Shown here piece after piece: positions 1-64,000 of a DNA stretch of 64,000 nt. The notes beneath the pieces were generated by a model, which worked only from the letters and a program-made list of their open reading frames with translations, ran no database searches and was not told the origin of the DNA. Origin of the DNA: a virus. Numbering within the stretch: the first letter of the stretch is position 1; each line of letters begins with the position of its first letter. The stretch spans positions 1 to 64,000 of IMG/VR virus record IMGVR_UViG_3300025864_000001. One strand, written 5' to 3'. A program made the position numbers and the translations under genes.

Positions 1-560
1 CCCATAGATTCCTTTATGATCTGTGTGTGATTGGAATATTCCCATGTTCCTGATACTGCACCTGTTGGCTGTCCTGATCCTTCAGAGAAGGCACTGGATA
101 TAATCACAATTTCTTCTCCTGCGGTGAGTGCGGGGAACTGGTCGGTTATCTCATTGAGACGTACCGTTATTACCGGGGCTCCCGGAACGCCTACGTTTCT
201 GGTAATGACTATTCCTGTAACCTCATTTGGAAATAAGATTTCGTCATATAACCTAACATAAAAATTGTTATTAGAGTCAAGGTCAATCGGGTCAAGTGTA
301 AACGATATGTTTGCGCCCACTGCGGGTTGTGCAACATTAGCGAGAACATGAATAACCTCGTGAATATGATTGTCTTCAAAGTGTCCGTATGTGTCTTGTG
401 ATACCGGCAGTTCAAATCCCATGGATCTGATTAACTGAAAGTACGATGCTCCCTGATCTCCGAACCTGTTGAATAACACGTTCATTATCTCCGGCTTATG
501 AATATCAAAGCCTGATACGATATCTGAGGCATATATTTGAGCAATAGCTTCTGGTCCCAT
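1..560 (-). CDS. Major capsid protein, N-terminal part (runs off left edge; absent from ORF track)
   Basis: Manual translation from ATG at 560: MGPEAIAQIYASDIVSGFDIHKPEIMNVLFNRFGDQ...SAFSEGSGQPTGAVSGTWEYSNHTQIIKESM, open to the edge; EG..P...NxTQI.K pattern of HK97-type capsid proteins; follows terminase-portal-scaffold. Confidence 0.8.
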   Translation of the reverse strand, partial: MGPEAIAQIYASDIVSGFDIHKPEIMNVLFNRFGDQGASYFQLIRSMGFELPVSQDTYGHFEDNHIHEVIHVLANVAQPAVGANISFTLDPIDLDSNNNFYVRLYDEILFPNEVTGIVITRNVGVPGAPVITVRLNEITDQFPALTAGEEIVIISSAFSEGSGQPTGAVSGTWEYSNHTQIIKESM

Positions 561-626
561 TTGTTTAATTTTTAATTATGAATACTATCAAAATACATTG
601 CCTCTTGTGATTACTGTCTTAAAAAA

Positions 627-1844
627 CTACCTTTTAAATTCCATCTCGTAAGCCTTCTGACGTTGCTCCTCCTCAGTTGATAACACTTTTGCTGCTGGTG
701 CAGTATCGTTGTTCTTCGGAGAAGGATTGTGGTAAACTTTTAATATCTCCTCTTCGGTCATACTTCTTGCACGCTCAAATATGGCGTGATAGATTTCCTC
801 CCGGTGAGTAAATAATATGTCGGAGTACATTGCTTCTGCAACACTCGTGACGTTTGCTTGGTTAACTTCCATCTGGTTGCTAACTACATAGTCAAGAGCA
901 TTCTTTAATACAACCTTCTGCGACTCCTCTGGTAATACAAAGTTGACGATAGGTTCTTTTCCTCCTTTGAGGGTTATCGGAATCTTTGCAAACTCCGCAC
1001 CCATCTTTTCGTTTACCTCTGTCCATGCGGTTGTCTGGGATTTCTCAATCTCAGGTGTCCACTTGGACTTGTTAGCAGGCTCATCTGCTGAAAACTCTGG
1101 CATTTTAATCTTCCCTTTGAGTTCCTGAAGTTTGGTTTTTGCTTTCCCTCCATCGGTTGTTACACCTATAAGGTTCGACTCATAATCCAACTTGTTTTGT
1201 TCCAGTTCCTCTTGGGTAAGGTCGCCAGATTCTACCCTTTTGGGATCAATCTTTGAAGAATCCACGTTGTATTTCGTCTCGAAATACCTGCGTACCTGTG
1301 GTTCCTTTCCTGCCGATGAAGGATTCTCAATAATGTGCTGCATGACTAAAGCATCCATGTCTCCCATGTTTGCCACATCAGTAACATTTAACTTATTGAA
1401 AACCGCTGCATCTTTAATGCCCGTGTCACGCACAAACTCATTAAGCTTGGCAAGGTCGTCACTCGCGAAATTATGTTTCGGCTTTGCCTTTAACTGAGTC
1501 TCAAGTGTCTGGTTCTTCTGTCTCAGAGTCTCCAGTTCCTGAAGTGATGCGGGTATATTTGCTTTTTTAAAATCCTCAACTGTCTTAAACTGCTCACCCC
1601 ACATCTCATGGAGCATGGCAGCGCGGATAGTCTCTGGGTTTAGTACGTTCTTTGGATCAACCGGAGGCACGGGTGGTGCTGCCGGAGGTGTTGTTGGGGG
1701 TGTAGCAGGTGGAGTTGCCGGAGGTGTTGCCGGAGGTTCTTCGCCTTTCCCTCTTATCTGTTCTGCGATTTTTGCCGAATCGACACCTTCAATGCTCATT
1801 AGAGCTTCCATTTCTGCGTCTCTGCCGTCATTCTTTTTTGCCAT
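627..1844 (-). CDS. Putative capsid scaffold/assembly protein
   Basis: Acidic, coiled-coil, Pro-rich N-terminus; lies between portal and MCP as in crAss-like phages. Confidence 0.6.
   Translation of the reverse strand: MAKKNDGRDAEMEALMSIEGVDSAKIAEQIRGKGEEPPATPPATPPATPPTTPPAAPPVPPVDPKNVLNPETIRAAMLHEMWGEQFKTVEDFKKANIPASLQELETLRQKNQTLETQLKAKPKHNFASDDLAKLNEFVRDTGIKDAAVFNKLNVTDVANMGDMDALVMQHIIENPSSAGKEPQVRRYFETKYNVDSSKIDPKRVESGDLTQEELEQNKLDYESNLIGVTTDGGKAKTKLQELKGKIKMPEFSADEPANKSKWTPEIEKSQTTAWTEVNEKMGAEFAKIPITLKGGKEPIVNFVLPEESQKVVLKNALDYVVSNQMEVNQANVTSVAEAMYSDILFTHREEIYHAIFERARSMTEEEILKVYHNPSPKNNDTAPAAKVLSTEEEQRQKAYEMEFKR
1669..1740. repeat. 12-bp degenerate coding repeat (PPAT/PPTT units)
   Basis: gccggaggtgtt-like units encode PPATPPATPPATPPTTPPAAPP. 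Confidence 0.8.
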
Positions 1845-1867
1845 AGCATCAAATTATTTTGATTTTA

Positions 1868-1875
1868 CAAATGTA
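1868..1875 (-). promoter_or_regulatory. Bacteroidota -7 promoter box TACATTTG for scaffold/MCP
   Basis: Matches TAnnTTTG, 23 nt upstream of ATG at 1844. Confidence 0.6.
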
Positions 1876-1882
1876 AAGAAAA

Positions 1883-4165
1883 TTACTGTGTTGGTGCGGG
1901 TACTTGCTGTTCTGCCGATTTCTGAATTATCCCAAGGCTACTATTAAGTCCGGCCAACTCCATATCTCTTTTGTGTTGTAACTGAGCATAACTCTCATCA
2001 ATCTGTTTTTTGGCTTCATATAATCTTATTGCATCATCCGTCTTAGCTTTTTGTAGAACTTGAGCTGCCTCAGATTTGAGTTTAATATCTCCCTGTTCCC
2101 GTTGTTTATCCAAGTCCATGTTCTCTCTCTGTAACTTTAGCTGTCTCTCTTTGTTCTTTTTGCTTTTATGGTTCAAAAATGCCTCTGCATATTTTAGACT
2201 TCCCGACTCCAAAAGTCTTTCTATCATCAAAAAGTCCGGTAACTCAATTCCGATTATCCCATCCCTATCAGGTGACATTGCTGTGATCGCTGCCTGACGG
2301 ATAACATCTTTTCGTTCCTTGGTCGGTTTTGCCTCATATTTGATGAAATAATCCGCATCCACGGCATCTGCACCAACGCTTATTATCTGCACTCCAATAG
2401 TCCCTATCACTGGCATATAGCCTGTATAAGCCTCTTTATCGTGCTTAATAAGCAGTTGCATCCTCAATGATATATTCTTTGCAGTTTGCTCTTTAATGGT
2501 CAGATAACCACTATAAATATATCGCAATGCGTTATTTGTGGCTGCCATAGCAATCTCTGATCCACCTACCGACTGTTCGGGATTTGGTGTTGAGGCATCA
2601 GCGATCTGACTTATACCCGTCATGTCACGTATGGCATTAGCATTAAAGTCCCATACGGCAATGAACTCGGTTAACTGTGGTCCAATACCTCCTATTAACT
2701 CCTGTATCGGTCTATAACCTCCCGGTGCGTTAGGTATTCCTCTATGCGTGGTGGACTTATATAGTAAGTCTCCGGTCTGTGTCAGTATCTTCAAAAGGTC
2801 TAACGGTTGTAACTTATTACCTCCCAGAGTCATGTTCTGTAATGCGGTAAACTCAATGGCAATACCTGAAGGTCTGGCTTTAGCAATAGCGTTTTGTAGT
2901 TTGAAATAAGCGAGTACCATCTGGTGTACGTGTGTCTCTGCAAGGCTTACAAGTGATCTGAATGGTAGTTTGTAAAGGTGATATGACAACTCCACTTCTT
3001 TCTTGCCCGGACGTGGCACGTCATACTGTAATCCAAAATCGTACGTGTAGTCAGTACCAATTATCCACTTGCATTTATAAACAACTTTTATGTCAAACTT
3101 ATCAGTCTTTTTCTTCTCAGTGTCATAAACGACTCCCCATTTCTCATCGTACATGTTCTCCGTGCCATCGGGTGATTTTCTCTTGGTCTTATAGGTGCTG
3201 TTTGTCGAACACCACTCCGAGTCCATCACATCAACCAAAGTGCCATCATAATTACCCGTATGGGCATCATCGTCATAAGTATAATTATCAAGACCGGGGC
3301 TGTACTGCCGTGCCAGTGCGATTAATTCACTTTCCGGTATGTCAGGATTGAGTTTACGAAGATCCGAGATAAGCACCTGTATGATCTCGCCTCCATATCC
3401 CATGTTTTTATGATTGTTGTGTTTTGAATATTGTCCTACAAAACAGGCAGGATCAACATACCGTACCCTTACTTTTTTGGTGTACTGATCGGTATAGTCT
3501 TTTGTGGCTAAGCAGTTTATCACGCACGCATCCCTGATGATCTGTTTCTTAATCTCTTTCCAGTCGGATATGTAGAACGTGTAATCAAGTCCCTGTTCAA
3601 TCTCTGTCTCTTTTGCGAGTTTAAATCCACCAGCTCCTTCGTATAGATTCAGTTCCTCCATTGACTCAGGGACATACTCTCCTGACCTGTCAATGCCCAT
3701 GGATTTATCAATATAATCAAGTATTTCTTTGAACTTCATCCGGTACTGCATGTCTAACTTAGCAGCCTCTTTTTCATCTGTACTGGAAGGATCAACGGCT
3801 GTGGCGACTACCTGATGATCGGTCTGCTCCATCATGCCCTCAACGACTCTTAGAAACTTAGGAAGGATTGAAGGGATGTCCCAATTGATGTTCATGTAGC
3901 CTGTCATGGCTGCATTGGGATCGGCTATGTCGAGTAGTATTTTCTGATATTGTCTGACGCTCTGTCTGCCATCTGCCAACTCCCGTAATGCCGCAAACTC
4001 ACTTACGCTACTGAATGGTATTGCAGAATTTTTCCCTTGTTTATAACGAGCATACATGGCTTCACACCACTTCTTTCCCCATTTTTCATTCTTGTCAGCA
4101 GGGTTTATGTCATCCTTTGGGAAAGGATACCCGCCTTTGGTGTATGATTCGAGTGAGAATGCCAT
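1883..4165 (-). CDS. Portal protein
   Basis: 760 aa directly after TerL; YMNINWDIPSILPKF and IRDMTGI motifs and C-terminal coiled coil typical of crAss-like portals. Confidence 0.85.
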   Translation of the reverse strand: MAFSLESYTKGGYPFPKDDINPADKNEKWGKKWCEAMYARYKQGKNSAIPFSSVSEFAALRELADGRQSVRQYQKILLDIADPNAAMTGYMNINWDIPSILPKFLRVVEGMMEQTDHQVVATAVDPSSTDEKEAAKLDMQYRMKFKEILDYIDKSMGIDRSGEYVPESMEELNLYEGAGGFKLAKETEIEQGLDYTFYISDWKEIKKQIIRDACVINCLATKDYTDQYTKKVRVRYVDPACFVGQYSKHNNHKNMGYGGEIIQVLISDLRKLNPDIPESELIALARQYSPGLDNYTYDDDAHTGNYDGTLVDVMDSEWCSTNSTYKTKRKSPDGTENMYDEKWGVVYDTEKKKTDKFDIKVVYKCKWIIGTDYTYDFGLQYDVPRPGKKEVELSYHLYKLPFRSLVSLAETHVHQMVLAYFKLQNAIAKARPSGIAIEFTALQNMTLGGNKLQPLDLLKILTQTGDLLYKSTTHRGIPNAPGGYRPIQELIGGIGPQLTEFIAVWDFNANAIRDMTGISQIADASTPNPEQSVGGSEIAMAATNNALRYIYSGYLTIKEQTAKNISLRMQLLIKHDKEAYTGYMPVIGTIGVQIISVGADAVDADYFIKYEAKPTKERKDVIRQAAITAMSPDRDGIIGIELPDFLMIERLLESGSLKYAEAFLNHKSKKNKERQLKLQRENMDLDKQREQGDIKLKSEAAQVLQKAKTDDAIRLYEAKKQIDESYAQLQHKRDMELAGLNSSLGIIQKSAEQQVPAPTQ

Positions 4166-4189
4166 TTGTCTCAGATATTTTCAGTAAAG

Positions 4190-6511
4190 TTAATATTTTC
4201 TCATTGAACTGTAATCCCTTTTAGTCAAATAACTATCAAGGGTGAACTCCTTCTCATTCAACTCGGCAATCTCATCGTACAATCCACGAGTACCAATTAG
4301 TGCGTATCCGGCTGCTGTAAATAGGTCGTAATTAGTCATGTCTTCGGGTCCGTCAATGTCCCTGCATTCCTCCAATATCTCTATGTGAGTTTCTTCATCA
4401 GCCTCATTCTCAATCCATGTCATGTACTCGGTGAAAATATCCTGTTTAGTCCTGTTTGCGGTGTCTCCGGGAGTGACGCTTATCTTGAAAGTGTTCGGGT
4501 CTATCTTGTAAAGAAGATATCCCTCAAATCCCCTGTCACGAAAGTAGTCCCAAAGGAATGGCACATCTATCTCAGGGAACATCGGCACTCCAAAGTATAT
4601 GCACATCATCAGCATATCCTCACCATAAATGTTTTTGTCAAATGTTCTCTGAGCATAGGTGCAGGCAAACTTCCGCTTCATGGAGAAATTACCGTCTTTT
4701 ATCATGCCTTTCTTAACAACGGCACCACCTCCTTTTGACTTGCGGTTACCTTTGGTTATGTTGAATTTGAACGGGTCGCCTCCTGCCACTCCCCAATGCG
4801 AGTTACCAGGTTTGCGTGTTTGTTCTTCATCACTCCAAAAACTCTTATTCGATTCGCTTTCGTTTAGCTGGTGGCTTATCCTGAACTTACCCTGTGGATT
4901 GGCTGTGAATATCACCCTGCTATCACGTATATTGTCCTTCCAACTCATATTGCCTACTGCAATATCCTGCCTTGCCATAGACAGGTTATCAATATAGGTT
5001 TCAAGTTTATTCATATTAAACCCTGATGACTTAGATGCCGTTCTGAAACACTCTGTAAATCGGGTAGGATAAAGCCTTATTTCTTCTGATAGCGATTCCT
5101 GATCGTCAACGAATGCCTTGCGCCTGTTAAACAGAAACTCCTTTGCGCCGACCTGCCTATTGACATATTCAGAGTGTTCGGCTATCAACGTGTTTATGAT
5201 CCTATTGCTTTGTTTATCAGCAGACTCTAACCTGTCATAAGCAATATATTTCGATTGTTCTTTTGTCGGGGTGTTTATAATACTATTACCATGCTTGTCA
5301 ATAAACCCTTCCAACCCATCGTAGGCAGGAATGAATAATGTAGCGAGTCCTGATCTGGTCTGCCCGTTCTGTGTACGTTCATAGAATTTACTCATCATAC
5401 ACTGGTGCTTAAATGCCTTGCCTCCACCCTTCTCCATCTCCCCTACCGTGGATGTCTTAACAGTAAATCCAATTATCTTTGCTCCAATAGAAAGACATTC
5501 TTTTACAACGGTGTGCCTGTCCCAGCACGACAATCCTTTTTTAAGTTTCCCCACCTCATCATCGTGATGAAAATACAACTTATCACCATCATAAGCTGAG
5601 GCATCGGCCATCTCATAATTGATGCTCGATTCAAGTCCAAGTTCTGATGTTGCTAATGCACCACGTGATGAAAGTCTTTTCGCCGGAGGAGAAAATGATA
5701 GTTCGGTTTTTGGAGACGTTGACCCTTCATAGTTAGGTTTGAAGAAGAATGGTAATTTTTTCCATGGTGCTACAAGATGTCTGAGAAAGCATTTGCGAGC
5801 CTGTATGTCATTCATGGACTGTATGCCTCCGAATGCTGCCATCGTGCGTGAGATGATCTCATAGCCGATACACTCAGCCTTATATGTTGCACCTTCACGT
5901 CTGTGTTTTGGGTAATTGAACCCGTAAAATAACCTTCTTCCAAAGTCCACCCAGATGTATTTCCCGTGTTTATCCTGCACCGCAAAGCCATCACTATTGA
6001 CCCTTGGTGCCTTTGCCTCAGTGTAGATATAACGTGCAAATAGAAAGAATCTCCTGTCCCTGTCTCTGTATTCTGGTAATCCGGTGTCTATCTTCCACCA
6101 TCCGCAATAGAAATAGTGCCATCCGTCAATGTATGTAGGTACGCCATTATTGTAAAACCAATAACCATAAAGCCTCCTGTCCCATTGTGTTTTAATAAAA
6201 TCAATCTCCTCAGTATAGATGTCCTTGTGATCTTCTAACTCCTCCCATATCTCATCAAGAGTCTCAAACTTGATCTGCAGTTCCTTTAATCGTTTTGGTA
6301 GTTTTGGAGGATGCCATATTTGTTCACTGGCAGGAAGTCCCCAATTATCTATCAGGTGTGGTTCTGGTGGCTCTGGCAGTGGCAGCAATATCGGTATAAG
6401 GTCTTTGTCATCGGTATTCACCCATACACCTTTCTCTGCATCCTCATACTGCGCGAGTATCTGAGCATCAACTTCTTTATAGTAGCGTTTTAAGAGTGCG
6501 AGATGATTCAT
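4190..6511 (-). CDS. terL: Terminase large subunit
   Basis: KHRREGAT Walker A, HHDDEVGK Walker B, TST coupling motif, FIPAY, GGDPF and C-terminal D of the RNase H nuclease; start taken at the ATGA overlap with the upstream gene. Confidence 0.9.
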   Translation of the reverse strand: MNHLALLKRYYKEVDAQILAQYEDAEKGVWVNTDDKDLIPILLPLPEPPEPHLIDNWGLPASEQIWHPPKLPKRLKELQIKFETLDEIWEELEDHKDIYTEEIDFIKTQWDRRLYGYWFYNNGVPTYIDGWHYFYCGWWKIDTGLPEYRDRDRRFFLFARYIYTEAKAPRVNSDGFAVQDKHGKYIWVDFGRRLFYGFNYPKHRREGATYKAECIGYEIISRTMAAFGGIQSMNDIQARKCFLRHLVAPWKKLPFFFKPNYEGSTSPKTELSFSPPAKRLSSRGALATSELGLESSINYEMADASAYDGDKLYFHHDDEVGKLKKGLSCWDRHTVVKECLSIGAKIIGFTVKTSTVGEMEKGGGKAFKHQCMMSKFYERTQNGQTRSGLATLFIPAYDGLEGFIDKHGNSIINTPTKEQSKYIAYDRLESADKQSNRIINTLIAEHSEYVNRQVGAKEFLFNRRKAFVDDQESLSEEIRLYPTRFTECFRTASKSSGFNMNKLETYIDNLSMARQDIAVGNMSWKDNIRDSRVIFTANPQGKFRISHQLNESESNKSFWSDEEQTRKPGNSHWGVAGGDPFKFNITKGNRKSKGGGAVVKKGMIKDGNFSMKRKFACTYAQRTFDKNIYGEDMLMMCIYFGVPMFPEIDVPFLWDYFRDRGFEGYLLYKIDPNTFKISVTPGDTANRTKQDIFTEYMTWIENEADEETHIEILEECRDIDGPEDMTNYDLFTAAGYALIGTRGLYDEIAELNEKEFTLDSYLTKRDYSSMRKY

Positions 6512-7233
6512 ATCGTAATCCAATATTTGCAATTCACATCATCTGTTTGTACCGGAAGTCCGGGAAACCAATCTGCAGGAAACACTGCCTTTGCCTTAGA
6601 TAGCCATGCACCCCACCAACTGAATGTACTATTTGAACCTATGATGTATTCTGCTTTTGTCAGTAAATAAAAATCTTCTATTGGGGTATTGCTTACATAT
6701 TCAAAATCTTCTTTTATGGTGTCTTTTGCTTTTTGTAAGTCATCAGTGATAACAATTACTTTCCTGTCCGGCAATCTCTTTAATGCCTCCATATAATACG
6801 CCTGACTCATATTATTAAATCCCATTGCAAGATACTGAGGTGCGTAGTTACGGCAATGAAGCAATACACAATCCTTATATGGCGTCTCCCCCCTGTCTTT
6901 TAGCGTGAAATAATGCCTGATCAAATCTGTACAATGTTCAAAATACTTTTCTGACTGCATATATCCCCAAATAGATGAATTATCCGGTATGTTGAATCCC
7001 AAGAAGTTCCCTTCCGGTATCTCCACGTTCTGATAGTTTCCGGGAATTACGGGTGGCAATGGATTGACAAAATAATCCTGATTATTCCATGCCGGAAAAC
7101 CATATGAATAACCATTCTTTACAGCGATACCTATTGTCGAGGCAATAAAAAACAAAATATTACCAAAAGTATTGTCTCCTCTTTGGTCTGCTTTTGGTCG
7201 GTTATTAAACCATTCGTTCCTAAATGTTACCAT
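6508..7233 (-). CDS. Alpha-1,2-fucosyltransferase-like (GT11)
   Basis: FGNILF, GYMQSEKYF, HCR (HxR), SNSTFSWWGAWL motifs of GT11. Confidence 0.9.
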   Translation of the reverse strand: MVTFRNEWFNNRPKADQRGDNTFGNILFFIASTIGIAVKNGYSYGFPAWNNQDYFVNPLPPVIPGNYQNVEIPEGNFLGFNIPDNSSIWGYMQSEKYFEHCTDLIRHYFTLKDRGETPYKDCVLLHCRNYAPQYLAMGFNNMSQAYYMEALKRLPDRKVIVITDDLQKAKDTIKEDFEYVSNTPIEDFYLLTKAEYIIGSNSTFSWWGAWLSKAKAVFPADWFPGLPVQTDDVNCKYWITI

Positions 7234-7847
7234 GGTTTTAGATATAATGCGTCCCCCCATGTTTTCGGGGTATTGTCTGTTAATACTCTGGCAAATCCAA
7301 ACTCTTTCAAAAAGTTATCAAGATCACCTACAAGACAACACCCTTTATAAACTTCTTCAAAGTTAACTTCTGTATAGATAATATCAATGGATGAAAGTGT
7401 TTCGACTGCTCCTTTAAAAACCTCAAGTTCATATCCCTGAACGTCAATATTGATCATGTTATAGAATTTCCTTTGATAGGCAATGTCGTCTAACTTGCAA
7501 ACTTTCACAGTCTCTTTTTTATCAAAGACTATTTCAGGATATTGCTTTAAATGAGTCCCCGGTTCGAGCAATGAACAACTCTGCCCTTTATTAATCGTCT
7601 CTACAAACATTTCTTTTTCACCTACTTCATTCCCAAGGGCTATGTTGAATATCCGTATGTAATCATCTATGGCTATCCTACGATGTAATTCATCACAGTT
7701 CGCAGCGATTGGTTCAAAGAAAATCATGTTCTTAATGCCTTGTTTTTTATAATCCTCATACTCCTCGCCATAATGAGCTCCAATATGCAATACACCTCGT
7801 ATATTCAGATTAAAGTCTTTTACTATTTTATCAAGTTTTATAAGCAT
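7227..7847 (-). CDS. FkbM-family methyltransferase
   Basis: HIGAHYG, FEP, NIDVQGYELEVFKG, WGDALY. Confidence 0.9.
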   Translation of the reverse strand: MLIKLDKIVKDFNLNIRGVLHIGAHYGEEYEDYKKQGIKNMIFFEPIAANCDELHRRIAIDDYIRIFNIALGNEVGEKEMFVETINKGQSCSLLEPGTHLKQYPEIVFDKKETVKVCKLDDIAYQRKFYNMINIDVQGYELEVFKGAVETLSSIDIIYTEVNFEEVYKGCCLVGDLDNFLKEFGFARVLTDNTPKTWGDALYLKPW

Positions 7848-8377
7848 TTTGCAACAAGTATATCGTTTGGATAAAAAATATTCAGATTGTAATCATAACC
7901 ATCTTCAAATGTGAAAACATAACTCGGATTTATTTCCTCTATTTTTTTTATTAAATCAGAGGTGTCAAATCCACGTGTTGCTTTGTGCCATCCACGAAGG
8001 TCATCAATCAATATGGTATGTGTCTTTATGGGATGTTCTTTTATTTCATCCAACTCTTGTAAAAGTGGTGAATTGACCCTTCCTACGGCCGTCCCTACTC
8101 CGCAATAATGACCATCAAGCCAAAAAGTTATCGGAACTGTAATGTTATTTATGACTTTTGATAATTCATTTGAAGAATCGCCTTGTATCAAAATAACTTT
8201 ACTATTATTTATAAATCTTTTTGCACATTGCTCGTGAAGTTCCAAGGATAGTTCAATAGAATAAACCATATTAAATCCCTCATCTAATGCTTGCTGCACG
8301 CCATCCCCATGAAATGTTCCCGTCTCGACGAAAACCGGGTTAGAATACTTTTTAAACAATCCTTTACTTGCTGACAT
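7838..8377 (-). CDS. Class I SAM-dependent methyltransferase-like protein
   Basis: FVETGTFHGDG, SIEL, GDS, FWLDGH, ILIDD. Confidence 0.75.
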   Translation of the reverse strand: MSASKGLFKKYSNPVFVETGTFHGDGVQQALDEGFNMVYSIELSLELHEQCAKRFINNSKVILIQGDSSNELSKVINNITVPITFWLDGHYCGVGTAVGRVNSPLLQELDEIKEHPIKTHTILIDDLRGWHKATRGFDTSDLIKKIEEINPSYVFTFEDGYDYNLNIFYPNDILVAKCL

Positions 8378-8960
8378 TGGTATAACGATTAAAATGATTA
8401 ATGATCTGAGTGTAATCTACGTTCATTTCCTCTATATCTGAAAATCCGGGTCTTTGTGTTGCCACAAGTGGACTAACAATAAAACAATTAAATTTTTCCT
8501 GCACCTCTGTAAAGTAAAACACATCAAGCGTATTACGTTCCAATGAACTCCTAAAAAAACGATCGCAATTATTGAGAATATAATCCACAACCCTTTCGGA
8601 ATTATAGATTATCGCATGTGCGCAATAGGCACCCCTGAGTCTGAATAGATTTTCGGAATATTTTTTAATGGGTTGCATTAATGTTGCTCCAAGGTATAAT
8701 AAGTCCCAATCATCTGGCAATTGGCTCATTGCATTTACTACTACTTCCCATGGATGCAATAATACACAGTCATCCTCAAATATGATAAATGGAAATTCAT
8801 TTTCTATGGCGAGTATAGTGAGTTGCGATTCGGTGCATCCCTGCCATCCTGGGTTTGTCTTAATAGCATTAAACCGTTCAACTTCAAAAGGAAATATGTT
8901 TCCTTGGAACTCAATCATCCTATCAGGTCTGCTTTCAAGATTTATTACATACGCTTTCAT
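8364..8960 (-). CDS. Glycosyltransferase family 25
   Basis: YVINLESRPDR, GC..S, IFEDD, WDLLYLG, Q..GFSDI. Confidence 0.9.
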   Translation of the reverse strand: MKAYVINLESRPDRMIEFQGNIFPFEVERFNAIKTNPGWQGCTESQLTILAIENEFPFIIFEDDCVLLHPWEVVVNAMSQLPDDWDLLYLGATLMQPIKKYSENLFRLRGAYCAHAIIYNSERVVDYILNNCDRFFRSSLERNTLDVFYFTEVQEKFNCFIVSPLVATQRPGFSDIEEMNVDYTQIINHFNRYTNVSK

Positions 8961-10060
8961 AATTCTTGTGACCATTTTAAAAGTTCATTATAAGAGTGCT
9001 CATAGGTATAAAATGGTGCTCCTGACTCCAAATAAACATCATCACTCATCCCATATTCCTTTGCTTTAATGTATAGGCTCGTATTCGGTAGTACCCAAGC
9101 AATGTTTGGCCCATATTGAGTTATCCTGCTCCGAATCCTATTCTTTCGTGTCTCTTCTATATTCAGATACGTGTCGCCCGGTAATCCTACTAAAAATAGA
9201 CTCATTGTACTTATCCCTGCGTTCTCCGCAATCTCTACTCCTCTTAACATCTTTTCTACTGTGGTGTTTTTGCCCATTCGGTCAAGCGCATCCTGACTTA
9301 ATGATTCAATACCAAAATGTACTTTTCTACATCCGGCACGATATAGTTCTACGGCAAGTTCTTCATCCATGGATTCGGCACGTCCTACACACTGCCACTT
9401 CATTTCTCCGTCAAGTGATGAACATATCTCAAAGACTCTTTTTTTATTTGCGGTGAAATTATCATCATAAAATATCCATGTCTTATATCCCTCTGATTTG
9501 CGTTTTTCTATTTCGAGTATTACATTTTCGGCTGAACGCATCCGGTATGTATGACCCCAAAATTCAGTTGACCCACAAAAGTTACACTGAAACGGGCATC
9601 CTCTTGATGATATTACAGGGATGCCTTGTGTGCCATAGAATTTTAATCCAGTGTAATCAGGAAGCGGAATTTCATTTATCCCATAGAAATATTTATGGTC
9701 GCAATTACTCACAATGTCTGATTCGTTTCCCTGAATGATATCAATAATCGCATTCTCTCCCTCTCCTGCCACAACCTGATCGTAACCTATGATTAACATT
9801 TGATTGGGCAATGCTGATGGGTGATGTCCTCCACAAATTAGTTTCCCCTTAAACTTATCCCTTATCTGTCTGGCGTATTTTACCGAAAAACTATGAAACG
9901 AAACTGCTACCAAATCATAACTCTCGGTATCAATCATTGCATCGGGCAAGTCTTTTACCACAACATCAACTTTCCAATGCTTTAGTGTAGCTTGTAGATA
10001 GCCGATTGAAGGTGGTGGAAATTCCCCTGTTTCCCATGGATTGATAAGTAGTACTCTCAT
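8957..10060 (-). CDS. B12-binding radical SAM protein (class B methyltransferase-like)
   Basis: N-terminal cobalamin domain (LLINP..PPSIGY, GGHHPS, GEGE) plus SRGCPFQCNFC, DDNF, GIES, GLPGDT; true start MRVLLINP at 10060. Confidence 0.9.
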   Translation of the reverse strand: MRVLLINPWETGEFPPPSIGYLQATLKHWKVDVVVKDLPDAMIDTESYDLVAVSFHSFSVKYARQIRDKFKGKLICGGHHPSALPNQMLIIGYDQVVAGEGENAIIDIIQGNESDIVSNCDHKYFYGINEIPLPDYTGLKFYGTQGIPVISSRGCPFQCNFCGSTEFWGHTYRMRSAENVILEIEKRKSEGYKTWIFYDDNFTANKKRVFEICSSLDGEMKWQCVGRAESMDEELAVELYRAGCRKVHFGIESLSQDALDRMGKNTTVEKMLRGVEIAENAGISTMSLFLVGLPGDTYLNIEETRKNRIRSRITQYGPNIAWVLPNTSLYIKAKEYGMSDDVYLESGAPFYTYEHSYNELLKWSQEL

Positions 10061-10062
10061 AA

Positions 10063-10695
10063 TCAAAAATCTGTATGCCCATCTGGAATGTGACAAACAT
10101 AGTATTGTGGTGTTGGAATCTTTGCACACTCTTTTGGTAATAGATGTTTTACTATCATGCCCCAATCATGCCCATATCCGTCACCCCATTTTACATTAAG
10201 ACTTTTTTTATGTGCAATAGAACTCGTTCCTATGCGTCCGAGTGCAAGTAAGTTATGACGTTCATCTTTGACTGAATGATCTGCACTCCGAACAACATAG
10301 TCATTGTAATACACCCAATCGTATTTCTCCGTGTTGAAATTCTCGTCAATGATTGCAAGGTGTGATTTGCCAAACATGTCATCATGGTCCAGATAGCATA
10401 TTATCTCGCCTTTTGCCATCTCAATTCCGGTTTGACGTACCACTCCGCTAAACGATTCTTGTTTAGCTATTTTTTTAAACCGGATTCTGGGGTGTGATGA
10501 AAACTCCTCATTATAGATGCGTTCTGCTTCATCACAACCGTCTGCTATAATGATTAACTCGTTATTCGGGTGGAGTTGATGCATGACTGACATTATTGCC
10601 CTGATGAACTTCTCTTCCGGATTTGATGCACTCTGGTTATTCCCCCATGTAGTATAGCCGCCAAGATACACTGGCATGATGACTGATATTCTCAT
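10063..10695 (-). CDS. Glycosyltransferase family 2
   Basis: ISVIMPVY, ELIIIADG, R..GI..AKGEIICYLDHDD. Confidence 0.9.
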   Translation of the reverse strand: MRISVIMPVYLGGYTTWGNNQSASNPEEKFIRAIMSVMHQLHPNNELIIIADGCDEAERIYNEEFSSHPRIRFKKIAKQESFSGVVRQTGIEMAKGEIICYLDHDDMFGKSHLAIIDENFNTEKYDWVYYNDYVVRSADHSVKDERHNLLALGRIGTSSIAHKKSLNVKWGDGYGHDWGMIVKHLLPKECAKIPTPQYYVCHIPDGHTDF

Positions 10696-11327
10696 TAGTC
10701 TTTCAGGTATTGGTCAAAGTTAAGCAGATGTCCCCATACATCACTTATTCCCTCTCTTTGGTACACAAGTCTGGGATTAAAGATATAACAGGGATGCGCT
10801 GCCTGTATATCGGTTAAGATAACATCTCCATTACGAGTAATCACTTCCGGTTTAAATAGTTCAAGTATGAAGTTATATGCTCTCTCATGTATGCCTATTG
10901 CGTGTACATAGTACGCACGTGTGACCCGATTGATATTTGCCGTTACCGGAATAGGCTTATGGACATTTTGCCCTCCTAAGTACAGTAAATTCCAATCCTC
11001 TGGTACCTGCCGTATGCACCTGTCAAACAACTCCACAAAATTCTCATGGAATACCGCATCATCTTCAAAGAATAGAAAGTTTTTTAATCCAAGTTCTTTT
11101 GCCTCTTTCACGGCATTATACATGGTCTGGATTGTACCTATAACACCAACATTGAAGTTACCTGGTTCGCATGGCAGATTATATGGGTTGCCATAGACAA
11201 GTCCTTTAAATCGTTCTGCTACAATCCCAAATTTGGCTATCTCTTCTGTGAATTGAGCCAATCGGTCAGTCCTGTGATCGCAATTAGTGAAAATTGCTTT
11301 GTCGAAAAAAGTATTCACGGTAATCAT
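10695..11327 (-). CDS. Glycosyltransferase family 25 (second copy)
   Basis: N..HRTDR, FFEDD, WNLLYLGG, QREGISD. Confidence 0.85.
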   Translation of the reverse strand: MITVNTFFDKAIFTNCDHRTDRLAQFTEEIAKFGIVAERFKGLVYGNPYNLPCEPGNFNVGVIGTIQTMYNAVKEAKELGLKNFLFFEDDAVFHENFVELFDRCIRQVPEDWNLLYLGGQNVHKPIPVTANINRVTRAYYVHAIGIHERAYNFILELFKPEVITRNGDVILTDIQAAHPCYIFNPRLVYQREGISDVWGHLLNFDQYLKD

Positions 11328-11941
11328 TTTTCTTTTACCTCCTGTGCTTTCTTTGCGTAGTCCTCTGGCCTTAATGCAAGTCGTTCATCCTCAACATAAC
11401 GCAGAATTTCATCCTTCAAATAAGGGTTATTGTCTTGGTTCAGTAATTCAAGTAAACTACTTTCAAGATCATCCCTGAGTTCTTTTGCTACACCTAATTT
11501 TTTGGTGTCACCTCCAATTATTTCGAGCATGAGGTTGTAATAACTGCTCTCGATTGCCACAAGATATGAGTACTTAAAACTCCGGTGCATACGTACAAAC
11601 TGCACGATCTTTTTATTCACAATATCATTTTTCCCTCTCAATATGTCTTCAATCGGGCTTTCAAAATTACCATCCTCGAGAGTTTTAAACTCCAGGTCAT
11701 GGACAATCTCTATTTTTCTTTTTAAGACATCATGGTATTTACCCCTGTAAGGACTCTTACTGTCGTACATCAGTATCACATAGCGATTTACCTTGTCATT
11801 GTCAATACCCTCTCCTGCACTTGCCTTAAACTCTCTTATTTTGCCCAATTCTTTAAAAAACTGCAATACAGTAGTCCCTTCCGGTATCTTATCTACATTG
11901 TACCGGAGTTGCTGATATTCACGTGGGTGAAATTGATTCAT
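11324..11941 (-). CDS. Hypothetical protein, possible terminase small subunit
   Basis: Helical 205-aa protein, first non-enzyme gene upstream of the glycan cluster and TerL; positional inference only. Confidence 0.3.
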   Translation of the reverse strand: MNQFHPREYQQLRYNVDKIPEGTTVLQFFKELGKIREFKASAGEGIDNDKVNRYVILMYDSKSPYRGKYHDVLKRKIEIVHDLEFKTLEDGNFESPIEDILRGKNDIVNKKIVQFVRMHRSFKYSYLVAIESSYYNLMLEIIGGDTKKLGVAKELRDDLESSLLELLNQDNNPYLKDEILRYVEDERLALRPEDYAKKAQEVKEK

Positions 11942-13221
11942 AAGAATAGCCCTATTTCGTTATAAACTCTTTTTTCTGCGATGTCAATGTACTTCGGATT
12001 AAGTTCTATCACTGCATAGTTTCGATTTAGTTTGCGTGATACTAATCCTGTGGTATTTGCTCCTCCAAATGGATCTAATACTAATCCTCCTTCGGGACAT
12101 CCTGCTTTAATACAATCAACTATTAATTCTTCAGGAAATGTTGCAAAGTGAGCTCCTTTAAATGGTTTTGTAGGTACATCCCAAACAGATCTCTTGTTTG
12201 CTTTACCATCGCCTATAAAATTGCCATTAGAATCATAATTTCCTGAATGCCCTGTAAGTGTTTGATCTCCCGTTCCTCTGTGTTTATATCCCTTAAATCC
12301 TTTCTCTCTTCCATTTCGATGAATAGTCCCATGAGATCCTTTTGCAGTATCCCATCCGTCAGGAGTTTTATACTGTTTTATAATTCTCCCTTTGTTATTA
12401 TCAGGGGGACGCCCATCTATTTCCCATGCGCCTGGACTCCCAATAGGAGCTCGTAAATCATCTGGGTAAATTATTGGTGTTTTTATAGCCTCCGCATCAT
12501 AATAATATTTCGATGATTTGCTTAATAGAAAAAAATATTCATGCGCTTTTGTCGGTCTGTCTGTTACTGATTCCGGCATTGGATTTCTTTTATACCAGAT
12601 ATTATCCATTCTTAAATACCAACCATCAGCACGTAACGCAAAGGCAAGCATCCATGGTATTCCGATCAAATCTTTAGGTTTTAAATCACTTCTTTTAAGA
12701 TTTCGTGTTATTCCTTCACTTGCATAACCTCTTTCTGTTCGTGGTTTACCAAAATTAGTTGCTGTCTCTGATTGACCACTTGCGCCACCGCCACCAAAAT
12801 AAGAATCTCCCATATTTACCCAAAGAGTGCCATCGTCCCTGAGTGTACGTTTTGCCTCTCTGAAAATATCTACAAGATGCTTTATGAATAGTTCAGGTGA
12901 TGGTTCTGATCCAAGTTCGCCTCTCCATGCACCACACTCTGAACAAAAGTCACTCTTAGTTGGTACGTCACGTCCAATTGTTCCAATATTTGTTAGTTGT
13001 TTTGTGTTTTGACCTTTATTATCATTACTTCTCCTTTGATATGATTTATCAACCCATTCATGTTGACAATTTTCATCACCATCCCAAATAACCGGAGTAG
13101 TGCCGTATGCTCTGAGTCCGTAATACGGAGGACTTGTAACAATCGTGTTGAATATTTTACTCTCGAATGTTTTTAGAACAGACAGAGCATGACCTTCGTA
13201 TATTTTGTTTACTTCAATCAT
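11938..13221 (-). CDS. DNA N4-cytosine/N6-adenine methyltransferase (beta class)
   Basis: TSPPY, HFATFP, VLDPFGG motifs; large insertions. Confidence 0.92.
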   Translation of the reverse strand: MIEVNKIYEGHALSVLKTFESKIFNTIVTSPPYYGLRAYGTTPVIWDGDENCQHEWVDKSYQRRSNDNKGQNTKQLTNIGTIGRDVPTKSDFCSECGAWRGELGSEPSPELFIKHLVDIFREAKRTLRDDGTLWVNMGDSYFGGGGASGQSETATNFGKPRTERGYASEGITRNLKRSDLKPKDLIGIPWMLAFALRADGWYLRMDNIWYKRNPMPESVTDRPTKAHEYFFLLSKSSKYYYDAEAIKTPIIYPDDLRAPIGSPGAWEIDGRPPDNNKGRIIKQYKTPDGWDTAKGSHGTIHRNGREKGFKGYKHRGTGDQTLTGHSGNYDSNGNFIGDGKANKRSVWDVPTKPFKGAHFATFPEELIVDCIKAGCPEGGLVLDPFGGANTTGLVSRKLNRNYAVIELNPKYIDIAEKRVYNEIGLFL

Positions 13222-13913
13222 ATCTTTGCCAATAAATTGCGTCTCTGTACCCGATAATACTTCGCTCCACCATCAATCTTGGCATGTAAATCGTATTGAA
13301 GTGGGATATCATTAGTTTTTCGTATCACCACCACGTCACCGACTGCAATATCCACACCCTCATCACTTGCGTTTTCATCAACATATCTCCGGTTCGGAAC
13401 TCCCATATACTTCACCCTGCCAAAAATCACTTCATTGCTATTGCGCTTATCCCCGATCTCTACCATCTCCAATCCTATCTTTTTCATTATCTCTCTCTGG
13501 CGTGTCACCTCTGGATTTTCGCATGGTTCAATCAATACATAACCATTTATCGGAATGATGTGACCATTGCGTACAAGTGCGTAAATAAACTGGTATGGGA
13601 TAAGCACATATCGCTCACCATCCTCAATGAAATAACGACCTTCTTTTGGCTTTAAAGCGTTTACTATCGAAAGATAATAGACAATCACACCATCACCCAT
13701 CTTTGCTTCCATTGGTGTCTGCCATGGCATGCCCTTATTTGCCTCACCCGAATAATACAGATGTGATGGCAGTCCCCAAATTGTTCCGGTCACTGTTGTG
13801 TGTCGTTCTGGATCAAAGGACGTATCAATAAACAATCCCTTTACAGTATCATTCTCCGCATCGAGTTTGATCATTACCAGATTATTTAGAGTTCTTTTAG
13901 TTTCCATAGTCAT
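13218..13913 (-). CDS. Tandem GroES-like co-chaperonin
   Basis: Two Cpn10-like repeats (TLNNLVMIK..GT..GDGV and PINGYVLIEP..GRVKYMG..VGDVV..LLAKI). Confidence 0.7.
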   Translation of the reverse strand: MTMETKRTLNNLVMIKLDAENDTVKGLFIDTSFDPERHTTVTGTIWGLPSHLYYSGEANKGMPWQTPMEAKMGDGVIVYYLSIVNALKPKEGRYFIEDGERYVLIPYQFIYALVRNGHIIPINGYVLIEPCENPEVTRQREIMKKIGLEMVEIGDKRNSNEVIFGRVKYMGVPNRRYVDENASDEGVDIAVGDVVVIRKTNDIPLQYDLHAKIDGGAKYYRVQRRNLLAKI

Positions 13914-13916
13914 ATT

Positions 13917-14747
13917 TTAAACATCACACGCATCAGTACAATTACCCCATAGTGTCCCTTGATTCTCATTGAAAATTACTTCTCTCAATGGTTTTAGTGA
14001 GTCGTGCAGATATATTCTTGACTTAATCCCTTTCATACTTGAATCCCGTATAGCCTCATCGACCTGACAGGCAGTCTCAAAATCTTGAGGTTCTGTGGTT
14101 TTCAATCTAATCCAATTCTGATCTGATTGGAATGGACAAAAGGTACATGATGATTTTTCTGGGACCGGTAAATTTTTTTCTTTATACCAGTTTAAAACAT
14201 CATTTCGGGTCATTATCAAAGAATCTATTTTTTCGCATTTAGCATCTGCATAAATTTTATATCCACAGAATGGATAAACATTAATTTTCCATTTCTCCTG
14301 TGGAATCTTCATACGGTGAGCCTCATCTAAAGTTATTCCCTGATATATTTCAATCTTAGGATAACGACTACGCCCGGGCAATGCCAATATCTCTCTGATC
14401 TTTTTATTAACCATCGCTATCTTATACTCATTGGTACATTGACGACGAAGCATACCCTTTTCTCCATTATTCATCGTAAATGCAGGAATAGAAGCAAACC
14501 GATTACCTGATGAATTGGTCTGATTTAATAAGTCTTTTTTTAGATTTTTATAATCTGCCTTATAAAGCGGGATACCTTCATGCTCCTGTTCCCATTTTAA
14601 AAGCAATTCGTAATATACGAGTGTTCTTGTTTTTTCTCCTCCGGTATCTGAAAATACTGCATAGTCACATCTCTCTACCTCACCAAGAGAACTCATGTAA
14701 TATAATGCTGAACTTTGCACACCAACTCCCAAACTAATTATTTTCAT
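13917..14747 (-). CDS. PAPS-reductase-like / adenine nucleotide alpha-hydrolase family protein
   Basis: ISLGVGVQS PP-loop variant, DTGGE, RQCT..YKI, KSSCTFCPF. Confidence 0.75.
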   Translation of the reverse strand: MKIISLGVGVQSSALYYMSSLGEVERCDYAVFSDTGGEKTRTLVYYELLLKWEQEHEGIPLYKADYKNLKKDLLNQTNSSGNRFASIPAFTMNNGEKGMLRRQCTNEYKIAMVNKKIREILALPGRSRYPKIEIYQGITLDEAHRMKIPQEKWKINVYPFCGYKIYADAKCEKIDSLIMTRNDVLNWYKEKNLPVPEKSSCTFCPFQSDQNWIRLKTTEPQDFETACQVDEAIRDSSMKGIKSRIYLHDSLKPLREVIFNENQGTLWGNCTDACDV

Positions 14748-15100
14748 TTTGCCTCCTTTGCCTTATCTGCACGTCTCTGATAGTCTAAATTATTAACGCA
14801 TATCAACTGTCCCTCTACCTCAACAAACTTCACCAATCCCTCTCTTTCAAATTTAGCAAATTTTAGCATGGTGATGCGTTTGTCTTTTCTGGATGATAGT
14901 TTCCATGCAGGATACTCTATTGCACGAGTGAGATTTATTCTCTGCTTGTGGTAGGTGATCACAATGTAGTCTTTCGCAACATCGGTAGCCATAGTGCGTA
15001 ATGGTAGTGTTTTTGGTGGCTTTGCTGTGGGTTTCGTCCATATCCAGAGTTTAATCCACTTTAAGAAATTTTTTATTGCCTGTATTATCTGCTTTTTCAT
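14744..15100 (-). CDS. Hypothetical protein
   Basis: ORF overlapping the next gene by ATGA; own TAATTTTG box at 15106-15113. Confidence 0.6.
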   Translation of the reverse strand: MKKQIIQAIKNFLKWIKLWIWTKPTAKPPKTLPLRTMATDVAKDYIVITYHKQRINLTRAIEYPAWKLSSRKDKRITMLKFAKFEREGLVKFVEVEGQLICVNNLDYQRRADKAKEAK

Positions 15101-15110
15101 TGTGTCAAAA

Positions 15111-15536
15111 TTAAGAAATTTTCTTTAATACCTCAAAATCTATAATATCCATAATGCCTTTATTCTCAGGATGTGGATCATGTACTAATCCATTTTTCCA
15201 AACTACATAATGATTTATTATATCAACTCCACATGGACTTGACTCATTTCTACCTATAAATCTAGGACTCTTACCAAGTGCCAACACATAACCATTAGTA
15301 TCAGGAGAAGATAACATCCCTTCAGTAATACACCTAACTGGATATTGAATGTTTTCCCATCCCATTTCTGCCAGTTTGTTATCCATTTTAAGACAATATT
15401 CGCTCCATGATTCTCTAATAATGGGTATCGGCAAGTCTTCAATATCACACTCAATTACCGAAGCAATAGCAGCCCTCCAACAATCACCGTTTTGTTTCCC
15501 CGGTATATGAAAATATTTTTGATAAACTTTTTTCAT
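15111..15536 (-). CDS. Papain/C39-like fold hypothetical protein
   Basis: Q..GDCWRAAIAS ... HYVV ... HDPHP (Cys-His-Asp). Confidence 0.5.
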   Translation of the reverse strand: MKKVYQKYFHIPGKQNGDCWRAAIASVIECDIEDLPIPIIRESWSEYCLKMDNKLAEMGWENIQYPVRCITEGMLSSPDTNGYVLALGKSPRFIGRNESSPCGVDIINHYVVWKNGLVHDPHPENKGIMDIIDFEVLKKIS

Positions 15537-15559
15537 GCTATAAATGGATTAGAGAGGAG

Positions 15560-15641
15560 ATGCCAAACCCTCCTAAGTACTCGACAAAGGAGGGCATGCT
15601 ATGAAAAAAGAAAAGCAGAATTGTGCAATCGGCATTTGCAC
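15560..15641 (-). ncRNA. Candidate small RNA / structured leader with anti-AUGAAAAAAG seed
   Basis: TATCTTTG box at 15646-15653, 5' hairpin GTGCAA/TTGCAC, single-stranded TCTTTTTTCATAGC, 3' hairpin CCCTCCT/AGGAGGG. Confidence 0.5.
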
Positions 15642-15680
15642 CCGCCAAAGATAGTCTATTTTTATTTTCTGCTTTCATTT

Positions 15681-15929
15681 TTAATATTTTGGTGTATATC
15701 CGGTAATTGATAATTCAATGGTTCTGAGTTGAGGCAGGCTACATTTTAAAAACAATATACTATCGGGAGTGTTAATTGCAAATTCCCCAACATTTCTTTC
15801 ATTTGTTACAATAAGAGATATTTCATCCCCATCGGCTTCCATTATTTTTTTAGCAAAAGGAATAACGGGTTCATCTGTTTCAATAAATCCATATTCCAAT
15901 AATTCTTTTGATGTAATTGATTTGTCCAT
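15681..15929 (-). CDS. Hypothetical protein
   Basis: ORF in operon direction with A-rich leader. Confidence 0.6.
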   Translation of the reverse strand: MDKSITSKELLEYGFIETDEPVIPFAKKIMEADGDEISLIVTNERNVGEFAINTPDSILFLKCSLPQLRTIELSITGYTPKY

Positions 15930-15952
15930 TGTTTTTTAAGTTAGGTTGGTTA

Positions 15953-16249
15953 TTATTCTTTGCTTTCAAATTCGCCGGCTAACATCCGTTTATTCCAATC
16001 ATCTTGGCTTACCTGAACTTCCTTTTCTTTTTTTTCTCTTATCCTTTTTTCTTCGGCAAGAATTTTTGGGTCAATAGGCTTTTCGGGTGGCACTATTCGT
16101 TCTAATTCAGATATGAAGGTGCGATAACAACCTCGCTTAATTGTCAACCGGGATATTTTAGAAACATCATGTGCCTCGTCAATGGTAATTTTCAATTCTT
16201 CATTAACTGTTTTAAGTCTTCTTTTGTAATCTTCTAATAATTGTCTCAT
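15953..16249 (-). CDS. Hypothetical protein
   Basis: ORF in operon direction. Confidence 0.6.
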   Translation of the reverse strand: MRQLLEDYKRRLKTVNEELKITIDEAHDVSKISRLTIKRGCYRTFISELERIVPPEKPIDPKILAEEKRIREKKEKEVQVSQDDWNKRMLAGEFESKE

Positions 16250-16305
16250 GGTTTTTGTTTTTACCTATTTTCTTAATTTAAAAAATAAAAAATCATCTTC
16301 TTTTG

Positions 16306-16365
16306 CTACTTTACTTTTCTCTACTCTCCTATACTCTACTTTACTATACTCTACTCTACTCTACT
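16306..16365. repeat. Pentamer tandem repeat (AGTAG-type on minus strand, about 12 units)
   Basis: ctact/ttact/atact/ctcct units. Confidence 0.9.
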
Positions 16366-16827
16366 ATGTGTATTTTCTCCGTCAGAAATGCCATTTATTC
16401 CGTCAGAAATGCCATTTATTCCGTATTTCTTCCGGCAATTGACGGAAAGTAGTTGACATATTTGATTAAAATTCATACATTTTCTATCTCGACGACGGTA
16501 AACGTCCGTCAATCCTTTAACAAAATTTAATGACCAAATGATTCTATTTTCCCATAATTCGGGATGAATTGCATCAAGGGTTGCGCATGTATTATATATG
16601 GCAATTAATTCCTCATCCGTTACCTTCATTAAGGCCGTGAGATATTCCATGTCTTCCGGTTTTCTACAATCGAAATAATGATTATCTGTTCGTCCTAATA
16701 GTTCAAGGGTTTTAAACCAGACTGTATATCCTTTATGACCATATTTGCTTTCCAAAATGAACATGGTTTTACCAGATTCACATTGGTGTGAAAAAAAATT
16801 CACTACGTTTTTGTCTTTTCGTCCCAT
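16351..16827 (-). CDS. DUF4373 (Lin1244/Lin1753-like) replication initiator-type protein
   Basis: FFSH....K...LESKYG..GY..WF..LE.L N-terminal signature, internal iterons and S(K/R)V repeat tail; start MGRKDK at 16827. Confidence 0.75.
   Translation of the reverse strand: MGRKDKNVVNFFSHQCESGKTMFILESKYGHKGYTVWFKTLELLGRTDNHYFDCRKPEDMEYLTALMKVTDEELIAIYNTCATLDAIHPELWENRIIWSLNFVKGLTDVYRRRDRKCMNFNQICQLLSVNCRKKYGINGISDGINGISDGENTHSRVE
16378..16447. repeat. 21-bp direct repeats plus imperfect palindrome (candidate iterons/origin)
   Basis: TCCGTCAGAAATGCCATTTAT x2, then TCCGT, then TTCCGGCAATTGACGGAA. Confidence 0.7.
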
Positions 16828-16830
16828 TAT

Positions 16831-16985
16831 GCCACGCTTTAAGTAAAAAAAGCCCCCGGACAAAAGAAAACCATAATTAGGAAGCGTGACCGACCCATTA
16901 TGGTATCTGATGCCCGGAGGCAATATTTTAATGAAATAACTTTATTGGTTTTCATACGTCACGCTTTAAATACCCTACAAATATA
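16831..16985 (-). ncRNA. P4 CI / P1 C4-like structured antisense leader RNA upstream of the initiator
   Basis: TATATTTG box; AAAGCGTGAC upstream and AAAGCGTGGC downstream of a long hairpin whose loop carries GTCACGCTT; hairpin followed by T7. Confidence 0.65.
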
Positions 16986-17033
16986 TGTTAATTTTTAATA
17001 TAAAAATAAAAGAAGCAGTCTTTTGGTTAATAA

Positions 17034-17375
17034 TTAACAAATGATTTTATCAATCGTCTGCCCGTCTTGCATGATGTAAATCATAGCGTGTTGGGCAAAC
17101 AAAAATCGACCTTCGTTTTCTTCATCAATAAAATTAATGCGAACGAATTGTGTTTTGTCACCGGCAAGACAGTCACCTACTGGTTCGCCACTTTTAAAAG
17201 ACTCATCGTCTGGCGGAAACATCATAAGCAATTCTATTTCCCTTCCCGGTGCTTTGTATTCCTTAACAAAATCCTGCGTACAGGTATAACCACGCCATTC
17301 ATACTGCAACCATTTCGCAGCGTAAATGCTGGTTTTCTCGTTTCGATCTCCTTGAATAATTTTAATTGTCATCAT
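17034..17375 (-). CDS. Hypothetical protein
   Basis: C-terminal IYIM..GQTIDKI pattern common in phage hypotheticals. Confidence 0.65.
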   Translation of the reverse strand: MMTIKIIQGDRNEKTSIYAAKWLQYEWRGYTCTQDFVKEYKAPGREIELLMMFPPDDESFKSGEPVGDCLAGDKTQFVRINFIDEENEGRFLFAQHAMIYIMQDGQTIDKIIC

Positions 17376-17432
17376 AATTTTTACCTCCTATTTCTAATTT
17401 TTACTTCTAATTCTGACTGCTTCTATTATTTC

Positions 17433-17705
17433 TTAAAGCTTACTTGACCAAAGAACCCATCCATATAACCATAGCATCTCGGCCAATACACAAACCCACA
17501 TTAATATATTTTTGTGTCTGCGAAGCATAGGCAATATAATCGAACTTGGTTTATGGTTACTCATTATAAAGATTATATCCATAGAATCAATGCCTCCTGT
17601 TTTGGATGATATCCATTCTTTATGTTGCTCCAAATCAATCATTGTTAATTGTAATCTATTCCGATTTGGATCATCATCTGGGATAAAGGGAATATTTGTT
17701 TCCAT
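17433..17705 (-). CDS. Hypothetical protein
   Basis: ATG right after the DUF6734 stop; C-terminus uncertain. Confidence 0.4.
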   Translation of the reverse strand: METNIPFIPDDDPNRNRLQLTMIDLEQHKEWISSKTGGIDSMDIIFIMSNHKPSSIILPMLRRHKNILMWVCVLAEMLWLYGWVLWSSKL

Positions 17706-17706
17706 A

Positions 17707-18573
17707 TCAGAGGTTATTTTTCTTACAAAAATCATTTATCCGGTAGAACATCTCGGGGGCATCATCAAGAAGGCGCATCCTCACACGTGCCATATTACCC
17801 CTGTCTGTCTTAGTTGTACCCCAATAATGGGTATATTTATGACGGGCATCTTGTCCGGCTTTTACAGCATCCTTATTGATGACCTTCACCTCTGGTCTTA
17901 ACCCGTGTGCTTTTATCAGCGATGCAGCAAAATACTGCTCATGGAATAGATTCTGGTGTATTACGATATCGCCATACTTCTTGAAAAACAAGTTTTGGTT
18001 CTCCGGTGCAAAGATATACTCCGCACTACATTTTATCCACTCTTTAAAGAACTCCATGTCGTGGCCACCACATATGCCACAGTTATAGGCGAAGTCTGTA
18101 ACTTTATTATCTTTAATTATCTGAGGCTTAACAGGTGCTTTGTCAAAACACGGTCTTAACAAATCATAGTAATGGTATCCCTTTAAGTGCATTGGCTCAT
18201 GCGACTGAAAACACAAACGTGCATTTAATATCCGTGGTGGTAATGGGTCAAAGAGAAACACATCATTATCGAGATGTACAAACGGCACGGTCTGTTCGTT
18301 GTACGCGAGTAACTTACCGTATGCCCAGAAGTATTTGGACACGGATTTCATCTCATTGAGCTTATCGGAATAGCTTGTTATTGGCAATCCGAGAGGTTTT
18401 ATAACATCGAGACCCCATTGAGATGAAATAAACTGCACCTCCTTAAAATGACGGGAGGCGCAGAGTACTGAGAGTGCTGTAGTGAATAGAAAATCACTAT
18501 ACTTCACGAATCCACATCTATTGCCGAAGGATTCATCTGGATTGAAGTATGAGAATACTGCTTTTTTTATCAT
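17707..18573 (-). CDS. DUF6734-like putative glycosyltransferase (GT-A-like)
   Basis: WAYGKL.AY..Q..PFVHLDNDVFL (DxD), NCGICGG, EQY, YTHYWG. Confidence 0.7.
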   Translation of the reverse strand: MIKKAVFSYFNPDESFGNRCGFVKYSDFLFTTALSVLCASRHFKEVQFISSQWGLDVIKPLGLPITSYSDKLNEMKSVSKYFWAYGKLLAYNEQTVPFVHLDNDVFLFDPLPPRILNARLCFQSHEPMHLKGYHYYDLLRPCFDKAPVKPQIIKDNKVTDFAYNCGICGGHDMEFFKEWIKCSAEYIFAPENQNLFFKKYGDIVIHQNLFHEQYFAASLIKAHGLRPEVKVINKDAVKAGQDARHKYTHYWGTTKTDRGNMARVRMRLLDDAPEMFYRINDFCKKNNL

Positions 18574-18594
18574 AGTCTTTGCCGGATTAGATTA

Positions 18595-18837
18595 TTACAC
18601 CCATCCGTGTCCAATCGCATCACCATAACTGGTGTACGTGGTGGTACCTCCACACAGAACAGCGATAGCCTCAGCATAACGCCAGTCCCATTCACTCTTA
18701 CTTACAGCGATGACGCAGTGGTGCATCTGGTGCCACTGAGCTCCTTCTTTCGGTCCATGTGTCGTATGCGCTGTAACAGTGTTTAAGACACAGACACGGG
18801 CTTTCAGGAAAATCCTTGCTTTGACATTGTAAGCCAT
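18595..18837 (-). CDS. Small protein paralogous to the N-terminal domain of the FN3 protein
   Basis: Shared R..VL...V...T..G...G.Q...M...R...A..VL..G pattern. Confidence 0.6.
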   Translation of the reverse strand: MAYNVKARIFLKARVCVLNTVTAHTTHGPKEGAQWHQMHHCVIAVSKSEWDWRYAEAIAVLCGGTTTYTSYGDAIGHGWV

Positions 18838-18879
18838 GATTGCAAATTTTAAGTTAAAAAACTATGATTAAGAAAAAAA

Positions 18880-19404
18880 TTACACTGCTAATGTGGTAAA
18901 TGATTTGACAATACCATACTGGGTCATGTTCGCGCTGGTTACAGTCTTTACCCTGTAATAATACTTGGTGTTTGCTGTTAATCCTGCAAGCACTGCTGTC
19001 ACGGGAGATAAAGTTGCAGATGTTAGTGCACTTTCACCGGCGGTGGCACTTGTTCCAAGTTCTTTTGTGGTGCCATACTCAAAGGTCACAACGGTTGATA
19101 CGCTATGGGTGTTTGCAGATCCTTTCAGCGTTGCTCCAGTTGCAGTTATTGAACCCGCTTCATTGGTAACAGCTACCGCAGGCACATCAAGATCCAGTTC
19201 ATAGCCATCAGCCAGCACCAATGCTGCATTGGAAAGGCGTGTTTGCAGTTCATCCCAAGGCAACTCTATCTCCGGCATGTCGGCAATGATCTTGCCCTGT
19301 GTGCCTTGTCTGCCAGGACGGCTACCTGATTTCGTTCTTTCCCCAACTTCTATGGTGAGAACATTTATTCTGAGTTTTACTCTAACATCTCTTACGATAC
19401 TCAT
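18880..19404 (-). CDS. FN3/Ig-like domain protein (possible virion decoration)
   Basis: ATLKG...FEYGT...LAGLTANTKYYYRV...G...SFTT; Thr/Ser/Ala rich. Confidence 0.8.
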   Translation of the reverse strand: MSIVRDVRVKLRINVLTIEVGERTKSGSRPGRQGTQGKIIADMPEIELPWDELQTRLSNAALVLADGYELDLDVPAVAVTNEAGSITATGATLKGSANTHSVSTVVTFEYGTTKELGTSATAGESALTSATLSPVTAVLAGLTANTKYYYRVKTVTSANMTQYGIVKSFTTLAV

Positions 19405-19441
19405 TTTACTTACGTATTAAATTAGACATGAATTACAGAGA

Positions 19442-19449
19442 CAAAGTTA
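19442..19449 (-). promoter_or_regulatory. -7 box TAACTTTG for the FN3/DUF6734 cassette
   Basis: TAnnTTTG match in the intergenic gap. Confidence 0.6.
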
Positions 19450-19460
19450 TACAAAATATT

Positions 19461-20093
19461 TTAATCAGCATCAAAAAGAGTTTTTTGCGTAATGACTTCT
19501 TTATTCATTGCACAATTCAAAATGTGTAACCCTAACTCCGGGTTTACACAATTTCTTAAAACCTTATCCCGCCTGGATGTAAATTTATAACCGGTAATAT
19601 CAAAACCATGTAATGCCTGCCAGTCAGATATCTTGCCCCTATTAACACAGGCTTCTTTAACGTTGATTTGTTTGATATGGAAATTTGACCAAAATAAATG
19701 CCTTCCGATTTTTATTGAAGGATTTACTAACGGCTCATAAAATGGATTGACATTTTCAACAAGCCAATTACCTTTGAAATAATGTTTTAAAAATAGAATC
19801 TCTTCATAAAGTTTCATGTCTGGGAAAATAGGCTTATATCGCTTACCACTTACAGAAGCCCAAAACCTGGCGCGTGAATGAGACGGGCAATTAATTGAGC
19901 TCCAAATAAAATCAAACTCCTGATAGTGGTTTAAAAGATATTCGTGCGCATCAGTAATAATTACAATATCATTAGGAAAGTGATCTGAATAGAATTTCGC
20001 TATACTTGGATTTAATTCAATAGCAGTAACCTCGACATCCTTCCAGAGTTTACGATTACCACCAAGCCCCGCATAAAGATTTAACGCCTTCAT
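19461..20093 (-). CDS. DNA cytosine-5 methyltransferase-like
   Basis: LYAGLGG, catalytic Cys in SINCPSH, ENV, RH.FW, LRNCV. Confidence 0.8.
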   Translation of the reverse strand: MKALNLYAGLGGNRKLWKDVEVTAIELNPSIAKFYSDHFPNDIVIITDAHEYLLNHYQEFDFIWSSINCPSHSRARFWASVSGKRYKPIFPDMKLYEEILFLKHYFKGNWLVENVNPFYEPLVNPSIKIGRHLFWSNFHIKQINVKEACVNRGKISDWQALHGFDITGYKFTSRRDKVLRNCVNPELGLHILNCAMNKEVITQKTLFDAD

Positions 20094-20512
20094 TCTTTCT
20101 TCCTTAACAGTGCGTACACATCTTTATTTTTACCATCATCAAGAGGCAGTCTGGCAATCCTGAATATAACCGAATAGGGTTTCTCCGCATTCACCGGATG
20201 AGAGACACATCTCTCCCATGTGGCATCAATTATAAACCGTGCCAGACCGACATTATTAAAAATAGCCCCGCCTTCAGGTGCTCGTCTCAGTGGCCATCCC
20301 TCAATATCTTTGAAGATACCAAAGTCAGATTTAGATTTGGTGTCACGGCAGATGTTCACCGTGGCATAGACATCTTTCTTCTTGTCGTATAATCCCAGGT
20401 GTTTAACCGCTGCCTTGTTAAAGAACACCACGCCTTTGACTGTGAACCGTACCGTAGGTTCTCCACGCATGGCATCCATAAAATCCTCTTTGCATAGCTT
20501 TTCTATTTCCAT
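20090..20512 (-). CDS. Hypothetical protein
   Basis: ORF coupled by ATGA overlap. Confidence 0.65.
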   Translation of the reverse strand: MEIEKLCKEDFMDAMRGEPTVRFTVKGVVFFNKAAVKHLGLYDKKKDVYATVNICRDTKSKSDFGIFKDIEGWPLRRAPEGGAIFNNVGLARFIIDATWERCVSHPVNAEKPYSVIFRIARLPLDDGKNKDVYALLRKKE

Positions 20513-20517
20513 AGCGA

Positions 20518-20994
20518 TTAGGAAATATAGTGTTTCAGCAGAACATCAATGGCCTCGATCTGGATGCTTAACCTCTGTTTCTCCTCGAGAAGAAGATCAA
20601 CCATCTGTCCATTGCTTAGCCGTGGATGTGGTTTTTTTTCTTCAATAGGCATCTCTTTTCTGGGATAAGTAGCAAGATCATGCAGATTCATACCAGTTTT
20701 TAGCGGTTCTGGTATAGTTTCTTGTGTTTTTGGAACAATTTTCTCTGGTTTTTTCTTAACTAACACCCCATTCTTTTCAGCGTACTTTGTAATTGACAGT
20801 CCCGAGTTCACCCATTTCTGAAGCACCTCCCATGCCGCATCAGGACATTTGTTTAGTTTCTCAGGGACTACCACACAACTCAGATAAGAAGGATGTATCC
20901 CTATCATTGGCCCTGCCATATTTTTAGACAGTAGTTCTTTACCAAGGGCTTCAATAACCCTTTCGCTGATTCTTTGTTTTGCAATCTCGTTCAT
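20518..20994 (-). CDS. Putative HTH DNA-binding protein
   Basis: LSKNMAGPMIGIHPSYLS resembles a Cro/XRE HTH. Confidence 0.5.
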   Translation of the reverse strand: MNEIAKQRISERVIEALGKELLSKNMAGPMIGIHPSYLSCVVVPEKLNKCPDAAWEVLQKWVNSGLSITKYAEKNGVLVKKKPEKIVPKTQETIPEPLKTGMNLHDLATYPRKEMPIEEKKPHPRLSNGQMVDLLLEEKQRLSIQIEAIDVLLKHYIS

Positions 20995-21005
20995 AGCCGT
21001 AATTA

Positions 21006-21236
21006 TTATTTTAGTAACTCCATTAGTTTTTCTTCAAGCCACTTCACGTAATCTGTGTCAGGTTTATTAAATATGATTGTACCCCGATTCCCTGCCAGAT
21101 CAAATTTCTCTGCATCCGACATATCGAGTATCCACTGTCCTTTTGACCGCCACACCTCAAACTCAACTTCTTCTTCGTCAAAAGCAATATTACTCGTTTC
21201 TGCCTTGTATTTCATCTGCAGCTCGAGTCTGTTCAT
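21006..21236 (-). CDS. Hypothetical protein
   Basis: YK.ET...YV.WLE pattern common in phage small proteins. Confidence 0.65.
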   Translation of the reverse strand: MNRLELQMKYKAETSNIAFDEEEVEFEVWRSKGQWILDMSDAEKFDLAGNRGTIIFNKPDTDYVKWLEEKLMELLK

Positions 21237-21487
21237 TTGCCGTCCTCCATATCAGGTAGCAGAACATCATCATCTGCGGGTTTCTCTTTTGCACCGAACT
21301 CACACCGTTGTCGGCAGAACTCTGAATTGTAATCCGGGCAATCACGATACTTAATCGGTTCCTCACTCTCACACAACTTTTCATTCGGTGCCACGTTTTC
21401 AGAGGACACGTTCTCCACAGTAGGCTGCATTACCGTCAGTTTTGCGCCATAACGTCCTTCCTCTTCTGCTTTATAACTCTTCTTCAT
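21233..21487 (-). CDS. Hypothetical protein
   Basis: ORF with ATGA overlap. Confidence 0.5.
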   Translation of the reverse strand: MKKSYKAEEEGRYGAKLTVMQPTVENVSSENVAPNEKLCESEEPIKYRDCPDYNSEFCRQRCEFGAKEKPADDDVLLPDMEDGK

Positions 21488-21505
21488 AGTATTTCAGGTA
21501 TAAAA

Positions 21506-21835
21506 TTAATATTCAGTACTCTTCTTTATTGTATATCGCTCAATGAACTTCTCCATACCTCCCTTGCCCTTTCTTACTATGCTCTGCCTTCCTTTCTCTA
21601 TCGAAGCAGTACTAACCTTCATTATTACCACATCTTCATCATCATAATAGCTAAACCTCTTTCTCGTGAAGATATCCACTAATACCCCTTCAGAAAGACC
21701 CGTACGCTTACTCAGTATCCTCTTATTTGTACAACCACCACACTTAATACTCTTGTCCCCTATCCCTAATTTTTTATAATAGTAAACAAACAGTTCTTTC
21801 CCCGTTAATCGTATGTCTATCCCCCTTACTCCCAT
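21506..21835 (-). CDS. Hypothetical protein
   Basis: First gene of the leftward block. Confidence 0.6.
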   Translation of the reverse strand: MGVRGIDIRLTGKELFVYYYKKLGIGDKSIKCGGCTNKRILSKRTGLSEGVLVDIFTRKRFSYYDDEDVVIMKVSTASIEKGRQSIVRKGKGGMEKFIERYTIKKSTEY

Positions 21836-22211
21836 GTCTTTTTTCTTCTAAAAACTATTCTATGTGATACCAGTAGTTATTTCAAATTACTAATCGGTGT
21901 TCTATGTGGTGTAAATTAACAACCTTATTTTGAATCTACCAAATAAAATACCACAATTCTGCACTTTACCCTAAGTGTGCGTGTCCTTGCAGTCTATATA
22001 CATGTTTTCGGTTGGTCGCGTATTTCCAAAATCGAAAACGCGAACCCACCAGCCCCCTTCTGGGACTCCGGCAACTTTACCGGACCATATAAAGCGCGTT
22101 ATTGTCTCCTGATCAGCAAATAAAGCGGTTTGTAATACTATTCAATAGGGTAGGGGAGGGCATTACATTAGCACAATGCCGATGCCTGTCTGATCAATGC
22201 AAATACATTCT

Positions 22212-22239
22212 ATTTGACATAATAATTATTATAGGCTTT
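22212..22239 (-). other. dif-like XerC/XerD recombination site
   Basis: Minus strand AAAGCCTATAA-TAATTA-TTATGTCAAAT: 11-6-11 layout, XerD arm one mismatch from TTATGTTAAAT. Confidence 0.75.
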
Positions 22240-22421
22240 ATATGATAGGGGTCTGCATGCGTGCGTTTAGCTGTGTGCTGTGCGTTCTGATTGCCTCATT
22301 AATTGTGCCTTTGCGTGTGCTTTTATCTGTTTGCATGTTAATTATATGCTTTAATATTATGTAAAATAGCACAGTAAACGGGCTAAAAGTGTGTAATATT
22401 GTGGTTTTAAGTGGCTGACGA

Positions 22422-23039
22422 TTGAATACTCACACAAATAACGGACCAATGGCAGGACAAACGCGACCAAATGAGGCAAACGACCTGAATAACGGTCATT
22501 CTCTTTCTTCTCTTCCTTCCTTACCTGTAAGTCTGAATGGTTTATATCAGGTGTTAAATGATGATATGAAGAGGCTATTTATTAAGATGTACAATTATTT
22601 ATGGGGTGTTGTTAATGGTTATTCGGTGCGGTCCTGTGGCGTTGTGTCATATTATTGGCTATTGTCCCGTGTTGCTGCCTCTTCTTCTCTTGCTCCTTCT
22701 TCTCTGGTCCTGCTGTCATATCTTTATATGATGACAAGTAAAGGAACTAAGTTAATACATTCTAATATTGTACATAATAGTGGGGTGTTGCCTGGTGCGC
22801 TGCCGATTACTGTCCAGCGTGTAACATGGGACCTTAAACATGCCGGATACATTACCAGACATACAAAAGATCCCGGCCAACCTTACAGCCAAAGGGCACA
22901 ACATAACAAACAGCCGGTTTATATTCGCCTTACTCCTTTGGGCTTGCGTGTCATTGAAGATATGACAAAGGACATTAACAAACTATTGCTTAATACTTCG
23001 CTTAATGATCTTACAGGGGTGAACATAAAAAAACCCTGA
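22422..23039 (+). CDS. MarR-like winged-helix protein
   Basis: L.LLSYLY...TVQRVTWDLKHAGYITR...VYIRLTPLG; true start uncertain. Confidence 0.65.
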   Translation: MNTHTNNGPMAGQTRPNEANDLNNGHSLSSLPSLPVSLNGLYQVLNDDMKRLFIKMYNYLWGVVNGYSVRSCGVVSYYWLLSRVAASSSLAPSSLVLLSYLYMMTSKGTKLIHSNIVHNSGVLPGALPITVQRVTWDLKHAGYITRHTKDPGQPYSQRAQHNKQPVYIRLTPLGLRVIEDMTKDINKLLLNTSLNDLTGVNIKKP

Positions 23040-23059
23040 TAGTATTGATTTATCAGGGT
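23027..23059 (-). terminator. Intrinsic terminator between convergent genes
   Basis: ACCCTGATA/TATCAGGGT stem with T-tract on the minus strand. Confidence 0.75.
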
Positions 23060-23080
23060 GTTAACTCGTTTAGGCTGCGT

Positions 23081-23587
23081 TTATTCGCTTGTTAACGTGC
23101 CATCATCAGTAAAATAATACTCATTCGCTTCAATGGTATCAATTATTGCCTCCTCGCTGGTCCTGTACTCGTACTCCTTTGTTAATATTATCCTGTAATC
23201 CTCACAAAGAGACTTTAAAAATTCATCTTCTAACTCTTCTATCTCTTCCTCTACTGATTGTTCTATCCTTCCATTTTCTCCGGTCAATGCTTCAAGGTCA
23301 TTTAAAAACTCTTTTGCTGTGTCAAATGTATCACATTCATTGCCGTGACTTACTTTTATTAGTTCGGCTGTGTCTGCTGCTGATACGATAAAATTACCTT
23401 TTACATAACTTGCTCTATCAATGTCAAAGCCTGTTATCTTAAAGTTGATATTTTCTGCATCCTCATATGTTGATTCAAACCAGTTAGAAAATTCCACATT
23501 AATAGCTGATAGTTTATTTATTGCGTTCTTTTTTGCCTCTTCTGATAGTTCGCTGAACTGATACAGGTTAATAGTTTTTGTTTTCAT
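23081..23587 (-). CDS. Conserved phage hypothetical protein
   Basis: Y.F.ELSEEAK...EYEY..SEEAI..TI.ANEY.F..DG pattern. Confidence 0.75.
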   Translation of the reverse strand: MKTKTINLYQFSELSEEAKKNAINKLSAINVEFSNWFESTYEDAENINFKITGFDIDRASYVKGNFIVSAADTAELIKVSHGNECDTFDTAKEFLNDLEALTGENGRIEQSVEEEIEELEDEFLKSLCEDYRIILTKEYEYRTSEEAIIDTIEANEYYFTDDGTLTSE

Positions 23588-23611
23588 CTTATTTTGTGTT
23601 TTTGGTGCCGG

Positions 23612-23884
23612 TTAATATTGTTCTGTAACATCATATACAAGCTGTTCCCATCTATCTAAACCGTTCGGGCGTCCTCCTTCTTTTAATTTGGGGCACAGTT
23701 TAATAAACTTAATAGCATATTGTAAGGCCTTTAATAGGTCCGGGGCTGCTGCAAGTAGTCGCGCGTTGGCTTCCTGTTCTTCGTTATCCTTATCAAAATA
23801 AGGAATAAGGGCAAGCGTTTTCCCTGTCTCTTGTGGGTAAATTTGTCCGTCCTTAGTTATCCATGTTCCTTCTGTGTGTTTCAT
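23612..23884 (-). CDS. KHTxGxW...ANAxLxAAAPDLL family protein, copy 1
   Basis: Family motifs. Confidence 0.8.
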   Translation of the reverse strand: MKHTEGTWITKDGQIYPQETGKTLALIPYFDKDNEEQEANARLLAAAPDLLKALQYAIKFIKLCPKLKEGGRPNGLDRWEQLVYDVTEQY

Positions 23885-23926
23885 CGTCTTGTGTGTTTAA
23901 TGGTTAATACTCTGGTTTACTGTTTA

Positions 23927-24109
23927 TTATAGTCCGCAATCTGCATCAGACTGCATTTCATACTCTAATTCGTAGAGTTCACTGGCTCTGTCTGCGCAAT
24001 CCTCGCAGATATTGACATCAAGAGGGCTAATTTCCCCGTTCTCTATCATATCAACCTCTGTTTTAGATAGTTGAAATTTCTCTTTACATATAATACAGGT
24101 GCGTTTCAT
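23927..24109 (-). CDS. Small Zn-finger protein
   Basis: CxxC...CxxC. Confidence 0.65.
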   Translation of the reverse strand: MKRTCIICKEKFQLSKTEVDMIENGEISPLDVNICEDCADRASELYELEYEMQSDADCGL

Positions 24110-24120
24110 AGTGTTGTGTT

Positions 24121-24213
24121 TTAAAGGTTTTCAACTATTGTTTCTATTTCTTCATCCGTAGACCCTTGGGCCCTGAGGTCCTTTACAAATTCAATTAATT
24201 CACTGGTTTTCAT
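24121..24213 (-). CDS. 30-aa small protein MKTSELIEFVKDLRAQGSTDEEIETIVENL
   Basis: Manual translation; shares the AAACACA leader; first gene after the leftward promoter. Confidence 0.5.
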   Translation of the reverse strand: MKTSELIEFVKDLRAQGSTDEEIETIVENL

Positions 24214-24246
24214 TGGTTTGTGTTTTTAATTAATACTAATCAGATG

Positions 24247-24360
24247 TAAATGTAATACATATATATCATATAAACAAATCTTTTTACATATTTATTTTGC
24301 ATTATTATATTATTATTATTGCTTTTTACTTGTTTATATGATATTTATAGTTTTACTTTG
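24247..24360. promoter_or_regulatory. Back-to-back divergent promoters sharing a 15-bp inverted repeat
   Basis: ATATCATATAAACAA (24263-24277) / TTGTTTATATGATAT (24330-24344); each arm reads TTG + 20 nt + TACATTTA or TTACTTTG. Confidence 0.65.
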
Positions 24361-24387
24361 TACTGTTAACCAATAAAAACACACACA

Positions 24388-24768
24388 ATGAAAATTAAAA
24401 GCAGTAACGCAAGTAGTTTTTTAAATCATCTCAAAACATTGGCCTATCTTGGTAATGTTGATGAGTGGAAAGCAGAGAACCTTTACAAGAAATTAAAAAG
24501 GATCGAATCAAGAATGAACCGTTTAATGTGCGATGAGTGCAACGGGACCAGACCAGGCACCGAAGAAGAGAACGAAAAGAAAGACGAAAAAGTAATTGAT
24601 CGAGTTAAAAAGCTCCTTCCGGTTGCTACTGGCGTATTCCTTAACGGGGACCCTCGCGGCTATACTCTTAAAATCAAGAGCGAAGATGTTAAAACTTTGA
24701 ACGAGGCCGGCAAAATCAATATTTATCAGGATTGGGGCGGCTATGGTATTTTGGCCCCTGAATTTTAA
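24388..24768 (+). CDS. Conserved phage hypothetical protein
   Basis: ECNG, NGDPRGY.LKI, DWGGYGILAP motifs. Confidence 0.75.
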   Translation: MKIKSSNASSFLNHLKTLAYLGNVDEWKAENLYKKLKRIESRMNRLMCDECNGTRPGTEEENEKKDEKVIDRVKKLLPVATGVFLNGDPRGYTLKIKSEDVKTLNEAGKINIYQDWGGYGILAPEF

Positions 24769-24841
24769 AGGTTTGCTGATGATTGTTAAATACATGAAAG
24801 CGGGCTAATTACCCGCTACAAACCAATAAAAACACAAAGAA

Positions 24842-25105
24842 ATGACAAACACACTAATTAACACAGATTACCGGACCTATTTAGTAAGGTTCAAATTTCA
24901 ATCAACATACTGCCGTTTTATCGTGCAGGGTTCCGGGCTTATGGACTGCTTAAAACAGTATGATCAGAACGGGGTGGAATCCATTAAAGAATTTGACCCG
25001 CTCAAAAGTACATTTAAACGCATTTCCCGGGCTGATCTCCTGAAGGCGTTCAAATGGGAAACAGAAACGTATGAGTATTTAAAAAATCATTACTTTTTCA
25101 AATAG
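24842..25105 (+). CDS. Hypothetical protein
   Basis: AACCAATAAAAACAC leader. Confidence 0.65.
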   Translation: MTNTLINTDYRTYLVRFKFQSTYCRFIVQGSGLMDCLKQYDQNGVESIKEFDPLKSTFKRISRADLLKAFKWETETYEYLKNHYFFK

Positions 25106-25167
25106 TTTTTATTGGTTGCTTGGTTAATACTTTGCGCCTGGGGTGTGTTCCTGGGCGCAATTAACCA
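25106..25167 (+). ncRNA. Candidate antisense hairpin complementary to early-gene leaders
   Basis: TTTTTATTGGTT followed by a hairpin with loop GTGTGTT. Confidence 0.4.
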
Positions 25168-25191
25168 CGCTTAACCGTAAATATTAATATT

Positions 25192-25392
25192 ATGGCACGA
25201 AAAAAATGTACTTTGGAATCTATCGCGCTGACTACTTTAAAGCCTGGTGCGTTCCTTTACTCTCATAAGGCCGATAAAGATTTAACGGCTATATCTCATT
25301 ATTATCGGGTGCGGATAGCTACTGAGCGTTTAATATTGATCAATCCGCAGACCTGTAAAGCTCAAAAAATTACAAAAGTTACTTTACTCTAA
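25192..25392 (+). CDS. Hypothetical protein
   Basis: ORF track, operon direction. Confidence 0.55.
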   Translation: MARKKCTLESIALTTLKPGAFLYSHKADKDLTAISHYYRVRIATERLILINPQTCKAQKITKVTLL

Positions 25393-25403
25393 TACCTTAT
25401 ATT

Positions 25404-25493
25404 ATGGAATATCTTTATTTATTAATTCCTGGTGTTCTGATCCTGATGATCTTCTTACCCTCTATTAAACCCTTTAATACTGTGAAAAAATGA
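25404..25493 (+). CDS. 29-aa single-TM peptide
   Basis: MEYLYLLIPGVLILMIFLPSIKPFNTVKK; ATGA overlap with a 59-aa ORF (25490-25669). Confidence 0.45.
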   Translation: MEYLYLLIPGVLILMIFLPSIKPFNTVKK

Positions 25494-25852
25494 CAATAGA
25501 ACGCACCGCAACCAATTTAATGACCGGACAAATAAGAACGGTTATTTTTACACGTGTTGAGGATCATAATTTTAATATTGCCAATCTCTGGCGGTCCTCT
25601 GATGGTGGTTATTATACCTTTGGGATCCTCGGATGGTTTAACGTTGATAAATACCTGAAACATGATTAAGCGCGTTTTAAGGCATCAATTTGCCCCGTTC
25701 CTACTTATCCCCCTGTCTTGTATCTATTGGGGTGTGTTCTGGGCCCTGGGGGTCCTGCTGGGCTTAATGTAGCCGGGAGAATGCAGGGCCAAAGGTTTTA
25801 ATATTACAATCAAATAGTATCACAATTTTTTAATTTATAAAAACACAGAAAA

Positions 25853-26065
25853 ATGAAAGAAATTAAATTTAACAGAAATACGTCATTTTTAGGGCGTAAC
25901 GGCATGTTTAAACAATCCGGTATCCGAATAAATGAGATTACTGGCGCAATAGCTTTGTACCCGATCACCAGTAAAGGACAAATCGGACGAGCATGTTTAA
26001 CTATTCCAAAAGATAAGTTACAGGAATTTATGAATGCACTATTATTAACCCCTCTCACAGATTAA
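25853..26065 (+). CDS. Hypothetical protein
   Basis: PITSKG..GR motif; AAACACA leader. Confidence 0.65.
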   Translation: MKEIKFNRNTSFLGRNGMFKQSGIRINEITGAIALYPITSKGQIGRACLTIPKDKLQEFMNALLLTPLTD

Positions 26066-26145
26066 GTTTTTGCCCGTTACAAGTCGGGAATAATACAGAG
26101 TACAGGGGCGCAAGCCTCTGAAATGTAACCAAAAACATAGAAATT

Positions 26146-26496
26146 ATGAAAGATCAAAAACACACAGCAGGAAATTGGACACGTGGAACTCGTACCAATA
26201 CAAAAGAATGGATGCAAATAGTTAGTGATGGTATTATACCAATTGCAGAAGTAAAACCATTACATAAAACCGGATACAGAGAAAAGGATGACTTTCAAAC
26301 AGAAGAAGCAAACGCAAAATTAATTTGCGCAGCCCCAGACTTACTAAAAGTTTGCATTGACTTACTTAACGCATTTGTCCACAAAGAGAATGACAAGAAA
26401 GGCAACCAGACAAGAACGGACATTTTTAAATACTGTCCTGAATTTGGGGAAATAGCAGTAGCAGCAAGACACGCAATCGAAAAAGCAACGGAATAA
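26146..26496 (+). CDS. KHTxGxW...AAPDLL...KATE family protein, copy 2
   Basis: Family motifs. Confidence 0.8.
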   Translation: MKDQKHTAGNWTRGTRTNTKEWMQIVSDGIIPIAEVKPLHKTGYREKDDFQTEEANAKLICAAPDLLKVCIDLLNAFVHKENDKKGNQTRTDIFKYCPEFGEIAVAARHAIEKATE

Positions 26497-26621
26497 TGAA
26501 AACAATTTGTACACATTGCGGGAAAAAACAAACCGCAAAAGAAAAAGAGTATTCTTTAAATAGCGCAAAATGTAAGTTTTGTAAAAAAGAAGGTACGTTA
26601 ATAGAAATAACAAAGCAATGA
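26496..26621 (+). CDS. 41-aa Zn-ribbon protein
   Basis: MKTICTHCGK...KCKFCK; TAATG and ATGA overlaps at its two ends. Confidence 0.55.
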   Translation: MKTICTHCGKKQTAKEKEYSLNSAKCKFCKKEGTLIEITKQ

Positions 26622-26860
26622 ATAAACCAACCTACACACCGGAACAGATGAACGGCAAATATATTGCCTGTTCTGTATTACTCGATCCTCCCGGCTTGGG
26701 TGCAGTCGAATATGCCACAGGACCACGCGAGGGATTGCCCGTACTCTACAATTCCATAGCATCAGCAGAAGATGATTTGTTTTGGGATGACTTATGGGAT
26801 CACATTATACCCGCAAGTGAATATTTTGAGCGGGTGGCAACAAATAATTTTAAGTTTTAA
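26618..26860 (+). CDS. Hypothetical protein
   Basis: ORF track. Confidence 0.6.
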   Translation: MNKPTYTPEQMNGKYIACSVLLDPPGLGAVEYATGPREGLPVLYNSIASAEDDLFWDDLWDHIIPASEYFERVATNNFKF

Positions 26861-26881
26861 AATATATAAAAAAGCATAATT

Positions 26882-27160
26882 ATGAAACACACACAAGGAG
26901 AATGGATTATGCACAATAACGTGTTTAATTCTGTTGTAATCACAAAAATAGACAGTGGTTATAAAGTTATCGGATCATTCACAAATGATAATAAATTGAT
27001 CCCAGAAAACGAAATGAGGGCAAATGCAAAACTCTGCGCAGCAGCCCCTGACTTACTGGAGTCCTGTATCAAATTATTTGAAATTGTTGATACAAGATCC
27101 CAATCCGATGAAGATATTTGCTTCATGGCATATAAAACCATTAAAAAAGCCACCGAATAA
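26882..27160 (+). CDS. KHTxGxW...AAAPDLL...KATE family protein, copy 3
   Basis: Family motifs. Confidence 0.8.
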   Translation: MKHTQGEWIMHNNVFNSVVITKIDSGYKVIGSFTNDNKLIPENEMRANAKLCAAAPDLLESCIKLFEIVDTRSQSDEDICFMAYKTIKKATE

Positions 27161-27450
27161 TGCCACAATTTAACCTCTTTGGAGAGATAGACGTACAGAC
27201 CATGCCGGAGCCGGAAATGGTTTCCGAAATGCCTGAGCCTGAGATGCCGCACCCTCGCAAGTCAAAGAAGAGAAAGTCTTTTGATATTGGCATTTGTCGT
27301 GCGTGTGGTCAGTTACTACTCGATGATCCTGATAACACCAGGATTAAGATTGATGATGAGTTATGTGAGGATTGCGATGCTACATTAAGGGCAAAATACA
27401 GTCAGTATAAAAATTTTGCTCTTATACGAGCATTGAGAATGCGTAAATAA
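27160..27450 (+). CDS. Zn-finger protein with N-terminal QxNLF motif
   Basis: QFNLF (clamp-binding-like), MPEPEM x2, CxxC..CxxC. Confidence 0.55.
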   Translation: MPQFNLFGEIDVQTMPEPEMVSEMPEPEMPHPRKSKKRKSFDIGICRACGQLLLDDPDNTRIKIDDELCEDCDATLRAKYSQYKNFALIRALRMRK

Positions 27451-27465
27451 CTTAAAAATAATAAC

Positions 27466-27704
27466 ATGAAAACTATTGAAGTTTCAGCCAAATCAATGAC
27501 TGAATTTATTAAAAGCACAAAACTTCATTTTGATAATATTGATAAAATTATGAAGTTGCCGGAATCTAATGAAAGAGGCAGGATGATAGCCAAAGAAATG
27601 AAATGAATCGGATTAATTTCGATTATGATGCTTTTCTTCATTTTGCGCTTAATATCCCAATGGACAAACTCCAATCGGTGAGAAATAAAAGTTTCAAATT
27701 ATAA
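27466..27704 (+). pseudogene. 77-aa gene broken by a 5-bp duplication
   Basis: AAATG AAATG at 27596-27605; removing one copy fuses MKTIEV...AKEM with NRINFDY...FKL. Confidence 0.55.
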
Positions 27705-27714
27705 AAACAATATT

Positions 27715-27945
27715 ATGAAAACAAATCCAAATAATCCAATTAATGCAATAGTAGGAGACAGTACAAAATTTGCCGGACTTACCAAGCGTGAATACTTTGC
27801 AGCAATGGCAATGCAGGGACTTCTTGCAGGACATTACGAATACTTTACAGGTAATGCAGATGTTTCTGTACCAATGGAAATTGCTAAATATGCAGTTTAT
27901 AATGCAGATGCTTTAATTGAAGAACTTAATAAATCAGAATTATGA
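27715..27945 (+). CDS. Conserved phage hypothetical protein
   Basis: GLTKREYFAAMAMQGLL...ADALI family motif. Confidence 0.8.
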   Translation: MKTNPNNPINAIVGDSTKFAGLTKREYFAAMAMQGLLAGHYEYFTGNADVSVPMEIAKYAVYNADALIEELNKSEL

Positions 27946-28442
27946 AAAAACTATTTTTTTTACTTTTGATCAGCGTGTCATTCTCAGCAATGGCACAGCG
28001 TTATCCCTTTGCCCTCTATGTATCACACCAGCCGGTTGACTTTGGTATTGGTGTGCGTGGTGACTATTATATACATGGCTTAGGCTTGTATAGCTCTGTG
28101 TCTTATGGCAATTGGGGACTTTACAGACAGTATGATATAAAACACCATGTAAAGCTATCAACGGGTGTGTTATTGCCTCTGCCAGATTATAATGGTGCTT
28201 CATTTGATGTTACTGCCGGCATTAATTATCATCTTTTAGGATCTGTTATGCTCGATAACTCCCCTCTTGACCCTAAAATCTTTAACCCTTGGAGTTTTGA
28301 GTTAGGGATTACAGCTAAATTAAAGCGTTTTTCATTAGGTTTGCGCACTGACATTTTGCGTTGGGAACCATGCGTGGACGTAGGTTTTAAACTATTTAAA
28401 GGACAATATTATGACAAAGCAAAAAGTAAATCCTGTAAGTAA
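27942..28442 (+). CDS. Putative outer-membrane beta-barrel protein
   Basis: Signal peptide MKKLFFLLLISVSFSAMAQ, alternating aromatic/Gly strands, VDVGFKLF. Confidence 0.55.
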   Translation: MKKLFFLLLISVSFSAMAQRYPFALYVSHQPVDFGIGVRGDYYIHGLGLYSSVSYGNWGLYRQYDIKHHVKLSTGVLLPLPDYNGASFDVTAGINYHLLGSVMLDNSPLDPKIFNPWSFELGITAKLKRFSLGLRTDILRWEPCVDVGFKLFKGQYYDKAKSKSCK

Positions 28443-28635
28443 TCGTAAAATGTGGTGCTATTATGCGCCCGATGGGTGGCCACAAGTAAGAACATTAGCT
28501 GAGTCTCGAGTTGAATGTAGGCTGATGCTTAATAAATATGACTATCCTGCTACATGGCAGAAAGCTGAAAGTCAAGGTGCTTTTATACACAAAGTTGTTG
28601 TAACAATAATTGAACCTTTAAAATTAAGCCAATGA
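28411..28635 (+). CDS. Hypothetical protein
   Basis: ORF track. Confidence 0.5.
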   Translation: MTKQKVNPVSNRKMWCYYAPDGWPQVRTLAESRVECRLMLNKYDYPATWQKAESQGAFIHKVVVTIIEPLKLSQ

Positions 28636-28985
28636 GAAAAAAGCAAATTTTCGTTCAAACGCAGGGTGTAGATAAGAACAGGGTCTCCCCCTTTAAGCCT
28701 ATGGGCTTTGTTGCGCTTAATTTTGACAATATCAAAATGACTATTGATGCGTATGATTATTCAGGTGTGCTTGCTGAACCACGTGAGGACTCTCTTGTTG
28801 AGATCATGGACGAAAAAGAAGTATTTCAATTCACCCCTGCACAATTACTGCAAGCAATAAGATTTTTTCAACGCTATGCCGAAATGGGGAAGGATGTGGT
28901 GCGCTTTAAGAACATCTTCCATGTCATTATGCCAGACAGGTATAAGAATGCCTTACAAGTCACGAAACGAGGTCTTAAATTTTGA
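28632..28985 (+). CDS. Hypothetical protein
   Basis: ATGA overlap. Confidence 0.6.
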   Translation: MRKKQIFVQTQGVDKNRVSPFKPMGFVALNFDNIKMTIDAYDYSGVLAEPREDSLVEIMDEKEVFQFTPAQLLQAIRFFQRYAEMGKDVVRFKNIFHVIMPDRYKNALQVTKRGLKF

Positions 28986-29013
28986 GTTTTAAAAATAGTT
29001 TATCTTTGTACCG

Positions 29014-29439
29014 ATGCAGACACAAGACACCATATCAAAAAAGAAGTTGGACCGGATAAAAATAATTTATAACGGGGACGTGGAGATAATAGATTTCCTT
29101 TCCGATCTGAAAAGCAGGGATGTGATAGCCGGACTACAAGACCTCATCCATGATAATAAAGGACTGCCCTGTGCCCTCCTCTTTAATTGTGGATGTGATG
29201 ATATTGTGGTAATGATACTCTATAAATCACCTTTTGCGTTCAATGATCCGGGTAATACTCTCATGCTTTATGCCGGAAATGAACTACATGAACTGATGGT
29301 GTACTTTAGACATCTTTTGGATAACACTTCAAAAGAGAAAAGCGTTATTAACCAAGCATTAACTGATATTGTGCAACTACTGTACCAGGAATGGAACAGA
29401 TTGCAAGACGATAATGTTCAGTCTGATTTTTTAGGCTGA
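29014..29439 (+). CDS. Hypothetical protein, probably leaderless
   Basis: TATCTTTG at 29001-29008, 5 nt before ATG. Confidence 0.6.
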   Translation: MQTQDTISKKKLDRIKIIYNGDVEIIDFLSDLKSRDVIAGLQDLIHDNKGLPCALLFNCGCDDIVVMILYKSPFAFNDPGNTLMLYAGNELHELMVYFRHLLDNTSKEKSVINQALTDIVQLLYQEWNRLQDDNVQSDFLG

Positions 29440-29442
29440 CAT

Positions 29443-29486
29443 AGAACGGGTGCCGGTTTGTGTGTTCCGGTGCCCTTTCTTTTTTT
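29443..29486 (+). terminator. Intrinsic terminator with TTTGTGTGTT loop
   Basis: AGAACGGGTGCCGG/CCGGTGCCCTTTCT stem plus T-tract. Confidence 0.75.
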
Positions 29487-29513
29487 CTAAACACTATAAT
29501 CAAATTAATTGTA

Positions 29514-30077
29514 ATGAAGATGATCACAGGAACTTTAATAACATGGTTTTGTTTTCTCACTTGCTCGGCACCTCCTCCTTCGGTGGCGCAGCAAAAAGAA
29601 AACATTGAATGGGTTAAAATAGAGATTAATCGCATAGACTGTGAAGAGCAGCTTGCACTCTTTATTGAACACTTGGGTATCCGTGAATCGGGTAATCGGT
29701 GGCAGATAATCAATGCAATCGGATGTATGGGTAAATTTCAATTTGCTCACAATACTCTTGAGTGTCTTGGTTACGGCTACATCACACCTCAGCAGTTCGC
29801 TCATAACCCTGAAATCTTCCCCGAAGCACTACAACGTCAGGTGTTGCTTGCCCTCTTTAAATCAAATGAAATAGCACTTAGAGACTATTTCTATTATTGC
29901 GGGCAGGAAATAGCAGGTGTGACAATAACCAGATCGGGAATGCTTGCTGCGGCTCATCTTGGAGGTGCCTATTCCGTAAAACTCTTTCTGCTTAGCATGG
30001 GGCATGTCAATAGACAAGACCTGAACCAGACATCAATAAAACACTACCTGAGCGAATTTGCCGGGTATAATATTTAA
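29514..30077 (+). CDS. Lysozyme-fold / lytic transglycosylase-like protein with N-terminal signal
   Basis: RESG....N..G.MGKFQF, LAAAHLGG. Confidence 0.75.
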   Translation: MKMITGTLITWFCFLTCSAPPPSVAQQKENIEWVKIEINRIDCEEQLALFIEHLGIRESGNRWQIINAIGCMGKFQFAHNTLECLGYGYITPQQFAHNPEIFPEALQRQVLLALFKSNEIALRDYFYYCGQEIAGVTITRSGMLAAAHLGGAYSVKLFLLSMGHVNRQDLNQTSIKHYLSEFAGYNI

Positions 30078-30087
30078 AAACACGACT

Positions 30088-30405
30088 ATGACAAAAGACA
30101 AGATTATTGAAAAACAGAAAGAACTGATTATCGTATTAACAACGGCCTTGGATTTCTTGGCAGATAACAATCTGATTAAAGAAAAAAAAAATAATAACGA
30201 TATTGATAATGAGCCTTTAATTGATTGCGTGAACAAGGCAGCCAAATTAAGAACTGAGGTTAAAGAACTTGAATCAGAACTTTTTAAAGAAAAAACTCAA
30301 TGCCCTTATAAAGGTGAAGAAGGTAATACATATGATCTATGTCCTTCATGGATCGCTTTTACAAATGGGTGTGCTGATTGTGTTAAATATCATAAAAATC
30401 AATAG
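30088..30405 (+). CDS. Hypothetical protein
   Basis: ORF track. Confidence 0.5.
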   Translation: MTKDKIIEKQKELIIVLTTALDFLADNNLIKEKKNNNDIDNEPLIDCVNKAAKLRTEVKELESELFKEKTQCPYKGEEGNTYDLCPSWIAFTNGCADCVKYHKNQ

Positions 30406-30407
30406 CT

Positions 30408-30551
30408 ATGAAAAAAGACAAAACACCTATTGAATTTGAAGATCCTGATCCCTTTGACGGGATGAAAGCTCTTGGATGTCTGCTTATCGGCTCGGTACTG
30501 ATCGCAGTAGCACTATTTCTGTTTGGAGTACTCATTAAAGTAATACAATGA
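30408..30551 (+). CDS. 47-aa single-TM protein
   Basis: MKKDKTPIEFEDPDPFDGMKALGCLLIGSVLIAVALFLFGVLIKVIQ (manual translation). Confidence 0.55.
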   Translation: MKKDKTPIEFEDPDPFDGMKALGCLLIGSVLIAVALFLFGVLIKVIQ

Positions 30552-30553
30552 CT

Positions 30554-30718
30554 ATGAAACTATTCTTAGCTATTTTAATGGGTGTCATCGCCATTATGTT
30601 CCTGTTCTTTGCCGGATTCGCAGAGGTGGTGGCAGTTGCCTTTGTTTACGTACTGCTCGCAATGTTGAGCATGCTCTTATCATTCTATTTTTACTTTGGT
30701 AATATCGAGTTTAAATGA
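30554..30718 (+). CDS. 54-aa two-TM protein
   Basis: MKLFLAILMGVIAIMFLFFAGFAEVVAVAFVYVLLAMLSMLLSFYFYFGNIEFK (manual translation). Confidence 0.55.
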   Translation: MKLFLAILMGVIAIMFLFFAGFAEVVAVAFVYVLLAMLSMLLSFYFYFGNIEFK

Positions 30719-30978
30719 GCAGACATTACGAGCCACGCCAAAAGAAAGTCATCCCTCCTGTAAGGCGTATGAAGATTATACGGATTGATGCCAGAACGGA
30801 AATTGAGGTACTTGCAAGCATCCCTGATGATGTGGCCAGAGAACGGTTCATCGCAAAACGAAATATGGGGCCACGTGCTCCGTTTGCCTCTCTATATCCT
30901 GCTGATGAAAAGCCGGAAGTGCCACAAGAAGAACTTGCATCAGTTGTAGATGATGAGGATTTACCTGAAACAGAATAA
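30715..30978 (+). CDS. Hypothetical protein
   Basis: IRIDARTEI motif; ATGA overlap. Confidence 0.65.
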   Translation: MSRHYEPRQKKVIPPVRRMKIIRIDARTEIEVLASIPDDVARERFIAKRNMGPRAPFASLYPADEKPEVPQEELASVVDDEDLPETE

Positions 30979-31204
30979 CTATGGACAAAAGACTATTTGC
31001 ATTTTTAAAAGATCGCAAGATATTCACAGGTGGTCATAAAACTTTGCGTGAATACATGGACAATAAAGAGCAAAACACTGAATGGAATGATCGTGCCCGG
31101 AAAGGGCACAAGAAAGCCAAGATGAAATAAATTTGGTTATTAAATCTACACTTCGTACTTTTGAAGTGTTATAACGGCAATATTGCCACAAAACAACAAA
31201 AACA

Positions 31205-31648
31205 ATGCGCATGAAAAAAATGCTTATCCTCGCACTGATCGCACTCTTTTACATAGTGTCCAGTGCGTTGACACCGCCTCAAACGGTGCCCGTTGACCAA
31301 GATGTTGGCTATTCGTTAATTGCGAATCAGAACACATCAGTAATAACAATTCTTCCAGTTCAAAGCCCGGTTATTGCCGGTGAAGTAAGTTACACAATTA
31401 CCAGGGGGTCCAGTGTGATTGACAAGGGTCTGATTAATTCAGATGCCATAGTGTATAATCATCAGGAAAGTTTCACATGTAATACTTACTACACAATTGA
31501 CAGGCTTGATTCAAAACTGCCGATATTAGCAGGATTTGAAAATCAAATAAAGAACCCTCCGGGTAGAAACAGTATGAGCACAGACTTGGGAGGACTGCTA
31601 ATTGAATATGATGTTCCCCGGGACGGGGCAAAGTCCAGACATATCTAA
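31205..31648 (+). CDS. Secreted hypothetical protein
   Basis: Signal peptide; TACTTTTG box at 31156-31163. Confidence 0.6.
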   Translation: MRMKKMLILALIALFYIVSSALTPPQTVPVDQDVGYSLIANQNTSVITILPVQSPVIAGEVSYTITRGSSVIDKGLINSDAIVYNHQESFTCNTYYTIDRLDSKLPILAGFENQIKNPPGRNSMSTDLGGLLIEYDVPRDGAKSRHI

Positions 31649-31672
31649 GAAAAGCCAATTGGCATAAATAAT

Positions 31673-31704
31673 AAAGCACCTCGTAAATGGGGTGCTTCTT
31701 TTTT
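31673..31704 (+). terminator. Terminator at the convergence of the two blocks
   Basis: AAGCACC/GGTGCTT stem plus T-tract. Confidence 0.7.
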
Positions 31705-31721
31705 ATGATGATTAGTATTAA

Positions 31722-32921
31722 TTACCTTATTTCTTCTATATTTCCGACTTGAGCCGTGAATGTTCCTGAGCTACAAATCACTGTTAGATTTATATACCAA
31801 ATTCCTGATATAGTAATTGCAGGAGTAGTGGGTGCTGCCACATAAGTTGGTAATTGAACTGCTCCGGCATAGCCAACTCCCTCTGCTTTAATTGTGGTTG
31901 CTGACCGGATAGTTATTAATACATCAAATCCCGCCCTCGCATTTGCCGCCTGTGCTGCTGACGTTACCGCCGTCCAATCAATTGTATCAGAGATTGTCCC
32001 TAAATTCCCGCATCTTACTTTAAATATCAATGTACCTGTTGACGATGAATTACCAATGATCCATGCTCGGAAAGTTGATCCTACACTTGCACGTGCTGCT
32101 GGTATTTGTAATTGAAGTAATACCTTTTCAGTTGTGCCGGAAGTAACCACCGGAGCCAATAAATTTGCAAATAGCCTTACAGGGGCGTCAGTCCCATTTT
32201 GTCCGGGAACTCCTTGATCCCCTTTATCTCCTTTTAATCCATCAAAATAGTCAATATTTTTAACAGGGGTATTACCGGGAATACCTTGTATGCCCTGATC
32301 TCCTTTAAGTCCTTGCGAACCATCATTGCCGGGCAAACCTTGATCTCCCTTGTCTCCTTTTGAACCCGGAGTCCCAGGAGCACCGTCTTCTCCATTGAAA
32401 TAATCAACATTAAGCACAGGAGTACGCCCATCTTCTCCGTCCGCGCCTGCCTGCCCTGTTGCACCATCATTACCAGGGATGCCCTGCATGCCTCGTGAAC
32501 CCGACTGTCCTGCCTCCCCATTTGTACCATTTTCACCTTTAAGGGATAATAACCATTCCGATTCTATCCCCGTAAAACCATTCTCAACTGCTACCTGATA
32601 TGCTGACTTACCATCAGTAGACGGAATTTGATCTGCAATAGTGGCAATCTGTTCCGGGGTCAACTCAACTGCAGGCGGTGGTATTTGCGCAGCAATCTCC
32701 ATTATCACAGCAGGCACCACGGATAATGCTATTTCTGCTATATGCCCAAGTAGATTAATAACACCCCAGCTACCACGAGGAATCTGAGCCGATGCTGTGC
32801 CAATAACAACATCTCCGAGATTAGCAAAATCAAATGAGTCTTTCTTTGTGGCATGTAGCTTAACCGGATCACCAATTTTGATCGCACGTCCAGAAGCGTT
32901 TAGAAGTCTTTTCTGTGCCAC
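31722..32921 (-). CDS. Collagen-like (G-X-Y) fibre protein
   Basis: G-X-Y runs, DGKSAYQVAVENGF, TPV.N.DYF repeats; TACCTTTG box at 32941-32948. Confidence 0.85.
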   Translation of the reverse strand: MAQKRLLNASGRAIKIGDPVKLHATKKDSFDFANLGDVVIGTASAQIPRGSWGVINLLGHIAEIALSVVPAVIMEIAAQIPPPAVELTPEQIATIADQIPSTDGKSAYQVAVENGFTGIESEWLLSLKGENGTNGEAGQSGSRGMQGIPGNDGATGQAGADGEDGRTPVLNVDYFNGEDGAPGTPGSKGDKGDQGLPGNDGSQGLKGDQGIQGIPGNTPVKNIDYFDGLKGDKGDQGVPGQNGTDAPVRLFANLLAPVVTSGTTEKVLLQLQIPAARASVGSTFRAWIIGNSSSTGTLIFKVRCGNLGTISDTIDWTAVTSAAQAANARAGFDVLITIRSATTIKAEGVGYAGAVQLPTYVAAPTTPAITISGIWYINLTVICSSGTFTAQVGNIEEIR

Positions 32922-32953
32922 GGGAAATAGATTTATCTCCCAAAGGTATGCTT

Positions 32954-33436
32954 TTATTTTAAACTCTCAATAAATTTCTTATTGAAATGTCCAATAACCG
33001 CTTGTTGCTCGTTTAACGTAAACTTATAACCCACGATGCCCCTAACAGTGTATGGGAAGTATTTGCGGTACTCCACGAGTAGTTCTGCCTCTAAACGGCT
33101 TAAAACAGTCCAATCAGCGGTATTCTTTCCCCGTGACTTCTCCTCAAAGTCCAGAGAGTATTGTATTCGCTCTTCTGCTGTGGCTTGCATCCATAATCCT
33201 GCCTCTCCAGGTGTAACCAATGCAATAGCTTTCATATAGTATTTAAAATACGGATATCCCTTTACCGGAAGCACGTGTAGAAAACAATTAGCCCATAGCG
33301 GGGTATTGACGTATTCTCTAAGCCATAGTCCTGACACAACGGATTTATTGGAGAACTGTTGCCAGATAGTCTTGCGTATTAACGTCATAGCCACTTCCGA
33401 TGCCCTGGGTGGCTCTATTTGATGGATGTTCGTCAT
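32954..33436 (-). CDS. Hypothetical protein
   Basis: ORF track. Confidence 0.6.
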   Translation of the reverse strand: MTNIHQIEPPRASEVAMTLIRKTIWQQFSNKSVVSGLWLREYVNTPLWANCFLHVLPVKGYPYFKYYMKAIALVTPGEAGLWMQATAEERIQYSLDFEEKSRGKNTADWTVLSRLEAELLVEYRKYFPYTVRGIVGYKFTLNEQQAVIGHFNKKFIESLK

Positions 33437-33437
33437 A

Positions 33438-33731
33438 TTACTTACCTTTCACTTCTCTAAGCCAGTACTTACGGATTTCATTAAGTGTCATCCAAATAGC
33501 AGGTTGATTCATATCCATTACCATATATTTTGCTTTATTTCTTGTAACGCGGTCAGTCATTGTATTGAGTGGTAGCCACTCGACAAATTCCTTCTCGACA
33601 TACTCACTCTCTATTAGAGCGGTAATCTTCTGTTCTACAATCTTATAATGCGTTTCAGATAGAAATTTCTTACCATTAACCTTTGTTGCGGGGTCTGAAT
33701 AACCTTTTAAAATCTTTATAATTTCTTCCAT
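33438..33731 (-). CDS. Hypothetical protein
   Basis: ORF track. Confidence 0.55.
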   Translation of the reverse strand: MEEIIKILKGYSDPATKVNGKKFLSETHYKIVEQKITALIESEYVEKEFVEWLPLNTMTDRVTRNKAKYMVMDMNQPAIWMTLNEIRKYWLREVKGK

Positions 33732-33756
33732 ATTCTTGTTATTTATGTTCCATTAG

Positions 33757-34281
33757 TTATTTTGTGTAATACATATCACTCTCCGCTTTCAGGTCTTCAG
33801 TTGTGATAGTGTCCTTTGTCCGGTCATGTTCAACTACCCCATTTCTATCAGGTTTGCCCCATTTACGTTTTTTGTTTTTCTCCATTTTCTCTTTTGCATC
33901 AAAAAATAGAGTGTTAAATTCAATCCCGTATTTTGAAGTTGCATTAAGAACAAGAATAAAACAGTCTGCAAGTTCTTCTCTGATCGGAAACAAACTACCG
34001 TCCTGCATTGCCTTAATAGCTTCGTTAACTTCTTTCTTTAAATGATAAAGCGGTGCAATTGCCGTTCTTTCTTTGCCAAAGGTGTTATCAGCCCATTCAT
34101 GTACATCATTCATAAACTCTTGTATGGTCAGTTCCTCTCTTATCTTTTCCTGATGATAGGCTTCCAAAACTTCATTAATTTGTTCTATTGTAAATACATA
34201 TAAATCTGCTTCTATTCCTGTAAGAATTTTAACATTACCTTTGTCCATTTTAAAGGAATTGAAATCTTCTTTTGTTTTCAT
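33757..34281 (-). CDS. MazG-like dATP/dGTP pyrophosphohydrolase (DUF550-like)
   Basis: WADNTFG...HLKKEV.E...EELADC.IL...KM.KNK.RKW..PD..G.VEH. Confidence 0.8.
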   Translation of the reverse strand: MKTKEDFNSFKMDKGNVKILTGIEADLYVFTIEQINEVLEAYHQEKIREELTIQEFMNDVHEWADNTFGKERTAIAPLYHLKKEVNEAIKAMQDGSLFPIREELADCFILVLNATSKYGIEFNTLFFDAKEKMEKNKKRKWGKPDRNGVVEHDRTKDTITTEDLKAESDMYYTK

Positions 34282-34300
34282 TGTTACTGTTTTACGTTGG

Positions 34301-34501
34301 TTATTTAAGCATCCCCTGCTCTTCCATGTATCTATTAACATCCTGCATTCCAAGCAATACGGATAATGCAGCATCAGCCATCCTTCCTGCGAAATCATCA
34401 GGCCAGGTTATATCAAATTCATTCAATAACTCTTCATCATCCATTGCCTTTTCAATTGCATCAGATAATTTTGCTTTGATTTTTGCTTCAATTGTTTTCA
34501 T
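34301..34501 (-). CDS. Hypothetical protein
   Basis: ORF track. Confidence 0.55.
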   Translation of the reverse strand: MKTIEAKIKAKLSDAIEKAMDDEELLNEFDITWPDDFAGRMADAALSVLLGMQDVNRYMEEQGMLK

Positions 34502-34530
34502 ATCTCATTTATTAAATTAACTAACTAATT

Positions 34531-34725
34531 TCATGGCTTTTCGACTGGTTTAAATGCGAACTCTTTCTTATTGACAATATATTCCTGAAAATCATCTTCG
34601 AATAAAACAACCTTTTTTTCAACTGCTTTTATCTGACCGTAAGCCATAAGCGCACCTTTAAAACCCTTTTTTATATATTTAAAAGATGCGGTACCCCAAT
34701 CACCAACTGAATAATTCTCTTCCAT
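34531..34725 (-). CDS. Hypothetical protein
   Basis: ORF track. Confidence 0.55.
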   Translation of the reverse strand: MEENYSVGDWGTASFKYIKKGFKGALMAYGQIKAVEKKVVLFEDDFQEYIVNKKEFAFKPVEKP

Positions 34726-35135
34726 TACAATACCTTTTGAATTAACCGCCAGTAACTTTCACTTGCCTTTTTTGTCCCTGCTTCGCCAGAACACCACGCC
34801 CGTACAATCTTCTCATAACTCCGGCCATTTGTGTAGTACATAAACACTTCTTTTGCTCTCTCATAGTGGTACATGTCAGCCATAACGTAATGATTTCCGG
34901 TCCGCTGGTTATATTCCCGAAGCCGAACAGGCCGGATCTGAAAATAACTAACTGCAATTTCTTTTTTATTGTAAGCTGTCTGCTCGCCTCTGCTTTCCAC
35001 TGTCACTACAGCGTTAATCAGGGGCGTATAGTAATTTATCACTTCCGGTGCAAGGATTACTATGCTCGAACAGTCGGGTGCCTTTAAAGTGGCTGAAAAG
35101 AGGCTTAGTATTAAAATTAAGTTCATACGTTTCAT
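34725..35135 (-). CDS. SLT-like lytic transglycosylase with signal peptide
   Basis: LINAVVTVESRG, A...FQIRP, RAW..G, YW. Confidence 0.75.
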   Translation of the reverse strand: MKRMNLILILSLFSATLKAPDCSSIVILAPEVINYYTPLINAVVTVESRGEQTAYNKKEIAVSYFQIRPVRLREYNQRTGNHYVMADMYHYERAKEVFMYYTNGRSYEKIVRAWCSGEAGTKKASESYWRLIQKVL

Positions 35136-35318
35136 TGCGATTGTTTAAATTCATACTTCAAATTATCTATTACAAAAAATTCCGCATGGTTCTTCATATT
35201 CTTAAGATCACATATTTCGCAATCATCACATCCCGCTCCAAGCCAATATTTAAAACAAAATGACCCGCATGGACCTTGCTTCTTGTTTTTTGATAGTGTT
35301 TTCATATCGCTTATTTGG

Positions 35319-35828
35319 TTACGCGAGTAAATTTAACTTTTTAAATGCGATGTATTCTGCTTTCATCGCTATTACAAGGGCATCCCACTCCGTAAACTTC
35401 CAATTTGGATGATTAGTCTTTTCAAGTGTGGTGCCTTGGTCAACTATCCTGTGAAACTCCGGCAATACCACTCTGATATTCTCTGGGTTTAGTTTGAAGT
35501 AGAGATAATTCTTTTTATTCAGCACGTGCGCAAAACAGTTTACGAACATATCCGTATTATAGAAGCGGTTTAAGCGTTCTCCGGTGTACGGACACGTCAC
35601 AATACCCTTTACGTCTTTTGCTTCATCCCAGAGCCAGTTAAATAGGTCTATTTGCGATTCAAAAGGGAAGTCATAGTCTCTTACACGTGTTTTTTGTGCA
35701 AATGCAGGAGTTTTCTTAGGCTTTTTGTCGGTGCGAAGATACTGATGCCGTTTACAGTAGCCATATCCGGTCTTCTTGTCAGTCCCCCAAACAGACTGAG
35801 TGCAATTATCAAATTCGCAGTATCTCAT
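35319..35828 (-). CDS. NinG/HNH-like nuclease
   Basis: Zn finger C..C..C..H; CP..G, AHVL.K..Y....NPENI, H...D. Confidence 0.6.
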   Translation of the reverse strand: MRYCEFDNCTQSVWGTDKKTGYGYCKRHQYLRTDKKPKKTPAFAQKTRVRDYDFPFESQIDLFNWLWDEAKDVKGIVTCPYTGERLNRFYNTDMFVNCFAHVLNKKNYLYFKLNPENIRVVLPEFHRIVDQGTTLEKTNHPNWKFTEWDALVIAMKAEYIAFKKLNLLA

Positions 35829-36187
35829 TCTGTGGCTTTTTTAATTTCATAAGCAAGGTGAAAAGGACAATTAGTCCCATGATTTTCTTCGCCCCAATCA
35901 TCTTTGTTGCAGAAAGGACATCCTTTATTTTCGTCTCTTTCAAGAAGTTTTTCTACTAATAGCCTCATATCCGGTGCAGCGGCAATTAGTTTCATGTTCG
36001 CCTCTATTTCCGCTTTCTGTTTAATATACTCTTTATCAGAATCAGGTAACATTGAATTGCAGATAAATTCAGTATAAGTTCCACCTATTGGCAATTTAGT
36101 GTTCACCCCAACACCGAGGCATATTTTTTTAGGTTTCCTCTCGTAATATTTAAAAATAAGTTCCCATTTTCCTGCTGTGTGTTTCAT
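35825..36187 (-). CDS. KHTxGxW...AAAPD...KATE family protein, copy 4 (with CxxC..H...C insert)
   Basis: Family motifs. Confidence 0.8.
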   Translation of the reverse strand: MKHTAGKWELIFKYYERKPKKICLGVGVNTKLPIGGTYTEFICNSMLPDSDKEYIKQKAEIEANMKLIAAAPDMRLLVEKLLERDENKGCPFCNKDDWGEENHGTNCPFHLAYEIKKATE

Positions 36188-36528
36188 AATTCCTCCTGTC
36201 TAAATGCGTTTACAACTTCACAGACAAAGTTACCAGCACCAAGTCCTCCGATGACACCTATTACAGCGAATAGCCACCAAGGGGTAAATACTATTATGTA
36301 AAATAGACTCAGCAGAAACACAACCCATGGACTGACACAGAAGCAGCACCGGATAAATTTCACCAGCATTGAATCGGATACATGGTCAATCAGATGACGG
36401 TTATTCACAACCTCAAGGTACTTGCCAAATTTGCGGAAGACCATATTTTTACGAATTATACGAGTCCAGAAGCAGGAGAATAACCCTGCAAGGATTCCGA
36501 GATACATCATGTTTACTATGTGATTCAT
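36184..36528 (-). CDS. DUF1360-like membrane protein
   Basis: TM helices around CCFCVSPW; start MNHIV at 36528. Confidence 0.55.
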   Translation of the reverse strand: MNHIVNMMYLGILAGLFSCFWTRIIRKNMVFRKFGKYLEVVNNRHLIDHVSDSMLVKFIRCCFCVSPWVVFLLSLFYIIVFTPWWLFAVIGVIGGLGAGNFVCEVVNAFRQEEL

Positions 36529-36552
36529 CGTTTTTAAATTTAAGTTGTTAAT

Positions 36553-36635
36553 AAAAAAAGGAGGCACGTTATCATCTCGATATTGTAGCCTCCCTGTTTC
36601 TTTTGCAGTAATCAAAAGAAGTAGCTACAAATATA
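36553..36635 (-). ncRNA. Candidate small RNA or attenuator
   Basis: TATATTTG box, TTCTTTTG/CAAAAGAA hairpin, GGAGGC/GCCTCC stem plus T7. Confidence 0.45.
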
Positions 36636-36638
36636 CTG

Positions 36639-36782
36639 CTAATTTCCTTTTACCAGATACTTTTCGATTTCTTTTGCTAATTTCAATATTGGCTTTTTTG
36701 AGGTCGCTGATAATTGAATAGCCCTGTCAAGTGCAGTTGTCCTTCTTTGAAGTTTAATCTGTTTCTTTTCTTGTTTTGTCAT
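36639..36782 (-). CDS. 47-aa basic protein
   Basis: MTKQEKKQIKLQRRTTALDRAIQLSATSKKPILKLAKEIEKYLVKGN (manual translation). Confidence 0.5.
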   Translation of the reverse strand: MTKQEKKQIKLQRRTTALDRAIQLSATSKKPILKLAKEIEKYLVKGN

Positions 36783-36806
36783 AATGATAATTTTTAAAGG
36801 TTAATA

Positions 36807-38276
36807 TTAATTTGAGTTCAAAAGTTTATTGATTTCATCCACAGATGCCTGTTTAATGAAGGTTTCCTTATCGGCATATAACTTATCAATGCCTAACTTT
36901 GCGCTGAGTTCCATATATCTTGGAGTGGTAATCTGAGGTGTCACGCCCATCATCTTATTGAAAATTCCTTTGACTTCCGAAAAGTCCCTTGGTGTAGTTT
37001 CAGAGATTATCATGCCGTATTTATTGCCCGCAGGCTCTCCTTCCACTGCTTTTGCCTCTTCTTTTTTCACAGGAGCATGAAGAAAATCATCAATCTTCTT
37101 ATCCTCTTTTTCTTTATCAAACTCTTTGTTTGGCGCAATCTCACTTGCCTGAGTATTCACTGCTGATGCCTTCTCTTGCTTTTCTCTTTCCTCATTTGCC
37201 TTCAGATATGGTGCAACATGAGCATCTAATTTGCCTTCTTGGTGTGCAAATATCAGTTCACGTAATTTCTTGTTTGTGTTCTTTCCTCCAATCGTCTCGC
37301 ATCCTTCCATCATGTCCATATCTTCCATGACCGCTTTCAGAAGTATTGGGGTGTCCATGCCTTCCATCTCTTTTAAAGTCCACTGCCCTACAATAACCTC
37401 TTCTTTTACATCTGGCATGACCTCTTTATTCTCATCGGAGGAATAAGAGCCTTTCTGCGGAATAAATGGGGAATCTTCCTCTTTATTTGCCGTGACGCTT
37501 TTTGTATTCTCAGGTGTCTTTTCTTCCACAACCTCTGCATCCTGAATATTGTCCTTCTTCACCTCACCAAACTTATTGTCAGGGATCTTATTCGCTACTC
37601 GCGAAGTGGTTTTTTTGGAATGTTCTTTATCCTGATCAGTAAAAGTAATCTCTTTCCCATCCTCAGTCTTCAGAGTGATCTTTTCAGGTGAACCAGGGAT
37701 TAACCCGTCATAATCATTCAACTCCTCGACTGTTTTCATCCCTTTGAGAATGTCCTGATAGTAGTCAGAGGCATGGAATCCGATATCCCTCCATGCAATC
37801 ATACGTTTGCCGTATTTCTTATAGATGTCCTTCTGCATCAGTCCTGCAGTATTTGCATCGAATACTGAAAACTCAGTCCTGAACTCATTTGGAAGGTCTT
37901 TTCTCTTGCTAACAGTGATATGCTTATATCCTGGCTGTGGGTATTCCCCTTCGGTATATTCAGACCATGACTCGAGTATCCCACTTGCAAAGATCACTGC
38001 TTTCGCTGCCGTTCCCATAATGCCAATACGCCCCTTTACAGGATAGATGTCACTTAATGACTGCATCCATGACAGTCCGAGTTTGCGCCCGGCTTCGATG
38101 CACATTATTGCGCCCACAGCATCCCTTGATGCTTTGAAGTGCTCCGGGCAAAACCCTGAGTTGATAATCACCATCCCGACCTCTTTTACTTTTTCAAGGT
38201 CTTCGGCATGCTCAATAAGCCTTTCGATGAATGATTGCGGATTTTCTTGTCTTACTAATGATTTTTCTGTTTCCAT
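36807..38276 (-). CDS. RecT-like ssDNA annealing protein with long acidic C-terminus
   Basis: SGFCP.HF, G..LGLS.MQSL..IY.V.GR, FS..DA..AGL, Y.KRM..WR, L.GM...EEL. Confidence 0.75.
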   Translation of the reverse strand: METEKSLVRQENPQSFIERLIEHAEDLEKVKEVGMVIINSGFCPEHFKASRDAVGAIMCIEAGRKLGLSWMQSLSDIYPVKGRIGIMGTAAKAVIFASGILESWSEYTEGEYPQPGYKHITVSKRKDLPNEFRTEFSVFDANTAGLMQKDIYKKYGKRMIAWRDIGFHASDYYQDILKGMKTVEELNDYDGLIPGSPEKITLKTEDGKEITFTDQDKEHSKKTTSRVANKIPDNKFGEVKKDNIQDAEVVEEKTPENTKSVTANKEEDSPFIPQKGSYSSDENKEVMPDVKEEVIVGQWTLKEMEGMDTPILLKAVMEDMDMMEGCETIGGKNTNKKLRELIFAHQEGKLDAHVAPYLKANEEREKQEKASAVNTQASEIAPNKEFDKEKEDKKIDDFLHAPVKKEEAKAVEGEPAGNKYGMIISETTPRDFSEVKGIFNKMMGVTPQITTPRYMELSAKLGIDKLYADKETFIKQASVDEINKLLNSN

Positions 38277-38288
38277 GTCGTTTTTAAT

Positions 38289-38873
38289 TTATAGTTTGTA
38301 ATTATATTCTCCTTTTGTGTCAACCCATGATCTTTCTTGTGGCCGAATCCATTTTGCACCAATGAACTCGAAGAACTTTTCTTCGGTGTCGAATGCTGGT
38401 GGTAGTGTAGGGTTTGCTTTGTACTCCGGTTTGATTTTCCATGTGCTTTTCCGATCACACTCAGATTTTCTCCTTAAGCCATCAGAAGTCCCGGCCCAGC
38501 CAACCCGATTCCATTGCATAGCGAGTGCGGTGTGCGAATAAAAACTCGATCCGGTCCGAATGGCAAGTATTCTGCCATAATCTCGTTCCGTGGTCACGTA
38601 TAACTCTATCTGTATGCCCGATTCAGGATATTTGAAACGTTTTAAGCGACTGCCATTGACGACCATACCCTTGAAGCCTTCCGGGAAAATTGCGCCTAAT
38701 ACGAACTCGTCACGTGGCACACAAACAACTTCGATATCTCCTACATACTCCACTTCTCTACGCACTGATCCGGCAATAGAAATATAAAGGCATACCGTAT
38801 CAATGTAAGCCATGAATCGTTTCGCCACGTTCTGTGCTACTGCTAATGGTATCTTATTCTCTGTGGTGCTCAT
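38289..38873 (-). CDS. DNA polymerase X-family nucleotidyltransferase
   Basis: IAGSVRR...VGDIEVV, IELY, RTGS, EE..F..IG..WI.P.ER. Confidence 0.85.
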   Translation of the reverse strand: MSTTENKIPLAVAQNVAKRFMAYIDTVCLYISIAGSVRREVEYVGDIEVVCVPRDEFVLGAIFPEGFKGMVVNGSRLKRFKYPESGIQIELYVTTERDYGRILAIRTGSSFYSHTALAMQWNRVGWAGTSDGLRRKSECDRKSTWKIKPEYKANPTLPPAFDTEEKFFEFIGAKWIRPQERSWVDTKGEYNYKL

Positions 38874-38874
38874 T

Positions 38875-39117
38875 TTACCAGTTTGTAAATACTTTTTCAA
38901 AAGAATAATGGAAGAATACCATCATATAAAACACCTTCCATCCTATCCAACAAAGTATTTGATAGAAGAATAATCCAAGGACAGTAAAAATAGGCTTCCA
39001 TCCGAAACACCACCAATCAATCTCTGGGAACTGAGGTATAATTCTTTTTATTACCCACCATATCCCAATAATAGGGATGCACATCTTAATGATTTCAATT
39101 TTAACTGATTTTTCCAT
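38875..39117 (-). CDS. Small membrane protein
   Basis: Two hydrophobic segments. Confidence 0.5.
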   Translation of the reverse strand: MEKSVKIEIIKMCIPIIGIWWVIKRIIPQFPEIDWWCFGWKPIFTVLGLFFYQILCWIGWKVFYMMVFFHYSFEKVFTNW

Positions 39118-39509
39118 TATTTCTGTGAATTAATTGGTTTGATGTAGCAGGAATTATACTGCCATGTGCGGTTATCCTTGCCAAAATTACCCATCTCTCT
39201 TAAATCCCATGGACATTTGATCAAGCGTCCTGCCTTTGTAAGATTGGTGATGCTCCGTCTTACAGAATTAAGCAGTATCTTCTCCCCTTCGGACGTAAGT
39301 ATCTCATGTACCTTTGGTGGTGTGAACCGATATGCAAATCTCTTTTGGAAGAAATTCAAAACAATACCATTCTGCTTTGCTGCGTTCTCCCGCGCCTGGG
39401 GAAGTTGTTCTTCTGGCAATGGCACGGTGTCGTGGAATACAAGTTCCTGTTCTTTTGCAGGCGGTAATACCTCTGCTTTTCTTGGTGTGCGCTGATCAAA
39501 TAGTCCCAT
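39117..39509 (-). CDS. Winged-helix protein
   Basis: FTP..V......LLNSVRRSITNLT..G.L.K. Confidence 0.65.
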   Translation of the reverse strand: MGLFDQRTPRKAEVLPPAKEQELVFHDTVPLPEEQLPQARENAAKQNGIVLNFFQKRFAYRFTPPKVHEILTSEGEKILLNSVRRSITNLTKAGRLIKCPWDLREMGNFGKDNRTWQYNSCYIKPINSQK

Positions 39510-39533
39510 GTCTTTATGATTTTTAGGTGAATA

Positions 39534-39845
39534 TTAACCTCGCAAAACTGTTAAGCCCTCCAATCGTGGCCACCATTTAGCCTTGCCATCCTTAATAGTC
39601 TTGTTACCTTTCAGACAGAAATTTACGGTCAACCAATCACCGTCTTTCGACTGAAGTAACTGATTCATATTATTTTCTGCAAATTCAAACACCACTTCAT
39701 TTGAGTAGGTGCCTGAGAATACCTCCAGAACCAATATCCTGGATGCCTTGGTCTGTCCATTACGATTTGTGTATTGCTCCGGCTGCCCTACATGTAAGGC
39801 TTTGCCGCTTATTTCAAAGTTATTAACCTGCGAATTGTTTCCCAT
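39534..39845 (-). CDS. Single-stranded DNA-binding protein (DUF3127-like OB fold)
   Basis: ISGK, Y...V.FEF, GD..TV.F.LKG, W...LEG. Confidence 0.75.
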   Translation of the reverse strand: MGNNSQVNNFEISGKALHVGQPEQYTNRNGQTKASRILVLEVFSGTYSNEVVFEFAENNMNQLLQSKDGDWLTVNFCLKGNKTIKDGKAKWWPRLEGLTVLRG

Positions 39846-39849
39846 GATT

Positions 39850-40134
39850 TTAGTGTCTATATAGTTTTAAAACTTCATCCGTGCAGGGTACACATCTTCT
39901 GATATGTTCCTTATTAGTTACCTTATCTCCATGTTGCCTTATCCAGTCCTCGTCATGTTCATCCCAATGGCAGTAGATAGCCCAATCATCAATGTCACCC
40001 TTTTTAGCGACCCATCTTAATGTTCCTCCGCCACGAGTCATAAATAGTCCTTTTGGTGAATTTGGTAATACCCCTGTGGCAAATATCTCACCTCTTGGTA
40101 ATGCCTTAAATTGTTCTTCTGTTAGTTGTTTCAT
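39850..40134 (-). CDS. Conserved phage hypothetical protein
   Basis: WVA..G...DWAIY, GDK, YR motifs. Confidence 0.7.
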   Translation of the reverse strand: MKQLTEEQFKALPRGEIFATGVLPNSPKGLFMTRGGGTLRWVAKKGDIDDWAIYCHWDEHDEDWIRQHGDKVTNKEHIRRCVPCTDEVLKLYRH

Positions 40135-40137
40135 TGA

Positions 40138-41055
40138 TTAATCTTTTAGATTATTAACAAAATCTTTTAACTCAGTTATATATTTGATTCGCTCGTTACC
40201 TTCCTGCTCAATAAGTTCTTTATGCAAGGTTTCATTAAAAATATCTTTTATGGCATCCTCACATAGTTTCATAAGTTGTTCGGGTTTTACAGCATCGAGT
40301 TCTACTTGGCCTAATCCGCTCCATTCCTTATCTCTTGAATCTCCAATATACCCGGTAGTCCCATTTTTTCTCTTTCCTATTTTATATTCTTTTGTTGGTG
40401 CAGGCGGTAAGTTCCATTCGACTACCTGCTCTTCCATTAATGCAATTCTCCTTACTTCAACATCTACCCCAAACCTTAAAAGATTAGCCTGAATACTTCG
40501 GGGGATGTCCTCACCAGAGGGATCGTAATCGCCAAAATAAAGGATTATAGGATTTTTATCTTGATAAACAGCATTATCAAATCTCTTATAAGTATCATGT
40601 AAGAAAGTCAGAGAAGGATATCCCTTACAAGCTCCGAGGGCTATTGACCATTTACTGCACATCTTTTGAAAAACTCCTTGTAATGCTTTCTTTTCAATAA
40701 ATATCTCAGGGTAATAAGGCTGATTCTCCCATCTGTTTTTATGGTAACTTGTCATCCATGCCTCAACCTGGTCGCATGCGTTCTCGATCTCTGATTCAAC
40801 CACCGTTTCCCTATATTCAGTATCTCCAACCATTTCACGGTCAAGGTCAGAGAATTGATCGAACGTAATCTTATCATCCCACCTGGCATCAATCATTGCA
40901 CCCACAACCCTTTTATAATGTTGTATGTCATTTGTCATGCCTCTGCCTACGAGTTGATAATGCAATCCGCGAAGTGTTAAAATTCCCTTTTCATACTGAT
41001 TGCAAATCTCAATAGAGTTTGTAATGATCCAATCTTTTGTAAAAATATCTTTCAT
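40138..41055 (-). CDS. Topoisomerase VI-A/Spo11-like TOPRIM protein
   Basis: TLRGLHYQLV, EKKAL, GYPS, YFGDYDPSG.DI, VELDA. Confidence 0.8.
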   Translation of the reverse strand: MKDIFTKDWIITNSIEICNQYEKGILTLRGLHYQLVGRGMTNDIQHYKRVVGAMIDARWDDKITFDQFSDLDREMVGDTEYRETVVESEIENACDQVEAWMTSYHKNRWENQPYYPEIFIEKKALQGVFQKMCSKWSIALGACKGYPSLTFLHDTYKRFDNAVYQDKNPIILYFGDYDPSGEDIPRSIQANLLRFGVDVEVRRIALMEEQVVEWNLPPAPTKEYKIGKRKNGTTGYIGDSRDKEWSGLGQVELDAVKPEQLMKLCEDAIKDIFNETLHKELIEQEGNERIKYITELKDFVNNLKD

Positions 41056-41468
41056 AGTGTCTGAATTAATATGTATGTCCGTGGTGACTCTGAATAAAGT
41101 TTCTCTGAGAATAGTCTGCATATCTGAGAATCATCTTTGTAGAATATGTGATTCATAGAATCTGTTGCAAATTTTACACAGTTATCCAAGTCTTTCTTAC
41201 AGGTATGGAACTCCGGTGCGGAATCCTTTAGCATGGAACTCTTTGCACCCGTGCCGTAATGACTATGAGGTCTGCCGAAATAGAATATGATGGTTATTCC
41301 TATAGGTCCCGTCAGTGGCTCCTTTGGTGCCTTCTCTTGAATCACTGAAAGAAAGTCATTCTTCTTATCCATTGAGGGATCGTAATTGCCACGAAAGTTA
41401 CCCTTATTCACTGTGCGGTGTCTCATCTGAGCATTTGGCTCTCCAAGCATTGTCAGTTCTATTTCCAT
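41052..41468 (-). CDS. rusA: RusA-family Holliday junction resolvase
   Basis: K.DLDN..K...D......YKDDSQI...K.Y. Confidence 0.9.
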   Translation of the reverse strand: MEIELTMLGEPNAQMRHRTVNKGNFRGNYDPSMDKKNDFLSVIQEKAPKEPLTGPIGITIIFYFGRPHSHYGTGAKSSMLKDSAPEFHTCKKDLDNCVKFATDSMNHIFYKDDSQICRLFSEKLYSESPRTYILIQTL

Positions 41469-41707
41469 TATTTTTTTATTTCAGTTCCTAAAATTCTGAT
41501 TTGTGATGGATCGAACATTTCCAATTGTCCGGTCTTGTAGTGCTGGCAGATAGCTACACTATAATTCGCTACTGCTACCGTCCCATCGCCTCTGTCAATT
41601 ATCTCATGTCGTAATCCGAAGTGAAGTAAAAAGTATTTCTCTTTTACCATAATAGGATCTTCTTCGGTGTCCTCTTTTTGCCAACTTACTTCACAGAGTT
41701 CTCTCAT
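41468..41707 (-). CDS. Hypothetical protein
   Basis: ORF track. Confidence 0.6.
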   Translation of the reverse strand: MRELCEVSWQKEDTEEDPIMVKEKYFLLHFGLRHEIIDRGDGTVAVANYSVAICQHYKTGQLEMFDPSQIRILGTEIKK

Positions 41708-41958
41708 TTGATTATAATTTCATAGGTGAGTGACGTGTCCTCCGCAAGTTTCTTCAACTGCTGATACAAGGCATTACTGATAACCTTATCTTTTAACATC
41801 GTATGAAGAAACTCAGTACCAGGGAGTGGCTTAGTTGCTGATGTGTCCTTGATCTCATTCAGCGTCCTTGCACGCTTAATAAACAAGTCAATGAGTATCT
41901 TCCACTCATGCTTCATACTTGCCATTAACTTATTCTTACTGATGTTTATCGTCTCCAT
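41704..41958 (-). CDS. Hypothetical protein
   Basis: ORF track. Confidence 0.55.
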   Translation of the reverse strand: METINISKNKLMASMKHEWKILIDLFIKRARTLNEIKDTSATKPLPGTEFLHTMLKDKVISNALYQQLKKLAEDTSLTYEIIIK

Positions 41959-42099
41959 TTTCTGCGTATTTCCCGCATCTTTTTATCAATTTCCTCTGCC
42001 AGTATTGGATTAATTGCATTAAATTCCAACATCCTGGCATGCTCTTGTCTTAAATCAGGATTCATTTTCATCATATAATCCCAATCGTCTGAAGTAAAC

Positions 42100-42450
42100 T
42101 CAATCCTTTCCATTGTCTGCGTATTTCCAAATATGTCCTTCTTTTGTGTGCTTGTACCTTCCTGATAAAACATTCAGGATAGTAAGCTCTCCTCCTCTGT
42201 ACTTATGTTCATAGCCAACCGCTTTCCCCGCCTCTCTGATACTGTCATACTCACCTAACTTCTTCCCCTGTAATGAATATTGAACTATCTTTGTTTTATG
42301 GTGTGCCTGTGCCTCCTTAATGGTCTGTTCCCTGCATGCTGCCCATAATTGATTCATAAACTGTTTTGTCTGCTCGGCATCAACCGGATCAATAATCTCA
42401 AAGAGTTTCATATCCCTGACAATCCTGTTTATGATCAAGTCTTTCTCCAT
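42100..42450 (-). CDS. NUMOD1-domain protein
   Basis: IVQYSLQG..LGEYDSIREA...G.IWKY. Confidence 0.75.
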   Translation of the reverse strand: MEKDLIINRIVRDMKLFEIIDPVDAEQTKQFMNQLWAACREQTIKEAQAHHKTKIVQYSLQGKKLGEYDSIREAGKAVGYEHKYRGGELTILNVLSGRYKHTKEGHIWKYADNGKD

Positions 42451-42771
42451 CCTATCCTTAATCAAATAAGATATTAGCACAAACCCATCCCATTAAGAAT
42501 GAAAACAACCACCAGTATCCAATAAATTCTGGACAATATAAAGATACAAGAACTGCTCCCCCTATGAGCAATATTAAAAATACGAGTATCACGCTTGTCA
42601 CAAAAAGTATTTTTTTGATTATACTTAAAACTCTTGTTTTTAATGGAATTTTTTCAATTCTATCCATTGAATAGCATGGCTCTATCAAAAAAGAGGATTG
42701 CGGATGGCTTACCCCGATTCTCTCGTAACGCAACTTATGTTCTTTGTACGTATCTTCCATTTTTCTTTGAT

Positions 42772-42999
42772 TTAGTTTATCTGTTTCGCAAACCAATATC
42801 TTACTTTAATCCAGAATAATCTTAATGCTGTAATAATCCAATATTTTGATACAGGGAAAAGATAAACAGTAATTTCGGCATATAGTACTCTATCTTTTCG
42901 ATCAACAACAAAGACTCTTTCTCCATTGGGGAATAAAACAATATCATTCTTCTCGATACTGTCGTCGGTTTTCTTTATTTCAAAACTTATTTTTCCCAT
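42772..42999 (-). CDS. Hypothetical protein
   Basis: ORF track. Confidence 0.5.
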   Translation of the reverse strand: MGKISFEIKKTDDSIEKNDIVLFPNGERVFVVDRKDRVLYAEITVYLFPVSKYWIITALRLFWIKVRYWFAKQIN

Positions 43000-43000
43000 G

Positions 43001-44104
43001 TTAGTAACATTCTAAGTTCAGTTTCTTAAACTCTGCCAGTAGTTGATCATCGCTTGGTTTCTCTTTGATGCGGTTATTAAATGTACGTGACTTTGCACCT
43101 TTGCGCTCTGACCATGTTGCACTTCCTAATCTTCCAAAATCAATCATTTCTGCTCCGGCAACGGTAAGTTCTTTTATCAAGGTGTTTTTCAATCCGCTTC
43201 TTTTTTCTTCTATCAATCCTGATATGCCATTGAGAACTTTATCCTGCTTACAGATGTCATAAAGACGCATATTACCCTCAATGGTGTCTCTTTCTTTAAG
43301 AAACTTTTCGCTCTGAAACTCTCGATATGCTTCCGTGGTGTCTGGCTCAGGTTCATGCTTTTGTATTTCAGCATCCCACTTCTCTACTTCAGAAATATTT
43401 CCTACCTTTTCTGCTTCGAGTTTTTTTATCTGTGCCTGTTTTCCGGGAATGACAAGTTTTTCCCAAAATGACTGAGTTATGTTTAAGATTTTTTCACATA
43501 GACCTTCATCACGGGTATATTTTTCAACAATAAATTCTGACCCGTCCTTTAGAATAGCTATTTCAGCATAATCACATTCGAGAATAATCATGTAAACATG
43601 TATCTGGATCAGATATGACAGGGGAATACCTCCCTCCCACATTTGCGAACTCCAATAGCTTAATGTCTTAATTTCAAGTACCGCCTCCGTCTTTAGAGGT
43701 TCCCCTGTGAGTAGGTTTATACCGCCCTTAATGTTCTGCACCCTGTCGAAAGAACCAAATAACCACGGATATTTTGGATTGACCACAAAACCATTTACGG
43801 CACGACAATCCCTGATGATCTTTTTATTCTTGTAGTTCTCAATCCACCCATCAGTAGTCCCATCATAATACTTCCAGAGTTCAGCAATATTGTCCTCCAT
43901 GTATCTTCCGAAGAACATCTTCGCATTATCAAAATGCCGTGGTTCAGTTGCGCCTATTTTTTCATAATAAGTTCGAGTTACGGTATCATAACGATTCAGC
44001 CCCAATACGGTTGCTGTCTCGCTTCCCCCAATACCTGATTCACGGTACTTAAACCATTCGGGGCTATGAGGAGGGATTCGTGTTATTTGTAAATCTGATC
44101 TCAT
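43001..44104 (-). CDS. YqaJ-like recombination exonuclease
   Basis: EW..YR..GIGGSE, GRYME, SFD, LEIKT, Y.IQ...YM. Confidence 0.9.
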   Translation of the reverse strand: MRSDLQITRIPPHSPEWFKYRESGIGGSETATVLGLNRYDTVTRTYYEKIGATEPRHFDNAKMFFGRYMEDNIAELWKYYDGTTDGWIENYKNKKIIRDCRAVNGFVVNPKYPWLFGSFDRVQNIKGGINLLTGEPLKTEAVLEIKTLSYWSSQMWEGGIPLSYLIQIHVYMIILECDYAEIAILKDGSEFIVEKYTRDEGLCEKILNITQSFWEKLVIPGKQAQIKKLEAEKVGNISEVEKWDAEIQKHEPEPDTTEAYREFQSEKFLKERDTIEGNMRLYDICKQDKVLNGISGLIEEKRSGLKNTLIKELTVAGAEMIDFGRLGSATWSERKGAKSRTFNNRIKEKPSDDQLLAEFKKLNLECY

Positions 44105-44105
44105 A

Positions 44106-44552
44106 TTATTTCATATTAAGTGCTGCCGGCGGTTTCATCCCTTCCAACCCAAGCGGTTTCAATTCATTGAATATTTCTAAAAATATCTCATTAAGCCAAT
44201 CTGCCTGACATGACATCAACTCCACTTCTTGCCTGCCTTCATTACTGATGTCTTTGTACCATTTGTCGTACACCTTTGACATCTTATCAACAAGTTGCTC
44301 ATGCTGTGTGCATAGCTTCAGTCCCTCATCGTAGAAAGTCTGGTAGTACACCTGCCATGCCTTGTAAGAGTCGTACCGTGCCTGTCCAGACTTCTTCTTG
44401 TCCTCACTATCCCATGCGTAGTTTGGGTCGTGCATTATCACTCTTGCCTCCTCTGTCTTGGCAATATGGGTGTCGAGAATCTTTTCTTTGAAGCCTTGTA
44501 GCTTGTTGGCAAAGGCATAATTATTGGCGTTGCTCATAATTAAAATCCCCAT
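44106..44552 (-). CDS. Hypothetical protein
   Basis: ORF track. Confidence 0.6.
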   Translation of the reverse strand: MGILIMSNANNYAFANKLQGFKEKILDTHIAKTEEARVIMHDPNYAWDSEDKKKSGQARYDSYKAWQVYYQTFYDEGLKLCTQHEQLVDKMSKVYDKWYKDISNEGRQEVELMSCQADWLNEIFLEIFNELKPLGLEGMKPPAALNMK

Positions 44553-44770
44553 CTTTTAAGGTTACGATCTTTTTCATCCTGTGTTAATTCTCTTCCGAAA
44601 AGCAATGCGAGATTTATTTCCTCCTGCATTGCATATTCCTGTCTTGCCAATTTAAAAAATTCAAGCGTCATCTCTTTGGCCTTTTCACGGATACGTGTGT
44701 TATAACTTGCTTCAGGAAAATGTTCATCAAGCAAATCGTCGATAAGCGGTTTCTGTTTTTCGTTGCTCAT
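44540..44770 (-). CDS. Hypothetical protein
   Basis: ORF track. Confidence 0.55.
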   Translation of the reverse strand: MSNEKQKPLIDDLLDEHFPEASYNTRIREKAKEMTLEFFKLARQEYAMQEEINLALLFGRELTQDEKDRNLKRWGF

Positions 44771-44781
44771 ATACTCCTTCT

Positions 44782-45141
44782 TTAAAATGTTATGTCAATT
44801 ATGGCAGGACTGACCCATTGCTTAAATAGTTCTTCTTGTTTTTCCGCTTCCCCTACTTCTAAAGGACAAGCATCTGAACTTCTTTGCCAAAATTCATAAA
44901 GAAGCTTACGGGGGTCTGAATCAAACGCTGATAGTCCTTCTGTCGTTACCTTGTGATGCTCAAGTTTGGAATAATTATCAACAAATCTTTGGAGCAAATC
45001 AAACCACGTTTGCGCTATATTGCCGTTGTCGTTTTCCAGAAGATAATTTAAGGCATCAATAACGGTTTCCTGTTCAGCCAATGATAATGGCATTACCTTC
45101 ATCCTTCGATCACTTGCATCATTAAATTTAATTTTATTCAT
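44782..45141 (-). CDS. Hypothetical protein
   Basis: ORF track. Confidence 0.55.
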   Translation of the reverse strand: MNKIKFNDASDRRMKVMPLSLAEQETVIDALNYLLENDNGNIAQTWFDLLQRFVDNYSKLEHHKVTTEGLSAFDSDPRKLLYEFWQRSSDACPLEVGEAEKQEELFKQWVSPAIIDITF

Positions 45142-45404
45142 ATCTTTTCTTTTATGTAAAACAATCGGTGTTCATTGGTGATGAAAAAATCCTCGCCATC
45201 TATCGTGATGACATTGGCACTCCTGCGAGGGAAGTGTATTCTCTCCCCTACCTTCACGGTGTCACACTCACTGCCACAATCCTGCACTACACCCCATTCC
45301 GGTAACATCTCTACGGAGTTCTCTGGTATGATGAGCGTTCCTGTTTTTGTCCTCTCAGGTAGTTTGTCTGGCTTTATTAATACTGCGCTTCCGAGTACAA
45401 TCAT
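45138..45404 (-). CDS. groES: Co-chaperonin GroES
   Basis: LG..VLIKP....ERTKTG.LIIP.......GVV...G......VKVGE......DGE.F. Confidence 0.85.
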   Translation of the reverse strand: MIVLGSAVLIKPDKLPERTKTGTLIIPENSVEMLPEWGVVQDCGSECDTVKVGERIHFPRRSANVITIDGEDFFITNEHRLFYIKEKI

Positions 45405-45797
45405 GGTTTAGAATTTATATAAAGTAAATAAAATATGCGACCCAAAAGAGCACTGACTATAATTGCACCCAATACATAAGAATAAACTGATGCTATCATA
45501 TTAGAAATAGGCGGATTATAATTACTTTGAACAACACAGAATATCATAGGTGATATTAGTGTTAAGCACAAAACAATATACATGAAAATCTTCATTACTT
45601 CTTATTTATCAAATAATTATATGCCTTAATAATATGGTCAGGAATTTCTTTTTTTAAATCCATTGCTTCCTGAATAGTAAGAATAAGACAATCAAGATTA
45701 ATAATAATATCTTCACCCTTTGGCAAATATTTTGATTTTTCTACATCAGAAAGTTTCTGCCATTCTTCAAATGACATTGGCTGAACAACGCTGTTTT

Positions 45798-46382
45798 TCA
45801 TTTTTTGCCTCCTTTCTTTTCTTCTTTTGGTGCAAAGGTTTTATCAATGAACTCTTCATTAGCACCCATTTGACTCCAAATTTCCGTTTTTTCGGAATCA
45901 ACGATCTCCCTGATAAGGCAAAGCCTCAATGAACCATCAATGTAGGTGTAGAAATAGAATCTGCCCTGATATGGAATCCTATACGTGTACTTCTCATCCA
46001 GAATCATGTCTTTTAAGCCTCTTTTAGCCTCAGCTGCGAGATTCTTGGCACGGTTAATAGTGAAGTCGTATGCCTCCTGTGAGTTCTTTAAAGTGGCCTT
46101 TGCGTTCGCCAGAGCAAGTTCTGCTGCTGATAGTTCCTTCTCATACACCGGCACAAGGTTTTCAAGGACATCCTGGTAGTCATCCCTGCATGTTTTCTTT
46201 TCAAAGGCATCCATATGGCGTGACACCGTCACTCCACGATTCAATGCTGTGAGATTTGAGCCAATAAATTTACCGGCTTCTTCAGGTGTTGCAAATTCAC
46301 CAAGGCTTTCTGGGATGTTTGTTCCGTCTTTACTGACGTTAAATTCGATGTTGTCTGGTCTGTAATCTTCGTTGTTTGTCAT
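45798..46382 (-). CDS. Coiled-coil hypothetical protein
   Basis: ORF track. Confidence 0.65.
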   Translation of the reverse strand: MTNNEDYRPDNIEFNVSKDGTNIPESLGEFATPEEAGKFIGSNLTALNRGVTVSRHMDAFEKKTCRDDYQDVLENLVPVYEKELSAAELALANAKATLKNSQEAYDFTINRAKNLAAEAKRGLKDMILDEKYTYRIPYQGRFYFYTYIDGSLRLCLIREIVDSEKTEIWSQMGANEEFIDKTFAPKEEKKGGKK

Positions 46383-46405
46383 GTCAAATAGTTTTATAGT
46401 TTATA

Positions 46406-46741
46406 TTAAAATGAGGTTACGCAAAATAAATCATAATGAGGAAGCATCTCTGTTTCTATGTCATACCGATCAGTCTTATTATTGTACCGGATAACCTTTC
46501 CGTTCTTAACCTTAAAAAGATGATGTACGTTTTTTGTTTTAAGTTTCAAACTACGTCCTTTGTTTAAATCATCCTGCGTTGCGTCAATATATCCTTTACG
46601 CCTGCCCCAAGGTAACTGTTTCTCGATACTCCGCTTATAATGATAAGCACATAGTCCGTCTTTATATTCAGGCTTCTGGCATTGCTCTGTTCCTACAACT
46701 CCCCAATTAGCCATTGATATTTTATTCTGTTTTGTACACAT
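46406..46741 (-). CDS. Zn-finger hypothetical protein
   Basis: C...C........C..H. Confidence 0.5.
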   Translation of the reverse strand: MCTKQNKISMANWGVVGTEQCQKPEYKDGLCAYHYKRSIEKQLPWGRRKGYIDATQDDLNKGRSLKLKTKNVHHLFKVKNGKVIRYNNKTDRYDIETEMLPHYDLFCVTSF

Positions 46742-46752
46742 ATTATTATATT

Positions 46753-48765
46753 TTAGAAAGGCAGGTCGCTTAGTTCATCCTTGCCGTTATCGAATACTTC
46801 GTCTTTATCCTGTTTGGGATTGAGTTTTCCGTCAATGGGTTTTACTTCGGTTTTCTTCTTCTCGTCCTCCACGACAAAGAATCTTCCTCCCTTTGCAAAG
46901 TCCATGCGCATCTTAACCTTCCCCATCCTACCAATCTCCTCAAATCTTATCTTTTCAATATTCACAATAGTCGGTGCGTCTTTGTCAATGATTATCTTAT
47001 CATCATCAGTAGCATCATCGGGTATCTCATCTGCCGGACGTTTTCTATTAATATAGCGGTGAAGTATTATTCCAATATCCGGTTTTTCCTTCCATGCTGA
47101 ACTCCCTTTTATGTCATATAAGCAGGGCATCCGATAATTTATCCCTACCTTCTCAATCTTTGTCGGATGTGCTACAAGGATACAATGAACATCATAAACA
47201 TCGCAGAAATTTATAAGAAAATCCAATTGTTTGCTTATGAACGTGGTCTCAGTCTGGTTCTTTGGTTGCTCATGCTCGATCTTATTCCACGCATCAATGA
47301 CAAACCCAAAGATATTCTCAGTCTTTTTTAGATAGATAAGATACTGTAATAGTGACTCCATGCTATTCACATGATCTGAATCTACCTTTCCCATCCATGT
47401 CTCAAAACTAAGTTTATTTGGTGAGATGAAGAAGAAATGCTTCTGAATATAACGCATGGTCTTATTCCTCAATTCCTCTGACATTGAGTTTCGATAACCT
47501 CTCTTGAATGACTGACCTGTTATTACCTCTGCTATCTTTGCCTGTTCTCTTGATACTGGACGATTCTCAGGAGTGAATAGTGCCCATTTGATAGTCTCCT
47601 CGGTGTTATGCCGTACAAACTCAGACAGATACCACCGTACCCATACCGATTTCCCTGCGCTCGGTAGTCCCGTAACTACTGTAAACTGCTTTCTTTTGAG
47701 TGTAAACAACTCATCTATTGAGGGTACCCCTATTCCAAGACCTGGAGTGAACCCATCGGCTGCGATCAACTCCAATTCTTCCCTGACATCCTGCGGTCTT
47801 ACTATACCCTTTACCGGGAATGATGATAGATTCTGATAACACTCATCAACACCTGCTTTACCAAGTGCCGGAAGTAATACCTCAGTCTTATTATTGCCCT
47901 TAAATACGTCATTGATGTCCTTATAGCCTCCCGGATATTGGATGTACTTACACCTCTCTTTCCCAAAGATAAGGGCTAATTGGTTGCGTAATACATGTCC
48001 GGGCTTATCATTATCGGTGCTGAAGATGATGCTGTCAATGCCTATGTAACCCTTTTGTGGATCAGATGGAGCAAAGAAACTCTGCACGTATTTATCATTG
48101 GCATAATCAAACTCATGTTCAAACTCCTTTGCATTGGGATTCGGTGCTCCCATAGGCACGCTCACCACATTCTTATAACCACATTGTTTCCATGTCAGCC
48201 AGTCCCATTCACCTTCTGTTATAATGACCTCTTTCTTTTCATCCACATCAAAGGATAAGTTCTGCATACCAAGGAATATTGCCTTTGTGCCAAGGTCTCT
48301 TTTCATCTGCCACCACTTTGGACCATCCTGACCTGCCTTCCATCTCATATCAAAGTATTTTACATTGACAAGCGTCATGTTGATATAAAATGGAAATCCC
48401 ATTATTGGTTTTGAACCATTAGGGATTCGCATAGCGAACTCGTAAATCTTCTCTTTGAGTGCGGTCTTCTGATCTATGCCTCGCTTCTCCAAGTACTCCC
48501 TGACCTCTTTTGAATATGTCTCAGCGATTTGTTTTGGCATACGAGACTTTTCTGCAACCTTATCATACTTATCCATCAAATCAAGATTGCCTGAGTATCC
48601 ACAAGTCGGATGGTTACAATGGAACCACCTGTTATCCGGTTCATTATTAACAGTAAGACATGGGACGTTCTTATGCTTCTGACGGGTGTCATTACACTTC
48701 GGGCACGTGGTGCTATAACGCACCTTGCCACTCTTTACCTCAATATTTAGTTCCTCAAAGGTCAT
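46753..48765 (-). CDS. Bifunctional primase-helicase (T7 gp4/Twinkle-like)
   Basis: Zn finger CPKC..CNH..C, TOPRIM EGEWD/DND, KDIND, Walker A GLPSAGKS, VIDAWN, VAHP, GS..W. Confidence 0.92.
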   Translation of the reverse strand: MTFEELNIEVKSGKVRYSTTCPKCNDTRQKHKNVPCLTVNNEPDNRWFHCNHPTCGYSGNLDLMDKYDKVAEKSRMPKQIAETYSKEVREYLEKRGIDQKTALKEKIYEFAMRIPNGSKPIMGFPFYINMTLVNVKYFDMRWKAGQDGPKWWQMKRDLGTKAIFLGMQNLSFDVDEKKEVIITEGEWDWLTWKQCGYKNVVSVPMGAPNPNAKEFEHEFDYANDKYVQSFFAPSDPQKGYIGIDSIIFSTDNDKPGHVLRNQLALIFGKERCKYIQYPGGYKDINDVFKGNNKTEVLLPALGKAGVDECYQNLSSFPVKGIVRPQDVREELELIAADGFTPGLGIGVPSIDELFTLKRKQFTVVTGLPSAGKSVWVRWYLSEFVRHNTEETIKWALFTPENRPVSREQAKIAEVITGQSFKRGYRNSMSEELRNKTMRYIQKHFFFISPNKLSFETWMGKVDSDHVNSMESLLQYLIYLKKTENIFGFVIDAWNKIEHEQPKNQTETTFISKQLDFLINFCDVYDVHCILVAHPTKIEKVGINYRMPCLYDIKGSSAWKEKPDIGIILHRYINRKRPADEIPDDATDDDKIIIDKDAPTIVNIEKIRFEEIGRMGKVKMRMDFAKGGRFFVVEDEKKKTEVKPIDGKLNPKQDKDEVFDNGKDELSDLPF

Positions 48766-49100
48766 ACAGATTCTCTTTCAGCAAATGCACTTGCTATAAC
48801 ACAAGTATCTCCTGCGTATTTTGGGTCTTCCGCAAGAGCATCTAAACTTGAGATTACAAAAAAAGGATAATATTCATTTGAAATTACCATCCAGCATCCA
48901 TTCCCATTAGGAATAAGGAGTACGTCATTTTTTCTAACTTTTTCAGGATTACTAAAACTAACAACTGCCTCAAAAAAACATTTCTCTACTGGCAGGGGAA
49001 TACTGAATGTTTTGCAGATGAATTTTTGGAATCGGCTTATTCCTTTATATTTGGTGGTATTAGTTGTTGCCCAGCTTCTTATCTGAATAGTATCGTTCAT
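48762..49100 (-). CDS. Hypothetical protein
   Basis: ATGA overlaps. Confidence 0.55.
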   Translation of the reverse strand: MNDTIQIRSWATTNTTKYKGISRFQKFICKTFSIPLPVEKCFFEAVVSFSNPEKVRKNDVLLIPNGNGCWMVISNEYYPFFVISSLDALAEDPKYAGDTCVIASAFAERESV

Positions 49101-49423
49101 GCCTTCAGGTATTTTTCTGCTTTCTCATTTCTTACAATGAATTTGGGGCTATCCCCATTTATGTTTTGATAAGGATAGCAGTAATCCAACTCCGTGCCGT
49201 ACTTACCATCTATCATCAATGGACGAGTCTTGTTTGTGATAGTGGATATCGCTAATTGTGATAAATCAGCAAATTGGCTTACCGTAAACATGTTGTATCT
49301 TAACATGTGCTTCATGTGATCAATAGGAATACCTAACCTCTTAGACATTCCCTCAATGATAGTTGGGTCAGTTTTCGCAAACTTACATTCAACATCTTTT
49401 AATAATCCGTATTTCTCTTCCAT
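49097..49423 (-). CDS. Putative HTH regulator heading the replication operon
   Basis: FTVSQFADLSQLAISTI. Confidence 0.55.
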   Translation of the reverse strand: MEEKYGLLKDVECKFAKTDPTIIEGMSKRLGIPIDHMKHMLRYNMFTVSQFADLSQLAISTITNKTRPLMIDGKYGTELDYCYPYQNINGDSPKFIVRNEKAEKYLKA

Positions 49424-49445
49424 GGGGATAAATAAATTTATTTGT

Positions 49446-49501
49446 CAAAATTAATAAACATTTTCGTTTAAACAAATAAAATAAACAAATAGTTTTAAAC
49501 A
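49446..49501 (-). promoter_or_regulatory. Promoter (TAATTTTG) with four phased TAAACA boxes
   Basis: TAAACA at 49455, 49469, 49482, 49496. Confidence 0.55.
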
Positions 49502-49507
49502 ATGCCC

Positions 49508-49538
49508 AAAATAAAAGAGTCCCGTTGCTGAGACTCCC
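49508..49538 (-). terminator. Terminator after the giant virion protein gene
   Basis: GAGTC/GACTC stem plus TTTTATTTT on the minus strand. Confidence 0.65.
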
Positions 49539-49563
49539 ATTATACGCATAGATGATACGGTTT

Positions 49564-52500
49564 TTATTTTTTAGACCTGATTGATTCATTTGCTATGTCA
49601 CGAGCTGAACTTGCAGCATCGGCAGCCATCTCCTGTAATGTTGTGGTCTTTTCTGGCACTGGACGTGTCGTGGATTCGATGATGTTGGTTATGCTCTTTT
49701 TCGCCTCATCCATCTCCTCCTGTATGGTTAGTCCCATGGAATTAAGATTCCTTAGATACTCTGACCAATAGACATTTGAGTAGGTTTTTCTATCTTCTTC
49801 ACTCAGTTGTACACCCTGCCAGTATGAGGGTATTACAGGCTTATTTAACAGGTCATTCTTTTTGAGGATAGAATACTCGGCTGGGTACTTCTTCTGCAGG
49901 TCAACGTCATTGAGAACATTAAATCTCTGGTTTTTTCCCGACTCGAGATGTTGAAAGTTTGTGCCAATAGATTCATCTTTCGGGTACCAACCTGCATATA
50001 CCTTAGTGAGCCTTTCGAGTTCCTGCATTACCGGCACCTGCTCATCCATGGACTTCTGTAACTGTCCTGATCGCTTCTTATCTGCCACGGTGTATGCACG
50101 TGCCAGTGCCTCTGCGGATAACCCTTTTTCTTCAGCATTTTTTATTGTTTTGAGAAAATCGGAATTTGCATCTCCCATTCTCTGAGCAAGTGCGGTGTAT
50201 CTGTTTGTCAGATAATCAATATTTCGTTCCACATATACCTTTAATTCGGGTTTATCGAACTCTTGAATCTTTATAACATTATTAAGTATAGTCTGTTTCC
50301 AATCTCTTTTCCTTCCATAATAGTCCAGATTGCCACGGATGCCATCATACATGTCCTGTGCGCCTTTAAAGAATGGCACCTGACTTCTGGCAATGTATGT
50401 CATAACATTTAATATCCTTTCATCTGTGGTGATATTGGCATTATGATAGGCAGATGCGTTGGGGTTCTGAATCGAGATGCCACGATAATCCCTGTCAAAC
50501 GCTACCGATCCTATCCATCCCCATGTAGCATCAGCAAAAGCCGGAAGGTTAGAAGTCTCCCCTAATATTGGTCTGTTGACTTTTGATAATTGAATTGGAA
50601 GGAACTTACTTACCTCTGATAACTGCGTGCCTGCATCTGCATAGTTGTAGTTATATAATGGAGACAAATATCTTGCAACATTCACCTCTGATTTACCTAC
50701 TTTAAAACTCAATGGGATATTGACAAGCGGTATCTTAGCCACTCCTTTCCTGCCCTCTCTGACCTTTCTTTCTTCTTCTGTCTCACCGGATAAGGTACTT
50801 GCAAGTATCCCTCCCATTTTGATAAGCATAAGAGTGCCTATCAATGTTAGGGGTGTTGTGGTAATGTTATTCACAAGTATCCTTTGCAAGTCTGCCTGGA
50901 ACTTTGCAAATGTCGGACCAATCAATGGTATTTTTGATGTAAAGTCCCATGTCTTGCCTACCGTAGAGTAGTTCTGAAACGCATCATAAGCCCTTCTGAC
51001 AGACGCATCATGGCTCATGCCCTGCTCTCTGAAAACCAAGTATGCGGAAATCTTAGCGATATTATCTGCACCTACATACGCTTTTGTAGCGAGTTCATCG
51101 GCTTTGCTTAACTTGCCTCCCTCTTTGCTTTTAATGATTGCAAGTGGCTTCATTTCTCCGGTGAAAGCTACATCGCCTATCAGTCCGGTTTTTAATAATG
51201 CCTTATATACTTCGGGACTCTTGTGATATAATTTTATTGCTTCAGGAAACTTACCTAAGAATGATACTGGATTAATGCCATTAGCCGATGCAAAGAATAT
51301 ATTTCCTGTGACGTTCCCAAGTTGTACCATGGGATTATAGACAGTCCTTAGTTTCTTGTAAAACTGATTTACATTCGATCTGTCAACCTTCTTAAAAGCA
51401 TTGTAAAGGTCATTAGCAACTGCATTGGAGTAATAAAACCCTGTGAAGTCCTCAACGACATGGTTTATCACTGCCTTGTTTCGGAACGGGCCCCAACTGT
51501 ATGAACTTCCAAGCTTGGTGTATCCCTTTGGCACTGCTTCACCCTTCTTAAGCGATAACACGAAGTCGGGATGTTCCTGTATCACTAAGTCCATATAACC
51601 CTTTATAGCCACATTCTGTATCGTCTGCATGACTCTTTTTGCAGTAAGATAAGTCGGGTCACGTATGGCATGTTCCTTTTTCCATTCCGTACTTTCCTCA
51701 CGTGCCTTAAACATATCGGTCATCATCTTTGTAGTGATGGCACTATTTCCCCTGTTAATAAACTCCTGTATGGCAGGGTCAAGTAATGTCTCCCCTTCAT
51801 ATTTATCGTACATGCGGGCAATGTATTTTGAGTCACCCGTCACATCTTTGTTTTTCAGATATGTCTCGGTGTCAAGGAACCCATTGGCATAGTTTGTCTC
51901 ATGTACCCATGTATTCCAGTCCCTCATCTTAAAATATAGATTCTTTTCAGCAAGTGACAAGTCACCATAACTCAGTTTCTCTATTGCAAACTCAGGATCA
52001 GGGTCAAGCACATCAAGCACCCTGCGTAATGATTCGGGATCTGAATGAACTATATCCAACCATTTCCCTCTTAGTTCTTTCGCTTCATAAGGTGCAAATG
52101 ACTTAACTGTACCTGTGAATGCAAGTTTCCCTGGTTTCCCTCCTTTGCCATGTATGTCAGCCTGTGTACGTCCCAATCCACCCCAGAAGTTAGTAATGGC
52201 TTTGCTTGGCCATCTCAATAAGTCCATTTGACTTTTCATGCCTGCCTGTAATACATTGGCAATACGATTATTTAAAGCATCTCTGACCTTTACCAACTGT
52301 TTGTAGAGTACGGTGTTCATCAGTGGAATAGGATCGGGTGGCAGAAACCTTATTGCTACTTTACCATTACCTCCTTTTTTCTTACCGAATGTCTTTAGCA
52401 TCTCGTCCTCGGCATCCTTGGTGTGGTTGCCCATCTTCTTATCCATGTTGGTGGAGTTATTGGTAGCCTGTTTGCGCAAATCATCCTCAAACTTGCCTAC

Positions 52501-55500
52501 ATCTTCACGTAACTGTTTGGATTCCTCAAAAGTGATATCCCCCTTATCAAGAGCATCTAATACCTGATCTACTTCGGTGTATGTCTTGTCTTTGAACTTA
52601 ATTCCTTGTGTTGGCGATGTTTCTATCTTAGGTGCTTTTAATCCTGCACTTTCGAGAACTGCATCTGCATCCGCTTGTGTTATTCTACCTTCTTCTACGA
52701 ATTTCTTTAGATAGCCTCTGTCAAGTTCTCTCTGGTACTGAACCCTTAAATTTTCCTTGGTTGCTTCCGTAACTTGCTTCTCCCCAAATCTCTCTTTCAA
52801 CCTTTCGTTAAAAGTAAGCATAGACTCTTCTTTGGGATTGCCTAATAAATCTTTTGATATATCTTGTACTATTTCCGGTTTTGTGTTAAAATAACTATTA
52901 CCGAGTTCTTCATATCCAAGTTCCTTCTCAATCTGAAGTATTTTATCTTTCGTTTTCTGATTCGGACTCTTTTCGTATGATTCAAGTAGTCTTTGGTAAT
53001 GATCAACCTTTGCGCCTCTGGATTGTAGTTCTGCAATTTTCCCCCCAACTCCTGCAATCAGTTTACCTTGCGTTGTATTTTTGAGTTCTTCAATATTCGG
53101 CTTCACCTCTTTCGCATAATACATGTCCTTCAGAAGTTTCTCCGCACTCTTTTCAAGTTGTCCTCTGCCATCCATCAGTTTTGTCCCTGACATGTCAAGG
53201 AACTTATATGTGCCTTTTTTGGTGTTCATAACTACTTTCACCACGGGTTTACCGTCTTTGTTCTGCAACCAAAAACCTTCTGGATTCTTTACTGCACTCC
53301 ATCCGTATTTTGATACTGCATCATTGAGAGTGGTGCTTACTTTTTCTCCGGTGGCTGTGATAGGTTTTATTTGTGCTTCAATTCTTGATATTGCTTCTTT
53401 TAGGTCAGCGATATTTTGTTTCCGCAACTGATTCTCCCCTATGCCACCCTTTTCCCAATCTGCTCCCTTTTCTTCAATACTGAGATTTGTTTTTAATTTA
53501 TCTAATAGATCAGTTGGGTTTTCTCCCTGTTTCACCTTATCATTAAAACTATTTAGAGTGTTTACAACTATCTTTTCTATTGGGGTAATGGGTAATTCAG
53601 AACCTTTTTTATCAATAACAGACTTGGTGTATTGCGTCCATTCTTCGGGAGTGTATTCTGATTTATTTTTTAATATCCCATCTGTGCGTCTTGCAAATTT
53701 TATTTCTTCGGGTTTTGTGATAGGTTTTGCTTCACCTTCTGTAACAACTGGTTCCTTACCTGCCTCTGTGCCTCCTGAAACGATATTTTCTTCTCCTTTG
53801 CTAATTGGAGGATTTGCTGTGTCAATTGGTTTTTCATCTATGATGGGTTTTACTTCTTCTGGCTTTCCAGTTTCTTTTGGTCCATTTTCTCCCGCAGGAG
53901 TCTCAATTCTTCCAGATACGATGTCCCCTTTGCCTTTGCCTTCAATAACAGGAGGCTGTGCAACCCTTTCGCTAAATTCGATTTTTTCTCCATTGTTTGA
54001 TAGTATTTCGTTTAACTTTTTAATCTGTTCCGGTTTTAAATCAAATAACCAGTTATTGACAAAAAATTCAGGATCGGTTTTTATCTTATCCTTTATATAA
54101 TCCCAATCGAACTCGCCACTGCCTAACTCAGTCTGGAAGGCTTTTATGGCATCCTCTACGTCCTTGTCTCCCTCTGCTGCCTTTACGAGATCAGTAAATT
54201 CTCCGGTGCTTTTGACTATTTCCAGGTCATCATCCATGTCTCTCTTTGCTCTTTCTTCGGGACTGAGAACTTCTTTATCCTGCCAGTCAATCTCTTTATG
54301 ACGTTCCTTGAACTTCTGAATTATAGTCCCTTTATTTAGTTTGCCGTCAACTTTAAGTGCGTCAATAGCCTTGAGAATGTCATCTGGTGTTATCTCTCCA
54401 CCATTTTTTCTACCATATTCTTCTGCTAATCTCTCATGCAACACATCAAATGCCACACCCTTCTCTTTATTAAGGTAGAAACTCAACCCTCCACCTACAA
54501 TATCCTTATTACCATAGTTTGAATGCCTGAGAAAATCAGCCCTACTTAAAGTGCCTCCACTTAAAAGAAACTGAGCCATAGAATCCGTAAAATCACTCGG
54601 GGTTGCATTGACTATCTTTCCCGACTCACTATTTGGGGATATTTTAACAGTTCTTTTCGGCTTACTTGACTTCTCAAGTGCTGCCTGAGCTCTGTCTACT
54701 TCTGCCTGTTGTTTTTTAGTGAGTTTTTTAGGCTCAACAATAGGTTCTTCTGTCTTGGCTTTTGGCTTATCCGGTGCGGGTTCTATTGGCTTCTCTGGCT
54801 TATTGAACGACCACGTTTTATCAGGTAACTGTACTGCCTCCCCTGCCTCAACAAGTTTCTCCCATGCCTTTTGCATATCGGATGAGTTCTTACCTTCAAC
54901 ATCAGACATCAATACCTTTCCTTCTTTTAATGCCTCTTTATTCAAGAGTATCATTGCATCCCTTCCTGCTCCACGAGTATCTTTATCCGGTCTGGCTGCC
55001 TCAATCCATTTGATTCTCCATCCATCGGGGGTGTCCTCAATAGTGGCTTTTCCTACTTGTTCTTTGCCCTTTAAAATAGGTATATTGAATGAACTCTCGG
55101 ATTTGATCTTTAAGATGTTTTTTTCTGACTGAGTTACAATATCCCGTTCTCCGATTGATACTTTATCCGTACCCTTTTCTTTTGCTTTCTCTTTCGGTAT
55201 CATTGAATAGTAGTCACCAACCATCTTACTTTCTTCGGGTGTGCGTTCCTTAACTGGCTTATCAACGGCCATTAACAACTTATCAACATCAGTTCCCTTA
55301 GATTTTAAGTCAGAGATAATCTTAACCCTGTCAACATCCGGTTCTGCGGAACGTCTTTGCATCTTATTGTCTTCCAACTGCAAACCCATTTCAAGAGATG
55401 CCTGATCTGCCTCTTGCTTTGATGCGTACTTCCTCTTATCAACTAATACGCCCTCTTTGTTATAGATATCCACAAACTCCTCATTTGGGACGACTTTTTC

Positions 55501-57423
55501 AGCATTGATATTGACATCCTGTATCGCAACTCCTCTTGCTCCCCAGAGTAGTTTCTGCTTTAGTAATGCAGGCACTTTATCTGAATTTAAAATATCAGCA
55601 AGTACTTTATCATCTTTCGATGCGATATCCATTACTGATTTATAGTCTTTTCCTCCCATGGCATCAACCTCCCATGGTTCAATATCGACTTCAAATTGTC
55701 CCTGTCCGGGTTTCTTTGGGTCGTATTGCAATGACCGATATAGATTAGTCAGGGTTTCTTTAGGTTTTGTAACTGCCTCTGGAATATTCCCTGCTACATT
55801 TGATACTTTCAATAGTCCGAGTAATGCCACTGTTTCGAGAAACTCTTTGCCTGTGACTTCATTTGGCGCACGTCCGTCCAATAATGCGCCTCCATAGGTG
55901 AATAATGCACTCTCGGCAGTTAATCCTCCGGTTGCAACACCAACCTTAGTTCCTATTCTTGCTGCCGCATTTGGTATTGCAGATGCCTTAGATGCTATCG
56001 CTGCACTTCCAAGTCCTAATCCTCCGACACCAACTCCAAGAGCAAAGTTTTTTACCCCTTTTTTAAGTGACTGCCCCCATTTAATATCATCAAAGTTTGC
56101 ATCCGGTACTGCCCATTGATTTAATGCGTCTGATACTGAGGTATATGAACCAAGTGCTACACCTGATGATGTCATTCCTGCAATGCTCTGAGATACCTTT
56201 GTAGCTGCATTTAGAGTGAGCTTTTTTGCAAGGGTTTCCTCTATGCCTGCTTTCATAAGTTTCTCAACACCTTTAGCCATTACCCTATCCACAATAGGCT
56301 TTGCTGCAACCTTGCCTATCTCTGCACCTACCTTGCCCATGCCACCAAAGAAAGGCATATCAATCATAAACCCAAGTGCGGTGGCTGTGGCATCGGTAAG
56401 CGTCCCTGCATCATATTTAGCCAACCATTCGGGAGATGTAAGTTCGCTTCCCGTCATAATCTTATTCGCTAATCCTATAAGGGACTGACTGTATGCTTTC
56501 CCAAAGAGATACTGTGCTTTTGTAGGAGTCGTTATCGCCTCAGTCAGTTTTGTTCTTTCTTGCTGTAATTTCAGTTTCTCATCTTCTTCGGGGGTTGATG
56601 CAAATTTAAAATCTGTACCTGCACCGACATCCCCTGTCTGCATCTGTGCCTTCGGAAGTTCCTTTAACTTAGTATCAATCTCGCTTATTCTTTTTTCGGC
56701 TTCCGCCTTGTATTCCCTATCAGTTATTCTCTTTCCAGATACATAAGCAGCAACGGTCCCGCTTAATGTTTCAAGTTCGGGTCCTTTAAACTCTGGTGAT
56801 TTTAATGATAAATTAGGGGTGTCAAATTGATGCGTTTTTGGACGAGTTCTTAATGTACTTTCTTCATCAACATATAACTCATTGCCCATTTGTTCTTCGC
56901 CTTGCAATGTTTTTTCAAAAGTGGGATGATCAGGAGATTTTAATACTTTCCCATTTAAACCTATTGAACCAAAATGAAAATCAGGGTCTGATTTTAAATA
57001 ATCCCCCATTGAAGGTTTTAATGTTCCGCTTTGCTTTTCAGCCTCGTAAAATCCACGAAAATCATATAAATCATTCTCTGGTTCTCCTGCTGTCCATTTT
57101 TCAAAATTAACTTCATCTGATGGGCTTAATGTTGTTTTATTTAGTTTTGGACGTTGACTTACCTCTTTTGAAATATTGCCAAACATCTCTGAAAAAACTT
57201 CTTTGCTTGGCAGTCCATAGTCTGCCGGAGATTCTTTTTTTTTTACATAACCCTCATAGGTCTTGTAATCACCAAGGTCTAATTCGCTACCTGCCTGATC
57301 GAAAATAGCTTTACGAAACTTCTCATCAGTACCTATCTGCTTTTCAAAATCAGCCTGTGTTCCTAATTCAAGTTTAGAACTAAGTTGGTCATATAATGCC
57401 TTGGTGTATTTAGGATCTTCCAT
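49564..57423 (-). CDS. Giant internal virion/ejection protein (polyvalent type)
   Basis: 2619 aa, last structural gene; Gly/Ala-rich membrane-like segment, low-complexity linkers, GNAT-like segment. Confidence 0.7.
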   Translation of the reverse strand: MEDPKYTKALYDQLSSKLELGTQADFEKQIGTDEKFRKAIFDQAGSELDLGDYKTYEGYVKKKESPADYGLPSKEVFSEMFGNISKEVSQRPKLNKTTLSPSDEVNFEKWTAGEPENDLYDFRGFYEAEKQSGTLKPSMGDYLKSDPDFHFGSIGLNGKVLKSPDHPTFEKTLQGEEQMGNELYVDEESTLRTRPKTHQFDTPNLSLKSPEFKGPELETLSGTVAAYVSGKRITDREYKAEAEKRISEIDTKLKELPKAQMQTGDVGAGTDFKFASTPEEDEKLKLQQERTKLTEAITTPTKAQYLFGKAYSQSLIGLANKIMTGSELTSPEWLAKYDAGTLTDATATALGFMIDMPFFGGMGKVGAEIGKVAAKPIVDRVMAKGVEKLMKAGIEETLAKKLTLNAATKVSQSIAGMTSSGVALGSYTSVSDALNQWAVPDANFDDIKWGQSLKKGVKNFALGVGVGGLGLGSAAIASKASAIPNAAARIGTKVGVATGGLTAESALFTYGGALLDGRAPNEVTGKEFLETVALLGLLKVSNVAGNIPEAVTKPKETLTNLYRSLQYDPKKPGQGQFEVDIEPWEVDAMGGKDYKSVMDIASKDDKVLADILNSDKVPALLKQKLLWGARGVAIQDVNINAEKVVPNEEFVDIYNKEGVLVDKRKYASKQEADQASLEMGLQLEDNKMQRRSAEPDVDRVKIISDLKSKGTDVDKLLMAVDKPVKERTPEESKMVGDYYSMIPKEKAKEKGTDKVSIGERDIVTQSEKNILKIKSESSFNIPILKGKEQVGKATIEDTPDGWRIKWIEAARPDKDTRGAGRDAMILLNKEALKEGKVLMSDVEGKNSSDMQKAWEKLVEAGEAVQLPDKTWSFNKPEKPIEPAPDKPKAKTEEPIVEPKKLTKKQQAEVDRAQAALEKSSKPKRTVKISPNSESGKIVNATPSDFTDSMAQFLLSGGTLSRADFLRHSNYGNKDIVGGGLSFYLNKEKGVAFDVLHERLAEEYGRKNGGEITPDDILKAIDALKVDGKLNKGTIIQKFKERHKEIDWQDKEVLSPEERAKRDMDDDLEIVKSTGEFTDLVKAAEGDKDVEDAIKAFQTELGSGEFDWDYIKDKIKTDPEFFVNNWLFDLKPEQIKKLNEILSNNGEKIEFSERVAQPPVIEGKGKGDIVSGRIETPAGENGPKETGKPEEVKPIIDEKPIDTANPPISKGEENIVSGGTEAGKEPVVTEGEAKPITKPEEIKFARRTDGILKNKSEYTPEEWTQYTKSVIDKKGSELPITPIEKIVVNTLNSFNDKVKQGENPTDLLDKLKTNLSIEEKGADWEKGGIGENQLRKQNIADLKEAISRIEAQIKPITATGEKVSTTLNDAVSKYGWSAVKNPEGFWLQNKDGKPVVKVVMNTKKGTYKFLDMSGTKLMDGRGQLEKSAEKLLKDMYYAKEVKPNIEELKNTTQGKLIAGVGGKIAELQSRGAKVDHYQRLLESYEKSPNQKTKDKILQIEKELGYEELGNSYFNTKPEIVQDISKDLLGNPKEESMLTFNERLKERFGEKQVTEATKENLRVQYQRELDRGYLKKFVEEGRITQADADAVLESAGLKAPKIETSPTQGIKFKDKTYTEVDQVLDALDKGDITFEESKQLREDVGKFEDDLRKQATNNSTNMDKKMGNHTKDAEDEMLKTFGKKKGGNGKVAIRFLPPDPIPLMNTVLYKQLVKVRDALNNRIANVLQAGMKSQMDLLRWPSKAITNFWGGLGRTQADIHGKGGKPGKLAFTGTVKSFAPYEAKELRGKWLDIVHSDPESLRRVLDVLDPDPEFAIEKLSYGDLSLAEKNLYFKMRDWNTWVHETNYANGFLDTETYLKNKDVTGDSKYIARMYDKYEGETLLDPAIQEFINRGNSAITTKMMTDMFKAREESTEWKKEHAIRDPTYLTAKRVMQTIQNVAIKGYMDLVIQEHPDFVLSLKKGEAVPKGYTKLGSSYSWGPFRNKAVINHVVEDFTGFYYSNAVANDLYNAFKKVDRSNVNQFYKKLRTVYNPMVQLGNVTGNIFFASANGINPVSFLGKFPEAIKLYHKSPEVYKALLKTGLIGDVAFTGEMKPLAIIKSKEGGKLSKADELATKAYVGADNIAKISAYLVFREQGMSHDASVRRAYDAFQNYSTVGKTWDFTSKIPLIGPTFAKFQADLQRILVNNITTTPLTLIGTLMLIKMGGILASTLSGETEEERKVREGRKGVAKIPLVNIPLSFKVGKSEVNVARYLSPLYNYNYADAGTQLSEVSKFLPIQLSKVNRPILGETSNLPAFADATWGWIGSVAFDRDYRGISIQNPNASAYHNANITTDERILNVMTYIARSQVPFFKGAQDMYDGIRGNLDYYGRKRDWKQTILNNVIKIQEFDKPELKVYVERNIDYLTNRYTALAQRMGDANSDFLKTIKNAEEKGLSAEALARAYTVADKKRSGQLQKSMDEQVPVMQELERLTKVYAGWYPKDESIGTNFQHLESGKNQRFNVLNDVDLQKKYPAEYSILKKNDLLNKPVIPSYWQGVQLSEEDRKTYSNVYWSEYLRNLNSMGLTIQEEMDEAKKSITNIIESTTRPVPEKTTTLQEMAADAASSARDIANESIRSKK

Positions 57424-57425
57424 GA

Positions 57426-58757
57426 TTATTCAAATTTACCTGTTTTGGGATTATATGCCTTTTTCTTTGCGGTGGCTGCCTCTGCCGGAAGAATATCCTT
57501 TAATGTCTTTTTCTTTCCGTCAACCATTACCGGAAGGTCGTCTGCCTTGGCAAGGTTTTTACGAGGTATTGAAATGGTGGTGTTGTTTTTTATCCACGGA
57601 TAACGTGCGTCCTGAGACACCTTAAACACAACTGAATCAGTATTCGGATCGTAGAAAAGCACATTACCCTCTACTGGACCTCCTGCCTCTGGAATAGGTT
57701 TCCACTCTGTTTCCGTTGAATATTTTCCTCCTGCAGGCGGTATGAAAAATGGCTTATTGGAAGAAATATCATATCTGTCATTAAAGTTTATGCCTCCATA
57801 CACAAGATCATTTGTCTGGTGTTCTCCCGGAGTTATTTTTGCTTGCGCACCAAGGAAAGTAAAAGGAACTCCTCCACTACCACTGGACGTTGCTGCCTTC
57901 TGACTGAATTTCTCTTTATATGCGGGTCTGGCTATTGCGAGAAAACGATCTTCATCAGTAAACCCTACTGGCTCATTGCCCTTGTTTAACTCGCCTTGCT
58001 GTTTGATATAGTTCTTAACCTCGGTAGGTGCGTACTTATATTGAGCACGTAAATCTTTGTATATTTGCTCTTCTGTTTTAGAATCGGACACCTCAGATGT
58101 ATATGTCTGAAGTACCCCATCAGCATCAGGACTTTGCCATGTCTTAACCGGAAGTTTTGTGATACGGTCTTTAATGGAACTGATGAATTTCTGCACGTCC
58201 CCAATCTGTGGATTCAACACCAATGCGTTATTCAGGATCTCATCCCTCTCCTCAATAGTCTTACCCTTCAGTGCCAATGATAAGTTCGCTTGGGTCTTTT
58301 CCCTGTTTACCGTCTGATCTTCTGGATTCTTTACTTCATCCGCTTTTAATAAGGCATAGATGGCATCTGTTTTGACTTTCTGATTATTACGGATATCGGC
58401 CAACTCTTTGGTCTTTGCAATATAGTCCGATGCTGCCTTATAAGCGGTGACATCTTCTTTTGTTGTAGGGCTGAATATATTTACCCCCTTACCTGAGAGT
58501 TCTGTGACAAAATTCTTAGACTGCTGCAGACGTTCATTGATCTGGTCAAATCCTCCTTTGTCATTCCATCCATCCAACTTAACTTTTAACTGATCCAATC
58601 CAATAGCAACATTTCTTTTGATTTCTTCCTGACGCTGCATTCCCCTCTGATATTTAATCATGGTCTGACGTCTCGTAAACTCAATAGGATCATGGGATGA
58701 ATCGCCAAGATAAGGTGCTGCTTGCATTGCGGGGTCTATATTGCCTTTATTTGCCAT
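57426..58757 (-). CDS. Internal virion/ejection protein
   Basis: Position between the Gly/Ala-rich protein and the giant protein. Confidence 0.55.
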   Translation of the reverse strand: MANKGNIDPAMQAAPYLGDSSHDPIEFTRRQTMIKYQRGMQRQEEIKRNVAIGLDQLKVKLDGWNDKGGFDQINERLQQSKNFVTELSGKGVNIFSPTTKEDVTAYKAASDYIAKTKELADIRNNQKVKTDAIYALLKADEVKNPEDQTVNREKTQANLSLALKGKTIEERDEILNNALVLNPQIGDVQKFISSIKDRITKLPVKTWQSPDADGVLQTYTSEVSDSKTEEQIYKDLRAQYKYAPTEVKNYIKQQGELNKGNEPVGFTDEDRFLAIARPAYKEKFSQKAATSSGSGGVPFTFLGAQAKITPGEHQTNDLVYGGINFNDRYDISSNKPFFIPPAGGKYSTETEWKPIPEAGGPVEGNVLFYDPNTDSVVFKVSQDARYPWIKNNTTISIPRKNLAKADDLPVMVDGKKKTLKDILPAEAATAKKKAYNPKTGKFE

Positions 58758-58762
58758 GGTGT

Positions 58763-59575
58763 TTAATTTTTACTACCACTATTAAGATACTTGCTGACTG
58801 CATTGGTAATATCATCCATACTGACATTTCCCGCAACTCCGCTATTTTTGCCCTTTCCCCATGCGAGTGAAGAATGAAAGTCATTGTTTTGATTCAGGGA
58901 ACTGACATATTCTGCACCCGATCCAAGCACGTTCTTAACCCCTGAGTTAATATTCTTCAGTCCTGAGTCTCTTAACATCGCTGCTATCTGTGCTGCCTGC
59001 ATATATGGTTGTGCTTTATTCCAATCCCATACACGGTTTTCTTCTCCGGCTTTTACTTCCAATGAGCGACCATAGACATCCTTCTTTCCTGCGACATCCT
59101 GTGCTGTCATTTTTGCAAGGTCTCCAAATGAGTTTTGTTCCCTGCCAACCATTTCACCAAGCATACCATAAGCCTCTGAACCACTACCAAGTTCCGATGC
59201 AGTTTTCATGCCTGCTGCGGTTGCTCCTTTTATCTCATTGCGGTACATCTCACCACCGGGGATATCCTGATTAAGAGTCTGTCCATACGAGTAATTGACA
59301 AGTTTTTCAATACTCGGTGCTATCGTTGCCTCCGGACGTGGACTCTGATCTTCAATCTTCTGTGCCTTCTTTAATTGTGAAGCACCTGTGATACCTTGAA
59401 ATATCGAAGGAATAAGATTAAGCACCTGAGCGATGATCTCACTTGTGCCTCCTGATGCTGCACCCATTCCTATACGTGCTGCTGTACCTACTGCTGAAGA
59501 CATGGCATTTCCTCCACCTCCTCCCCATTGAGATACAGGCTTAAATAAATTGGCTTTTGGTAAAGTATAGTCCAT
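58763..59575 (-). CDS. Internal virion/ejection protein (Gly/Ala-rich)
   Basis: Gly/Ala-rich N-terminus and helical Gln/Ala-rich body typical of podophage ejection proteins. Confidence 0.6.
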   Translation of the reverse strand: MDYTLPKANLFKPVSQWGGGGGNAMSSAVGTAARIGMGAASGGTSEIIAQVLNLIPSIFQGITGASQLKKAQKIEDQSPRPEATIAPSIEKLVNYSYGQTLNQDIPGGEMYRNEIKGATAAGMKTASELGSGSEAYGMLGEMVGREQNSFGDLAKMTAQDVAGKKDVYGRSLEVKAGEENRVWDWNKAQPYMQAAQIAAMLRDSGLKNINSGVKNVLGSGAEYVSSLNQNNDFHSSLAWGKGKNSGVAGNVSMDDITNAVSKYLNSGSKN

Positions 59576-59620
59576 GACTTTAAATATTAATCAATTTTGG
59601 GGTAATTAGGTTTTTAGTTT

Positions 59621-59917
59621 TCATACCCATTCTATTTTATTGTTTGTAATATAGTAATGTGCATGATAGGGGTTTTGTCCTTTCCAATTTCCTATTGAGG
59701 GGCGCAATGTAACAGTGCCATTTATGTTTTCAGTTAAATCCCAGCCGTCCTTCCATTCGGGTTTAAGATCACAAACAGTTAATCCTCCGCAGCCACAGGC
59801 ACATAAATGAGTGGCGAAGCCTCTTATTTTTGTAATGTATAACTTACCCTCTTCAAAATCCTTAAAAGCGGGGGTTTGTTCAACAAATACGGGTATTATT
59901 TCAGCTAATTTACTCAT
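59621..59917 (-). CDS. DUF6527-like protein
   Basis: HLCACGCG, W.L......TLRPSI, HY.I....I.W. Confidence 0.7.
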   Translation of the reverse strand: MSKLAEIIPVFVEQTPAFKDFEEGKLYITKIRGFATHLCACGCGGLTVCDLKPEWKDGWDLTENINGTVTLRPSIGNWKGQNPYHAHYYITNNKIEWV

Positions 59918-59920
59918 TTT

Positions 59921-62731
59921 TTAAATATTTCGTTCGCTTGGTGTTGAAAATATTACTATCGAATCAATTCTTACTTTCTCATCGTGTTCCTCGGTGTTCA
60001 ACTTCACAAAACAGTATCTTCCTCTCATTGCCCTTCCATTCATCTTTCTGTCATTAAGACTTATAAAACTACCCTTTGAGTTTTCATCTTTAAGTACCTC
60101 TCCAAAGAACACCCCTTCTCTCCTGTCCCAAATCGGAACATTGCTTTCCATGATGTCATTGCCTCCCGATGCTTCTGTGGGTATGTAAACATATTTGGGT
60201 AATGAGTTCATCTCGTGATCTGCAAACAGCGCAATCGCATTATAAACCTTATTCCTGACAGGTTCTATGTTCGACACAACCTCTATCTCTGCATAAGTAG
60301 GCACTCCGACCCATGAAAGATAATCCTGTCCCTCATCAACATTCATTATCCAAACCCTTTGATGATACAAATGTGCGAAGAAATTTCCTAAGTGGACGTA
60401 TGATTCGGTTATTTGATTGATTCGCGATATGTACCGACCCTGCTTCTCACTGAAAATAACACCCCGTACCTCGTCTCCCATCCTGAACGTCAACCATATC
60501 TCATCATGCTCATTATTAGCACCTGTGCGTGTCTCTAAGGTCTTACCGCCACCGTTTGCCTGTATCCACTTAATAAGGTCTTTGAACCACCGCTTCATCT
60601 TAATATCCAAGACTATCTGACCATTGGGTGCTGACCGAATAAATTTACCCTGTGAGTGATCCCAATAATAAAGATTCCTGCCATTGACCATGATACTATC
60701 GGGGTGCTGACATCCATAATCCGATTCCATAGGTCGTTGTTCTGCAAGGAACTTATCTGTAAGGGTGAACTGCTCCGTGCCATCAGGATTAAAAGTCTGT
60801 ATGCGGTTGATGTAGATGCTCGTCTCTTTATACATCTGAATGACTTTCAGCGTGTATCCTACCTCCCTGAGTCCTGTAATATCACCGTTCCTCTTTGGTA
60901 AGTCCATAAAGTCATCAAAAGTAAAATGAGCGATGTTGTTTGTCCGCGTGCCGGTTATCAGGAATCCACCGTGGCGTATTCTCTCATCCAACACCCTCTG
61001 TCTCTGACTGAGATCGTCAAGGAACGGAAATCCTATGGATGTTAGTCTATTTGTAACAATCTGGTCTCTCCACCAATCGCTCGGGAACATGCTCTCGGCC
61101 CAGAATGGTTGTATCTCGGTTGACTCAAACTTATAGTTTAGTCTATAATATTTCCAACTATCATTTGCAGTATTATTAACCTCGGCAGCAACAATACATA
61201 CTCCATTTGCATCGAAGGACTGATCAACGTCTCCTTTATGATACCTATTGCCAAATACATCAGTTGCAATATCAAATACCATCCCCGTGCCATAAGCAAC
61301 CGTCTGAGACAGTCCTTTACGTGGTCGATAAACCTCTACAAGAATATTAGTTTCGTTGACAAATAGATTAGGGCGGTGTGTAGCTTGAAAAATCAACCAA
61401 TCACCACCAATAGGTTCTTCATCGTACTGAGTTCCTGTTGCTTCAATCTCATAATCATAAACGAACCCGCCACCAATGGCCTCTCCATAATATGTTGTCT
61501 GATTAATAATTCCCATAAGCCTTAACCGATCTCCTGCGAGCCAATCATAAGGGGGCACTCTCCACCTATTATTTTGAGTCTGCGTCCATACAATAGTATC
61601 TGCAATATTTAATGAGAATCGGTTCACTGCGCCTGCAAGTGCGGTAATATTATTTGCCCTCATCTGCAAAAAATAATCCATAGAGACGTTACCAAAATAA
61701 ACTATCTCATAAGACTCTGCCCATGAAGGAGGTTTATGATTAATCTTAAAGACCAGTTTTGCTATTGTCTCAAAAAGATTATTAGAATCTTCCGAATAGA
61801 AAGGTATATAAACTGTAAATATTGGTGTTTTAATTACGGAACAACACCTCCCTGCCCGATCTTTATATACTATTCCAAAAGCATGAGTAGCACCACATTT
61901 AAGAATCGGAAAAGTTACTGTATTGCCATAAGAGAGAATGTATGCGGCAAAATAAAAATCTTTAAATACTGTGGTTACGTCTCCCGCTTCAAGTGTCGGT
62001 GTTTGCTTAAATAGTCTGTATCTTGTGTATATCCATATAGAATGCCCATCTGCGGAAACACCTACATATTCAAATCCTCTTGCATTAAGATCGACAATAA
62101 GTCCTCCTACAACTGTTGTATAAATATCTCCGGGTGCTGCTGTATATGATGCGGTCATATTGGCAATACCCTCCGAGTCATTCTCTACAGTGATATTATA
62201 AGATGATCCTTCTACAATTATATCAGGAATTGTCACTACGGCAACACCTACTATCTTACGAAAGGTCATCTCCCCTACCCTACCTAACTGATACCAATAA
62301 AGATTAGCAGGGTCACCAACACCACTTGATTCAGGTATCTGCCCTATTGGAGAAGTTGCTATACAGGCATAGTAATACGCATTATAAGTAACTACATCGC
62401 CTTTATAATACTGAGTAAAATCATTCCATACGGGTGCTACTGAATTTGCTATTGTTGTGCCAATTTGATGAAACGTCAATGCAAGATCAGTTCTCGGAGA
62501 CCGTAACGACACATTCTCATAAGAGAGTTCAACCTCTATATTCGCCTCAACAACATCATAACCCTCGGTGATCTTACCAAACACCACGGCATTGCCTCCT
62601 ACAAGTTCCATGTGACCTGCTACAATAGGCACATAGGTAAATGGCTCTGCGATACTGCTTGCAGGAATGATCTCCTTTACCCTGTCATTGTAAAAGGCTA
62701 CGTCAATATCCGTGTTGTGAGAACCAATCAT
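59921..62731 (-). CDS. Tail stabilization (nozzle) protein, C-terminal part
   Basis: FYND..VP..A....GN..VFG...EGYD, FGIVYKD..GR, YGCQHP.S, REG.F, NG..MRG. Confidence 0.75.
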   Translation of the reverse strand: MIGSHNTDIDVAFYNDRVKEIIPASSIAEPFTYVPIVAGHMELVGGNAVVFGKITEGYDVVEANIEVELSYENVSLRSPRTDLALTFHQIGTTIANSVAPVWNDFTQYYKGDVVTYNAYYYACIATSPIGQIPESSGVGDPANLYWYQLGRVGEMTFRKIVGVAVVTIPDIIVEGSSYNITVENDSEGIANMTASYTAAPGDIYTTVVGGLIVDLNARGFEYVGVSADGHSIWIYTRYRLFKQTPTLEAGDVTTVFKDFYFAAYILSYGNTVTFPILKCGATHAFGIVYKDRAGRCCSVIKTPIFTVYIPFYSEDSNNLFETIAKLVFKINHKPPSWAESYEIVYFGNVSMDYFLQMRANNITALAGAVNRFSLNIADTIVWTQTQNNRWRVPPYDWLAGDRLRLMGIINQTTYYGEAIGGGFVYDYEIEATGTQYDEEPIGGDWLIFQATHRPNLFVNETNILVEVYRPRKGLSQTVAYGTGMVFDIATDVFGNRYHKGDVDQSFDANGVCIVAAEVNNTANDSWKYYRLNYKFESTEIQPFWAESMFPSDWWRDQIVTNRLTSIGFPFLDDLSQRQRVLDERIRHGGFLITGTRTNNIAHFTFDDFMDLPKRNGDITGLREVGYTLKVIQMYKETSIYINRIQTFNPDGTEQFTLTDKFLAEQRPMESDYGCQHPDSIMVNGRNLYYWDHSQGKFIRSAPNGQIVLDIKMKRWFKDLIKWIQANGGGKTLETRTGANNEHDEIWLTFRMGDEVRGVIFSEKQGRYISRINQITESYVHLGNFFAHLYHQRVWIMNVDEGQDYLSWVGVPTYAEIEVVSNIEPVRNKVYNAIALFADHEMNSLPKYVYIPTEASGGNDIMESNVPIWDRREGVFFGEVLKDENSKGSFISLNDRKMNGRAMRGRYCFVKLNTEEHDEKVRIDSIVIFSTPSERNI

Positions 62732-62732
62732 T

Positions 62733-63185
62733 TTAACTTATATAAATTAGGCCAAGGGTGTTCCACTTTATTGTGCTTGTGCCATTATTGACTACTTCGT
62801 TACCGGTTATGTCTCCCGTGAACTCTATCTGGGCCCTTATTTTTGATGTTGCCTGAACACCTGTGTTCTCAAACAAAATACCAAATTTATAATTCAGCGT
62901 GGCTCCGGGACCAATAACCTTATCATCTAAGTCGAGATAATAGTTATACACTCCTGCACTCGGACTATGCTCTACCGATATCTTGCCTGAGACAGCCACT
63001 CCACCTGTGGTGTATTTACCACCGACATCAGTAATCTCTTTTGCCACAACATCAGATACAAATTGCTGTGTGCTGGCATTGGGAACATGTGTGCTATTGA
63101 GAAGCATGAGATACAATGTCTCCGCGACAAACTTATCAGCGACTTCTTTTTTTACAAACTTTGGAATACAACTTAAATTTGCCAT
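62733..63185 (-). CDS. Conserved tail-associated hypothetical protein
   Basis: L.LML.......EI....YTTGG...D......T....IEF......G...I.W...G pattern. Confidence 0.55.
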   Translation of the reverse strand: MANLSCIPKFVKKEVADKFVAETLYLMLLNSTHVPNASTQQFVSDVVAKEITDVGGKYTTGGVAVSGKISVEHSPSAGVYNYYLDLDDKVIGPGATLNYKFGILFENTGVQATSKIRAQIEFTGDITGNEVVNNGTSTIKWNTLGLIYIS

Positions 63186-63197
63186 ATCATTATATTT

Positions 63198-64000
63198 TTA
63201 TGTCCATCTACCATAAAAAGTTTCATATACACGACCCTCCCCGACCCTGTCAGCATAGAAGGTAACATAATCTCCACTGGTGTAATCTCCTGTATAATAG
63301 AGTTCAATTTCAGTAGCAGAAAGTATATTATAAACATGTATCCAGTCATTTTCAGATGGCCATAATATACCCCATGAGTCACCAGTTGTGGTTACTGTAA
63401 TTGTTTTTCTATGACCTTCTCCTGCACCTTCGAAGTTCCATGAAGCAGGACTAATTGAAATTGACAAAGCAGTACTATAAGTGGTTGTAAGCGTTGCGGT
63501 AGTGGAATTTGCACCCGTGCCACCGGTACTATAAGCCCTTACACGATAATAGTAGAATGTATGCTCAGTTAATCCAATAACATCAGCATTTAGAACAGTG
63601 CCAAGAATCTTGCTATCATATCCTGCTACAAACGTGGCAAAATTATCAGTAGACACGTCAAGATAATATCCTACTGCCCCTGATACTGCCTGCCATTTAG
63701 CCCTGAAACTTGTTGACAAGACATTATCTGCACCCATATTTATTGGCACACCAAAACTCACGTTCTCCACGGTTGGAATCATCACCGCCATAGTTAAGGT
63801 TATATATCCCGGTTCAGATGTTACTGATACCTCTCCACCACGTTCCTGTTCTTCAAACTTATTGATAGTCTCAATCAGGAACCACTTGGATGGGTCTTGG
63901 CTACTCCTGCCTATGATCTCTATGGCACGTACTTCTTCTCCACCTGAGTTAACCTTTATGTTTAATTGATTATTCAGTGAGATCATCTCATTAGCGAGTC
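63198..64000 (-). CDS. Tail stabilization protein N-terminal part ending in FN3 and Ig-like domains (open at right edge)
   Basis: Frame open to the edge; NN.L.I.VNSG..EV..IEI..R......WFLIETI.K, then FN3 (W.AV.GA.GY.LDVS..GL...T.YYYRVRAY). Confidence 0.65.
   Translation of the reverse strand, partial: LANEMISLNNQLNIKVNSGGEEVRAIEIIGRSSQDPSKWFLIETINKFEEQERGGEVSVTSEPGYITLTMAVMIPTVENVSFGVPINMGADNVLSTSFRAKWQAVSGAVGYYLDVSTDNFATFVAGYDSKILGTVLNADVIGLTEHTFYYYRVRAYSTGGTGANSTTATLTTTYSTALSISISPASWNFEGAGEGHRKTITVTTTGDSWGILWPSENDWIHVYNILSATEIELYYTGDYTSGDYVTFYADRVGEGRVYETFYGRWT

Follow-up and report, generated by a model that had tools for sequence, protein, structure and literature searches.

A GU-rich terminator loop is complementary to the CA-rich leaders of early genes in an uncultured phage

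In an uncultured phage with a genome of 78 kb, the loop of an intrinsic terminator carries UGUGUU, the exact complement of AACACA, the most enriched hexamer of the early-gene leaders. The best reading of this match, judged from the sequence and given a probability of roughly 0.4, is a GcvB-like pairing of the GU-rich terminator loop with CA-rich translation tags. The analysis was performed on a window of 64,000 nucleotides, the whole stretch of the record that was read, to which all coordinates refer, and on related phage genomes. Judged by its leaders, its promoter style and one binned MAG contig, the phage looks like one with a Bacteroidota-type host.

The early region and its divergent control region

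The block that carries these leaders is labelled, from its position and gene content, as a divergently transcribed early region in a host that does not use Shine-Dalgarno sequences; no annotated family was found among the proteins of this block. As read from the sequence, the divergent control region (24214..24387) holds an inverted repeat, TTGTTTATATGATAT (24264-24278 on the minus strand and 24330-24344 on the plus strand), and two -7-like boxes, the rightward TTACTTTG (24353-24360, plus strand) and the leftward TACATTTA (24254-24247, minus strand). Promoters of Bacteroidota have the consensus TTTG / TAnnTTTG, and by comparison with it the boxes of the control region are probably host-type promoters. 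The -33/-7-like boxes are kept in the present genome (G000) and in the relatives G002 and G003 (alignment A2), and the segment 24260-24361 is 96% identical to G002, with about 70% identity over the remainder of the block. The proteins encoded beside the control region vary between related phages, while the CA tag stays.

CA-rich leaders specific to the early block

In the interval 23.6-25.9 kb, seven genuine ATG starts are preceded, at a distance of 4-7 nt, by the motif AAACACA. The first-pass annotation had named these starts (23587, 23884, 24109 and 24213 on the minus strand; 24388, 24842 and 25853 on the plus strand), and all of them, like the sequences that it quoted, were found in place. 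The minus-strand leaders are AAACACA at 23595..23601 (7 nt before the ATG of gene 23081-23587), AAACACACAAG at 23892..23898 (7 nt before the ATG of gene 23612-23884), and those at 24115..24121 (gene 23927-24109) and 24219..24225 (gene 24121-24213), the last belonging to the first leftward gene, whose homologous leader carries AACAC(A/G)C in G001-G006. On the plus strand, the leader AACCAATAAAAACACACACA of the first rightward gene (24368..24387; start 24388) is within the 5' UTR, since the -7-like box lies upstream of it, and AACCAATAAAAACAC is present both at 24368 and at 24821. A hairpin between cistrons (24770..24841, plus strand; GGTTTG...AGCGGG-loop-CCCGCT...CAAACC; fold z = -3.16) precedes the single-stranded leader AATAAAAACACAAAGAA of gene 24842; its counterpart in G006 reads GGTTTA/TAAACC, a compensatory change. 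The last leader, at 25841..25847 (plus strand), precedes gene 25853-26065.

In the window, the pattern AAACACA-N3-8-ATG has eight matches, compared to 2.02 ± 1.41 in shuffled sequences, none of 100 of which reached eight, and seven of the eight fall in 23585-25855. Across the 78-kb genome, AAACAC occurs at -25..-1 of 7/10 genes lying no more than 1.7 kb from the divergent centre and of 5/114 genes elsewhere (p = 1e-6), which bears out the earlier proposal that the motif is specific to this block rather than equally frequent before other genes. With six genomes pooled, the motif was found in 18/62 leaders beside the control region against 15/594 (p about 1e-11). The bare word AAACACA is only mildly enriched (24 copies, 15.5 expected), and four of its copies are coding (23881 and 36184 on the minus strand; 26158 and 26885 on the plus strand), where ATG AAA CAC ACA specifies M-K-H-T in small paralogous proteins. 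The number of CA leaders ranges from about 2 to 7 per genome, and leader variants such as ACACGC and ACAUAC are transitions that retain G-U pairing with an all-G/U loop.

The leaders combine a general and an early-specific part. Every gene class has T at -15 and A at -14 to -10 (A 47-81%; 636 genes in six genomes), as do genes lying <15 nt from an upstream gene for the A positions (A 56-68%). The start regions of the phage family are thus enriched in A at -14 to -11 and are without a Shine-Dalgarno sequence. The start-site signature described for Bacteroidetes combines an A-run at -14 to -11 with A at -3 and -6 (Baez 2019, PMC6847099); the A at -14 to -10 of the phage family, including the A-run of AAACACA, matches it, whereas the CACA extension and AACC, confined to the early block, lie outside the described host signature (PMC6847099). 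AACACA is the top 6-mer of early leaders (14/43 vs 4/273, p = 2e-10), and only CACA and the upstream AACC are early-specific. The idea that AAACACA as a whole is a common initiation motif independent of Shine-Dalgarno pairing was therefore narrowed: its CACA is particular to early genes, and its A-run is shared by all. These data support the CA leader as an early-block-specific element conserved across related phages.

A terminator loop complementary to the leaders

The intrinsic terminator (29448..29486, plus strand) closes the rightward early operon. It consists of the stem GGGTGCCGG/CCGGTGCCC (29448-29456 / 29467-29475), the loop UUUGUGUGUU (29457-29466; TTTGTGTGTT in the DNA) and a U tract (29476-29486). 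With a 9-bp stem of 7 G-C pairs, a U tract in which 9 of 11 nt are U, and a predicted fold of -19.6 kcal/mol (z = -4.0), it has the GC-rich stem and U tract by which a Rho-independent terminator is recognized, and it would work on the plus strand only, because the stem includes two G-U pairs.

Related terminators were collected as 14 matches to covariance model R1 plus those of G006, G010 and G011. The first-pass annotation had placed this terminator at 29443 and had noted the leader complement in its loop, a claim now strengthened by the relatives: UGUGUU is present in 16/16 related terminator loops (10-17 nt), and TGTGTT is the only invariant 6-mer. These 16 terminators have at least 11 different stems. 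In the stem alignment, 88% of cells are paired and 20 cells show double changes, compared to 7.4 in shuffles (0/500 shuffles match); the double changes fall at 6/8 stem pairs, and the covariation score is 0.62 vs 0.26 in shuffles (0/500 reach the observed value). The results support selection on the sequence of the loop, with the stem kept by compensatory changes. Since the loop core is invariant in all copies, covariation between loop and target cannot be scored.

Upstream of the terminator, a leaderless 141-aa gene (29001..29439, plus strand) whose own TATCTTTG box lies 5 nt upstream of the ATG is kept in 13 relatives; the predicted fold of its protein had no match in the PDB. The loop is retained in G004 despite a different upstream gene and the absence of the 141-aa protein. 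Just past the U tract, an AAACAC box (29489..29494, plus strand) precedes the ATG of gene 29514-30077 by 20 nt and is kept in 11/16 relatives. Downstream of the terminator, the genes run on in the same strand, which makes control of read-through into gene 29514 plausible.

Other RNA elements of the early operon

The stop codon of gene 24842 marks the beginning of Element A, a long imperfect hairpin (25103..25190, plus strand; fold -29 to -35 kcal/mol, z = -4.66). In this hairpin, the 5' base TAGTTTTTATTGGTT is complementary to AACCAATAAAAAC, the middle stem is TTGGTTAAT/ATTAACCA, and the apical stem spans 25132-25160. The element is conserved in G000, G006, G003, G002, G001 and L229, with variable apical hairpins. 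The anti-leader TTTTTATTGGTT lies at 25106, immediately 3' of the TAG stop of gene 24842, and its best-ranked partners genome-wide are the first early leaders in both G000 and G003. The earlier suggestion of an anti-leader at 25.1 kb was sustained insofar as TTTTTATTGGTT was found again in five lineages. It lost ground on two points: TTTTTATTGGTT also has a partner in cis at the base of the long hairpin, and the apical GTGTGTT loop is not conserved among the relatives, where it reads tgtgt, ttgtg, ctcttctc, att or ttatcttatca. In the minimum-energy fold of 25132-25160 only UGUGU forms the open loop, the rest of GTGTGTT being engaged in weak closing pairs.

The first-pass annotation had also listed a recurrence of GGGGTGTGTTC at 25729. 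This candidate was rejected as a regulatory hairpin: the sequence encodes the W-G-V-F of a conserved 36-aa hydrophobic membrane ORF (...YWGVFWALG...; 25662..25772, plus strand), and the region folds no better than shuffles (z = +0.48). Elsewhere in the same genome (16815-17000), a second hairpin carries an apical GUCACGCUU that mirrors two leaders on its flanks.

Between two early cistrons, a type-P3 twister self-cleaving ribozyme was identified at 26066..26136 on the plus strand (Rfam RF03154; 59.6 bits vs a gathering score of 39.9, E = 2.6e-11, model positions 1-73 of 73). Alignment to the model predicts cleavage near 26121/26122. The ribozyme was absent from the relatives scanned. Rfam scans of 22000-32500 (E<=1) and of the whole window (gathering score) list only this ribozyme and one noise match.

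Predicted pairing and alternative explanations

The predicted loop-leader duplexes range from -8 to -15 kcal/mol overall and from -8 to -11.3 kcal/mol in G000 (UUUGUGUGUU vs AAACACA(CA)), where the leader AAACACACAAG of gene 23612-23884 is the best partner at -11.3 kcal/mol; the 10-nt loop limits pairing to about 6-7 unstrained pairs. Early leaders were the top-ranked predicted loop targets in G000, G003, G004 and G005, with Mann-Whitney p = 0.0008-0.0024 in three of these genomes. In G001 and G002, with the loop intact, early leaders were not enriched among predicted loop targets (p about 0.4).

Leader and loop may be unrelated, an account that we regard as possible, if rather unlikely. The CA extension could be a mere unstructured ribosome landing pad (an ACA-type enhancer), and the GU loop could be kept for a host or phage RNA-binding protein setting termination, read-through into 29514 and beyond, or 3'-end stability. 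Known enhancer logic fits the A-run plus CA composition, the variable number of CA leaders accompanies an invariant loop, and the same-strand genes past the terminator make read-through control plausible. Moreover, the two motifs are simple repeats of low complexity, CA in one and UG in the other, and shuffled GU loops pair almost equally well (fraction at or below the observed mean, 0.02-0.115). However, the invariant 6-mer of the loop is the reverse complement of the top early-leader 6-mer, which is expected about once in 4096 by chance, and no candidate binding protein was found, the 141-aa neighbor being missing in G004, which keeps the loop.

It is improbable that a protein reads the CA tag, be it a phage translational repressor, a sequence-specific endoribonuclease or an ACA-cutting host toxin. 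The precedent is phage T4, in which RegA, a translational repressor, acts by binding the start regions of early genes and RegB cleaves the GGAG of early Shine-Dalgarno sites, so that a common start-region motif of early genes allows joint switch-off by one factor. The private tag on early start regions, sense-oriented and at a fixed distance from the ATG, resembles these regulons. Such a reader, a protein like the T4 factors, would leave the mirrored terminator loop unexplained; a RegA-like domain was not detected, but neither did the control genomes give a match, and the proteins of the block are without annotated family.

We consider it very doubtful that AACACA/TGTGTT is a double-stranded DNA site, either an operator or a -7-like promoter element giving leaderless early mRNAs. 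Its 4-7 nt spacing to the ATG equals that of TAnnTTTG in the leaderless 141-aa gene, 12 of the 24 AAACACA copies cluster within 3.3 kb, and the motif recurs behind the terminator U tract before the next gene in 11/16 relatives. Yet the motif is always in the sense orientation relative to genes, and for the first gene of either side conserved -33/-7-like boxes stand 10-25 nt upstream of it; together, these two observations point to use of the motif at the RNA level. Furthermore, the A-run is found just as much on closely spaced genes, for which no promoter would be expected, and a duplex-DNA site would have no need of complements in 16/16 loops of an RNA hairpin that covaries and has strand-specific G-U pairs.

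A low-complexity coincidence, in which easily arising CA/TG repeats mirror each other without function, fits the simple composition, the slight excess of the bare word and its four coding copies, but is hardly credible given position-specific enrichment at p = 1e-6 to 1e-11 in six genomes and a loop core invariant in 16 copies while stems turn over.

Comparison with known systems

Pairing of small RNAs with start regions is known from Bacteroides (PMC11697453). In Salmonella and E. coli, a GU-rich segment of GcvB silences ACA/CA-rich translation enhancers (Yang 2014; Sharma 2007 as cited; PMC3879156). The phage arrangement resembles GcvB in that CA-rich elements within, or immediately upstream of, many mRNA start regions find their complement in a GU-rich single-stranded RNA; in the GcvB system, these elements themselves enhance translation (PMC3879156). 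In contrast, GcvB is a free-standing Hfq-dependent chromosomal small RNA with its seed in a linker between hairpins, whereas the phage GU segment is the terminator loop of a protein-coding operon in a lineage without Shine-Dalgarno use. Neither GcvB (RF00022) nor the C4 family (RF01695) was matched in the Rfam scans.

The c4 RNA of P1/P7 and the CI RNA of P4 (Rfam C4) are phage RNAs with hairpin loops complementary to the phage's own ribosome-binding or leader sequences; they are often cut from the transcript that carries their targets and control antirepressor or replication genes. The present loop is likewise phage-encoded and complementary to the phage's own leaders, whereas its proposed targets are a whole set of early cistrons and it sits in an operon-end terminator. 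In Staphylococcus aureus, RNAIII and the Rsa small RNAs carry C-rich (UCCC) loops, including that of a 3' terminator hairpin, which complement the ribosome-binding motif. Here too, hairpin loops, the terminator included, are complementary to a motif common to several targets; the staphylococcal target, however, is the Shine-Dalgarno GGGA, the phage target is a CA tag without Shine-Dalgarno, and RNAIII is a dedicated regulatory RNA. Saito and Richardson are said to have described, in 1981, the processing of T7 early mRNA by RNase III, with a 3' tail reportedly pairing with the gene 1.2 ribosome-binding site. Long hairpins between the cistrons of a polycistronic early RNA and a 3'-proximal complement of upstream starts (Element A) recall T7, with the difference that one processing element of the phage is a predicted twister ribozyme rather than an RNase III site.

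A model for the early region

For the GcvB-like pairing, we propose that each early cistron needing fresh ribosome loading would have a modular leader of three parts: AACC, which in several cases forms the 3' arm of an intercistronic hairpin; the A-run at -14 to -10, common to all genes of the phage family and matching the Bacteroidetes signature; and the early-specific CACA(CA) at about -10 to -6, a putative unstructured ACA-type translation enhancer. The UGUGUU of the unusually large terminator loop, acting either at the 3' end of the early transcripts or within a stable 3' fragment, would base-pair with the CA leaders, and the 5' tail of Element A (25.1 kb) may serve as a second anti-leader. 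Delayed shut-off would need an extra assumption of differential stability, because the terminator and its proposed targets share the same early transcripts. If the loop and leader RNAs meet, and if pairing represses translation at the appropriate time, it would lower or coordinate the translation of the early set, as GcvB R1 does on CA-rich enhancers. The arrangement of leaders and loop thus suggests that protein synthesis in the early region may be under RNA-on-RNA control.

Genome organization and predicted host

The 78,468-bp single contig whose first 64 kb make up the window is a complete phage genome, because its ends are identical over 127 bp and it encodes a phage gene set: terminase, portal, primase/helicase, RecE- and RecT-like proteins, topoisomerase, methyltransferases, and a 2619-aa ORF. 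No close relative was found among deposited phages, and a near and distant DNA search of the phage collection with positions 23000-30000 gave no match. A terminase search recovered many uncultured relatives, with five complete genomes (G001-G005). The closest relative, G006, is 72.7 kb long and was binned with a Prolixibacteraceae MAG as a single contig; binning is weak evidence for a host, yet a Bacteroidota host is consistent with the Bacteroidota-like style of the leaders and promoters. One 216-kb metagenome contig, C687J13896_1000012, carries a locus of the G002 type in three copies about 72 kb apart (L225, L227, and L228) and is probably a concatemer-like assembly of a phage genome.

The minus strand carries nearly all genes. 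Since 24388-31648 is the only plus-strand block, we assigned 24214-24387 as a divergent control region. PHROGs and Pfam searches with 30 proteins from the block and its flanks returned no informative family, and a search of IMG/VR for loci related to those of the 126-aa and 168-aa early proteins found none. Two tiny hydrophobic ORFs of 29 and 36 aa, 25405-25494 (+) and 25662-25772 (+), fall under the usual gene-calling cut-offs, and their positions are kept in relatives. The early block of one related locus contains a DUF805b RNA motif (L234:4418-4452, +; RF02914, 41.8 bits vs 35.6).

A conserved leader of the early genes

The first-pass annotation had proposed that AAACACA, a few nucleotides before the ATG of early genes at 23.6-25.9 kb, marks a regulon that RNA hairpins carrying its complement could shut off. 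All the words that it quoted were found at their positions, and the leader proved to be block-specific: AAACAC occurs at -25 to -1 in 7 of the 10 genes that lie no more than 1.7 kb from the control region, compared to 5 of 114 genes elsewhere (p = 1e-6). The pattern AAACACA-N3-8-ATG occurs eight times against an expectation of 2.0 ± 1.4, a count reached by no shuffle, and seven of these matches lie within 23585-25855, all at true gene starts. In G001-G006 this leader type (..TTAACC..AAAACACACA..ATG) recurs on the genes at either side of the corresponding divergent region, and most of the proteins encoded there are different. The enrichment persists in the pooled data (18/62 vs 15/594, p = 1e-11), with AACACA as the best discriminating 6-mer of early leaders (14/43 vs 4/273, p = 2e-10). 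An exact scan of IMG/VR for AACCAATAAAAACAC returned at least 117 single matches, which is the chance level.

Shine-Dalgarno sequences are absent from the leaders. A position profile of 636 genes gave T at -15 followed by an A-run over -14 to -10 for all genes, even for those with an upstream gap of less than 15 nt; two elements are specific to the early block, CACA around -10 to -6 and AACC around -20 to -16. An adenine run at -14 to -11 is a characteristic feature of Bacteroidetes start regions (Baez et al., PMC6847099), and the phage A-run is the run that these authors describe.

Four more copies of AAACACA are coding, with ATG AAA CAC ACA specifying M-K-H-T in paralogous small proteins of PHROG 1273 (M-K-H-T-x-G-x-W; 23612-23884(-), 26146-26496(+), 26882-27160(+), and 35825-36187(-)). 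Their start, ATGAAACACACA, likewise fits the complement of the terminator loop described below, at +4.

A terminator loop mirrors the leader

The 141-aa gene (29014-29439, +) is predicted to be leaderless because its TATCTTTG box lies only 5 nt before the ATG. The protein has a confident predicted fold (pLDDT 84), for which Foldseek found no match in the PDB at E<=0.001. The gene is followed by an intrinsic terminator (29448-29486, +) with the loop UUUGUGUGUU, specific to the plus strand. All homologous loci have a GC stem, a 10-17-nt loop, and then a U tract. A covariance model built from 13 copies also detects the element in G004, G010, and G011, and G006 has it too; in G004 the upstream gene is unrelated, and a homologue of the 141-aa gene is absent. 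In the model alignment 88% of the cells are paired and six of the eight pairs have double changes, with a covariation score reached by 0 of 500 shuffles. In the 16 copies compared, which have no fewer than 11 different stems, TGTGTT is the only loop 6-mer that never changes; it is the reverse complement of AACACA. The loops of other terminators in these phages measure 4-7 nt and lack TGTGTT. Conservation of the 29.4-kb loop and its complementarity to the leader support the core of the antisense proposal for this element, and we consider the conserved loop mirroring the leader word, as it emerges from sequence comparison, to be the main positive result of the analysis.

Among the 118 matches listed in an exact IMG/VR scan for GGTTTGTGTGTTCC, a true terminator was found only in the G002 lineage. 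The 5' arm of the terminator, GGTGCCGGTT (29450-29459), is also the exact complement of AACCGGCACC (23604-23613) in the leader of gene 23081-23587. As a pairing this 10-nt match was rejected because it does not run colinear with the pairing of the loop and is missing from G002 and G006, and it is treated as lineage-specific or due to chance.

Position of the leader motif relative to promoters

The first gene on each side of the control region has conserved -33/-7-like boxes located within an inverted repeat, TTGTTTATATGATAT (24264-24278 and 24330-24344). The segment 24260-24361 is 96% identical to G002, compared to about 70% for the remaining block and flanks, and is possibly an operator or promoter core common to both. 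In a scan with promoter and terminator consensus sequences, sigma-70-type matches were no more frequent than in shuffles, which fits a non-proteobacterial host. The CA motif of both first genes lies downstream of the boxes, and therefore inside the 5' UTR; it reads as an RNA-level element and not as a promoter. At downstream cistrons the CA motif is preceded by hairpins without U tracts, among them the hairpin 24770-24821, whose 3' arm is AACC and for which G006 shows a compensatory change (GGTTTA/TAAACC). Several leaderless mRNAs are suggested by TAnnTTTG boxes that precede the start codon by 5-8 nt, found for the 2619-aa ORF (57424-57431, -), gene 14744-15100 (15101-15106, -), and the 141-aa gene (29001-29008, +).

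The 25.1-kb hairpin and a twister ribozyme

A second anti-leader had been proposed in the GTGTGTT loop of a hairpin behind gene 24842. At the stop codon of this gene begins TTTTTATTGGTT, the 5' base of a long imperfect hairpin (Element A, 25103-25190, +; fold z = -4.66), of which the 3' arm is itself leader-like (ATTAACC...TTAACCGTAAAT). The element is kept in the present genome (G000), G001, G002, G003, G006, and the locus L229, with the pattern TAGT(T/G)TTTATTGGT..TTCTGGTTA-(variable GC hairpin)-TAACCAGAA..TTAACCAC. The apical GTGTGTT is not conserved among relatives and so carries little weight; the 5' tail is the better anti-leader candidate. Its best predicted partners genome-wide are, in G000, the leaders of 24388 (-16.2 kcal/mol) and 24842 (-15.6 kcal/mol) and, in G003, the first three leaders of the early block. 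The anti-leader is also predicted to pair in cis, and a test of own-genome versus cross-genome pairing gave no clear diagonal. By its position, Element A could be an RNase III-type processing site, where a cut would give the 24388-24842 RNA a 3' end made of the freed 5' arm. The third proposed anti-leader, GGGGTGTGTTC at 25729, was lost to a coding explanation: it encodes W-G-V-F in the 36-aa hydrophobic ORF, which is also present in G001, G002, and G006, and the region folds no better than shuffles.

A full-length type-P3 twister ribozyme (26066-26136, +; RF03154, 59.6 bits vs a gathering score of 39.9) lies between the early genes 25853-26065 and 26146-26496. The predicted cleavage site is near 26121/26122, and a cut there would produce a leader of 24 nt, AAUGUAACCAAAAACAUAGAAAUU. 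Scans of G001-G006 and of further relatives did not find the ribozyme, so the predicted self-cleavage appears to be part of the early operon in this phage only. An Rfam search of 24214-25860 at E<=10 for a second ribozyme gave nothing beyond noise.

Proposed pairing and its alternatives

We favor, with a probability of about 0.4, a model in which the CA extension would act as an unstructured ACA-type enhancer on top of the host-type A-run, and the GU loop of the terminator would be its antisense partner. Predicted loop-leader duplexes range from -8 to -15 kcal/mol, with early leaders top-ranked in four of six genomes; in G001 and G002 the early leaders were not enriched as predicted loop targets. 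The loop core never varies among the terminator copies, and the leader variants ACACGC and ACAUAC are still wobble-compatible with it. Counted against the mechanism are that shuffled loops pair almost as well as the real loop, the motifs being of low complexity, and that the terminator hairpin is on the same transcripts as its proposed targets. That the enhancer is unrelated to the loop, which would instead be bound by a protein, is conceivable though rather unlikely.

A RegA/RegB-like protein reading the tag is improbable; the search for RegA (PF01818) gave no match in the genome, and the control genomes were equally without a match. We regard as very improbable that the motif is a duplex-DNA site or a -7-like promoter element, since its orientation is strictly sense, promoter boxes are already present upstream of it, and its complement is placed in a strand-specific RNA loop. 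Chance, which would give an unrelated loop word this complementarity at about 1/4096, deserves hardly any credence.

A second locus in which a loop mirrors leaders was found at 16815-17000 (-; fold z = -3.26), with the order TATATTTG box, leader UUAAAGCGUGAC, 38-aa ORF, long terminator hairpin (apical GGUCACGCUU), and U7, followed by UUAAAGCGUGGC 3 nt before the ATG of gene 16351-16827. The apical GUCACGCUU of this hairpin mirrors the flanking leaders AAAGCGUGAC and AAAGCGUGGC, which G002 and G003 also have in conserved form.

A broader version of the pairing model, which we consider doubtful, is a phage family with a protein-free early switch, the CA tag being titrated by the early transcripts' own hairpins. 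The tag would drive Shine-Dalgarno-independent translation of immediate-early genes, anti-tags would be built into the processing and termination hairpins of early transcripts (in the GU loop of the terminator and in the tail of Element A at 25.1 kb), and as stable RNA ends accumulate, early translation would limit itself.

Known systems and significance

The GU-rich R1 region of the enterobacterial small RNA GcvB acts on CA-rich enhancers (PMC3879156), and small RNAs pairing with start regions exist in Bacteroides (PMC11697453). The proposed phage arrangement resembles GcvB in setting a GU-rich RNA against CA-rich enhancers, c4 of P1/P7 and CI of P4 as loop-against-leader antisense RNAs, and RNAIII in that the C-rich loops of the latter parallel the phage GU loop. 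It belongs to none of them, because Rfam finds only the twister-P3 in the block.

To our knowledge, the timing of gene expression in Bacteroidota phages is almost unknown. Bacteroidota hosts ignore Shine-Dalgarno sequences, and the usual targets of translational control are therefore missing. An early-specific leader tag and a mirrored terminator loop, both conserved, make a concrete and easily mutated hypothesis that bears on post-transcriptional control in Bacteroidota, and such a compact leader/anti-leader pair is a possible expression tool for Bacteroides or Flavobacterium. Should the loop and the leaders prove not to pair, the CA tag would still be a candidate for a strong start-region module in hosts that do not use Shine-Dalgarno sequences.
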